Part shown: positions 1 to 64,000 of the stretch, piece by piece
How the letters are laid out: each line of letters begins with the position of its first letter
Position numbering within the stretch: the first letter of the stretch is position 1
From: Takakia lepidozioides
Taxonomy: Eukaryota > Plantae > Bryophyta
Length of the DNA: 64,000 bases
NCBI GenBank assembly: GCA_030704615.1
Contig: CM060731.1
Coordinates: 82,832,001-82,896,000, forward strand
Direction: 5' to 3'
Program-made: the position numbers and the translations under genes
The notes under the pieces: generated by a model
Seen by the model: the letters and a program-made list of their open reading frames with translations, nothing else
The model's database searches: none
What the model was told of the DNA's origin: nothing

Positions 1-300
1 GTGGTGTGTAACGGTCAATATGTGCACGTTACCAGCCAGACGACGAGACTCGGCGTTTCGTTGACCTTTGTGTTTCCAAACATTCCTCGTTGCTTGCTTT
101 ATTATTATTATCAATACATGAATTAAGACGATTTGTTTGTTTTGTTTTGTTTTGTTTTGTCACGTTGAGATGTACCGAACCGCAAGGCCCCGGCCCTGAA
201 CCTCAAGGCCCCAGCCCTGGTGCTTGGTACCGTTGGAAAGCCCTCGAGGAGGACGAGGAGGGGTGCACGGGCTTGGTCATGATTTTTGGACCTACGGTGT

Positions 301-467
301 GGGAAATGTGGAATTTCAAGAACTTTTGGTCGCTGGAAATTTGGGAAAAATAGCAAAGTGGGCTCTCCCGGAGCAGTGATTGGCCGCCCTTCACGTGGCA
401 GATTTGGAATTTCAAGTACTTTTGGTCGTTGGAAATTCACAAAAAATAGCAAAAATGGCAAAGTGGG
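301..467. repeat. Short imperfect tandem duplication (~65-bp unit)
   Basis: ggaatttcaagaacttttggtcgctggaaattt...aaaaatagcaaa at ~310-362 recurs as ggaatttcaagtacttttggtcgttggaaattc...aaaaatagcaaa at ~406-467. Confidence 0.6.
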
Positions 468-539
468 CATTCCTGGACAATGGTTGGAGCCTTGAGGGGA
501 GAGATATCAAGGGAAAGGTCTCTGGTTCAAATCTGGTCG

Positions 540-646
540 TAGGGAAGATTGCACTTGGGCTTAGATATCAATTCTTCACACATGGGCCAACGGCACAGGC
601 TACACTAGAGGTCGCACTTGGGCCTCGACATAGGAGACCTACTTAA
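540..646 (-). repeat. Interspersed repeat copy, inverted relative to copies at 5320-5645
   Basis: Reverse complement (gtctcctatgtcgaggcccaagtgcgacctctag...gccgttggcccatgtgtgaagaattgatatctaagcccaagtgcaatc) matches 5375-5430 and 5525-5640. Confidence 0.7.
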
Positions 647-1049
647 GGTGTCCACGTTGGGCGGTTCTTGCATGAACCTTCGTTCCGGTTCCACAATTAT
701 TTCATGTTCCGGATCTAGTTCCGGTTTTTTTCTATTGAGCCGGTCCGGATCCAACTTTTAAACATGGGGGCAGTTCCGGTTACTAGTTAGTTCCCGAAAA
801 AAAGCCGCCGGTTCTGGTTCTATTTTTAAATATACTTATATGAGTTAATTAGTTTTGAAATGTTTTATCAGTCTAAGAAATTAGTTGGTACATGAAATAG
901 TCTGTATATTCAAATACTTCAACTAAAATTTAGGGATTTTATTCCTTTCATTAAAACAAAAATACACTTAAAAACCTATAAATGAAAATAGATAAAATTT
1001 TGTGGTTTGAAACTACTAATATACGCAGCAGCAGCGTTTTCTCTGTGTT

Positions 1050-3000
1050 CTTGCAAAGCTTAAAACTAAGCTCAGTTATTGGAGCTCGGGCAGACTTTCT
1101 ATAACTAGCATAGCTCTCACGGCCAACCAATTCTGCTGGCTTCCACTGGTTTATTGGCTCGGTCTAGGACCCGGATCCATATCTTTGTAATCAAATCAAG
1201 CAATTGGTTAGAAACTTCATTTGGGGTGTTCCCATGGTCATAATCACATTCCCTCTTAGCTTGGGAGCAGATCTGTATATTGAGCAAAAAACACGATGGT
1301 CTTGTTATTCTTGATTTTGAATCCTAGGTCACTGCCCTTCTTGTTAAATGGCTTCCCGGAGCTTTGCTCAATCCTATGGCCCCCTGGTCATGGCTTCTCC
1401 GTAACTGTGCGTCTAATACCCCCCCTGCTTCTTCACATATTTGGACTTCATCGCTGCGTTGAATGATGCAAGGAGGAAAGTCCAACTCTAAGGCACCCTG
1501 TGGTTCCGAAGCCTGGGTTGCGATCTGGAAGGCATGGCATAAGGTCTAGAGTCATCTTACCCAGTCCTCTCCTTCTAACAAAGAGGAAGTGTTGAGGCAG
1601 CCCCTTTTTAGCAACTTCCATGCAGATAGTGAGATTCAGGTTCTTTGTTCTGCCCCCTGGGTCATGCGGGGATCTCCAGGTTCGCTAATCTATGGTTAGA
1701 CGATGCGCAACTTTTTCTTCCCACACAACACTTTGCCCCTCTGCTGGGCAACGGTAGAGCTCATATCTTTGGATCCTACATTCTTTCTGAAATCCCTGTC
1801 ACTTTGGTTGACCCTAATGGATGGGGTTTCGGACATCACTTTGTCATGGCAGGGCTGTAAGAACTCCACAACCTGTCAGGTTATATTGTGTTGAAACTCA
1901 GAATCTCAAGGCACTTGTAGGGGTATCAGTTTTATCCTTGTTCAAGGTAGACTATCCCCTCTTCCAGGCTGTGTTGATATACCTATAGATCTCTTAGTTC
2001 GTATCAGGGTTATTGATTCCCTTTCAGGTATTATGGATCCAAAGCCCGACCCCCTTAGGCTGGATGGTGGGACTGGCTTGCCAAGGTTGACCTTTTTTGG
2101 TTTGAGAATAAGCCTTTGGTCGACCTGCCTTTTGACCCGGGAGAATGGAGATGGATCTTTAAGAAGACAAAGTCATTCTTTGCATACTCCGCCAAGCTCG
2201 GTTATTCTCTTCGTCATCCTTTCCGCCCCCTGCCTCATAAATAGGAAATGAAATGGGCTGGTACAGTGCCTGCTGGTATAGACTGGGCGGCGGTTTGGAA
2301 AGATGTCTGGTTGAGATATCGTTCGGCCAAGATCTCGGGCTTTCTCTGAAGACTTGCTCACAAGATTCTCCCCTAATTTGGAGCTTAGTACATCTCTGAC
2401 CCCCCTTTCAACTACAAACTGTGTTCCGTTAATGTTCTCAAAACCATGGAACATGGTCTCTTCCATCGCTACTTTGTTGAGACTATTTGGTCTAGGATCC
2501 GTGCCTTCTATGCTCCTTGGAAAAATGTTTTGTCCGACTCTGTTTCCATTCATTTGCTGAATATGCAGGGAGGGAAGATCTGGCACAAATGCCAGGTCTG
2601 GTCCACGCTTTGTTCTCTTACCCTTTGGCACATTTGGAAAATTCGGTGTGCTAATTGGTATGATGGTGAATTCCCCGGTGTGAAGGCGGTACTTAGGAAG
2701 AGGAAGACTTGGGGTGGTTTGTTTGCAGTTATTTGCAAGAAAAACGGACCAAGTTACTTCAAGAATTCGATTCTACGTGGGGATGGCCCTCATCTGTACC
2801 AGAAGAGAAGAGCAATGCACTTTCCATTTTGCCGTCCCCGATCAATGGTGGCCCATCTAGCCCCAGGCCCTTGCCTCTAGAGTTTGAGGACATCAATTGG
2901 AAGCATAGGAAAAACAGGAATTCGAAGATCAAAGCTCACGGCCTCAACTTTGAGGCCCTTAGATCCAAGCGCTAACTCTTTAGGCTCCTGTTTTCTTTTA
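1050..3000 (+). mobile_element. Degenerate L1-type LINE ORF2 3' remnant (post-RT region, zinc-finger/C-terminal)
   Basis: Translated fragments KTKLSYWSS.RLS, QIKQLVRNFIWG, MEHGLFH and WSTLCSLTLWHIWKIRC are typical of plant L1 ORF2 C-termini; many stops and frameshifts. Confidence 0.7.
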
Positions 3001-4297
3001 GGCTTCACCAGGCCTATCTTCCTTCTGCTTTATCTTGTTTCTCTTAGTTCCGCAAGTTCGCCTTTGTGCCAGGATCCATAGATGGCAGACTACTTGTTCC
3101 TGTTTTTATGCCCTGGCTGTCTTTTATGTAGCCTGATTCTCAGCAGTTGATTTTTCGGTGAACCATGGCTGGTTCTTTTTGCTCCCCATTGAGGTGTTCT
3201 GGGAGGTCCCCAAGATTGTATTGCCTTATGGGCCCTAGGAGGTTATTTTTGCTCGTCCTATAATTTGATTAACAGGGCTCTATGGATTGAGCTATACAAT
3301 ATGATTGAGCTACCTTAATGTATTGGCATATGCTAACAATTTGGTTAATGAACCCAGGAGTTGAAGGATTGAACCCAGGATCTCATGGAGCTTAATTAAA
3401 GAGGTGTTTCCATGGGGGCCCACCAGGTCTCTTGACACGGGTTACCCCATGTTATGCCAATAATAATAATAATTAGTTAATTTAGTTACTAATTAATTAA
3501 TTTAGGCTTCCTTGGGAGGTGTCATAGTATAAATTATGCAAGCAAAGGGTGGGCCACGCCCCAGCGCCAAATCCAGCCCTGGACCCGTACCTGCCATGCA
3601 TGGTAGTCCACACATAGGCCACTAGTTTTTTGTCACACACCCACCACTCAAAATATCCTAGAGGCCGGAGTTTTGATTTTTGTTTGCACAATCACTTTCC
3701 CTTGGCCCATTACCGTGGCCGGTTAGGGCTCCAACTTTATTTCGGGATCGACCCGTCATTCTTCATCAAAAAAAAAATTCATCGTAGATGGAAATCTGAC
3801 ACTAGTGGTCGATTCAGGTCACCTCGTCCTTTAGGGATTAATTTTCTCATCTCACTTTGCTTGGCAAGCTGGTGAAGAGAGCCGTGATTGTCCCCTCGGC
3901 AAAAGCTATGGGCCCATTGACAATCGGCATCATCTTCTCACACCACAGTGGAGGCCCAACTGAAGAAGCAAAAGCTGACAAAGAAAAACGTAAAAAAATG
4001 GTGTAGACTTACTCACAATCAAAAATCGTCGTCAATGTCCATGTCTTCGTGTTCCACGGCCGCTGCTGCGAGCGCAACATCTATCTGTGTGCCTGAACTT
4101 GAGCCCTCATGGAGATGAGCTATCACCTCATTGTCGATGTCGGCATGGAGGTGCCCCCAGTTGCTGAGGAGAGTGCCGGTACGAGCACCAGCGATACTAG
4201 TGGGTATACAAGACAAGGTGTGCGGTTCAGGCCACCTTCACCTTCAGTGTCTTCTGAGGAACGTTCAAACTCGGAGTCAGGTTGATTCTCGCTGAGG

Positions 4298-5090
4298 GTG
4301 CAAGCTATTTCCGTGCCATTGTTGTGGAATACGATGGAGGAACTGTATGGAGCTACCAAGGGGCCGCGCCGGTACTCTGGAGCTGTGGGCACCATCGAGC
4401 TTTTGATAGTTGATGTGATTTGCAACAGATGCGCAATCCACAACTGTTTACGCCGTTTATGGCATGGAAGGGGCTATTCCAACACCTTGAGGGGCCGTCT
4501 ATGGACGACTACCATGAGTTTAGGCGGGGACATGAGGTGGAGATTGAGGAATGGCGGGTATATTGGTCACCTAACTATGTCTCTATCACTAGAGGCACAA
4601 GGGCAGCGGCGACACCGGCAACTACACCGACAACTTCTGCAAGGAGTAGTGGGACGAGTGGTACAGGAGCTAGGACGTCCACCCAAGTTCTGTTGCAGCA
4701 TCAACACCCATGCTGCCTTTAACCCAGTAGTGGAGTTCTTAGAGGAATTGAGGAGAAACTACCAAGGGATGATGATAGAGAAGTTGCGGAGCTTGCAAGA
4801 ATTCTAAAGGAGGTCCATTGAGAGTTTGAGGGAGGCTTTTTGGACAAGGAGTTGAGGAGAAGGGTGCGAGATGCAACTCTCCTACAAGTTGCCCAACCCA
4901 CCGTAGCAAATGTGTTTTTACTAGCAGAGCAGATCGAGCTCAACATGGTGGAGGAACGAGTGGTTATGGTGGGATTTGGCAAAGAGACACAACGAAGTGG
5001 GGCTCCTAGCCAACAACAACCAACTCCCCAACGTGCTCAAGGCAACAATGGGGCTCAGACAGAACCCAGGGAAGGTCAGAGAGAGACGAC
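4298..5090 (+). pseudogene. Probable LTR-retrotransposon gag fragment (frameshifted)
   Basis: Frameshifted helical ORF pieces (FNPVVEFLEELRRNYQG...EKLRSLQEF; DKELRRRVRDATLLQVAQPTVANVFLLAEQIE) look capsid-like; no LTRs found. Confidence 0.4.
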
Positions 5091-5319
5091 TTACTCTAAG
5101 CTCATCGCACAACATTCTCTTATCATACTATCAAAGTGTACAACCTCGAAATTGTGATAATGTTTGGATCCACCAAGTCCCAGCGTGTTTTTTTTTCACT
5201 TTTCCAAAATCGCCACAAAGGCTACATGTAAATGCTACCCAATGCCCATGTGGTGAGAATAACGAGGTGACAGGGTTAGAAAAGTGGCTATATAACATGT
5301 GTCATATTTTAATAGGTCC

Positions 5320-5645
5320 ACGTAGGCCCAAGTGCAATCTCCTATGCATCCAACTTTGGCGTCTCCCATGTGCGTCTCCTATGTCGAGGCCCAAATGCAA
5401 CCTCTAGGGTAGCATTTGCCGTTGGCCCAAGTGTCCAATGTCATCTAAATAAGTTTTTTTTCCACATAGCCCAGTGTGCAATCCCCTATGTATCTAGAGA
5501 CCCTCCTGTTTGGGAGATCTAGGCCTAGGGTAGCTTACGCCATTGGCCCATGTATTAAGAATTGAGATCTAAGTCCAAGTGCAATCCCCTATGTATTTAA
5601 GTAGCGTCTCCTATGTCAAGGTCCATGTGTGAAGAATTGAAATCG
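5320..5645 (+). repeat. Cluster of degenerate tandem copies of the repeat seen at 540-646
   Basis: Repeated ggcccaagtgcaatcccctatg and gcgtctcctatgtc motifs. Confidence 0.65.
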
Positions 5646-5705
5646 CTTGCAACTTCGCTGGAAGCATGAGTACCACCAGCAGCCCAAGGGGTATGCATGC
5701 CAATT

Positions 5706-5926
5706 GCCAAGCATTAGATGGGGCCGTGGAGTTGAATGCGAGGGAGCCGGTTCAGCCAACGTGGACCCCCCGCCACCCCATGCCCACCCCCGCCTCCGTC
5801 GCCCGCACACCGCGTGGCACACCTCCCCGCGCCTCATGTGCCCGCTGCGGGGACATGAGACGTGTCCTCGCCCACATCCCCATCCCGCCTCCCATCCTGG
5901 GCATGCCATCGTCATCCATCCCCCAT
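5706..5926 (+). repeat. Left TIR of outer MULE
   Basis: gccaagcattagatggggcc...catccatcccccat is the reverse complement of 20811-21032. Confidence 0.9.
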
Positions 5927-7099
5927 AGTACATGCTATCCCAAGCATACATGGTATCCCAAGCATACATTATGCCCTGTTTCAAAATCATTTTGCAGGAA
6001 TTCAAATTTCAAATGGCAAATCTGAGGAAACGAATGGACGTTTGGATATACGCCATGTGGTCACATACACTGCCACCCCAATCGAGGGTTTTTCTACCCT
6101 CATCGTGCATTTCCGTTCTCTCCATGCTTCCGAAACGCGTCCCTACCCTGGCACTCTGCATTCACATTCTAAATCGAATTGTTGTTGTATCTTGCACCAG
6201 TTGTTCATGAAGCATTCCATAGTAAATTGCAATTGTGTGTATGTTTGGCCCATATAAAGAAGTTGGTGCTTTCATAGGGTGCAATTTGTTGTCTGATGCA
6301 TAAATATACCAGCTATACATGCCATAATCTGCCAGCAGAATAAAAGAGTACGACGTTTGTGGCAGGATAGGGCAGCGAAAGAAGACAACAACAAACTCAG
6401 AAGGATCTTGTTTGTGTAAGCATGGCTGAAGTGGTTGAAGATGGCAAAATTTTGCCCCACCTTCTTTGTAAATTGCAAGGTCTGCTACAAACACCAAAGA
6501 CAAGTACTTTCACACACCATGACGTGCAATGGAGGTCCCAATGGCATGGACAGACACCTGATCAGAACACAGCTGAAATTGCATATATCCCTTGGAATCG
6601 GGTGGTCGACTTCATTGCTGGTGAGTCCTCCCTGAAGGAGGCCCCATGCACCTTCCGAAGTCATCGACAGAAGGGCCCCTGCTGGGAGTCTTCAGGTACC
6701 ACGCATCAATAGTGCCATGAACATTACAAGGTATGAATTCATGATTCATGAAAAATGAAATGAATGCTGCCCACTATACATGTTATGTCCAATCCCATTA
6801 GCCATGCACTTCTGCTTTTCATAAGAGCGGTTCTAAAAGGCCACTCATGTTTTTGGCATAGGTATCACTGTGCCTATGGCCCACACAGGGATGCCTCGGC
6901 GTGAGCCTGGTCGCGTGAGCGCGTGAGCGCGACTGCGCTCACGCCACGTCACCTTGCGCAAATGCCACGTCACGGGTCTCAGTCCACGTCATCACACGTG
7001 GAGGCCGAGTCACCACGCACCCAGAAAGAAGTGGAGTGTATTCCCGCGGATTGGCACCCTTTACCGCGGAAACAAGCTGGACGACATAATAAAAGGCAT

Positions 7100-7420
7100 T
7101 GAATAAATGATGGATGAATGTACAGTTGGATGATAAACAGATGGATGAGTTTGAAAAATCTATGTAGATGGATGAATGACGGATGGATAAGAGTAAAATG
7201 GATGAATGTATAATGGATGTTGAGCAATGACAAAAATTCATGACAGGAAGATGCATGACCAAATCTTTTGACGAATGCACAAAGTATATGAAATGAGTGT
7301 GGAAGGTTTGTGGGGTGGATTAAAGAGTACAGAGGATGAATGTACAATGGATGTTGTACAAATGAAGCTTTCATGAATGGAGCACGCATGAATACAGTGT
7401 AGATGAATGCACAATGGATA
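7100..7420 (+). repeat. Subterminal low-complexity GGATGAATG-type repeats
   Basis: Multiple ggatgaatg / atggatg units; similar tracts at 26400-26500 and, inverted, at 27530-27630. Confidence 0.65.
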
Positions 7421-7911
7421 TGAGAAGAGTCAGGAAGGTTTGTGAGATGGATTCATACATATAGCAATTTAAACGAAAGTTGATTCTGTGATTATTATTT
7501 GTTCTAAAGGAACAACTACGGTAGAGTAAGGGGATTCAACGTTTCCAGATAATATGAAAATGAATATTAAAAGAATACAGTTCAGTCTGACTCAGAGTCA
7601 GTACAATGTATCCCCTCTTCCTCTGCATCTAAGTCTAAGTATTTTAGAACACCGGATCCACGCTGGATACACCTACGGCTGGCCACTAAAAAGTCAGGGG
7701 ATAGGGACTCGGACGCGTGAAGTGCCATTGCTTCGGCATAAACAGGGAGCAGAAAATTGGAAAGGGGGCTGTCGAAAACAGACTCGCCAGAAATGACTGT
7801 ATCTCCTGAAGATCCACCGCTGGCTTTCCTGAAAGACAGCCTGAAAAAGTTATTACTGTAACTTTGATGTTATCGAGAAATTGAGTATGACTCCCAAAGA
7901 GGGTTTAGCAC

Positions 7912-10900
7912 TTACTCACATGAAAAGTCGTTGTCGACCTGCTTATCTTCGGGATCGTCATCATTTCGAATATGAATCCGATCAGTCTGTGTGCCTGAAG
8001 TGGAGCCAGACAAAAGGGGGAGGAGCACTGTGTTGTAGAGGTCAGAATCACCCTCCATACCAAAAAGGCTTCTTCCGCCTGCCTTGCATGCGTGGTAAGT
8101 TGCTCCTGCACCAGACAGGAGAACATAAACAGTTTGGAGGAGGGGATTTAAGCAGATGAAACTGTTGAAAGGAAACCAATTCGGAAGGGAGAAAACGAAC
8201 CTGTGGACACAGAAAGATCGACAACCCGTGCAGAGCGGTGGCTGCATGACTCCAGCAGTATTTGCATGAATGCTGGTGACTTTTCCTTTGCACCTCTCCA
8301 GGGAGTGCCATCTGGTCTCTTCAGAGTCTGACTGGACTGCATGAAGTTGTACAAAATGTCATCGACATGGGGCTCATAGGGGGGGTTGACGAAACAACCC
8401 TGGTCAGAAATCTCAAAGCTGCGGATGGAGGATGGTGTCTTTGATGTGCGAATCCTCCGCAGGCAGATCGCCTCGAACATCCTCGTCTGCCAAAGATAGC
8501 AGGTTAGTGTGGTAAACACAATCTAAAGTGGAAGTGTGTACATCGGCTATTCAGAACTCTGACACCAAAAAACCATGAATCGTTGATGATCGGTGTCGAT
8601 CATAAAACATTCTACTAGAGTGGAGCTGCAGAGAAAATTGAAACTCATGATCAAAGCATAAGCAGAAGGCAGACGGCATACCAGCTGACCAGGGAAACCC
8701 CCTTTCACAAGGTAGAGGCTGTTCACACAATTCCATGTGCGCAAAACTTCAAACCCTGAAGACTTGAGGTATGATGCCAATGCCCGACGACTATCATTGT
8801 CACATGACTGAAAAAGCAGAAGTGTCCCTGCATCAGAGAGGAAATTGTTACAGAACCCGAATACCCAACTCCAGTAGTTGTCCTCGAATTTGTTCCACCC
8901 TGGCGTCTTGCCCTTTGGAAGAACTTCTGGCACAGCCTGGCCATCCGGGATGTCGAGAATGACAATGTCGGCCGCATAAGTTTTCTGCACACCGCACACG
9001 AAGGTGGGACCTGTGCTCACCTGCAACAGACATGTTTTTTATAAGAACGATGGCAAGAATGTTTTCAAAGAACGAGACTGAAATACTGCCAACGAAACAT
9101 TCAGAGAAAAAGGAAAGAAAATGGAATTCTCACCAGATTGAGGAATGAGATTATATTGTCCCAGGTAGGGGATGGCACCCCAGTGTATCCTCTCTTTCGA
9201 CTCTGCATCATCGAAAGCCAACCCTCATTAACAATTTTCATCTCTCCTGCTGAATCAGAACGGGAAGGGTGTGGCTTGGCATCGAACACGCACTGAAGAG
9301 TGCGGGTATATCTTCCAGCACTAAAGTCCTGCCCACTCTCCATCTCCTTTTCATTCTCCTTCCCCTTGTCCTTTTCCTTCTCTTTGGACTTGTCTTTGTC
9401 CTTTGGCTTTGCTGGTGAGATGGCTATGACATCAACAGCCTTGTCTTTTGGTTTGCGGCCCGCCTTCTTTCCCTTCTGCGGCGTTCCCTGAGCATCAGGC
9501 TCCTTGGCAGCCAAGGTTGCTATGTTTCGTTGATACTCTTCGTCAGTCAAAGGCGCCAGCATCTCAGCGTTATTGTTCAAGTATTTCATATGCTGTTCTT
9601 GAAAGGTCGTGTGCTCAGGTGGGCAGTCAAGGTACCACCCACAGTCTCTGAAGTGAGAAGGACTCCAGTCCTTCAATATCCCTGCAGTATACATGGTTGG
9701 ATCGTTTGCAGGGTCCGACCACATGTCAAGATAGTCGGGAATTCCGCTCAGGTGATTTCCTTCCATAAGCACATATTTCGTGTACCTGAAAAAAGGAGAT
9801 GAATCCCAACCCACAAAAGCGCTCAGTGAGTAAGATGCAAGTAGAACAGAAAGAATAAAACATGGATTGAAATGGCTCTGACAACTGCTCCAAGGACCTT
9901 TCAGGACCACACTACTGCTCCAGATATGAATGTCGTCAACGCCATTCAGAACATTCCATTCCATGACACTGTAAATACATCCTAATCCAGGTGAATGCAA
10001 ATAAGCGATTAGAAATGACACAGACATAGAAGTGAATGTCGTCAACGACATTCAAGAATGAAGCCAAATTATTACTGAAATGAAGCAAAATCACAGGATG
10101 GAAATAAAAAAATTGAGTAAGGAACCATCCAGGAAAACTCAATGCACATTCATAACGAACCTATCACTGAGGACCTCACAACATCACTGTATGTGAATGG
10201 CGTCAACGCCATTCACAAAAATACAAAAAAGAAACCAATTACTTAGCTCCCCAATCCATGAAAATTGAATTTGTCGTTTTTTAATAATACAGACACAGCT
10301 GTGAATGTCGTCAACGACATTCACTTTGGATTTCTTAAAACAGAGCTTATGAAGCCTCCATATTCATCGCAAGAGGAAAAAACAATGCAGAACAACTGAA
10401 TGTCTGCATTGACATTCAGCAAAATGAAGTGATCAACCCTCATTGTATCCTCTATGGACATTACAAAAATTTAAATAACCTTGAGGACCACACAACAACT
10501 CCGTATGTGAATGTCGTCAACGCCATTCAAGGACATTATCAATTCTAATCAGGGACAATATAATTGCACCCTTAGATCCTAACCAGGTGAATTCATATAC
10601 TCGCTTAAGAATGACTCAGACAAAGAAGTGAATGTCGTCAACGACATTCAATCTGGATCTAAGATTGCAATCCATATGAAGCCACAATTTTTCCCAAAAA
10701 AACAGTAGAGTTTCAAGTATGACATTTCACCTGTACACAACTCGCATCATGGCCCACTCTCCTCCAACCTGACTGTCAAAGTCGTTGGACCGTAAAATGT
10801 TACCATCTTTGGAGAACTCCCGGAAAAAACAGTATCTCCAGGTGAGACCTCTCCACTTCCTTATGTATGCCTCCAATGACATTTGGGGAGGGGAAACAAT

Positions 10901-13219
10901 CGCAATGTTCAGGTCCTTCAAAGTCTGATCCAGCACAATGACGGCGCGCTTTTCGAGCTGCAAATAGAATATTTGTCAGAATTGCAAAAAAGAAACACAT
11001 CACATACTTGAAGATAAGAAACAGCATGTTCGAATACACACCTGACTCCAAAATGTAGCCTTGTGGAGCCAGTTATCAAACACCAAATCACTGATTCCTT
11101 CCACCTTTGTGCCAGGCTGTATGGTGCTCTTTGGGAACTGATTCAAGTCCTTTACTGTTTGATCTGAGTTCCATATCTCCAGCCACCTTATTTTTGTTTG
11201 TGGGTCGACCATCGATATGGCCAGCCGGTGCAATTTCTCCTGCTGCATCTCCGGATGCACATGCTTGTCATAGTGTGTTTTGATCTGCTGAAGGAACTCA
11301 GGACCAAGTCCAGGATCTACTATTCTAAGCTGCTTTCCGAAGGCTGACATCAATTTGGTTCTTCGCATCTCAAACTCCTTCTTTATTGCAGCTTCCACAC
11401 CCTTTGATGTCCTTAGTTCCTCTGGTGTAGTGCGGTAATATTCGGATTTTCCCTTCTCAGCTGCCTCTGCCAGTTCTTGCTGCATTCATTCAAGTAGTGA
11501 TTAGCTCCGAAGGGACTCTAAACATGTATTCGAAAAGTAAACAGATTACAGACTCGGGCTTACCGCATACATGTACTCCAGAAACGCCTCTCGTGTCAAA
11601 GAATACCAAGTGCCTGCAGCTCTTCCTGTTTCGCACTTCTTGATGATATTGGGTGGTAGTACTGTCCGAAAATCATCCAGCTTCATCAGACCAATCCTCT
11701 GAATTCGGAATAGTGTGTGAACCAAGCTTGTTGTCACATGCGATTTCTCTGTCGATCTGCAAAAACATTGAAAACATTGCATTCCTTAACACTGTTTTTT
11801 GAGGATCAACAAGACACTACAGAGGGAATCAAATCTCCTGGATGACTTACTTGTTCACGTCGTGCATAGCTGTAAGAAGCCTAGCGATGTCGTTTCCTGG
11901 ATCCAAAACCATTGCCTCCACAGCAACATGCTTGTCTTTGTCTTTCGAATGGTGTTTCTGAATGTATCCCATCCATGCCAGCAATCGGTGGTTGCCGTCC
12001 CAGACGTAGAACATGTGGTTGCAAAATTGCTGGGTGTTCTTTCCCATCATGAGGCCCAGCTCGAACTCCTCATTGGCATCTTTCCAGCACTCATCCCAGT
12101 TATCACTGATCTCTGGAGAAACTAATGTGCTTTTCCCATTTATATCCGTCAGTGACACATAAAAAACTTGTGCACCAAGTCTATATCCATGCACAAAATC
12201 ACTCTCCAATTTTGTTATGTCATGGGAAAGAGGTGGACGCACAACAGGCATTGATATCATCCGGCACAGAGGTATGTCCAGACGCCCTCCAGATACGAGC
12301 ATGTCCCTTATAACCTCCTGAGAGTTTACCTTCTGGAATGACATGAGTTCTTTCACCTTGTCAAGGTAGTGCACTTCGGATTCATCTGCTTCATCTGTAT
12401 TCTCTGAGCTTTTTGCGGACTCGTCCCCATCTCCAGATCCTTTCCCCTCTGATCCTGTAGGCTTCGACCTCACAGTTTTCTGCACGATGCCATTCAGTTC
12501 TGACTAAGTCATTTGCAAATAGTGAATGGCGGTAACGACAATCACTCTGTATCAAGGAAACTCACCATGAATGGTGTGAAAGAATTCAGCACAATCTACA
12601 CATGCAAAGCCGAGACTGCCGTATTCAAAACAAAAGTGAGAGCGATAGCGAACGGCGTTAACGACAATCACAAAAGATAACAACCTGCCGGATCGGTGTT
12701 GTGTAATGACATATATGTGCAACTGATTGGCGGCAACGACATTCAGTGTAGTTTAGGGAGAATAGTAAGTGCAGACTCTCTCTTCAAACACATAGGTACA
12801 TAAATCTCATGAGCAGAATCGAATGGCGTTAACGACGCTCGCGATTCAGTAGTTCCTGCTAAAGAATGGAAGAGGAAGGACTCCTTGAAAGGCAATCACA
12901 TAGACTATATGATAAAACTTACTGGCACCTTCTTAGGTTTTGAACTTTGATCCCCTTCTGCAGCTTTCCTCTTCCCTCTCACATCTGCTGGAGTTTCTGT
13001 CTGCGCAAGGGTTTCTTGACCTTCTTCAGGTTCGGCGTTCCGCGTGCTTCCACCTTCTTCAGTGTCCCTGCGATTCATCTCTGCCTCCACAGGCTGGCGC
13101 ACTCTTATCGCCGGCTGTGTCGCAGCCGCTGCCTCAGTCTCCGTCTGCTCTTGTGAATCAGTCTCCGCGTTCACCTGCTGCCTTGGCCCTGTGTTCTCCA
13201 ACAAACGACGCCTCGTCAT
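7912..13219 (-). CDS. Multi-exon ParB/Srx-like domain + beta-class (N4C/N6A) DNA methyltransferase-fold fusion protein, ~1100 aa
   Basis: Phase-compatible GT-AG exons 13219-12923, 12479-11851, 11756-11564, 11479-11042, 10957-10731, 9785-9134, 9020-8682, 8486-8201, 8105-~7920 (possible last exon 7840-7673). ParB box FYVWDGNHRLLAW; MTase motif IV-like ADIVILDIPD...NFLSDAGTLLLF; motifs X-I-II WRGAKEKSPAFMQILLESCS..ARVVDLSVSTGATYHACKAGGRSLFGMEGD. Confidence 0.82.
9927..10650. repeat. Intronic array of 7 palindromes TGAATGTCGTCAACGACATTCA
   Basis: Copies at 9927, 10033, 10194, 10302, 10397 (degenerate centre), 10508 and 10629, all within intron 10730-9786. Confidence 0.92.
12523..12841. repeat. 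Second intronic array of 4 more degenerate palindromes (TGAATGGCG-NN-ACGACAWTCA)
   Basis: Copies at 12523, 12649, 12724 and 12820, within intron 12922-12480. Confidence 0.75.
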
Positions 13220-14074
13220 TTTCTCTCTTGCTCTGCGTCTCTCTCTAAGGGAAGTAAAATAAAGAGACTTTCTTCTCTTTCGTATTCTAGAAGGAACCCT
13301 CTCCAGCTTGACTACCACTCTCCCTCTAAGCGCGAAAAGTAGAAAAACGCAGTGACTCCCGATTTCTTGCGGGATTGCCTGTGTTCTTGCGTGTCTCTAG
13401 AAGCATCGGATTCCCTCCCGCGTGACCGTTACACATAGTCGTTTCGATATTAGTGCACATGCCAGCAATTGGTGTACAGCTGTTCGTATTCAGTTATGGA
13501 TGTCTGACGTGTGCCGCCCAAAACAAAACGGCGTGTTCTAAATTATAACTGGTTCAATATTTAAAAAGAACAGCGAATCCCAGAAATTGATGCGCAGTCT
13601 TAAACAAATAAATATAAATGAACGAGAGTTTGATGACAAATTTTGGAATATCATACACGGTCATCCTTGTTATCCAAACCCCACATTCGTTGCACATTTG
13701 GAACTTTCCAGGTGCGCATGATCATTGGTAGTAGTATATAGATACATTTACTTAATCTGCAATCCCATTCTCGGATCCTGTGGCATGCTTCCAGGAAGTC
13801 GGCTTTGTTATTGGGTTTATTGATGAGGTTCTGATTAACGGTTTAACAGTTGCCGACACTGCCCCTATGGATTCTCTGACCACTGGGCCCACAAGAAAAG
13901 TAATTAAAATGGACGGCTGCATATCTGGAATGAATAACAGAATATGCACAGTCGTTATCTGAGCTTCCTCCGCCATATGCTCTGCTCATTCTTCAACTGT
14001 GTTCTGGAGACAGCAGTAAACCGATTTACACTAGATCTGCGATAGCAAGGTACAAACATACTCGAGGAAGGAAG
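13220..14074. promoter_or_regulatory. Putative bidirectional promoter region between cargo gene and transposase
   Basis: Head-to-head starts at 13219 (-) and 14075 (+); AT-rich centre ~13540-13750; inferred from arrangement only. Confidence 0.45.
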
Positions 14075-17000
14075 ATGGCTTCCTCTGAAGCGGAGTTCTT
14101 CTCAGACGACAAACCAGTGCCGTTCTCCCAGGAAGTCCTTGACAATGGATTTGCAATTGTTCTGGAACATGTCTTGGCTACCCGTTTTCAGCTGCAGAAT
14201 GGCTCCATCTTTTTGGAGAAAGAGGTTTACGATCTGAAAGGGAAGTTGGTGAAATATTCTTTCCAAAACCGTGATGAGACGGCTCATATCAGCCAGTGGA
14301 GAGTGCGTCCTGGTCGATACAGAGTACTTGGAGAGCCTCGGCGAAAGTCCCTTGGGTCATATGTGACGCCCGGGACTGCTGCTTCGGTCGTTGAAGACAA
14401 GAGGGAGGTGGTGGTGAAAAAAGAACAGACTTCCTCCACTCCAATCGTTGAGCTTTCGGATTCTTCCGATGATGACATAAGTGAAATTCCAAATCCAGTC
14501 CTTCCTACTGTGGTTGCAGAAGCTGATGAAGAAGAGATTTGTAGTGTCATTCCAAAATTGCGGGCGATGGGAGGAATGGCTGGATTCAAAAGTGAGTTGC
14601 GGGGAATTGATTGGGAATCTTTGAAGCAGGTGCCTGTGAAGTTCTTGCCGGAGACTTTTGATGGCGATATCCTATTCGAGCTGCCTCCTCCTCCGCGAGT
14701 TGGAGGTGTAACAATCATGATGCATGGAATGGACAAGAAACACGACGGGCACCCGTGGTGCAGAACAAAAACATCCAATATTCAGAATGATGACAAGCTT
14801 GTTTTCAGGAGGACAGTTTGCAATGGACACCTTAGGTGTGATAATTTGAATTGCAGACACTTTCTTCAGTCTGGAGTTCATAATCAAAGCGAATGGGAGG
14901 GTCTGGCGGAGAATCCATTTCAGCCTGGGACTGCCCCTCCACCGGCAAACACTTTCGTCTGCAAATTCTGCAAACTTGTGCCATCCTGCTTGGCGCTCTG
15001 CGGAGCAAGAATGTACTATGTTGTCCACCGTTTGAATACAATGACGAGAGCTTGTGTGCATTTTGGATTCCATAACCATCCTGTCTCGAAGGGGGATTAC
15101 AGGGAGAGTGTTGAGACAGTATCGAGGTTGATCAAACAGGAGTTCGGGAGAAACCCATCCGCAACAACATCTGCAATTGCTCTTGGCGCAAGCAAGTCCT
15201 TCTTGGAAAGCCATATTTTGAGTGAAGGAGATTCTGTGGGGACTAAACTTGACGGTGCAGCATTGGACCTGGTCATGGATCATTTCTCCACTTTAAGTTC
15301 ACCTAACATTCGGCATCAGATCAATGCATTGAGAATGGGCTCTGGGATCAGAGGCTACATAGACAATATTTTGGAATTGAAACGACTGAGCAAGTACGAT
15401 TACATCCAGGACAATGTATTCCCAGGTCAAGGTGCCATCAAAGTTTTTCTTTTCAAAATGTCGACTGTTGGGGAGGGCAGTGGGGTTAGCCTCGTGAAGC
15501 GGATGCAGAAGACTGGGGACTTGCAGAACTGTTTTCTTATGTTTGATCATGTGAAACGAGTGAAGGATTGGACGACAATGGCTTGTCATGTCTACGATCC
15601 AGTGTACCAACGAGTTATGACAATTGCAGTTTGTGACATGCAATCCGAGGATACGGAATCCCAGAAGCTCATGTGGAATTCCCTGATACGTGTCATGGGC
15701 TGCCATGGGCTGCCATCTCCAAATTTCGCAGGTTTCATGGCGGATAGTGCTCAAGCAAATTTCAATGCTATTCGTATTGTCTTCGGATCGGGCGACCCAA
15801 AAGTGCCTATGCCAGGAAGAGAGCGTACATGTCTATTCCATTGGACACAATCTCTGGAAAAACATACAAAGTCGGACATCAAACCAGAGATGCAGACTCA
15901 GCACCGTAAATTGTGCAAAGAGTACAAAGATGCTAGAACAATGAAGGAGGCGGACACTTTGTTCCAGACAATTCGTGCCTGGTGGTTCTCTTCTGGAGCT
16001 GCATCACTTGAGAGTATGAGAGCATTGGAAGATTGGCTGGCGTTTTGGCACTTCCGGTATAGACAGTGGGGAGCAGCCATGACAATGGTACGAGGCTTCT
16101 ATTTCATGCTTTATTCATACATTTGCTTTCCATATTTTTGACTCATTGCTTTCTTTATGTTGTTTCCTGTGCACTATTCTGAAGTGTGGTTATCCTCTTT
16201 GCAGAACATGTCCATTGAGGAAATGGCAGACATGCCATCTTGCAATTTGGCAGAAACTGTGCACAATGCATGGTTGCAGCAGTCTGGGAAAAGAGGTCGG
16301 GATTTGTATGTGGCAACAACAGATGATTTGATACGTGCCTTGCAACAACAAACCCGATACCGTGATTTCTTACGAGGTGGGGTTGGTGGCAAGGGTCCGG
16401 ACAAATCGGAGTTGATGTTGCGTGCTGCAAACAGATCTGGGGATCCAATCAAGATAGCACGGGCGGTGAGCATGTATGCCCAGGGAACGCCACTTGTTTC
16501 TAGAGTTCCACATCTTGAAGGGGAGGAGAGATTCGGCTCCTGTAAGAGGAAATTGAACACTCCACCTGGTTCGGATTCAGATTCCCACAGGGCAGACCGT
16601 GATAACTTCTCGAAGCCTCGTGTTCCCCTGCATGACAGCTCCGTGTCCGGAACCTCCATTGTGGAGGAACCTCCAACACGACGGCAAGCTCCAGCATCAA
16701 ACCGTGCCACTGAAATGGTGCAGGAGAGAAACAACCCCCTTGATGTGCTTGAGTCCGCATGCCCCGACCACGTTTGGCACATAGAACGCACAAGTGTCGG
16801 GTCTCGTGTGAAATGTACAGCGATCAGGGCAACTAATTTCGAGAAGTGCACTTCATCTATATCCAGAGGTGGTGCCCGAACTCCTGCTCCGACTTTCACG
16901 GGCTTGATGCGTCCATACGGTCAACCAGAAGCCAAGAACCACAAGTTCTGGTTCTGCGCAGATGATTGTGCCAGATGTGTGCATGGAACTGTGCGTCCTT

Positions 17001-17590
17001 CCGTAGTGATGAAGCCATCTCCTCCAACCGTTTGGCCCGTGAAGGTGGGAACACATCTCAGCTTTCAGGAGATTGAAATGCTGGAGGAGGCAGGTTTTTC
17101 CCTTGCGAGACAACCCCAACTCCATGCATGTGCTACTACTCCTGCGTCCTCCCGGGTCCCCCCGGCAAATCCTGACTTGTGGCCAACCAAACGAGATGGA
17201 AAGCTCGTTCGGCGTTTCCCTCCAACCGCTGAACACTTTGGCAAAGTGGAGTCCGCAAGAATGCTCCAAGCTCGTGTCGGAAGCACCACGGAAGTACCCG
17301 ATCCAGGATATGGTCGGGTATTCACAATCATCACTTCCACATCTGCTGTTCATGACAGGACCTACGACATCACGGTTTCCAATTTCCCCAATTGCACATG
17401 TCCTGATTTTGTGAATATGCTATCAACCAGTTTGGGCAAGAGAGGTAAATTCATACCCTGCAAACATTTGTATTTCATATTTTTGAGGAGGATGGTTTGC
17501 GATCCCAAACGTGACAACTTCATTCACCAGGCCACTATGAGTTTCAACGAGGTCGATACTCTTTTGCAGCGGGATACAACACATGGGTAG
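14075..17590 (+). CDS. MULE-type DDE transposase with N-terminal GCM-like Zn domain and C-terminal SWIM finger (exons 14075-16087, 16205-17590; ~1132 aa)
   Basis: DGHPWCRTKTSN..FRRTVCNGHLRC..C..C..HFGFHNHP (GCM/WRKY-like); FDHVKRVKDW (D1); FMADSAQA (D2); CLFHW (CxxH); CNLAETVHNAW (E); CTCPDF...PCKHLY (SWIM); phase-0 GT-AG intron; no stops. Confidence 0.9.
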
Positions 17591-20500
17591 CATGAACTAT
17601 GTAATGTGGTATGTGGATGACCATGATTTGAAATGTGTAATTCACATCAATTCGTCGGCTGTGCAATGATATGGCCTCCAACTATACGGAGTGAGGTCTG
17701 AGTGACAACTTTTAGGTAGTGCACATTTGTCATTGCACCGTTCGAAGTCTACATGTCTTGCTGTCGCTATGCACTACAATCATCTTTTGAAGATGATCAT
17801 AACTCTCATTGTTATTTGAGGAGGGAGGAAGTCTTCTCGTGGCAGCCTTTATGGCGCACACTTTGTGAGGATATTTTGTCGTCTTCGTAATTGTAAAAGT
17901 GAAACAAACATTTGTAATTGCACAATGTTGGATGCTGCAATTGTAGGCCTCAACGCTCGTCTTGATTCTATTTAGGCAAGATTCCCTGCATTAATTCCAC
18001 GGTCATAGGACCATCCACGGTTATAGGCGGCGCATGTTAATGCTGACGTGGCAGTTGACGGACAGTGCCACGTCATCATTTACCGCCACATCAGCATGCT
18101 GACATGACGCTCACGCCACGTCAGCATGTGTGCAGGCTCACGCCACGTCAGCTGGCGTGAGCGTACGCTCGCGCGCTCACGTGCAACGCTCACGCCATTG
18201 CGTCGTTGTGGCCCACAAGACAATACCCAAAACATTGTGGAGGTAACAGATGCTATGCGTGCCAAAAAATGGCGTGCAGGTCCAGCCAAGAAAAAGGGTG
18301 AAAGCCTAGAGTGGGGCCAGAATCCAGAAGACAAAAACCAAAACAAGTAAGGACTACAAACAACAAAACAGAAGAAGGCATGAAAAGAAGTTGCATGTGC
18401 CGATTTGTTGTCAAACAATGCTACCTGGACCCTGCTATGGCGGAGATAGTTTATTATGAGAAACAACATGTAAATGGAAGAGGTGAGATATGCCACGGAC
18501 TTTCATGTCAGTTGAACCGAAGTGCAATGGCTCCCCATCTTAGTGATGACATAAAGTCATGGATTTTGCACAATTTTGCGTCTTGGGCTGAGCATAAACA
18601 AGATAATGGCCAAGCACACCATGCGAGTGAAGGAGTTGATGGAGCAAGGGTTGGACGTCAACCGTGACATTTTTCTACTCTCCCAAGACATACGCAATAT
18701 CGCGACGCTATGCGATGAAGAGACATTCAGAAAACACCCAAATGATGCCCAGAGTGTCCACATGTGGGTGCATGAAAATATGGCCAGTGTTTTCTACTAC
18801 CAAGAAGAAAAGAACCACAAGGCTTGGACATCCAGTGACATCAAGCTTGATCTTCCATTCGTTCTTGGCATACAAACAGTGTGGCAGCGAGATCGAATGT
18901 TGAAATTTGGCCATCATAGAATTGTCGCTTGCGACGCCACCTTCGGAACCAATGAGAAGAAGGTGTGATCTCTATTTTTTCTTCATTACAATCGTTGAAG
19001 CCAGGTTTAGGGTGTACTTGCCATACTGCATCCCCACATCGTACAAAGGTCCTCCTCACAACTTTCTCGATTCAAATGTCGAATGGAATCCCAGTTGCAT
19101 TCATCATCACAGCGAGATCAAATGCAATCGATTTGGAGCCATGGATGTCTGCACTGAACGGGAAGCTTCAGGCTGACCAGGCAGGATGGTGCCCACATGC
19201 TTTCATTGTTGATGACGCAGATATTGAAATAAAAGCAATCAGGTGATTGCCAATTCACACCTCTCTGAAATTCCGAGGTTTTCTACACTTCTCCACATTA
19301 TAATGTTGTCACATGTCTTTCTATGTCAGGGCCGTGTGGGGGCAGTCTGCAGTATTTCTATGCCTTTGGCATGTGAGGAAAGCATGGCAAAAGAATGCCG
19401 TGTCTAAGATCAAAGATGCAGATTAGCGTGCATGTGTCATGCAAGACATGTCTAAAATCATGTATAGTGCGTCAAAAAGCGAGGGCGACGCATGTGAAGC
19501 ATGGGCGGTGTGCGAACTTGTGAATTTGCATTTCAAGTATCCCACTCTAAGTGAATTTTGTGACTACTTGGAGCAGGAGTGAGTTCCTAAAGCTAAGATG
19601 TGGACATTGGGTTCTCGCAACATTCCACACGCAGGACAAGACACAAATGCCGCCATTGAAGCTTATCATGGAAATTTGAAGGCACAGCTGAAATGCACAA
19701 AGACTAAACTGGTCAGCAGACGAGTCGATTGGCTCATTCATGAACTCACAGGTGATTTGCTCATTACTGGTATATGTCCTATGCCAAAACATATGGCTTC
19801 ATCCGTAATAAGCGACTCGAAGGCTTCGTCTGTAGCTCTATTTTGCTTGCCAAACAGATTCCGGATTGCAATGTCAACCTTCCGCAGACACAAGGGGGCA
19901 TCGCAACTGTCAAATGTATTTGGGATGACGGGACTCCTTATACGGTTCACAATCCACAGTCCAACTGGGGATGTTGCGATTGTCGTCATGCCCGCAAAGG
20001 GAATATGTGTGCGCATCAGGTCAAGGTTTTGCAAATGATGCACCCCAACTTGGAAGATGGCACCATAGCAAAATATTGTGGAAGCCTTATTGGCAGCAAC
20101 AGAGGAGGCCTTCATTGCCTGTTTGCACCACCTGAATCACCCACATCAATGCGCTCCAAAGCGCCTCCCCTTCCTTCCACACACAACTCATCACCATATT
20201 CGTCTCAGAAAAGTCCAGGACTGCCATTGCTGGGAATGATATCCACTGAGTTCGAGCAGGTTCTCGACATGACAAGACAGAGCACGGTTTTGCAGCAACA
20301 CCTTCTTTCTATGGTTCGAGCAGCCAAAGGGAAAATTTGTGATTTGACGTCCACAATGGAGGAGGGTATTCATCATCCCCAAGACGACCCCACTCTCACT
20401 GAGGTTGACGATGGAAACACCAACTCACTTGTGAGATGGAAGGATTTTCTGGAGGCGCGCGGTAGAAAGCGTCATCTGCCACCTGTGCCTGAATGAACGA

Positions 20501-20810
20501 ATGCGAAGAGACAATTGTACACATCCTGATGAGGATGGGGCAGGCGGAAATTCAGATGTCTTCTTATGACGATTCCATTTTTTCTTGCTCGGCCACAATG
20601 ACATCGCAATATGCTGAGTGTACACGGCGAATACATCCTGCATCGTAACGATTGCCCAATGTTGTCCACCCAATTGACGCATGGCGGGACGCGGTACGCC
20701 AATAGAAATGAAAGCGAAAGCTGGTACGTGTATTCTCCACCTAGCTGGTCATTTTAGATGCATGGGGTCATATGGATGCAATGGCATGCATGGGGAGTGT
20801 GAAGGCATGC

Positions 20811-21032
20811 ATGGGGATGGACGACGATGGCATGCCCAGGATGGGAGGCGGGATGGGGATGCGGGTGAAGACACGTCTCATGTCCCCGCAGCGGGCACAT
20901 GAGGCGCGGGGAGGTGTGCCGCGCGGCGTAGGGGCGACGACGGAGGCGGGGGTGGGCATGGGGTGGCGGGGGGGCCACGCTGGCTGAACCGGCTCCCTCG
21001 CATTCAACTCCAGGCCCCATCTAATGCTTGGC
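20811..21032 (-). repeat. Right TIR of outer MULE
   Basis: Reverse complement of 5706-5926. Confidence 0.9.
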
Positions 21033-22231
21033 CATACCATTACACTTGGCTACAACTTGGTTGCTTGCAGATTCTTCCTGCAGCCCTATATAGTTTTAGG
21101 TCCTAGTGACATGGCCGGGCGGAAGTTTCCCGGCACGGCACTAGGACGCCTGAGAAGTTGGGGCTTATCATTTGCAAGTAATCAGTATGCTTAGTCCTTT
21201 ATACACAGACCTAGACCCACACAAATGCCCCAGACACAAAATTTCATTGAAACAGTGGGCATTAAGAAAGATCAATGCCTTTTTTTCTCTTGCGTAATAT
21301 GCAGGAAAGGGAATTCACCCTATCCTTCCACCGGTATTTCCATCTTTATTTGCTCATTGGCAAGGCAGTGGGAACCTTGTGTGAGATTTAACAGATTATG
21401 GCATTCAGAAGGTATTTTGCAATTGCTATTTTACAGCATTTTTGAAACAAATGAAGACAAGCTGGTTAATTCATAGCCATTACGGGTGTGTATGCAATTT
21501 AGAGACCCTCATATCTCCTCCCACCGAATCAACAAAACGCCTTGGAACTCATCCATCAGGTGTTCCTGGTAAGCGGTTCTCTCAAAGGTTTGGACTTTGT
21601 TAACAAGTTAGAGAAGAGAGAGAGAGTATTGCTTATCTACCTGGAATTTGCTAAGGAAGGAAGAACTGATGCACTATCAATCAAAGATCAAAGATCAAAG
21701 CTCAACCCAACTAAAGCTGCAAGAAGAGCAGATTCTGACAAAACCAAATCTAGCAGCTTTGAGTCTTAATCCAAACCCTATAAACAAGCCATGGAAGTTG
21801 CCATTCACTGATCTAAAAGAAGTAGCCTTAATGACACCTGATAAGCCACCACATCCAAGTAGTCATCATAAGAATCTACAACTCTGCCAAAGACAAAAGA
21901 ACACAAGTCTCACAGCCTACTGTCAAAGTTCAGACCCACACAGATTCCACTGCCAAGTATTGCCAAACCACCATATCTGTTTGGGTTAACATGTGAATTG
22001 TTTATCATACATGCGTTTGGTCATTTGCAGTCTGGCATTATTTTCTACAAACCAGCAAATCAGATACAGGCCAAAAAGCTTATTGCCAAAATCCCTCCTC
22101 AAGATCTTTCTCTGTTCTAACTGGCTCTGAACTGCTGCACAAGTGACGCCTAACAAACAGAGTATTGCTTATTAGGGTAAGTAGCTTCCTCGATAACCCC
22201 CCCAACCATTTAATACAAGAGTAACAGTTGC

Positions 22232-23857
22232 TTAGACAGCAGCTTCCAATGGCTCTTGAGATTTCTTCACTTTCTTAGCCTGGTAGTCCTTTACTGCTGC
22301 TTTGATGGCATCCTCCGCGAGCATGCTACAGTGCAATTTCACAGGCGGGAGAGACAAGTGCTTTGCTATATCACTGCACCATCCCAAAACCAGCTCCCCC
22401 AGTTTATGACGACATCACTGAATTGTACATGCATTTCAAACTGATGCTAATGGTTTTGGATTCTGAACGCTTGCAACAGAAATGAAGCAGAGTCAATCCA
22501 ATAAGCATCATCACACCTGGAAAATCTGTACTCCGATGTGAAGAACGGAAATTCGATTATTTCTGTATCCTATAGGACGACATCAGTATTACCTTCAGTG
22601 AGTTCAACCTTAACACAGCCCTTCCTTAGGACATGAAGGCTGTGAAACCTTATGTCTGAGTGGAATAAATACTCAATCTGTCCAGAGTAGCATCCCTGGA
22701 TACACTTAGACTAATATAGACGCAACATTAAACACAGAGAAGTGGACCCACCTATTTGTTATGGACACTGCTTCATCCATGCCCTTCCCTTTTATCCACT
22801 CTGATGCTGCAACCCATCACAGCCACCAATTCATTAAAACCCTTGGCACATCAAATAATTTGCCTACTCCTAATTAATCCGCCCCTCCGCCTTCCTGCTT
22901 CTCACCCTTTGTTGCAGAGGTGAGCTCTCTGCAATGGAACAGAGTCCCTTCCTCAGCAGCAAAATAATGTGTGGTTTGATGAGCTACTATTAAGGAGAAA
23001 ATGATACACAAGCATGCTAGACGAAACTGGCATCCAACCGAATCCTAGACACTCAGAAGCACATCATTAAAAATAACAAAGTTGTGTGTATTTAAAGCCC
23101 TGCCACAACTACTCTTGCCATATGACTCCATGCCATGATGCCCAATGTCTGTCCATGCACTTGAATTAAACCTGGCTGGGGAGACATACAGATGAAACAG
23201 ACTGCAGTATAGTAAAACTATAGCAACTATACCAACAGATGATGAGGCTATGGCAGATCCGCAGCCAAAGGTCTTGAAACAAGCATCCGTAATCTCCCCT
23301 GTGGATTCATCCACTTTGATTTGAAGCTTCATCACATCTCCGCATGCAGGTGCCCCCACCAGCCCTGTTCCCACTGAAGGATCATTCTTGTCAAAGGACC
23401 CCACATTGCGGGGGTTGTTGTAGTGCTCCACAACCTGTTACAAAATGTCATTGACTCCTGTTAAAAAATGAGACTGACAGTCACCTCAAAACCTCTCCCG
23501 GAAGCCAAACACTCCCAACGAGTTCCTCAATTACTGCTGAGTTTAGTCACTCGAGAAACATAGACTAAGCTTATGCACTTCTTATAATTTGCGTGCCATA
23601 ACCTTGAGGCCATGGCACCGTGCACCTAGTTTGAGCTGGCCACAAAGGCAACAAGGGGGAGGGGATAAGAGTGTTCAGGCGCAGTATGGAGACATCCCCA
23701 AGTGGCAATAAACAACCATACTTCAGACTATGGGGGGTTTGGAGCATACTTTCTCATGGTATGCTCTCTTTTCGGCCACCAGTGGCCCCCTTGATGCTTC
23801 TGCGACCCTTGCCGAACCTGCCGCCTTCACCACTCCCCTAGTGATTTGCCCCAACAT
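22232..23857 (-). CDS. ISU1: Mitochondrial iron-sulfur cluster assembly scaffold (IscU/ISU family); exons 23857-23750, 23434-23233, 22806-22752, 22373-22232
   Basis: YHEKVVEHYNNPRNVGSFDK..VGTGLVGAPACGDVMKLQIKV..FKTFGCGSAIASSS..EWIKGK..IAKHLSLPPVKLHCSMLAEDAIKAA; transit-peptide-like N-terminus; consistent splice phases. Confidence 0.96.
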
Positions 23858-24865
23858 GATGCCACGCTGATAGTACATAGAAAGGCCAACAAAAATATGA
23901 GCCCACTTGTCCAAGAACATCCAGGATAAACACCCTGACACAACTTAAGCAGAACAGACCGTGTAAAGCTAAGAACATGCAGGATGTTAGTTTGTGGACT
24001 TTCAGAAAAAAAAGGGAGGTCTCTATCGATTGAATCCCACTACAAACCTATAACCATATTCCCCCGGTGCATCAAGAAGTCACACACGCATCAAAACAAA
24101 AAGTCTCTCTTTCAATACACACCCAGACAACCCAGTCAATCGCAAGACACCGATCATGGATCCACGAGAATTACCCAAATTGAGAACCTCCTACAACATC
24201 CCTCCCCAAACAGACACACTCATCCAGATGCAGCTACTCCTCCACAAAACCTCGACACAGAGATGGAAAATCCACGCAACTTGCCAGAATCGGAGAGAGA
24301 AGATACTCCCACGATATGATCTGCTGCTGCGAGAGACCGCCCCGTTCAACCAGCACGCCACCCTAACCGCACCGCCTCTCTACTCTTTAACTCATTACTT
24401 TAATTCTTTGTCATTATTTTCTTCACACCATCCCTGGCATTGGCTCTTGGGCCTTATTGGGGATAATAAACCCAGAGAGAGGCAGCACACCGGGGTTTGA
24501 ACCTTAGACCCACAATGTCATTGCCTTACCACCACGCGCCGGTTAAGCAATTTTTTGTCATTATTGTAAAAGCATAGGAATATATAATAGTGTAGGATGG
24601 GGGCCCGCCGCCCCACATAAGCGCATGGCATCATGGGCATCATGTAGATAAGCATGGATCTCATGCAACGGACTTTTGGTATATTCACCAACGATCAACA
24701 TCCAAAAGGTTGTATCCAGCGGTCCTCACCAACGGGTCCAGACAAAGAGTCTTTAGCCGATGGTCCGTCCAGAGCGCGTGTCATATGCTAGTTACGCCAT
24801 TGAGTCGCCTCAATCATGAAAAGTAGTAATGATTTGAAAGAAACAATGTCTGTCTGTGTGACGCA

Positions 24866-24938
24866 CGCCGACCGAGGGATTCGAACCCTCGACCACGTGG
24901 TTAAAAGCCACGCGCTCTACCAACTGAGCTAGGTCGGC
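24866..24938 (-). tRNA. trnK-UUU: tRNA-Lys (anticodon UUU)
   Basis: GCCGACCTAGCTCAGTTGGTAGAGCGCGTGGCTTTTAACCACGTGGTCGAGGGTTCGAATCCCTCGGTCGGCG forms a 73-nt cloverleaf with intact A/B boxes. Confidence 0.97.
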
Positions 24939-25664
24939 AGGACAACGTTTACAGATCGGTTTTGAGCTTATATATTTAATCACGCTACCTATTGAGTGCA
25001 CGGAGGGCGATAAAGTTAGTGTCTTTTAATTCAGGTAAGCTTGGCACTGACAAGATATATTGTTGTAGAAGAGGACATAAGCAAATAAACACTCTATCTA
25101 TACACTTGACCAGCTTTGCACTGAAAGATCTTAAAGGTATCATTTACGTAGAAGAGGAGTGGGAAGTACTCCAAAGAGAAACCACCATGGACTAGACCAA
25201 TGTTGGGCGGGTATTACTTTTTCTAATACCAGCCGAGTGTATTGATATATTTTTATTTTTTGTGTGATTTATCAATATTGTATGATTTGACAATAGTAAG
25301 GATCAGCTCACACAATCAGCATTCAAATAACACAAACGTGCTACATTTAGAAATAAAAAATTTCAACTTTTTGCCAGTAGGAACATTAAACGCCAAAATA
25401 TAAAGCACCATATACGGTTTGGAATGATCCTTGTCATTTCACCTTGGAAACAAGACTGAGGTGGGGACATTGCTGATGAGGTGGACTGGGGGTTAGTATC
25501 GTGTGAGCGCAACATAAGCGAAATCAGCGCGAGCATGGAAAAAAGGTCCAATGACCACAAGCCACGGTCATAGGGATAATATGTTTGAGAAATAGGGCCA
25601 CTTACATGGTCTTTTATGAATGTGTTTATATAGTTAGCAACATGATTAAACGGTACATCAAAGC

Positions 25665-25810
25665 AAAGTCTTACTTACAAAACATCGTTCGCCAAGGCTG
25701 CCCCTTGTCCCCTTTCTTATTTCTAATCGTAGCTGATGGTCTTAGCCACCTATTCAACCAAAATTATGACATTGTTGGCCTTAAAGTGCAGCACCCCTCC
25801 ATTCCTGAGT
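25665..25810 (+). mobile_element. LINE reverse-transcriptase fragment
   Basis: IVRQGCPLSPFLFLIVADGLS is the conserved non-LTR RT domain-4 motif. Confidence 0.7.
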
Positions 25811-26179
25811 ATTACAGCATGAAGCCTGCAATCAGTCCGTGTATTGCATGATTGTTCTTGTCATCTCGTTAGATAGATTCTTGTATATTGTCTTGAGTTC
25901 GCACTGCAATTGCCCCCAATGCGCTGCGCTGTGACCCCATAGTAAAGCCACCGGAGGACAAGAACCTGGAGCATGTGCCCGCCAGGCTTACGAACAAGGA
26001 AATGAGCGAGGAGCAGCTCGAAGGAGCCATCGTCGCCTCGTGCACTACACTAGGGACGAGCACGATTGTTGGCGCTGCTACGTCGGAGCGTTGGGATACG
26101 TCGTAGTCCTGTCAATAGAGAGCATTAGGAAGCCCCAGGACAACTGCCCATGTATCGAGGAGCTAGACGAGCTCATACA

Positions 26180-27787
26180 ACGAGCAACAAAGGCGTGAGC
26201 AGAACCCGTGAGCAGATTCCTTTATGCGTGAGTGGATTCCCCGAAGCGTGAGCAGATTACTGATGCGGACCCTAGAACCGAGGGAACAAGTGGGCCTATT
26301 GTCGTGGACGCAAACTCCACTGCAACGACGCGATCTCCTCTCTATCGGACCGGAGACAGACAGGCTCCATGACGACAATGTGGCACGAATGTGCGATGAA
26401 AAATTTACGGATGAATGTATTTGGGATGGACTTAAAAGGGAATGGATTAACATTGGATGAGTGGCAGATGAAAAACTGCCCAGATGATTGAACCATGGAT
26501 GGCTGCAACAACATCTATCCTCAGGGATCAGCATGCGTAGAGAAGCAGGCATTAAGCTGTCGTCAACGACAGCTTAAATCGTAGCCCCTGTCAGCACATG
26601 ACAAATGAACCCATGAATATCTCCCCAGAACAAATATGTCCCCTGGAAAAAACCATAGGGAGGATCTTTTTTGTGCAGAGAAGCAGGCATTAAGGTGTCG
26701 TCAACGACATCTTAATTCCCAGCCCTGTTGGGACATGACAACGAATCATAAGTTATGTAGTCCGAGGAATTTGTAGATGTCATTCACCCCAAATAGCACA
26801 CCAGAAGAGCGGCATTAAGGTGTCGTCAACGACACCTTAATCTAGCACCTTCGGGAAAAATTAAAAAATTAAAAATAAAATTTGAAAACTTGCAAATGAA
26901 CCCAACCCCTGCTTTGCAAGCAAAAGACCTGGCGTTTACCCAGCATGGATTTTTGGACACCAGGAAGAATGACATGACAACGAATCATAAGATATGTAGT
27001 CCGAGCGTAGATGTCATTCACCCCAAATAGCACATTCGGGGGGAAAAAAAATGGATTAAGGTGCCAGATTAAGGTGGCGCATTCGGGGTAAAATAAAAAT
27101 AAAAAAAATCGGACTTTTTTTGTTTTGTTTTGTTTTTTTTTGGAAAACTTGCAAACAGATTTTGAGTTGTCATGTTACGCGGAGGCTGCAGCGGGCGATT
27201 TAGTCTCATTTCATCTCCCCCTCCTGTGCTTTACGACAGAGATGGTTTTTAGTAGAGCAGGACTAGTGTCTTCATAGACAATTGTGCCTTCGTTTTGGAC
27301 ACTGACTCCAGTAGCAGTGGATAATCTTCGTCGGAATGAATCGACTGTTTTCAAACAATTTTTATTAAAGCACCAAATGGCCTCTCCACCTTCTTTGCAA
27401 TTGGGTGTGAGCATCTCTCTCGACTTAAGATACCTGGTAAAAGGACAACCACAACCTTCCTCAGTTGGCACAGGTTCACTCTGGAGCTTGAGGGATTCGG
27501 CAGCCACTACTGAAAAATATTTTTTAATTTTCCATTCATCCACAAATTACATTCATCCAATGCCATTCGTCCAACATACATTTATCGGCCATTCATCCAT
27601 CATTCATCCGTCATTCATCCATAACGATGAATTGGTATGCATGTTATACTGGACACTACCCGCAGTAATAGGTCCTCTAAGCTGAATAGGTGTCCGCGGT
27701 TATAGGTGAGCAGATCTTGAAGCGTGAGCAGAAATTTGCTCACGGAATTTTTTGCTTACGGATTCTGCTCACGCTTTAGCAATCCCC
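26180..27787. mobile_element. Non-autonomous MULE related to the nested 6886-18208 element
   Basis: Perfect 9-bp TSD GCTCATACA (26171-26179 and 27788-27796); 21-nt termini ending in GCGTGAGC as in the nested element; subterminal CGTGAGCAG, CCGCGGTTATAGG and GGATGAATG motifs; internal palindromes. Confidence 0.85.
26552..26840. repeat. Three 26-bp palindromes TTAAGSTGTCGTCAACGACASCTTAA
   Basis: Copies at 26552-26577, 26690-26715 and 26815-26840; share the core TGTCGTCAACGACA with the 9927-10650 array. Confidence 0.9.
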
Positions 27788-29556
27788 GCTCATACAGAGG
27801 GCCCTGGTGAGATTTTGGAGGGAAGACCTCGAGGAAGGGTGACGGCGCAGAGCTCTTCTGAGCTGGAAGCAACTAACTCAGAAGAAATACAGTAATGGGG
27901 GTCTGGGCATTATTGATCCACAAGCACAGATCTGTGCTCTTCTTGCGAAATGGGTCCCAAGGATTTTTTCGCATTTCACTTCCCCTTGGAGCTTGATAGT
28001 AAGACATCATATCCTTCAAGCTCGTCCGACGCCTGTCTCGGTTTGGCCCCAATCTCTCAGATGGATTGTCCAAGGAGGTTCTTCCAATTCGGTAATGTCC
28101 CCTAGTTCAGGGGCCTGACATTTTATTTGGCATTCCTGATTTTCTGTCCGTTATCTTCTTTCCCAAAAATCTCCGAGCTCTCCGGAAGAGGCTCTCAGAC
28201 AGCCTTTGTTTGGTAATTTTAATCTGGACTCTGAGCTGTTGGTTAAGTGCTCCCCCAGATGGGCGCATTGGGAAGCTGCGGGGTTTCCAATTTCATGCAC
28301 CTATGGGAGAATGGTTCCCTTCTTTCCCCTTCTTGGCAGTTACTACCCTCTCAGCTACTAGGAGTCAAGGCGGGGTGGGAGTCTATCACTGATGACATCC
28401 CTGAGTCATGGATTTCCCTAACCTCGTTCCCTGCTAATAGAAGGTGTCTTTTTTGTCTAGGTTGGTTGTGAAGTTGGGGGCTTCAAGTTCACTTTCTATA
28501 TATGAACTATATCGCTCGGGAGCTTCACTTCATGGTTGAGGAGTTCAAAGTTTACAGCGCATCTTGCACTCCCCGAAGCTTTCTTCCTCCCTGGAGGCCG
28601 ACTTCCTCTTCGTTGTTCGGGTCTTTTGCATGACGACCGGGGTTGTTAACCCCTCCGCTGACAATGGTTGCCACACAAATCCTAAGTTTCTTTGGTTCTT
28701 GACTGCCCCTCTTGCCCTGCTCCAGTTTTACCTAGGAGAATGGATCTGGTGCGACAGGAAACACTCCCATCTTTTTGCTTACTCTGTCAAGCTGGGTTAC
28801 TCCCTGTTAAACCCCACGGCCTCTTTGGACCTCAAATTGACAAAAAAATGGTCTCATCTGGCTGATCATTCTTGTTTCGTGGAAAGCTGTTTGGAAGGAT
28901 GTCTAGAGGAAAGATAGGGCTGCCAAAATTTATGGTTTCCTTTGGAAGTTGGTGAACAAGATATTATCAGCCTTACCTGCTTTCAGAACACACCTCATTT
29001 TTGCAACTTTTGCCCCTTTCAATCTTCTGAATCTCTTCGGCATTGCTTTCTTTACTGTCCAGTGGCTAGGCATACCTGGATTAAGGTTATCTCGTTCTTT
29101 GTTTTTTGGAAACCTCTGCCATTGGCCTTCTCTACTGTTGTGCTTCTGAACTTTGCTGGAGGATCATTATGGTCTTCATGCCCTGTCTGGGCTGCCCTTA
29201 GGGCGCACACCTTGTGGCTCGTTGTGAACGGGCCTCAAAGCCGGTTTGTGTTCGGGCTATATTGTATAAGACTCACTCAGACTTATTGTCTGAAGCTCGT
29301 AAGGCTTGGCGGATGTTGGGATTAGCTCTTCACAGATGCGGACAGAGGATGAGACTTCAATTGCTCGCTGGCTTTGATGGATTATGGGGAAATGGAGGTC
29401 GGATCTGCACCAAGGAATTGGACTCAAGGGTTACCTAGTGTGACAACATCCCTTTAGGCTGATAGTTCCCTTAGTTCCAAGCGCTCCCCTCTGGGGGGGA
29501 GAGGAGGCTGATGTCAATTGGCGCCACCGTAGATCTTCTAGGAAAAGGAAGGCTAA

Positions 29557-30132
29557 TGTCACAGACATAGCCCAGAGGAACTTACCAGGAGTAAATACCA
29601 GAAGTTACCAAGTTACCAAGTTACCAAAAATTACCGTGATCTACCATGATTTATCATGATTTACCATAAGTTACCATTAGTTACCAAGTTTCCGGGAGTT
29701 TACCAAATTACCAAGAGTAACTTGGGAAACTGCTCAGGAAGCTTCATTTGGAGGAAACTTCTCCATCAAGAAACCTCCTTGGGGAAGCCTCTTAGGGAAC
29801 CTCCTAGTAGCAAGTATATATAGGAGGCGAGATTGGACACTCTTCAGTCTCGCCAACACAAGTTCAAGGTACTCTTGTTCCCAGTTTAGTACTCCAATCC
29901 AGCTTCCAGTATTTAGTCCACTTTCCAGTATCTGGTACTCCAGTCCAGTTTCCAGCATTCCAGTATTCGAGTCGAGTTCCAGTATCTTGTACTCTTGTCA
30001 ATTGTTATAAAGATCATCTTGATTCATGTTTATCCACCATGCATTCGGCCACGCCGACCTTGACTTCTAATCTAGTCTTGTACCTCTAGTCTGATCTCTT
30101 GTTTGTGTTCAGTCATGTTCTCATCCTTGACA
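29557..30132 (+). repeat. 5' LTR
   Basis: tgtcacagac...ccttgaca; TATA-like tatatata at 29815-29822. Confidence 0.95.
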
Positions 30133-30135
30133 GTT

Positions 30136-30146
30136 TTGGCGAGACT
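30136..30146 (+). promoter_or_regulatory. Primer-binding site complementary to LTR 29846-29856 (self-priming type)
   Basis: TTGGCGAGACT is the exact reverse complement of AGTCTCGCCAA, located about 24 nt downstream of the end of the LTR TATA. Confidence 0.75.
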
Positions 30147-30171
30147 AAATTTTGTTCCTTAGTTAGTTAAG

Positions 30172-33100
30172 ATGGAAGGCACATTTGCGGAAATGGTCGC
30201 CACATTGCAGAGTCTTCAGCTCCAATGCAAGAACGTCGTACTTCTAAGAACTTCGTATTCTACTACCGCCCAATTACAAGCTGATCAGTCTCAAGATCTG
30301 GCAACGCTCTCCACATTTGCAACAACAAATTTCAGAGTTAAAAGAGTCGAATAATGGATCTTCAACCATACAAGTCTCTACTGCAACAACTCCTACTGCA
30401 ACGGTTCCTCTTCAACAGATTACGAGAGAACCAAAGATCAGCATGCCCGAGAAATTTGATGGGACGAGATCAAGATTTCGCGGTTTTGTTCAATAAATAT
30501 GACTATTCCTACGACTACATCCACAACGTTAACCCGATGAAGGTATTCAAGTGGGATTCGTGGGTACCATTCTATTTCAAGCCATTGACGCCACATGAAA
30601 AATAAAGACGGCGCTCGAATGGATTATGCCTATATTGCGGAGAAGAAGATCACATAACATTAAACTGTCCCAACAAGAGAAGGTTCAAAGCTCGGGGCAT
30701 AACTCCAGTGTTCCATACGAGGAGGTCGGAAAACGAAGATGTCCAGTCACGGTAGGGACCATGCGGCTGGACACCACAAATTCCTTACCAAATTCTATCT
30801 CAGACCCTGCACCTTGTTTCACAGTTCCGATAAAAATCAGAGTGCAAAATCAAGATATCTCTGTAGAAGCACTTTTGGACTCAGAGGCTTCATCATGTTT
30901 TATTTACAAAAGCTTTGCGAAGCAACACAATTTAACGCTCGTAAAGAAGAAACTCTCGGCCCCCGTTGAAGTCATCGATGGACGACCATTAGCATCAGGA
31001 AATGTTGACCATGAAACTCGACCACTTGAAGTGAAGCTTGAAGATCAAGTATCACATATTGTTTTCAACGTCATCCAGTCTCCAACGAATCATGTGATCC
31101 TTGGACTTCCCTGGTTCGTACTTCACAATCCTGACATCGACTGGCGATCGCCAAAATTTCTGCAAGATAAAAATGTAGAAATATCAAAGGTATTCTACCC
31201 ATGTTCCTTGGAGCTAGAGCTTTCATGAGAGCTACCAAAAAAGATGCGGCATTTGCATTTTATGCGACTCCGATCAAGACCACAGCAGACAAAGGTACTT
31301 CGACATTACCCACTCAATATCAAGATTTCAAGGATGTCTTCGAGAAGAAAAATGCAGACATATTGCCATAACATCGACCTTATGACTGTTCAATTGAGTT
31401 ACAAGAAGGAGCCCAACCACCATTCGGCCCAATCTATAACTTATCCCAGACGGAGTTGGCTGCATTACGTAAGCCTACATTGATGAAAATTTGTCGAAGA
31501 ACTTCATCCGATATTCAAAATCACCTGCGGGGGCACCTATTTTGTTTGTGAAAAAGAAAGACGGATTATTACGCATGTGTGTGGACTATCGCAGTCTCAA
31601 CAAAGTCACAATTAAAAATCATTATCCGTTGCCGCGGATTTCTGGGCTTCTCAACCAACTGGGACGAGCGAAGATTTTCACCAAAATTGACTTGAGATGA
31701 ACTTATAACTTTGTACGGATAAAAGAAAGAGACGAATGGAAAACAACTTTTCGAACAAGGTATGGACATTTCGAATATAGTGTTATGTCTTTCGGTCTTA
31801 CAAATGCTTCAGCAATTTTCCAACATATGATGAATGACATCTTTCGAGAATTTTTAGATGACGTTGTAGTCATCTATTTGGAAGACATTTTGATATTTTC
31901 AAAGAATGATGAAGGTCATGGCCGCCACGTACGCCTTGTCCTTGATAAATTAAGAGAAAGATGACTATATGCCAAGTTAAAAAAAATGTATTTTCCATCA
32001 ATCTGAGGTCGAATTTATGGGCTACATTATTTCCGACAAAGACGTCTTTATGGATCAGAAGAAAATACAAACCATCATCGAGTGGATTAAACAAACTTCG
32101 GTCCGAGATGTACAATGTTCTGGGATTTGCAAATTTCTATAGAATCTTCATCAATGACTACTCCCAAATTGCTGCACCATTGACACGACTCGCAGGGAAG
32201 GACAAATTTGTATGGGACGAGGAGGCTGACCAGACATTTGAAAGGTTGAAGCAGACATTTACAACGGCCCCGATACTGTTACATGCAGACCCATCTAAAC
32301 CATTCTTTTTTGAAGCAGGTGCATCGAACTTTGCACTTGGCGCTATACTCTCTCAATACGGTATGGATGGCCGACTTCACCCTGTTGGTTTTCATTCTCG
32401 CAAATTTTCCGCTGTAGAGATCAATTATGAAATCCATGACAAAGAACTTTTAGCGATCATTGATGTTTTTGAGGAGTGGCGTCATCTATTGGAAGGAGCT
32501 AAACATCAGGTCACTGTCTACACCGATCACAAAAATCGAGAGTATTTTATGAGTGCTCGTGTTTTGAATCGACGTCAAGCGAGATGGAGTATGTCACTAG
32601 CAAGGTTTGATTTTGTTATTATTTATCGTCCCGGACATCTTCAAGGAAAACCAGATGCTCTTTCTCGACGATCATATCTTGCGCCAAAAGAAGGGGATGT
32701 AGCTTTTGACCAACAGAAATCCATCATCTTGAAACCAACAAATCTCCAATTGAATATGCTATGCATGTCCACCTATGACGATGCAGAGATCATAAAGAAG
32801 ATTTAGGAAGCACTGAAGAGCGACCAATTTGCTACGACACTACGAAGTCAATTAAATCGACCGCGAGACAACCCACATGTTACAAACGACTTCGAATTCA
32901 AAGATGACTTACATTATTTTAAGGGACTGCTTTATGTACCTCCAGGACCTACACGACTGCGAATTCTTCAGACATGTCATGATCTTCCGGCTGCAGGACA
33001 TTTCAGCTTCAACAAAACAATAGAATTGATATCCATAGACTATTGGTGGCCACAGATGTGGAAACTCGTGAAAGAATTTATAAAATCTTGCGACACGTGT

Positions 33101-34217
33101 GCTAGAGCGAAGGGACCACGACATCGACCTTACGGCCTTCTTCAACCATTACCCATTCCCAATGGTCCATGGTCGTCCGTGTCTATGGACTTTATTACGG
33201 ACCTTCCAATTTCCAAGACCACCGATTCAATCCTTGTTATTGTAGATCGTTTTACAAAGATGACACATTTTATTCCATGTAATAAGACGATTACCGGCGA
33301 GGAAACTGCAAGACTCTTCCTCAATAATATCTACCGCATTCATGGACTCCCGAAAGATATCGTATCTGATTGAGGACCACAGTTCATATCAAATTTTCTG
33401 GAGGGGATTATTTCACATATTGGATACTAAGATCAATCTCTCTATAGCTAATCATCCACAGACTGATGGTCAAACCGAATGCGTAAACCAGATTTTGGAG
33501 CAGTATCTTCGCTGTACGATAAATTATCACCAAGATAATTGGACGGATCTTCTGTCATTGGCTGAGTTTGCCTACAACAACACTATACATTCTTCGACCA
33601 AACAAACTCCATTTTTCTCCAATTATGGTCATCATCCTCGAGCAAACCATTTCCACATGAAGACTGTTGGTAGCCCTGTTGCAGAAAACCTTGCTACGAT
33701 TCATAAAGAGCTTACATTCCACCTCGAAGAAGCTCAAAAACAATACAAGGAGTATGTAGATCAACATCGCCAACTCCAACCCCAGTTCAAGGTCGGAGAT
33801 CGTGTGTGGCTTCTTCGACGGGACATGCAAACCTCGCGACCATCAAAGAAGTTGGATTATCAACGTCTGGAACTATTCAAAATTATTCGACAAATAAATC
33901 CGGTCAGTTTTCGGCTTGAACTCCCACGAAGTATGCACATCCATCCAGTCTTTCACGTTTCATTATTGGAGTTGTATCATCCATCGAATATTCCAGGGAG
34001 AGTCTCTATACCACCTCCATCAATTGAAGTCAATCAGGAAATCGAGTATGAAGTCGACGAAGTCCTAGACTCTCGCATCAAGTATAAACGTCTTGAGTAT
34101 TTCGTACATTGGAAAGGCTACGGCATCAGCGAACGAACGTGAGAACCTTCATCCAACCTTGCCAATGCATCTGACAAAGTCCAAGAGTTTCATTAACGAT
34201 ATCCAGCTAAGCCCTGA
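30172..34217 (+). pseudogene. gag-pol pseudogene (partly deleted gag, CCHC knuckle, protease, RT, RNase H, integrase, chromodomain)
   Basis: MPEKFDG; CLYCGEEDH; ALLDSEAS; [24 protein letters not shown]; NYEIHDKELLAI; WSSVSMDFITDLP; HPQTDGQTE; YEVDEVLDSR...YFVHWKGY. Confidence 0.93.
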
Positions 34218-34386
34218 GCTATACGTCAATAAGACGTCACAACGATGATGTCAACCAAGTTAGCTTCAAGGTGAAGACTCCACATTTAGTGTATCTGATA
34301 CCCACTAAGGAGGGAGGTTTTCCAACTATAAGCAAGTCCAAGATTTTACCGCACCTCGAGGAACTCGGCACTAGAGGAAGGGGTGA

Positions 34387-35034
34387 TGTCACGGACATAG
34401 CCCATAAGAACTTACCAGGAATAAATACCAGAAGTTACCCAAGTTATCATGTTACCAAAAGTTGTCGTGATCTACCATGATCTATCATGATTTACCATAA
34501 GTTACCATTAATTATCAAATTATCGGGAGTTTACCAAATTACCGAGAGTAACTTGGGAAACTGCTCAGGAAGCTTCATTTGGAGGAAACTTCTCCATCAA
34601 GAAACTTTTATTTAACCTTAGAAACTTCTCCATCAAGATACCTCCTTTGTTTAAGGAAACTTCTTCATCAAGAAACCTCCTTGGGGTAGCCTCTTAGGGA
34701 ACCTCCTAGTAGCCAGTATATATAGGAAGCGAGACTGGGCACTCTTCAGTCTCGCCAACACAAGTTCAAGATACTCTTGTTCCCAGTCTAGTACTCCAGT
34801 CCAGCGTCTAGTATCTAGTCCAGTTTCCAATATCTGGTACTCCAGTCCAGTTTCCAGCATTCCAATATTCGAGTCAAGTTCCAGTATCTTGTACTCTTAT
34901 CCATTGTTATAAAGATCATCTTGATTCATGTTTATCCACCATGCATTCGGCCACGCCGACCTTGACTTCTTATCTAGTCTTGTACCTCTAGTCTGATCTC
35001 TTGTTTGTGTTCAGTCATGTTCTCGTCCTTGACA
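34387..35034 (+). repeat. 3' LTR (with internal ~70-bp expansion)
   Basis: tgtcacggac...ccttgaca followed by TSD gctaa; gaaacttctccatcaaga repeated at ~34585-34675. Confidence 0.95.
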
Positions 35035-35889
35035 GCTAAGGCCCAACTCTTTTTTGGTAGCATTAGTTGATCTCTGCTCATGTGGCTGAACTTTGAATTG
35101 GATCTTGGTAGTGGTCATCTCTGCTTGTTAGCTGTTTTTCTGGGTGTTAGTCTTACACCCTCCTGCTTCTGTTTGGTTTCTATCTGGTTCCATCTCCTTA
35201 TATCCCGACAACTACTTTTTCCCTGGAGCTCCTGCTCCTTCTCTCGATTTGGTCACGAAGCTGTGCATTCTCTTATCGGCCTCTATGGCCCTCATCAAGA
35301 GGTTATTTTTTCCTCTATGTAATTCTCGGACGTTGTGTCCATATCTATAGAGTTTTCTAGGGCCTCCGTCCCCTGTTCGTTAAAAAAAAAAAAATTGGTG
35401 GCACAAAGTTTAGGTTTTGCAGATTTTTGTGAAAAAAAATTGTAGGCGTTTAGGGGTTAAAGGGCTGGTGTGTAAGAAAAAAATTACCTTGAAGATAAGG
35501 ATAAAACTAGATTATAGTTCACAACATACCTTTCTTTATCCACCCTGGTCAAATTCAGGGTTTATGGGTCCAAGATATATTGATATTATTTTTGATATGC
35601 ATTGTTCAAGAAAGCTCTTCAAATGAGGGACATGAACTTATTTGGGTTCTCAAAGTGAGCTGCTGAAAGATGGCAGACTGTGTACAAAACAACACACTAA
35701 AAGAAGAAAGAGAGAAACATTGCAGTGAGACTTCCCAACAGATATTACATAGAGCCCCCGATCTGCTCCAGAGATGCAGAGAAGAGACAGTGCAATGCCC
35801 ATGGCAGCACCAAGAATGTCGCAGAGGGATGTGTAAGGCAACAGAAGTGTAGTGTTTTTTGGTTGGGGGGTTGTTGGGCTTCTAGCACA

Positions 35890-38800
35890 ATGGCGAGACG
35901 GAGGGAGGGAGAAAGAGGCAGAGAGAGCTTCGATGATACGAAGATCAACTGGGAGATGAGAGGTGCAGGAGTGAAGAGCTCTGCAGGCTTGGGGAAACTG
36001 GCATCCAATCTTGCTTTCAGGAAGGTTGTGATGGACACGGCTTCTCTTCAGCCTGAGGGTCTGAAATCTGGAAGGCGAATTGCACTCAATCTGATGGCTT
36101 ATGATGGGCGAGGTCATCTCTTTGTTTGGAACTCTCAAGAAAAGCTTCTTCACGTGGTCGACATCCAACATTCTGATTCTTTGCAGTCGTTTACGGATTC
36201 ATCATCTCTCCTTGCTAAGACAGAGTTCAAGGTCGGTGTTCCTTATTGGTCTAGCATCGCCATCATACCATAAAGCTACCTTCCTCCTCTTCCCTCCAGT
36301 TTGCAAGAGTCGTGGGACGTGGGTGTGGCTGTAGAGAGAGAGAGAGAGAGAGAGAACCTCAAGGACCCATGGGGGAGGGGTAGTCCATGTGCGCCATTTT
36401 GGTGAGGTCAAGGGTTTAGGGTTTATCGAGATGAACATGGAGAGTAGATGACCTCCACCTTCCACGGAATTTTATTTGAAACCTTTCCTTCTTAGCACGC
36501 GTGGACAGGTTCGATTTCAAACGAAGATTAAACAGTGCAAGGCATGATCATGCCAAATGTTGTTTTCCAATTCACATGTTTGTCTGATGAGATGGCCTGG
36601 GCATGTAGACTGTTCAAACGAGTTCAGAGGTTGAATTCAGCGTGCGCTATCTGGTGTTCAACAGAACAGGCCGTTCGCTGGCTATGGCTGGCAATTCAGG
36701 CTTGATGGTAGTAGACTTAGTCCCTCACCTCTCTGCATCCTCGGACACACCAGCATCCGTGCCTACTTGCAGGTATTATTAATAGAGTGCTCAATTGGTC
36801 TGTATCTCCAGGATTTTGCCTGCCCTGAAGCTTCAAGACTGAATGTCAAGGAATGTGAAGATGCTACAAGGCAGTTGGTTGTTTGCTGCCTGGAGTTTTA
36901 CTCTTACCCTGGGTTTCTTTTTGTACTTCTCTCAATCGAAGATTATTTGTGGTGATGTCTGCCTGGCTTTATAGCACTTTCTACTGGGTCATTAAAAACA
37001 TGAAGAGGTATTGGAGGTACAGCTACCCCGTCTAAACATCTTCCTTTGTAAGCTGCTTTTACAGGATAGATGGGTCAAGCAGTGGATGGTTGGGTTTCAA
37101 CCATGTTGACCTCCACATTTCCCAACCTTGAACCCAGAGGATTGAACCCTGTTGTAAAATTGGTTGATTTTTGAAGAAGTTGCTTTTTTACAAGCAATCT
37201 CTCACCAGGGGATGGCGGGCAGTTGTTTAAAGACAGGTGTGAGGATCAGTGCTGCGCCATTCTATTGCCACTATGGCATTGAAGTTACTCATCTTCATAT
37301 TAAGGAGCATTTCTACTGTCTGAAAGTGTTTCTCCAGTCCCAAATTCTGTGTTGACAACTTTGGGGTGTGTGCTTTTGGGCAGGACAAGCAAGATTGGTG
37401 GTAACAGGCTATTCCCTGGAAAAAATGAGCACTCACTGTGCATATTGCAAGTTGCCTGGCACCCCTACAGTGACACTCATTTGGGGGTTCTATCATCTGA
37501 TGGTGTCTTCAGGTCCAACTATTTCCACTCCCTATTGTGCTTCAACAGTAGATTACCTTAATATTCTGCATTGTTTGTCTGCAGTAGGTTTCCATATGGT
37601 GACAAGATGATGTGGTTCAAGATGAATCCGTGTTCGTTGTATTGTTTGTGTCTGTATCTAGTTTGTCCTTGCTTCTTTTTCTCGCTTTTCCCTTTTATTT
37701 TTTTTCTCTGTTTTTTTTCCTTTGCTGTTTGTGTCTGGTTTCTCCAAATCCTTCTAACCTTAGATCAGATCTTCTCAGTAATTTTTTTTTGGCTACCTTT
37801 AATTGTAAGTAGATTTCTTGATACTTAAGAGGATATTTTCCGTGTGGAGACTATGTTCTGGAATAAAGATAAGATTAAGAATTACAGTCCTTTCTCAGAT
37901 GGTTAGTTGTGTAACAGACTTTAGCGGCAGTGCTGGCAATCAATGGACTCTGGGTGCTTTCTGGTGCAGACTGTTTGATTTATCACTGGATGATAATGAT
38001 GCGGAGCAAGAGTATCATCTGCAAGTTGACCTCCCTGCTCGACCAGCATTGCTTCCTCTGGCTCGTGCTGTGGGCTTTGCATTTGGAGGGGAACATCTTT
38101 GGGACCGTTTTACAGTACGCCTTGTTACCATATGAGCTTTGTTAATGTTAGTCGTTTTGCCATGTTAAATACTGTGTCCACATTGAACCTATCTTTGGGA
38201 AGCTGTCCAGTCGCCAGGGTTTGCACTGGTGTTGGGTTTGCCGTTTCTGTCCGTCTCACACCGTGCTTCAAGACAGCTGTGCGGTTGGCAGTAGGTATAC
38301 CTCTCCAGGAGCTGCACAGGTGCTATGTAAAAGAAAGTCGTCTTCATGGGTTACATTTGTAAAGACATGTAAATTTGAGGAAAGTTGGCTATAAGGAGCT
38401 CTAGTGCAGTTGTCTCGTGTGTCTCATGGACATGATCAATCTAGTTCCTGGTGTCTGTGGATGCTATACATTTCTTTCTGTCCAATGTCTTTTTTCTCCA
38501 TTATCTGTTGGAGGATGTTACAGCTACATGATGGAAGAGGCGAAGGCATATTAGGATTCCGTGCATTGAGGTTTGAAATTCTGGTGTTGTTCTGGTGGTT
38601 TTCAGGTCTTCTTTCTGTTCAGCAACAGCTCCATTTATGCTTTGTGTCCAATGGTACCTTTTGGCAGGTATGAGTCTTTAACCCTTACCTAGCACAGATT
38701 AGCTGTGATAGGCGTCAATTAAACACTTGTAATTGAACTTCTATTGAAGATGGTGGGAATCTCTGGGGTGCCGGGCATGACTTAGGCTTCAGCTTTCTTG

Positions 38801-41800
38801 CTCAATAGGAATTGAGTTGGGTAATGACTGTCATGACGGGGTCTAGGACTGGAATGTTTGGGGTTTGATGGTTGGGAGTTGCAGTATGTTCAATGGAGCA
38901 GCCATAGATGAACTGGTGAAAGATGCGATGCATTTCACGCTGCTGTCCAGCACACGGGACACTAAAGTAGCAGGAAATGCAAGTCTGGCTCTGGCCTGGC
39001 TTGAGGCAGTGTTTCGAGGGTTTGGGGCCTGGTCAGACAATGCAGCAAAGGAGCTGGCATCTGCCTCCTTCATGTTGAAGGCCCATGCTCATGTGCCCCT
39101 TGATGCCTCCCTCTTACTTCAAGTAGGTTCTTTTCTCTCTCATTTCTTACGTGCGCACAAGGGAAAATGTGTGTTCCTCTTTCTGCCTCTTTTTTTGACA
39201 AGTAGGTAAAACAGAATGGGAAGGAATATATACAAACTTTCAGGACATGCATGAGGGACCCTAAGAGAGGGAGAGCAAGAGAGGAGAAACTTTAGAATGG
39301 CCACAGGAGGAGGAGACAAAGCAAAACAAGAAGGAAACTCTTTACATCCACACAATGCCTTGGGCTATGTGGGACATTAGACTTCACAAGAAAAACCAAG
39401 AGAGTGTGTCAGGAAATTCCAAATACCGCTTGGGAAGGTGGCTCATGCAGGTAGGTTGCTAAGGACCTCCAGTCTTCGTAGCTGTGTAGGATGATGAATA
39501 TCGACTAAGTAGTATCTTCTGCTGACTAGTGAGAAGAGTAATTGTGGGGAAAGATGTTTAAAGGGTTGTTTAAGGAGGATGGAGAAGTCTTCTTTATGGG
39601 TTTATGGACTTGCAATTCATGGCAAAGTCAGTATTTTTGGAGCACTTCGAAGTCTACATCTAAAGCTCTTCAAAATCCCCTTGTAGAGCCCATTCCAGAG
39701 CTCAGAGCATAATTCTTTGAAAGCTTGCTAGTTGTTGCTGATATATGTGTCCTTGGAAAGACCAATAACAATTGAGAGGGTTGCTACTTTGTTGCAGGGT
39801 CCTCTCTCAATTGTAGGAAGCATAGCAAAGCAAGCGGATAGTATTTCTTACACTGTGGTTGGCAAAGACAGCATACTTATAGTGACTGGGAGAGATGGGT
39901 TTGTGCATCTCTACGGGGTGGATGATGAAATGCAACCCATGTGGAGCACGACAAGCCCACCACGTCTTAATCTCAATGAGAATGGCCTTCTACTGTCAGT
40001 GGGCATGCTTGCTCTGGCTTCCAGGCAAGAGCAAACTAGGGGTAGCCAAGGGAAGGGGGGTGGAGATTCAGGAGCTAGTTGTCCCTGGGCAGGTCAGCCA
40101 CCTCCCTTGGTTGGTCTTGCTGACTTGGAGCTATCACTTCACCCACCAGTCTTGGATGCTGCACCAGTTTCCCTCTTTGTGGACCCTGTTGTTCCAAAGA
40201 GGCTTTATTGTTACCATGCAGCCGGCATGGATGCGATCATTTTGCAGTGGTTGCCATTCTCAGACAAATCTGCAAACAGGAGATTTGGAGGTAGAGCTCT
40301 CTATCTCTGCATGTTTTAACTTGATGGAACTGGGAAGACCAAGCACAACATGTGTCTTAAGGCCCTATGTTGATGTGAATGGTGATTGCTTAGGTGGTGC
40401 AGTGATTTCCAACCAGCAATTGATTTCAATTGAAGTTTGCGCTCTCTTATTTTGATATCTGGTCTGTATTGGAACCATACCTTACATCATCACTGCTGTA
40501 GGATTCTTCAGTTGAAACAGGAAGGAATGAGGCCTTGGCCTGTTTTACCCTGGTGGCCATATACCCTCCTCCCAATTTGGACTGTGCAGAAAACGTGGGG
40601 ACAAAAGGACAGAAGAGCAAAATGTGAGGTCCACTTCCATTCTGAAGGCTCAGCCACGTGCATAACCTCGGCAAAGAGAGAAGGAAACAGAAATATAGCA
40701 CGTCTACTGGACGGATGACCCATGGGGCACAGTAGAACCACAGTAGAGAGAGAAAGAAAGGATAAAATAAAGAATGTAGGCATAAAAGAAAAGCACCTTG
40801 TGAAGGTTGTTCTGTGCTAGTACTAAGTAACTCTGCCTGCAGGTGATCCTGTACCATTGTTAGTCCCCCTTTTGGACACCTATCCAGCTGGTGATGTGGT
40901 GCCATTGCCATTGCTTGGGGTAGCTGCTATTCTGGACCCTCTGGGCGAGACTTGGCTGGTTGCAGTTACTTCACGGGGTGAATGCTCCGTGGTGAAAATG
41001 AAGCCACAAACAAGCCCTCTATATGTTGAAGGTTCTAGGCTTCCGGAGGACAGCGAACCCCTGGATGCAGGTGTTTTCCAGACGATGAGTCGAGAGTTGT
41101 TGCTTGGACCTAAGGACATCCCTATTGCACAGGTGTTTGGAGCTTCTTTCAACCATTCACAATGTCTTGTGGAGTGGCTCTGTGGGCTGTGCCTAGAGCA
41201 GTATGCTGTGTGAGTCGTTGGGGGTTATACTGTTCTTTCTTTCGTTCTCAATTCCTGTACATGCTCCATGCAAGCTGGGCACTTAGGAGGTGATGAGCTG
41301 GAAGTGCTGATAGTGCCTCCTTATATGTTGCGCCCTTACATATTTGTCACCAGTCTGACCCTTAGTCAGATTATTCTGCATTGGGAAAATCACGTAGCAT
41401 AGCCCAAAATCAGACGTTTTACCTTAAGTTGTTACCTACTTGTGCAGGTGACATCATCAGGCTCGCCATTGACAGTGGACACTGTAGAAGGGCGTGCATT
41501 TTTACATGACCAGTGCAAGTTACTTCATGAAAAGTACATTGAGTATGCACATCGGGTAGGCCTTCAGTTAGTCCCCACTCCCTGCCAAATAAGCTGACAC
41601 CTCTTTGTATTCATCTGTTTTTATAGTTTAGTACTGGAGGCACTATAATAGCTGGCCCTGTCTAATGCCCTCTGGCTAACTACCTGCTGCTATCTGAGGC
41701 TGTTGGTGGGGACTGAAGCTTGAATTCGTGTCATCTCACCATAGCTGCGCGTCCAGCATGCTCATACAGAATGATTGAGTGCAATGCAGGTGTATGTAGA

Positions 41801-43167
41801 GCTAACATCGCATGGAGGACGTCTTCAGGAAAATGTGGAAGAGCAGCAACAGCTTTTGCAACAGGTGCAGGAGAAGTTAAGGCATGCCCAAAAAGGTACA
41901 GCTTTGTTTGCTGGACGCGTCCAGCAGGCTTTGCAAACTACATGGCAACTTGAGCAACGGATCAAGAGGTGTAGCAGCTTGCCAGGTTTACGACACAAGT
42001 CTCTCAGTGAGGCAGAACAGAACTTCAAGCTGGAGCTAGGTTGGTTTCTGGGTCTTCTCTCTTCTACTTTGTCCCATGAGCCCTGATGAAAGACAACATT
42101 TTTCGTGGTTGCTTCAGCATGCATCCATCTTTTGTTTTGTGCAATGTTGACTATTGCATACCACTGGCCATGGGATACCAACCCTCAGAACTGGTTGTGG
42201 GTTTACTAAGTCCCTGGGGTGTCTGGGACTCACCCATGAATTTTCCCTAAATTTTTGTATAGTCATCGACAGTCCAAATGCCTGTCGCTTTGTGGGTCAG
42301 CATTGATGTATTATTCATTCTGACACTCTTCCTTTGGGTCTCTAGCTTGCAACATGGTGGGACTTGCAGTAGCAGTATCTAGAGGAACACTGTTTATGAC
42401 GGCTGTGTATATATATTGAACTTCGGTCAGTGGACGTGCTGTATACCGTGTCTGGGGTGTCCCCCGTTTCCACGTATAAGAACTCACATAAGAACTCACA
42501 GTTGAACTGGTTAAAAGACCTATTATGGTATTAACTAGGCATTGATCCTTGCCAGATACCATCAGGCTTCAGAACCACGAGATTTTTCGCTCAGTTATTG
42601 ATGAATTAGCATATCGCTCTGAGCGAGTGCTGCCACAGTCTCAAGCTTACTCCAAGAAAGCTTCTCCAAGCCCAAGCCTGTCTGGCTCCTCAGGAGGGAA
42701 GCAATCAAGGCCTGTTATCTCAGGCTCACAGTCTAGCCACTTGAAGGTGAGATCGTAAGTAGAACGGACACGAAGATATGGGAAGTTCTAAATTATGTCT
42801 TTGAGACGCAGCCTGATTTGCTTGCATTGAGCTGTGCACAGTGGCCTATCCTTGTGTCAGTTACCAGCTTGACATGATTTGGACAAGGTGTTGACATGAA
42901 GAATGTGCTGACTCTAGTGCCCCCTCTTCTTAAGCTGACAAAGCCAACCCTTTATTTAAGTTGTATATATTGGTTTGATGTTGCAGAGGGCTACATGTTG
43001 TAAGCATGTTATGTGCAATTGTATGTATGGGGTTCCAAAACTGTGTTGTGCAACTATGTGTAAAGGTGGCCGTGGACCAGCTCCTGCATCAGGTGGAGGA
43101 TCTCACGACCTCACTTAACGTGCTTGATGTTTCTGTCAGCCAACATGAGCATCTATTGGACCATTGA
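35890..43167 (+). CDS. NUP88: Nuclear pore complex protein NUP88/MOS7-like (~12 exons)
   Basis: NLMAYDGRGHLFVWNS; ILQVAWHPYSDTHLGVLSSDGVF|RLFDLS..AEQEYHLQ; FAFGGEHLWDRFT; LYCYHAAGMD; C-terminal coiled-coil exons (VYVELTSHG..LSEAEQNFKLEL); inferred stop TGA at 43165-43167; exon boundaries approximate. Confidence 0.85.
36332..36355. repeat. (GA)n microsatellite in NUP88 intron 1
   Basis: tagagagagagagagagagagaga. Confidence 0.85.
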
Positions 43168-44260
43168 CAGGGAGAAAAAAGTGGTAAGCCTCTTAGTAAG
43201 AGAGCTACAGGTACAGCCACAAGCTAAAGATCATCCCAAAGGAAACTTATTGGCCAATACGGTCTTGGGATGTTATTTTTTGATCAAAGTGTGCATGTTA
43301 AGAACGTTGTTGCATAGGTTCTTGCATTCTTCAGGACAGAACTACCTGCGGGTCTAACCATTGAGTTTCTTGGGTTGAGCTGTTTGAATTGTTTTCTTTG
43401 ACACTACTGTTAATCATACTTGTTTTTGCACAGAACAACTTCATATTTGATTCTCTTTCAGAGTTCATCCTTCGTGGCTCCATCTTACCAGGTAAAGTGT
43501 TTGCTAGTCCAGTCAAATAATTTCTCTGTATACCACTGCAAGTTCTCTTCTTGCCTTGTCATCATCTCTTTTTCTTTCTGCGGACACACATTTTCTTGGG
43601 TTGAAGTCGTACCGGGGGGTGTTTACAAAAAGGTGGGTTTGAGTAGGTTTTTTAAAATTACACACTGAGTTTCTGTTGAAACTATATCTGTCAAATAAGT
43701 TTTTTTCTTAAAACCCTTTAAAAAAAAAGTTTTCACATTTTAGCACCTGCAAGAACTGGGGGTTTCAACAATGCGGACTGACACTATGACTGTCTACTGA
43801 TACTTTCACGATGTTACCTGCACATCATCTCTGTTTAGCACAGACCCACAACTACAGCAGCATAAAAAATCTTCCCATCTTTCGTTCCTAACCCGAAGGA
43901 AGGTCCTTAAAGAGTCTTCTTGCTAATTACATGCATGAATATTGTGCAGAGATGAAGGCATCTCTTGCAGCCACTGTCATCTGTATCATACCATCCATTT
44001 GCCAATGAAGCAGTCATTTCGACACCTTGAGGAAGGGCATCGTTTCTTTGAGATTCTATGCAGGAGCTTGACTGTGATAATTCCACAGCTGTTCCTGTCA
44101 GCATGAAAAATTTGTTGAGGAGTGAAGGTCGCTTTGGACCCTTTCTCCAGGTGAATAGTGGATGGAGCATACCCAGCTGAAGGATATGTTGATCTGGACT
44201 ATTCTGAACAGTCTTTGTAGTATTTAGTTTAGATTTAACCTTTGGAGAACTAGGGAGAAA

Positions 44261-44338
44261 TAGGGAGACAGATACATTTCGCGTTGTGAGAAACTAGGGA
44301 TCTTGAGTCCTAGGGAGACAGATACATTTCGCGTTGTG
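44261..44338. repeat. 28-bp direct duplication
   Basis: tagggagacagatacatttcgcgttgtg at 44261 and 44311. Confidence 0.8.
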
Positions 44339-45244
44339 CGGATAGTTGCTTAGACCTGGATTTTCGGAAGAGCAACAGTGCACTAGTCACTATAGCCATT
44401 CTAGGTGTCTTGCCTTTAATGGGAAATGTCAAACAATAATAAAGTGTCATTCAAAATCCAAACCCAAGGTAAATAGTTAAAAACTATGGAAGATGTGGTA
44501 TCTTGTCATCTATGAACTACCAGACGAGGACAGCATAGATGTGTTTTGTTAGAGGCCACTGATCTAAAAATCCTTTTAGTTGCTTGTAGAGACGGGGGTC
44601 CTCACTCATTGAGGCCCACATTGCTACATGTGTTCCCTTTCCTAGTTATATGTTACTTCATGTACAAAGGTAGGCAGCCTCCCATGGGCCCTCAACAAGC
44701 AGCCCAGAAACAACAAGGCTATTCAAACCAAAGAGATTGTCTGAGCTTGAAAGCCTCCTGCAGATAATGAAAGATAATGATTGAAGAGCTTTAAGCCGAA
44801 ACAGTAATGGGTTTGTTTGTTTGCTTTTTTTTTAAAATTTTATACAGAACAGGGGGATTGCAGCCCTGATAAATTTTATTAATTGGCATGGATGATCAGT
44901 GTTCTATAAAATACCCCTTGAATCTCAAATGTGGCTGTGGACTTCAAGTGACGTACAAAACAGATCTGAAAGTGGCCTAGATCAAAACAATACTAATTTC
45001 GTGAATGCTACTCACATAGAGAAGCTCAAACTTTTCAGTATGAATAAATACAATGGAAGTTTTGAGAAAGAACTGGATAACACAAATTTCTAAACTCACT
45101 ATCGGCTACCAAGAAATACAGAGCTCAATTTCTATACAAACAGATGCCTCAACTTTGCCGAAATATGCTGCTTTTAATGGTTGCGATATTCACACGTTTC
45201 TGGGTTTGGGGTCAGACAAAAGTCTACAATCAAGAGAGTGTTGC

Positions 45245-48200
45245 CTACAAACGGGTGGTGGGCACATCAAGCAAGGGAACTCCAGTGACGGTGATCTCCA
45301 TACGCGGCATGTGGAACCCAATTTGCAAGTCTTCCATTACCTTCTTCATGTGAAATATCATGTTGCTCCTCCGTTGCCATCTCTCACCTGCCTCCTGCAT
45401 TATCATAGGATACGGGAATGTGGGCATGACAGCTTTTTTCTTCCACAGCTATATTCACCAACGGGTGGCTCCTACACAATGTTCTTCTGGGGGGGGGTTT
45501 AATGCAGTAACCACCTTGAGATTCTTTGCTAGCTTTTCCTTCTCATTTTACTTAATGATGTATGTGATGCACTCTAGCTGCTGGTTGGATGGCCTCTGCA
45601 CCTATGGAGCCTTCTCAGTTGCAGGGGAAGAGTGGGGCAATGAAAATCTGGCATCTGGACTCTTGAGTGGTCACCAAAGAGTGTCCCAATTCTTCAGGAG
45701 ACAGTGGGCGTGACAGTTTACGAAGAAAGAAATTGCTACACCGGCTGGAGAGTCAGTCTTTGTGATACATGCAGGTCTCGGATACCAACTTCTTAGATGC
45801 TCTTTGTCCTTAGCTACCGTTCTGCTAGTTTACTTATAAGAAACTATCCGAGTCCGTCGGTTGTACTTTTGTACACCAGTCCCGTCACTACTTCCATTTA
45901 GAGCTCAATAAAAAACAGCTGGGGAGAACTACCAGAGGAAAGTCCAGGGAGTCACCTGGAAGTTCAGATGATGCTGCATCCATAGGGACATCTTCATGCG
46001 GTTGCTATCCTCGATGTCCTTGCAAATAATACGGAATGTTGGATACCAAAACTGCGGCAGGCTTTCTATATACTTTGTCATGCAGTCCTTGAGAATCCCA
46101 ATCTTCTCCACTGGAGTGGTGGAATGGATCTGAAAGTCAATGGCATCCCATTGATCTGGGCTTCGGTAGAAGTTAGAGAGAGGTTTGGTTGCCAGCACTG
46201 AATTTGGATAGTAGATTTTCTCATTTGAGCCGCTGCACACATGACAAGTTGCAGTGAATAAACTAGAATATTTGCAATACAATTCTCCTAGAGACAGTTG
46301 TGGGCTACCTGTACATCTGTTGAGGTGCTAATGCACTGCGATCCTGTTGTAGCGGTGCTGTTGCAGCGATCAACACACATGGCCAAGTGCTGAACATAGC
46401 CAACTGCGTGACAGCAATACTACACTCACAAGACGGAGGAGAATTTGGAAATGAAACCGCGGTCTTTATAAGGTCCCCGGAAAGCTCAAAGAAAGAAATG
46501 AGCTGGGAACCGATCCGTTTCAATAATCTGATGCTCTTCAAGTTCAAGTTCTAAAGCTTTGTGGGATTATTCACATCTGTTGGTGGGCATCCGCTGGTTT
46601 GCATACTTAAGAAAATTACATCAGGTACACTACTCACAAAATTTCTCTGCTCATCAGACAGAAACGTTAGTGATGACCTACCTGAGAAACACTGTGTTGA
46701 GTATGTTCATCTCCTGCCATCACACCCAACCAACAGTGCTCTGCTTCAGATGCAAATTATTTATCCTGTATGAGAGGCTTTTATTTATATGCACTATACA
46801 ACTGTGGTTAGCTGGTTTTGTGACACAGAAAATGATTTTTTCCCCAGCAATAAAATATCGGGGCTTCATCCCCTTTATAAAAAAACAAAAACAAAAACGA
46901 AATGATAACTTAAAACTTATAGCCCTATGAATTTCAGTTCTTGATCTTACCACACCTTACTAACTTTATAGCTGCACAGTTCATTGATTCCTGATTACTG
47001 CATGGACTCATTTGGATTGAAGTCAAGCACAGTACATGTAGATTACACCTTTTGTCAGTGAGGTACAGTTCACATTTCTTACTGTGCCAAACTGCAGTTT
47101 AGAACCTGCTGTAAGTGCACTTAGTAACCTATAGGAGTCCAACAAACCATATTCCTTGCAAATCCGTGTGCTCCTCACACTAGAATGCTTCTGCTGACAG
47201 TAACAAGCGTTGACTCTACAATTCCTGGAGCTTTAGTTGTTTTTGGGCTGTTTGTGGCCCCTCTCTTGTTTTCTGTCTTCCTCTTGTGCCGTAAGCTCTT
47301 TGAGCTTCCCATGGATGCTATAAAGTACCATTTCATTTCAGGCCTTTGAGAAACTATCTGCCTCACGGTTTCAGTCATCCTTGAGCTGCATTTCTAACAC
47401 TAGATGAAACAGAGCAGCAATTTTGCTGGTTCGTGCACTAAAGTGGGTCTTCAATCACAACCCTCCAAAAAACCCTAGCCCATTCAGTTAGCTTAGTGAT
47501 TGATATCTTCTGAGGTATTTGCAGCAGGACACCATACTGTAATTTGTATGAGGAGAGAAGGGAGGCGAAGGAAGGAGGTCTACACCTCGACGATCAAGGA
47601 AACTCCGTCAACTGCAATGCGGTCGCCAACGTCAAACGGATGCATAATAAAGAGGAAAATTAAAGACTCGAATGTGCTTCGTGCAGCATTGCCGAAGATG
47701 AATACGGAGGGGAGCAAGATTGAGGAGAAGGCCACCAGCAGCTTTTGTGTGTTAACGCCCATTATCAGCAAACAAAGTGTGAGCGAGACGGCCAACATCA
47801 GCTGCAAGACTTCACCATAATTGTAAGTCTAGGGCGCTCCAAAGTTTCAGCCTTGCACAAGCAAACAAAGACTGGAAGTGGAGAACTGAAAGAGCATCGA
47901 TTTGCTGACAGATATAGTAATCCTTTCTCAATCACTCTACTATATTGGGGAAAACAATCTGACAATAATCGAACAAGCTTCCCCATAGCTTCGCCATTCC
48001 TGCACTCCATGTGGTGTTTTCATTTTGTAAATTTCAAGATCTTCGTGACCACAAATATGGCCATCTACGCAATGAGGTTCAATACGGTCTGGATTCATTT
48101 GGTGGTATGAGGACGGAGTGCCTGGCATACCACGTCAAGGACGCGATGGAGCTTGGCAACCACAGTGCGGTTGTCGCTGAGAGTGAGGGACAAAGCCTTG

Positions 48201-51200
48201 CGCTCCTTATAAACGTTGACCACCCACTTAACGAGTGCTTTCTTAGTGATTTTCCCTGCCTCAGTAACGTCAAACAATGCATATGCCTTTGTGGCTTTGT
48301 CCTCTGGCAAAAACTCCATGAAATTCTTCAGCATCAAATGCTTTTCCCCTGGATCGGCCATATTATAAAAAATCTGTACACCCAAAAAGTTGTGCCTCAG
48401 TATGCCACCCAACCTCTTCCACATCTACTTATGTGTCCCCCTTTACACTTTTGGTACAAAGATTCCCTATCCGTTGTTTACTGAGTTTCATGGAGGAATG
48501 TGAGCATTCTTTAAATATGTGGATGAACAGGGTCTGTATATAGATTGTTGGGCTCCAAGAATGAAAACTGAGAATATGCAAAGGAACACTAAGACTTTAG
48601 ATGTGCTCTACTCTAGATCAAATGGATGCGAGTACTGCTGCTAGTATTCAGGTCCAAGGAGGACAGAAGCAAGCAAAAACTGGTATAGTCTGAATGTAAA
48701 GTACATCTGGTCGCAGCTCAAAGAGCATGGGACACAGAGATTTGAATCAATATATAAAACAAGAAATGATATGAATGAAATGGGACAAAAGTATGAAGGA
48801 TACAAGAAAGAAAGTAGACCCCTAGTACTCATCAAGAGATTTTCTAAGATGGATAACCTCATGCGACATGCTGCCAAGCATTTCAGATCCTCGTTATGCA
48901 AGACCTTGGCAAGGGAGTGGCTGTCACAGAATAGGCAAAAGGAAGAGAGAAGAAAAGAGAGGGAGAGGTGCACATACACACAAGAGGGTGGCTCACGGAG
49001 GTAGAGGTTAAGATTGACCTGCTTGGCTGCGGCTTTAGCCTCTACTTCACTATCAATCTCCCAGTCAGCTGATAACATGGACGAATACGTGGTCATGTTG
49101 TGGGTACGTACAATCTTCATCAGTCTCCTCAGTGTCCATGCTGGCACTGTCTGGGACCACTCACGTCATGCAGAACCCAGCACAAGAGTTGGTTACTTTG
49201 TTTCGTTACATGCACTTGCTCCTTGAGAAGATACGGATCGACTATATTATCCAAGGAAAATGCCACATCATCAGAGGCTATAACTGGTGCATTCCACCTT
49301 CAGAAGTCTAGCTTGGGAGACAAGATTATACGAACTTACTTCCGAGGTCAGTTCTTGCAGTTTGTCCTGTGCAATGCCAGGTGCCTTAGGTGTAAGGGTT
49401 TTTCCATTAGTTGCACCCGCAACAGAAAAGCTGACCCTCTTTCGGCAATTTGGGGATGGAAAATTGGCCCCATTCGCATCATATTGTGGTCGTTGATCAT
49501 AATCGAAGCCTTCCAGAGCCGTCCCTGCTGCCACAGTTGTAGCTACGAGCCTGTAAAAATTCTTGGTTTGATCTTCAAACCATTTGCTGTTCCTACACTC
49601 AAAACTATTCTCTTGATGAACCTGGAAGAATGGATCCTTTTAGACATTGTTTCCAATTGCCCTCCAGAGAGTGTAGTCGGCTCTATCCTTACCTGCATCT
49701 GGGGAGATTGCCTTCTGACAAGAAATAGGCACATAGGTGTTTCCCACATTAATGGCATGCTCCTGCTCCCTCCTTCGCTCCAGCAAAGCCTGCAGGTTTA
49801 TGGGAATGGCTTATCTCGAATATGTTTTTCACATCAATCCATGATTGTGTGTTCTGTTCATACTGTCTACATCATGCTGTTGCACATCAGCACAATGAAT
49901 GTAAACCCATACCCCTTGAGAGGAACACAGAAGTGTCTCAGCGACTAACCTGGGACCCAAAGTCGGTCGTCACTGGCCTCGGGGGCAGATACCTGCCATG
50001 CGAATCACAGGGAGCTCTGGAGGATCGCGAGTTACTGGGGAATCCATGTGTGTCATGAGGAGTTTTGCCCTGGTCCTGGGGGCTAAGAAAGGATGATCGA
50101 CCATTCTTGGTGGGCACATGCACCGAGTTGACCCCTTGTTTGTCCTCATCCTGGAACCAATCAACAACACAATCTGGCACCTTTAGATATGGAAGAAGGA
50201 CACATATCACTAAGGGAATAGAGAATAGTCTATCAAAAGAGCTGTAATCAGGGCATATTTATGGAGCTCAATGCAGTGAGAAATTCCATACGTTGCTGCT
50301 GGATCGACCATAGTGAAGGTCTAATGGCGCTGCTTAAAGATCTGGTGCTATTGTATCAAGCATTGTGAGGCAGTACCCACCCTCCAGGTACTACAGGGAA
50401 GTCCCAATAGCACCTATTGCAAATGCACTATGCTAACCATCTATGCCCAGTGCCAACTCTCATGTCGAGGTACCTGTGAAATAGTGGCTGGAGCCCTAAT
50501 CTCTTTCTGGGTGGTGTGGCCTTCATCAAAGGAACCAGGCCATTCATCATGATCCTGTCGGATCTTCGGCTGCGAGATCGTTTCCAACACATATTGATGA
50601 AAGAGACAATCCTGAATTCTATCGAAATACGCTGCACGATGAAAGCTGTTGGCACACGTTTTCACGCACAGTACCTTGATCAACCACAATCCTGACGCAG
50701 TGAACAAACACCAGAGCACCTGACCACACGAAGCTCGCCCCAACATACTCCCCATGTCAGAACATGCTTAAGCATCTTGACTAGTTTAGGGGCTTTCTAG
50801 ATACTGGAACTGCCTACACACATGTTTCCCCTTGCTCCATGATTGAGACTTCACTGGGACCCCGGGAGTGCCACAATCAATATGAAGACCTAAAACAGTT
50901 AAAATCCAGGAAAGAAAGAAGAAGGATTGGTTTGCAAACATATCCAGTATGGAAAGAGACATCTCGCAAAGGTGGGTACCTTGGTGATGATAGGAACAGT
51001 ATGTGTGTCCGTACTATGTCTGAACACCGCCTTCCAGGTGCTGATGACCAAAGCCAGCCAAATGCAATTCTTGACAGAATGGCGCAATCCGTACACAAAG
51101 TAGAGCACGCGCCTCTTCAGCAGATAGTGGCGCTCTATCAACACCACCAGCAACTACAATTTACCCCCACATATTGAACCTACAGTTAGTTAATCACTGC

Positions 51201-52892
51201 TCTCCCTTCATCGCATTATACAACAGTTTTTCTGGTCTGAATGCCCCAAACACTCACATCACGCTCGCCAAAACTGCTAGAGTTGGTGGAGAGCAGACAT
51301 GGGACGTCTCACAAGGCATTCTCATTCCCAATCAGGCTTACGGAATTACCAGGTTTGATGTTCAAGTGGTCAATTGATGCAATGTACAGAGGATGCAAGG
51401 GTATACCTTCACAGCGCCCCCAGAGATGAGACGACCTGATGCCACCACAAGTGCAAGGGCCAGCCATTGCCAAAGGAGAAGATTTTTCCAAACTACCCTC
51501 CGAAGCATTTGCAGACGCACAGAACAAGCTAGCATCGCACACAACACTATCAGGCTGAACCACTGTATCCAGTGCACCCACTTATTCCTGATCTTCTTCC
51601 ACCTTTTGTATTGTGGTATGGACTCATCGTCCAAAGGATCGACCTGAAATCAAGTCAAGAGTTTGTCATGAGCTCAAAGAAAGCTGGTAACCACTTCAAT
51701 TTTTTAGTGAATTGTAGGGTGGCAGTATATTGTAACAAGGACAGGAGGGCTGTTGTGCCCGACAAGAACATTGCCCTGAGTCAATGGTTATCAGATATTC
51801 TCGATGTGTAACTTGAATGTCGGTGGCCACTGAGCCCCAGGAGCAGCTGAGATGTAGTGACAGACCTAATTTTTATGGGAGAAACAATGTCTTTAGTCGA
51901 CTTCTTCCTATGTACACGACTCACATCAACAAAATGTAGTGGCAGGGTTGGTAAAAATGGGGTACCTCTTCTTCTATAGGAAGTACTGGCATAGCGTTGC
52001 GGGGAGAGAATAGAAAGGAGGCCATACTCTTGAGGCGACTAGGGGTGGTCACTACGAAGGAGGCAACCCGATTGAAGGATTTGCGGCTGGTTAACGGCCC
52101 TCTTGATGTGGGAAGGGGCTGATCTGTGTTGTTGTAGATAGAAAAACGTCGGCGGTTGTAGGGAATTTGATCTGTGACTGCGGGTGTCATGGGAGGAGGG
52201 TCCTGAAGCCGCGTCTTGAGCCGTGAATAGGCCCTGGGCGGCTTCCTTTGTGTCATAGGACCATGCGTCCCTGGCGGCGATCCATGGTGGCTTTCCTCGT
52301 GCCCACTCTCTTCTGGGGATGCGAGCTGTGGGTCAGCCTGCTCGGGTAGAGTCAAGGCCTGAAGTTTTGGTTTGCGTGACTTGGGGGGTAGTGTAGGCAA
52401 TGAAGTGGTGGGTGCATGAAGGACACGCGCAGGGACTGTGGAGCCATCCTCCAGGTGGAATTCAAACTCGTCAAAGTCGGATTGAAGCTGCTTATCATGC
52501 GCCCCTGAGGTGCTTGCATCTGTGCTTGCATCTGCAAGGTCTTGGCCAAAGTCAGCAGGGCGAACTCCATGTTCTGTAATGCGTCTCACATGAGGCTCTT
52601 TCCATTCTGGAGGTGATTCATCCATGCTATCTCTCTTGTCATATGAATGGGGCATTGCCATGTTTCCCACATAGGGCGCAGATGCTTCAGGGGAATTGCT
52701 GCTATCAGGAATACTTATGGTATGGACAACAGAACTCGTTTTTGAAGCATCATTCATTACACCAAATGAGGTGACTGCAGTGGCAACTTCCAAAGCCGCA
52801 TAAGCCTGCCCGGTGTTATCTCCCTCATGATACTGTACTTCTTCATTCTCCATTATGGTCCCTGACGCAACGTAATCCAGTGGTTCTCCCAT
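45245..52892 (-). CDS. MscS-like mechanosensitive ion channel (plant MSL4-10 type), multi-exon
   Basis: FHRAAYFDRIQDCLFHQYVLETIS; AWTLRRLMKIVR; EIDSEVEAKAAAK; KWVVNVYKERKALSLTLSDNRTVVAKL; FIFGNAARSTFESLIFLFIMHPFDVGDR; KIYYPNSVLATKPLSNFYRSP; final exon EAGERWQRRS. Confidence 0.93.
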
Positions 52893-54541
52893 CGGTTCTT
52901 GCCTTCTTGAGAGTGTTCACTCTCGACTCCTGGAGTCAACAGCGCCCTGAAATCGGGCTCCTCTGCCCCAAAGCCTTGCTCATGCTGTGGCCACTCTGCG
53001 GCTTCCAAATGATTAGAACATCAAAAGCCATCGTCTCCGGATTCCTCAAACTGTCCACTTTTCCTGTATTGCAAGCCACATGCATTGCGCTTCTGCCACC
53101 TACCTTAAAGGCTCTGCACTGCAAATCATGAGTGAGATATCTGCTTTCTAGAGAGAGACTTACAGACGCCCACAATGTAATGAACGGCTATTGCACTTAA
53201 GCAGCTACAAATCAGAATCCAGACGCGATTGACGGATCCAAAAGGAATCAGACGAGTCTTGCGGCATGCTAGAAAGGAGCCATTGAACACTCACAACCCA
53301 AAAATCTGACAAATCAACGAGACACACTGGCATACCTAATTCAAATGATGCGAAACAAGATGCATCCCCTCCTTGTATGCAGACGCCATTAGGTTAGAAT
53401 GGCTATCTAGTGAGCGCAACACAGGTGGTGATAGCTAACGGTCAACGGTCGATCTTTCATGTTCACGTGACCCGCGACATATCACGGGTCTCGCCCCCGC
53501 CGCTACGGTGCAGCTCCGCTATCTCTCATTATAGCGCACGTGTATATTACAGCTGCTCCTAGGGTTTACGGCATGAATGAAAAAAATTATCATCCATCCG
53601 TATATATCGTATCACGAGGAAGACGAGTGTATGTATAATACTACATACGCTTCGCACGATCGTATCCATCGTCACCTTCGCACTCTCACAGCGCAATGCT
53701 TCTTGAGAGACAGTGCGAGGCAGGAATGTGCAAAGAAAATGCGTGATGTCTTTGTTGTTGCTGCAGTGTGGCCTTCAACTCGGATTGTACCAGTTCAGCA
53801 GCTTATCGAGGTGGAGACTGGAGACCTGGAGTGACGGCGCCGACCAGAGCTGCTGCAAGGAAACCAACGGCTCTATTGCAGATAGTCCTCACGCTTCAAC
53901 GATGCTGGCCACATGTCCGTTGCCGAGCTGGGGCCCACTTTCTCCACAAGGAAAGTGGAGATAATAACCACCTTCCTAGTTCTCCCCACAATCAGCTTTG
54001 TACGTTGAGAGTTGAAAGACTGTGTTGACGTGTAAGGTGGTTATTAGTATCTCAATACAGTAGTGCACCTAGAGTAGAAGAACTTATACTCTAGAGTCTA
54101 GCGATGGATACAATGTGTTTCCTCCGCTAGAATAGCGGAGAATGTACTGAGGTAGGGCCGCCGGTGGATCCTCGCGCAAGGGAAAGAGCTCGGCTCTTGC
54201 TCTCTCACACGCTCGCGCTGAACGGTCTGTTTTCTCTCTCTTATATATTTCTCTGTCTCCAACCCAGAGGTTAATAAGAAGCTGAACTTGTTCTCGGAGT
54301 CGCATTGGGTCCTTGCAAGACAATTTTAGCATTGATTTCCAACTCCTGCTCTTGTGCACTACTGTCTCTCTCGGACACACGCGCCGTTGTATTTGATCCG
54401 ACAACGAAGACAGATTCCATCGCCCATAGCTGCATTCGAAAGCACTGAGGTGTGGGTTCTGGAGCAGCTCTGAAATGGAAAGACAGGCCGGTTAATGAGA
54501 GGGGCGAAGGAGCAACGGGAGAAAAAGAACGGCAATTGGAG

Positions 54542-56267
54542 ATGAGACTGAGATGGCAAAGGCAGGGAGAGAAGAGGTTGGATAGCAGAGTATGGAGCTC
54601 AAGGTTATGGACGACAGTGTACTGTGTAGTTCTGTGCATGACTGTGGCGCCCTCGGCATGCGACTATCCCCCTGGCAAGTAGATCCTCCCTCCTACTTCT
54701 TGCTCGTTACTTCAATGTTTTCTTTGCAATCACATCGGCGGAAGGCCTCCATACGGTACTCGACTAGTTTCCGAAGGGTCGTCTGTATTGAAGACCACTA
54801 TTTGCTTGTCCACGCTTCGTCTAGCTTCTGTAGTGCAAGACAAGTCTGAGAGAAGAAGAAATCAGGTCCGAGCAGAAAGAAAAGGGGTGTTGGGGGAAAG
54901 CTTTAGCCTGAGATGGGAAGATTTGGCAAGATAGCTCAGTTTCCTGATCATTTGTTTCTCCTGCTTGTGCTCCAACAGAGTCTCACACTATTGGCATCAA
55001 CTATGGGCTCTTAGGTGACAACCTCCCCACACCTGCTGGTGCTGTTAACCTGATGAAAAGTATGTCGTTGGGAGGAGTTAGAATATTTGATGCAAGTACT
55101 ACAGTGTTGACTGCCCTTGGAAACTCTGGGCTAGAAGTGGTGATCGGAATGGGGAATGATGCCATTCCGGCGCTCGCTAACGACTCTGCTGCAGCTGATC
55201 AATGGATTCTCCAGAATGTGGTAGCCTACCCTACCACAAACATAACAGTGATTTTAGTTGGTAATGAGCTTCTTTCAGACAACTCCCGTACGGCTATATG
55301 GGTGCAACTAGTACCTGCCATTCAAAACCTCCATCAGAGCTTGCTAAACCATAACTTATCATCAATCAAGCTCTCTACTGCTGCAGAGCTCAACGTTCTA
55401 TCATGGTCTTCCCCTCCTTCACTTGGTGTGTTTCGAGAGGACATAGCTACCTCAGTTCTCAAGCCCTTGTTGCAGTTCCTCAATGACACAGGGTCATACT
55501 TTTTTGTCAACGTCTATCCTTATTTTGCTTGGGAATCAAGCCCAAAGTATCTTCCATTGGATGCTGCTTTATTTCAGAGGAACACTACATGGCTATCGGA
55601 TGGTCAGTACAACTACAGCAATCTTTTCGACGCACAGTTGGATGCAGTCTCAGCAGCAATGGAGCAGCTTGGATTCAAGGATGTGAGGGTGGCAGTCAGT
55701 GAGACTGGGTGGCCATCAAAGGGGTCTCCTGATCAACTGGGTGCAAATATTGAGAACGCTGCAACCTACAACAGGAATCTAGTAAGCTATATCCTGAGCA
55801 ACCCAATTGTGGGCACTCCTCGCAAGCCAGGGATCTTGGTCCCCACTTACATTTTCTCTCTCTTTAATGAGGATTTAAAACCAGGTGAACTGGCTGAGCA
55901 CAACTGGGGGATTCTGTATGCGAATGGTTCTAAGGTCTACCCTATTGATCTGACAGGTAAAACACCTGTTAGCCAATACCCTCCTTTGAACTCATCATCC
56001 TCTCCTGCACCATTGCCAACCCCGCCAGGACTATACGCACCTTCTCCCAGCCCCACGAGTTCAAACTCACTTGTCCCAGCTCCAGTCCCTGCTCCTTTGT
56101 CCACTGCCACATCCAGTCGCTTACCACCAGCTACTACTGTCCCAGGACCATCAACAGCTGAATCTCCGGCACCCAGTGGAGCTTTATGTTTGCAAGGGAG
56201 GATGAACAGCTTCACCTTTACCGCCCTCTCTATCTCCCTACTAACCCTTGTTTATTATGTCTTGTAA
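54542..56267 (+). CDS. Glucan endo-1,3-beta-glucosidase (GH17) with Pro/Ser linker and probable GPI-anchor signal; exons 54542-54674 and 54979-56267
   Basis: IGINYGLLGDNLP; ILVGNE (acid/base); FVNVYPYFAW; VSETGWPS (nucleophile); YIFSLFNEDLKPG..EHNWG; hydrophobic C-terminus. Confidence 0.95.
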
Positions 56268-59036
56268 GAGCCCCCACTCTTTTTCTCCCCACCCAATCGG
56301 CTCTCTTCTTTGGATTATTAGCATTGATCTGTTTGAAAATCTTAGAAGTGGTCTCTTACTGGATCAATTAGAAGAATGAACCCATCACATTTCATTGGGA
56401 AATCAGTTCATTGTAACTAGTATGTGCCTTGGTGGTCGCACAATTGACAATTGGTGTAAAGAGGTAAATTAAGTCCAGGACTTGGATGTTCCAGATTTCA
56501 GTCCTAATTTGTTTACAGTTTTTGCCCTGCCATTTTTGGCCCAAGCGCATGTTCTAATTTTCAAGGTTAGAGTGTGATTTGTGATTCGCAAATGAACATT
56601 CAAACTAGCAAGTCCCTTTCTGCAGAGGGTGCTAGTTTTCAAAGATGGTCCCTCCTCTAAGCGATTTGATGCCAAAATGTGACTCGTAAGAGATGCCTCT
56701 CATCCCTACTTCACTCATACTGTGAGCACCACAGGACACAATCTTACCTAGGATTGAGCCTTAAAATGCTTGTCACAAGCCAGCTGCCTCTGCTTAATAA
56801 GTTGCTCTCAATACATGTACTGAATAACCAGATAGTCCCCCACCGGAGGTGTGATAATGATTTATTTATTAGGCTGATTTATTTATTACAGCTGTAACTT
56901 GTAACCAGCTCGAAATGTGTTTCTTGGTAACATAAGTTGGAAGGATATAGAGAAGACAGCTACTTGGCCTTCCTGTGGATCCAAGCTGGAAACTATAACT
57001 CCTAGAGGCTACTCTCCCCGAAGATAAAGAACTGAGGCATTGCAGTATGACGCAAGTGTCAGGTATATAATCTTTGGATTCACCACAAAGAATTCACCAC
57101 AACTCAGCACTTATTTAAAGAAAAGATCCATAACATGCTGGTACTACCTTATGAGCAAAATTCCTTGCTCGCTAATCTCATCGTCGTCTATCCCTCCATT
57201 CACCACACCAGATCTCAGAATTGTGAGAACCAGAGGAATTTAAAACAAATGTGGGTCTCACAGAGAGAAGTCACCAAAGGCTCACAGAGGCTATACCTTG
57301 AAATCAGGTTGAGAGAACTTCCGAAGAAATTTCTACAGCCCCTCATGTATTCGTGGTTGGCGTAGTCCTCCACAAAGAGGGTATTGAATTCTTGTGATCC
57401 ACAGAAATGCTACCACTCAAATCATGACGAGCTCGTCCATGCTGCGCGCCTGACAGAGAAACAACTCAGTCATGGGGGAAGTTATTCTAATAAGCCTTAT
57501 AGAATCCAAAGTTCAGTCCAACCATAATGTTGACGTGACACTTTGTACACGACCAAGAAATGAGGACTTATAAGAGCAGCGTTGAAGGAGGCCAACTCTA
57601 TACCAGGGACTCTGCTTGCATTGCCTGCACTAGCTGACTGCAACATGCTCCCAACAGTAAGCGCCCAGGCTTCATTGGCTCTATACAGCTTCCCACGAAC
57701 TACTAACCTAAGTAAAAACACCAACAAACACACCTGCTGTTTGTGAATCCGTGAAGAGCAAGAGATGGAGTGTCCGACCCGCCTGTGTATCCAGCGTCCA
57801 CTCTGCCGTCTCCCTCCCTTACTTTACGCACACAGTTTCAGGGTTTCCACAACGTAGAAAAACATATAAGGCACGGTTGGAAATAGTAAAAAGGGATGTG
57901 CATGGCTAGCAAAGAAGGTTGAAGTACCAGAATAGCAAAAGCAAGAGCGAGGCTTTGACAGCAAAGAAATGATACCGTCAATAGTCGGGCTCAAGGCTGG
58001 GTCTTTCTTCGCTTCTTCTCTTTCCCCAACCGTGTTAGGATCACAAGAACACATTAGAGAGGAAATATGGAGGAGGAGATTTGGAGCAAGCTCCTTGTCG
58101 TGTTAGAAAGGTAGTGAAGAAGGATATGCTGTCAGAGTTGTTGGAAACTAGCAGATAGACTTCGATATGGCAACTTGAAGTCCGCTTTAAGTCAGTTTTG
58201 CAAGTTGTGGAATTCCCACTGCTAGTTTCCAACAACTCTGTCAGCAGATCCCTCTTCACGAAGACTCCGACTCCTATCTCTTGTTTGTTGAAAGGTTTAC
58301 AACCCCAGATGTTTGCATGTTGCATGCCCCCACAACTCGACGGTGGCACAAGATCGGCCTCAAGATCCCCTAGGAATTCCCAAAGGATAAATCATTATCC
58401 AGAGTTCGTGCTGCAGATGGAGGCTTACCCCCATAACGGGCGTAAGGGACGAGGACGATGAAGACTTGTGGATTGTGTACAATCCTCTCTTGAACAAATC
58501 CAGACAATTGCTTGCCCTGCCTCACCGCAGTTCAAGACACTTCCTGGACGTGGATGCGCCAAGCAGACTTTGGAGAACACACACGTGTGTTTCCCCCCCC
58601 CCTTTTTTGGGAACTTCTCATCCTATGTACGTTCACCCATTGTACATGCTGTAAATAAAGTCTTACAAGGATTGATCGTTGGAGAACACACATGTATGAC
58701 TCAATTAGTGAGTGTTGGACCCAGACTGGAAAGATGCCCACAGTCCTGGGTACTCTTCAGCGATGTGCAGGAATTGTGATATGTATTCCACTGGGAGCCA
58801 CGTTACCTGGGATAATCTGCCCAAGAGCCAGCGACGTGGCGACCAACGGATGTTGCCGTACGTAATTTGTGTCGGCGAGGAATGCTGTATGATCCAGGGT
58901 TTTATATCTCGTAGCACGTGAACAGCCTATAGGAATTTTTATTTGATCCATATAGACAGAGCAGGATAGCGAAGATTGAGAACAACTCGAGCTGGTAGAA
59001 GCGGGCTAGCGTCAGATCACAATGATGAGGGCACCC

Positions 59037-59540
59037 TGTAACGATGGAAGACCCGGCAGATTATGACGGCAGATTATGGCATATAATCTGACCCCGACAA
59101 GGCCAGAATTTCGAGCCAAAGCAAATTACTTACATGGCCCTACCCCACTCTCTTTACTTTTCATTCACTTATTCTCACAAATCTTCCCTATTAGTTTAGA
59201 GGATGACGCAACCATGTCAGTCCTCATATAAGTTAGGAGCCTAATTTATGGAGTCCCATTTGCTTCCCTTGCGATCAATCACCATTTATGTAGGTACTAA
59301 GTCATTATCAGTGATAAACTTAGGCCCCTCACCCCAATAGTTAAATAGCCAAAACAAAGTAGAGATAGATAGAGAGAGAAGACTCCGGCCGAAGCCGGCG
59401 TAACTAAGAGCCACTTCGCCTTGCAGCTACTACCCCATTTCGGGTGGGTCCTATATAGCAAAGTGCTATCTGTATTCAGGTCCTTTGGATCCCCTTGTTA
59501 ATACATGACTAGTTTAACAAAACTTACATGGTATTAGAGC
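59037..59540 (+). mobile_element. Orphan 5' LTR with tRNA-Met PBS
   Basis: TGTAAC at 59037 ... TTACA at 59528, directly followed by TGGTATTAGAGC (one mismatch to the iMet PBS TGGTATCAGAGC); no + strand coding region follows. Confidence 0.65.
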
Positions 59541-60151
59541 AGGAAAGGGACCTTGGGAATTCTGAGTCTGGGAAGATTTCCAGTGTGCAGCTTTGTTCCA
59601 GCAGTTGTTTCTGTCTTCTACATATTCTATTTATATTTTGCAATGCTCCAAATTAGTCTTAACTAAAACTTTGTGTAGCACTGCTCCAAAGCTGTTTTCT
59701 GTCATTTCTATCTAGAATATTATATTAATCCAGTAGTAGTTCTTCATGTCGTGCGCATACATATCGCTACACACCTACAACACATGTGCACACCACACAC
59801 TAGTCCACCACTAGTCCAACCACTAGGCTACAACTAGTCAGTCACTAGGCTGCCACTATGCTGCCCACTATGGCAGTCACTAGTCCACACAATCGCCCCC
59901 CTAGCTGGTGCTTAGGTCCTTCTAAGTCCAGGTAGCCACAAGATGTGATAGTGACCATAGTCTCACTAAGTCCTCCACCACTGTCCCTACTACACTCAAA
60001 CTCGATAGATCGAGAGGCTGGGTGCAAGAGTTGCCCCATCGTTAGTCGCCGTCTTGCAACCTGTGAACGTGAGCCTAGGATCTCGTGTATTGACTCCTAT
60101 GAGCTTGGCCTCCCATGTCTTGTTAGCTACTTTTAGTCATATCCACTGCCA

Positions 60152-63100
60152 CTATCCCAAGCAGTGTGGACACAACCAATCTCCATCAGGAACCTTCTCA
60201 AGAGGTGGTGTCAAGCATCCCATATGCCAACCACTTGAGCATTGATCACACACCAACATGGTGGCTGCCCCTTTGGCAGACCCACAGAGCATGCACCTCA
60301 AACCTGCAGGTACCACTGCCAAGTTTGGGTCAACTCTGCCATCAACATTGGGAAGGTGACATGGCGCACAATTACGCACATGATCCTTCCAAGTCATGTC
60401 ATCCCGTCCCTCCAAGATCATGACTCCTGAGGGCAACACCTCTCGAACCCTCAAAATAACACGCCCTGCAGTCACATCCAGGGTCGTAGGAGCAGTCTGC
60501 TGCAAATAAACATAGTCGTCAGGGCTAAACCTCCAAACCCCAGGACGATATCCTCCACCACGTATAGTGGCATACCTCAACGTATCACGGTGCTGTGCAA
60601 TGGCAAGGTTCTCAAAAGCCATGGGCATGACTTTCTTGAACAACTCTGCACGCTGAACACATGCATGTATCCGTACATCCGGATCGTCAAGGTTAAGGAC
60701 TTGAGCAGTGTCCCTATGAATGGCTGCAGACAAATCCGGCTCTCGGCCAAAGAGAAGAAAATATGGTGAGAAGGAGGCAAGTGATGCTTGCTTGCTGAAC
60801 CGGTAGCCCATGACTAACCAAGATACCTGAAGATCCCAATCTTCTAGGTGTCCCTTCTGCAAGCCATATTTGAGCAAACCCCTCTTCATCGTCTGAACAA
60901 CTCTCTCTGCCAAGCCATCGGCCTCAGGATGATCCCGAGAAGTGGTGTGGTGATCTATCAAGGCTTTATCACACAAAGCCTGGAACTCCTCCAAGAACTC
61001 TCTCCCTTGGTCCGTGAGTACCTCAACTGGAGCACCGAATCGGCTAAGCACACGATCAAGAACACTCCTACAGAGTTCTCTCCCTGGCAGTCACAGTGGC
61101 TGTCGTGTCTCCCGTGCGGAGGTAGTCCAACACAGCTGAATCCTCATGTATATCTCTAGCACCACCTGGCTCATCACTAGCCTCAGGGTCCTCAGACACT
61201 CCGTCTATAGTCATCCCTGTTGTAGGTCCAACCTGACTAGCATGCCCGATGGCATCAAAGATCTCCTCTGGTGTTGGCATGGCATATTTATCGGACTTGG
61301 TCTGACGATTTACAGGCCGGTAATCACCGCACATACGTCTCTCCGTCCAATTGCCATAGACATCATTCTTGGCTGGCATCACTGTGGCTGAAGCATACTC
61401 TCCACCAGAGAGCTCCACCAAACCAGCCTCCTAGAGATCTTCTGTCCTCATCTGAATCAAAGACCTCTCCATGTCACTGTATCTATAGGGTCTCCGAAAG
61501 ATTGGCGTGTCAGTGGCCAACTCAATACGAATCTCTTGACCCTTCAGTGCTCCCAAGTCCTTCAAACTGAAGGCAAAGCAATTCATGTAAGCCCTCAAGA
61601 ACCGCCGTATACGTCGTCTTTCTCCTCCGGTAACAATGGGTCCAATGTCAGGCTCCCAATTGTTCTCCGTAACTGCAACCTTAAGTCCAGTGGGCTTAGA
61701 GGTAGAGGACGCGTCCAGTGGTTGCTATGTTGCAACCTCTTGAGCAGTACTCCCTACCTGCTCAGTCAATGACAAGGCCTCATCCTGCCCCATCATCTCA
61801 TCCTCGAGGACTTCCTCAACCCGAGAAAAATCCCCAACCTCATCCATCACCGCCGCCCTGGCTGCCAACTCCCTCTGAACCTCGAGCACCTCCTATGTGT
61901 GTCATGGATGTCTGCACCCCGTGGTCCTCTCATGCTCGCCCCCACTCACTGCCTATACCGTCTCGGTAGGCAGAGAGACCATCGAGGGAAGTGTACTCCG
62001 CACTCTGCGTTGCTCAGCCATAGCCAAGCTGATAATCCAGGTCAAGCAATTGAGATCCATTGCTTGCCCCAACACCTGACGACGTGATGCCTCAGAAAGA
62101 GACGACATCGCCGTGGTACCAGTGGTAAAACCCATTGCCCGTTCACGCTCGTTAGCATTGGGCTCCACTAACTGCTGCAACTGAGCATCCCACAGGAGGC
62201 CAGGTCCACTATCCCGGAAAGCATGCGATCCTGGGAAGCTGAGCAGTGTAGGTAATGTTGCTCGTGGTTGACCCACCCTGTTGAACACTGCCAAAGGCGA
62301 ACGATCATCGTGTCTCACACGCTGAGACTGCCTCCTTGTGTCCAAAATGCTATCCACTGTGAGGTGTGTTGGGCGCTGCACCCCATCAAATGCACGCTTG
62401 AGCAGTGCGGGTGGCATCAAGTTAGTCCACCATAGCCGTGGACGATGAGCCCGTGACCCCACTGCAGCTGCAACCAGCAACACTGTTGACCCAAGCCACG
62501 ACCGGACTTGATGCACACTGGCCATCACCCTGGCCCAAGAATCGCCCATCAGTGGCACATTCTCCAAGATGTATGCTGGAGATACAGCTTGATGAAGCTA
62601 CAAGTGGTGCAAAACCCGCACCATCTCCCAAAACAAACCCGACCTCGAGTCTCGCAATCCATTGTCATGCGGCTGATGAATGCTCTTGGCAGGGCCAACC
62701 TGCCACTGCCAGATCAATGGAGCCAACCCGCTCCAAATCCTGCGCCCCCAGCAACGAAATGTCTGTTGGCAAGGCCTGCTGATATCCACGAACTGCAGAC
62801 ACCGACAACAACTCAGGGTACTGCTGCACCAACTGAGCAACATGGTGAAGTGAAATGCGTCGTGTAGTCTCATCCCTCTCTACATACTAGTAACGCCGAA
62901 CTCGTACATCTGCCTGTAACACAACAGCCAATCCGGTGTTGATCCCGCCAAACAAGTCCAGAAGACAAATGCCTTCATCCGGATACTGCCATACAATAGG
63001 TGTGGTGTCCAATGGAGACAACTGAGGTGGTCCTGGTGCAATCCCCGCACTCTCCTCCTCTCCTGATGGTACAAAAGCCTCCACCCAGGCTTGTTGCACC

Positions 63101-64000
63101 CGTCGATCAGCAACCCGCTGCAAATCTTTGCTCGTGCCCCACAATGGAGTCTGAGCAACCATGGCAGGCAACTCCGCCATACCATACATGTCATCCTGCT
63201 CTCCCGGAGGTGATACATCGTCTGAATGAGCGTTGCCCTCAAGCAACTCTCCAGGCCAACTCAATGCAACTGTGAATGCTGTTAGTGTCGGCATCTTGCC
63301 TCGCTGGGCAACCGCAACTCCTCCTATGAATGTCACAGGGAGCTGCACACGCCGGCTCTCCCCTGACTGCCATCCACGCCTATAGGAAGCTGACTTTTCC
63401 CAAAAATCCAGGGTGAAGCCCATGGGGTACAACACTGCCCTACCAACCAGGACATCATACGAGACCGCGTCTGTCACAATGGCCTTGGCTCGCATCACTG
63501 AGCCATCTGTAAGGTGATCCGGCCGTAGTCTGATAGCCAACTCATGCCATGTCATGCCCCAAGCCTGCTCCGATCCTCCCAGAGACGTCTGTATCTGGAA
63601 AGGACAAGGCTCCATATCCGCCTCCGTGAGGCCCAAGCCTGCAATAGCAGCTCTGCCCAGCATCAATGGCTGAGCTCCCGAGTCCAACAAGACCCGCAGT
63701 GGCCGGTACCTCTTGCCTGCCAGTCCACTCAAATAGAAAATGTCATTCTGGTTGTCTAACATGACAATTCCAGGTGTCACCAAGGCGCGCTCAATGGCTG
63801 GCCTAGCTGGCAGTTTCATCAACCTGGCAACTGCAGTTTGCCATTGCGCCGCCGTGGCAGTCTTGACCCTCAAATCCGAGGATCCATCCGGCACTACACC
63901 TCCCACTATCTCCGCAGAAGATGAAGTAACCTTCCCACTCTCACAGAGTGTAGCTGCCAGCCTGAACACCTCAGCTGGTCTTACCCCCGGCGTCGCAATC
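60152..64000 (-). mobile_element. Decayed Ty3/Gypsy pol region with order protease - DNMT3-like C5 methyltransferase - RT (truncated) - integrase - PHD finger
   Basis: LRVLLDSGAQP (protease); DNMT motifs; RRMCGDYRPVNRQT..YAMPTPEEIF (RT start, then deletion); VLTDQGREF..HPEADGLAER (integrase); CMLCGS..MLVCDQCSSGWHMGCLTPPLEKVPDGDWLCPHC (PHD). Confidence 0.9.
61990..62975 (-). pseudogene. Retrotransposon-borne DNMT3-like DNA (cytosine-5)-methyltransferase domain with stops and a frameshift
   Basis: Motif I LLDLFGGI; II RY*YVERD; IV IDLAVAGWPCQ (62686-62700); VI YILENV; VIII AHRPRLWWTN; IX ERERAMGF; X RRQVLGQAMD. Confidence 0.88.

Follow-up and report, generated by a model that had tools for sequence, protein, structure and literature searches.

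VANDAL has been singled out as the one transposon for which binding and modification of its own sequence are known, whereas such a role has only been proposed for algal ParB-fold cargo (10.1101/2025.02.11.637652, available text). The targets of VANC lie in tandem repeats in introns (PMC5735166). The accessory gene of Sola1-1_Ec32 in Ectocarpus encodes ParB-like and N4/N6 methyltransferase domains, and it has been proposed that its product binds and modifies its own element (PMC12477816). No binding sites for this gene are described in the available text of that paper, and the string "palindrom" occurs 0 times in its main text; similar proteins in green algal transposons are cited there, and these may bear on the novelty of what is reported here. 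In Bostrychia, the PAG3 gene of Plavaka is a ParB-fold cargo gene beside which lie inverted-repeat arrays that have been proposed to be binding sites, and the available text gives neither the geometry of these sites nor a conservation test (10.1101/2025.02.11.637652). Phage fusions of ParB with an N6N4-methyltransferase have the same two-domain layout as the protein discussed below (10.1101/2025.10.10.680097), and DUF3723 is a recurrent cargo of fungal Starships (10.1101/2021.12.13.472469). Thus, ParB-fold cargo genes are known from algal transposons, one of them with inverted-repeat arrays, and self-binding has been proposed.

The locus described here lies in a 64-kb stretch of DNA, referred to as the window, and consists of a Mutator-type element with an accessory gene that has an array of palindromes in one of its introns (Table 1). 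No description of these palindromes in land-plant Mutators was found in the literature covered, which consisted of main texts and included few subscription papers. Why would a transposon keep a set of short palindromes nearly unchanged while the DNA between them decays?

Table 1. Positions of the features in the window
Feature	Position	Strand	Remarks
Whole Mutator-type element, autonomous type	6886..18208	.	11,323 bp; 9-bp duplication TGGCCCACA
Accessory gene, predicted ParB-fold/methyltransferase-like	7582..13219	-	ten exons, open and homologous to P0171/P0172
Exon 2, predicted ParB/Srx-fold domain	12503-11851	-	DGNHR
Intron 1	12922-12504	-	419 bp
Intron 5	9786..10730	-	945 bp; GT..AG, 10730 to 9786
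Array of seven 22-bp palindromes	9927..10650	.	three diverged tandem A-B(-C) units
Four degenerate palindrome copies	12523..12841	.	intron 1; 12523, 12649, 12724, 12820
Single palindrome	8584..8605	.	intron 7; CG-N4-CG geometry kept, other arms
MULE-type transposase gene, putative C-terminal SWIM finger	14075..17587	+	ORFs; divergent from accessory gene
Non-coding sister element	26180..27787	.	1,608 bp; 9-bp duplication GCTCATACA; same CGTGAGC end repeats
CGTGAGC subterminal repeats	6900-6945, 18109-18195, 26194-26253, 27723-27773		some palindromic; both ends of both elements
Inverted repeats of outer MULE	5703-5923, 20813-21035		224 bp (93%); split by the 11,323-bp element
Outer MULE transposase, broken	near 6371-6709 and 18302-20493		remnants
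Another element	528-638, 5323-5644		repeated inverted ends around retrotransposon-like ORFs
LTR retrotransposon	29546-35035		direct repeat of ~600 bp (80% identical); broken pol ORFs
tRNA gene	24866-24938	-	
Presumed retrotransposon remnants	60155-64000	-	integrase-/PHD-like ORFs; C5 DNA-methyltransferase-like motifs (ENV, LDLFGG)
Presumed host-like ORFs	23048-23437, 48098-49165, 54948-56264		Fe-S scaffold; mechanosensitive channel; beta-1,3-glucanase

The palindrome array of intron 5

The seven palindromes start at 9927, 10033, 10194, 10302, 10397, 10508 and 10629, with spacings of 106, 161, 108, 95, 111 and 121 bp between successive starts. Each has two 10-bp arms around a 2-bp spacer, and the half-site is TGAATG(T/G)CGT. 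The copies at 10033, 10302 and 10629 match the consensus exactly and the copy at 10194 is also a perfect palindrome; those at 9927 and 10508 have one mismatch each, and the copy at 10397 pairs at 8/10 positions and has lost both CpGs. When up to 3 mismatches were allowed, the pattern gave 12 strand matches compared with 0 in 100 shuffles. A preliminary description of this DNA had reported seven palindromes every 95-161 bp within one intron, three of them exact and six with both CpGs, and all of this is borne out. The intron is real since it has GT..AG ends and exactly 945 nt are skipped by one contig of run X8. Contigs of the same run also join introns 6 (acceptor at 8985) and 7; the splice support rests on X8 contigs, and it is a guess that this run is RNA. 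The preliminary description had also proposed a dimeric unit of roughly 270-310 bp repeated three times. Three diverged units are present, but they range from 267 to 327 bp in size, and the layout is A-B(-C), with a third site in unit 2. In one contig from another sample a third-type site is found at the place where unit 1 has none. Contig joints that skip ~264-271 and 597-599 bp (9860-10740) suggest that the number of units varies among genomic copies, or that contigs were misplaced among the units.

The palindromes are far better conserved than the DNA between them. When the three units are aligned, 130/132 pairwise identities (98.5%) and 43/44 invariant columns are found in the A and B palindromes, while the alignable spacers have 242/411 identities (58.9%) and 60/137 invariant columns (Fisher P = 6.6e-12 for invariant columns), and the best 22-column run in the spacers has 14/22 invariant, with the caveat that the palindrome columns were picked because they recur. 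An independent test was therefore needed, and it came from variants among genomic copies, for which contigs of four runs (three samples) were placed on 9860-10740. None of the 40 variant positions listed (33 further rows exist) falls within the palindromes, which make up 17.5% of the stretch (naive P = 4.6e-4), but reads that match at two places raise the apparent depth over the palindromes, so variants there may be hidden, and the result is suggestive rather than clean. Intron 5 has 12 CpGs in palindromes, and in the remainder 7 are observed where 26 are expected. Across repeat units and genomic copies the palindromes thus come out ahead of their flanks, as had first been described, and it is supported that they are a strongly conserved cis-element under selection.

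Strict matches to the motif in the 64-kb window are confined to introns 1 and 5. The three longest introns of the gene (945, 419 and 195 bp) are the ones that bear sites, and the site-free introns 2-4 are only 84-94 bp long compared with 945 bp for intron 5.

The preliminary description had taken this pattern to suggest selection for either a dimeric protein site or a hairpin. One of its observations was the copy at 10194, which was said to change both arms in a way that keeps the symmetry. It is indeed a perfect palindrome and differs from the B-type consensus at two positions, but it is only one substitution away from its A-type homologues at 9927 and 10508, so the claim of a compensatory change fails. 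At position 7 in the 11 sites of introns 1 and 5 the combinations are TT (4), GT (4), TG (2) and GG (1), with independent assortment of the two halves. In a set of 117 sites from 18 loci, which were picked by their match to the family half-site and not by symmetry, the arms pair at 570 positions compared with 571.5 when partners are swapped (288 compared with 295.9 for the core). Compensatory base pairing was rejected on these two grounds. Spacers in the TG orientation are as common as those in CA (29 each of 84), and there is no preference for mismatches compatible with wobble (67 vs 77). Intron 5 folds with a z of -6.3; when the palindromes alone are scrambled the folding energy goes from -284 to -239 kcal/mol, where the shuffle mean is -237, so this z is due to the palindromes alone. 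A long-hairpin precursor was rejected because the folding vanishes in this way. An Rfam search over 6800-28000 returned one tRNA only at the gathering score, and a known non-coding RNA was rejected since there was no match for the array. Two observations count against the protein-site reading and would agree with a degree of hairpin or template-switch homogenisation: a small copy-specific excess of symmetry is found in the 6 bp that flank the arms (354 vs 317.4, P = 0.0005; P = 0.014 for the window), and there is one C-G/G-C double change in the sister element. The symmetry of the palindromes is best explained if the two halves match a single recognition sequence. Of the two options first put forward, the dimeric protein site is therefore favoured by conservation, geometry and clustering near the ParB-fold exon, and the hairpin is disfavoured by arms that do not covary.

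Site geometry in related loci

The best 80 of 245 confirmed metagenome loci fall into 53 clusters, and 54 loci were used, one per cluster, with the two pieces L022 and L024 both kept. Palindromic arms around CG-N4-CG were found 14 times, in 11/54 loci, compared with 0.2 in ten shuffles, and each of the other CG gaps (0-3 and 5-12) occurs 0-1 times. A decay-tolerant scan, which allows C>T and uses a TCGG core that was chosen after matches were seen, found 94 sites with a 2-bp spacer upstream of the ParB exon in 36/54 loci, while spacers of 0, 1, 3, 4 and 5 bp gave 4-13 sites. The core of decayed relatives shows C>T and G>A changes, which the scan itself favours. Upstream sites are present in 21/29 loci that have at least 1 kb of upstream DNA, in 13/15 with 0.5-1 kb and in 2/10 with less, and 8/29 of the loci with at least 1 kb have no upstream site. 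L004 and L018 contain downstream exons and no downstream sites. Among the de novo palindromes listed for the loci lacking sites, no clear alternative motif was seen.

The sites cluster around the ParB gene. Per 10 kb there are 12-14 of them in the 2 kb that precede the ParB exon and 3-8 between +1 and +3 kb, compared with 0-1.9 in other stretches, and only 2/126 nearby sites lie inside exon matches. Transposase remnants are also present in 5 loci, where the sites mostly adjoin the ParB gene. The outer arms are family-specific, being TGTGTC, CAACTT, CTTCTC or AAGCAT in relatives and TGAATG in the window. The exact motif of the window has 0 matches in the metagenome contigs; the relatives use other arms. 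Close relatives on the exon-2 tree have outer arms in common, and the window row is a long branch; this sharing falls short of proving that arms and protein have evolved together. The arms of L025, L027 and L059 reach ~18 bp and have another TCGG-like word at their outer edge, and in L027 the sites have a regular period of 51 bp. What is shown is a family-wide geometry, which is not universal, of two CGs 4 bp apart, a free 2-bp spacer and family-specific outer arms.

The host element and its accessory protein

The element is flanked by its 9-bp target-site duplication at 6877-6885 and 18209-18217. Its ends are short and imperfect and share GGCGTGAG; MULEs without long terminal inverted repeats exist. 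The top ESM Atlas matches of the transposase carry PF10551 MULE (0.95, 172 shared features), a Pfam search with the transposase gave no direct MULE match, and the SWIM finger has E = 0.007, which is below the cut-off. The accessory gene and the transposase are the only genes in the element, and no ParA partner gene is found within it. The sister element has three palindromes, at 26554, 26692 and 26817, which have the inner 14 bp TGTCGT-CA-ACGACA in common and differ in their outer arms. No trace of the accessory gene or of the transposase was found in it by tblastn. The CGTGAGC repeats near the ends of both elements are likely sites for the transposase. Repeats of the CATTCATCCAT type are common to the 3' region of the accessory gene (7100-7220) and the sister element (27570-27622) and are possibly a second cis-element.

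The accessory protein is ~1,165 aa long, a length obtained by summing exon lengths by hand with the exon 9/10 junction read by eye. It consists of an acidic N-terminus, a predicted ParB/Srx-fold domain, a helical middle and a domain resembling the beta-class amino-methyltransferases. Exon 2 has 550 relatives at E <= 0.001, and the named relatives are from a moss, a clubmoss and ferns, which makes a seed-free land plant the probable host. The full-length relatives P0171 (Ceratodon) and P0172 (Diphasiastrum) align with exons 2-9 of the window, P0172 without exon 5. In its annotation the clubmoss protein P0172 begins with a Myb domain to which the ParB-methyltransferase part is fused, and this could be a domestication or a fusion of gene models.

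Searches with the ParB-like exon against Pfam and with exon 2 alone in a word-based protein search gave no match, and sequence searches of the PDB returned nothing useful. The assignment is based on models of two relatives, P0171 and P0004, that are ~41-42% identical to exon 2 of the window. The top 8 VIA-align rows for these models are all ParB/Srx-fold chains (Z 5.2-7.8). KorB is the best match (Z 7.8, rmsd 2.5-2.6, 94 residues aligned), and PadC, Pnob8 ParB-N, SerK, Srx and SbnI are among the others. The alignment is deep only for the ParB part of the models, and the remainder has low confidence (mean pLDDT 52). Foldseek ranked Noc first, with no row reaching E 0.001, and beta-class structures are among the rows. 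A ParB/Srx fold is thus predicted for the accessory protein from fold matches that are middling (Z < 8). The Box II GxxR motif is DGNHR in the window, and G..R is found in 48/56 homologues. No helix-turn-helix match stands out after the ParB fold, in a region that is helical and poorly modelled.

The methyltransferase-like domain is encoded by exons 7-9. The single exons of the window have no Pfam match to the methyltransferase family; exons 7-9 align to P0171 and P0172, which match N6_N4_Mtase (PF01555) at E 4.9e-7 and 4.2e-8, respectively. The order of motifs is that of the beta class, with motif IV before motif I. The canonical beta-class motif IV is (D/N/S)PP(Y/F/W) and the canonical motif I is FxGxG. 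Motif I reads DLSVSTG here. It is doubtful that this domain methylates DNA, to judge from its sequence, because motif IV is DIPD in the window and varies in relatives (DYPE, DIPE, DVPR, DIPW, DTPF and DVPF).

Self-binding, its alternatives and the known systems

It is proposed that a dimer of the element's own ParB-fold protein docks on the double-stranded palindromes, with each subunit reading one 10-bp half-site. The sites would be multiplied by tandem duplication as the spacers diverge, and loading and spreading of the protein may proceed as for ParB at parS. In this way VANC-like protection against CG methylation would keep the element out of host silencing. With its degenerate catalytic motif, the methyltransferase-like domain is more likely to read or shield the DNA than to methylate it, and non-coding derivatives would keep their sites and be served in trans. 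The parts of this proposal are not equally secure. It is very probable that the palindromes are protein sites, and the ParB-fold protein of the element is probably what binds them. The chances that the outcome is protection from CG methylation, which is argued by analogy with VANC, appear about evenly balanced. For the reading as a whole, in which the element's own ParB-like protein docks in the manner of parS and counters silencing in the manner of VANC, we lean slightly towards its being correct.

A bolder version, which we consider unlikely, would be a domesticated parS/ParB-type system in land-plant Mutators. A nucleotide-gated dimeric clamp would load at CG-N4-CG palindromes in its own introns and slide along the element, the altered methyltransferase domain would shield or sense the CGs, and the outer arms would be a family address that evolves with the protein. 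If true, this would be sliding-clamp anti-silencing in a eukaryote, independent of VANC.

The alternative that survives best, although it too is unlikely, is that the same protein binds but places a 4mC/6mA mark of its own on the CGs, or acts as a repressor of its element through autoregulation like that of KorB. The beta-class amino-methyltransferase domain, with its PF01555 matches in both full-length relatives and beta-class structures among the Foldseek rows, favours self-marking, as does the CG pair being the most constant feature across families. Self-modification has also been proposed for the Ectocarpus gene (PMC12477816), and the place of KorB among the top fold matches would suit autorepression. 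Against self-marking are the degenerate motif IV (DIPD; DYPE, DIPE, DTPF and DVPF in relatives) and the DLSVSTG of motif I. The C>T and G>A changes that decayed relatives have in the core fit ordinary 5mC in dead copies, though the scan favours such changes.

It is improbable that the binder is the transposase, on the model of Spm TnpA or AtMu1 activation, or else a host transcription factor, with the palindromes placed in the accessory gene by chance. Transposases can activate cognate copies in a sequence-specific manner (10.64898/2026.08.24.746577), and the sister element retains sites without having the accessory gene. However, a separate subterminal motif, CGTGAGC, is present at both ends, which is the usual place for transposase sites, and the palindromes track the ParB exon over 54 loci. 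The outer arms differ from one family to the next, a turnover that would not be favoured if the binder were a fixed host factor. Least probable are RNA hairpins, DNA cruciforms or neutral upkeep by tandem duplication and template-switch repair, for which the strong folding of intron 5, the small excess of flank symmetry and the double change in the sister element speak, but the folding signal disappears when the palindromes alone are scrambled, the arms have no covariation, strand bias, wobble preference or Rfam match, the spacer has a fixed length but a variable loop sequence, and template switching leaves unexplained why families ~30-45% identical in protein have the same geometry in the same place.

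How does self-binding by the accessory protein compare with the known systems? VANDAL/VANC of Arabidopsis is also a Mutator-like element with an accessory gene and short family-specific motifs that are tandemly duplicated in introns and other non-coding DNA, but the VANC21 motif is 9 bp long, has one orientation and has been shown to be bound and demethylated, whereas here the motif is a 22-bp palindrome and the protein has a predicted ParB fold (PMC5735166, available text). No VANC-type Pfam match was seen; what was found of the VANC type is the trait of family-specific motifs in tandem arrays in the non-coding parts of the element. There is a likeness in domain description with Sola1-1_Ec32, which has a protein of ~1,100 aa with the two domains, transcribed opposite to the transposase; that, however, is a Sola element of a brown alga, and here a land-plant Mutator carries a defined palindrome array (PMC12477816, available text). 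PAG3 similarly has a ParB-like domain in a transposon accessory gene with tandem inverted-repeat arrays adjoining it, but the fusion is to a 2OG-oxygenase and not to a methyltransferase, and the element belongs to the Plavaka superfamily of a red alga (10.1101/2025.02.11.637652, available text). The top ESM Atlas look-alike of P0171 residues 215-600 is fungal DUF3723 (0.97), a likeness at the level of features that is a lead only; DUF3723 is transposon cargo, as is the gene here, and no alignment or Pfam match supports DUF3723 in P0171. DUF3723 genes may also have palindrome arrays.

The bacterial ParB/parS, Noc/NBS and KorB systems resemble this locus in the ParB/Srx fold with GxxR, predicted here, and in palindromic loading sites. 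Both parS and NBS sites are palindromic. Unlike these systems, the locus has no ParA partner, no helix-turn-helix match, an intron-containing eukaryotic gene and degenerate methyltransferase motifs. New here, in a plant Mutator lineage, are the family-wide site geometry and the data that speak against compensatory base pairing. The locus provides a precise conserved candidate site and its natural variants, in which the core geometry is constant and the outer arms are family-specific, so the proposal of self-binding can be directly tested by cross-binding. This bears on whether ParB-type clamps act on eukaryotic chromatin and on how moss-type elements escape CG methylation.
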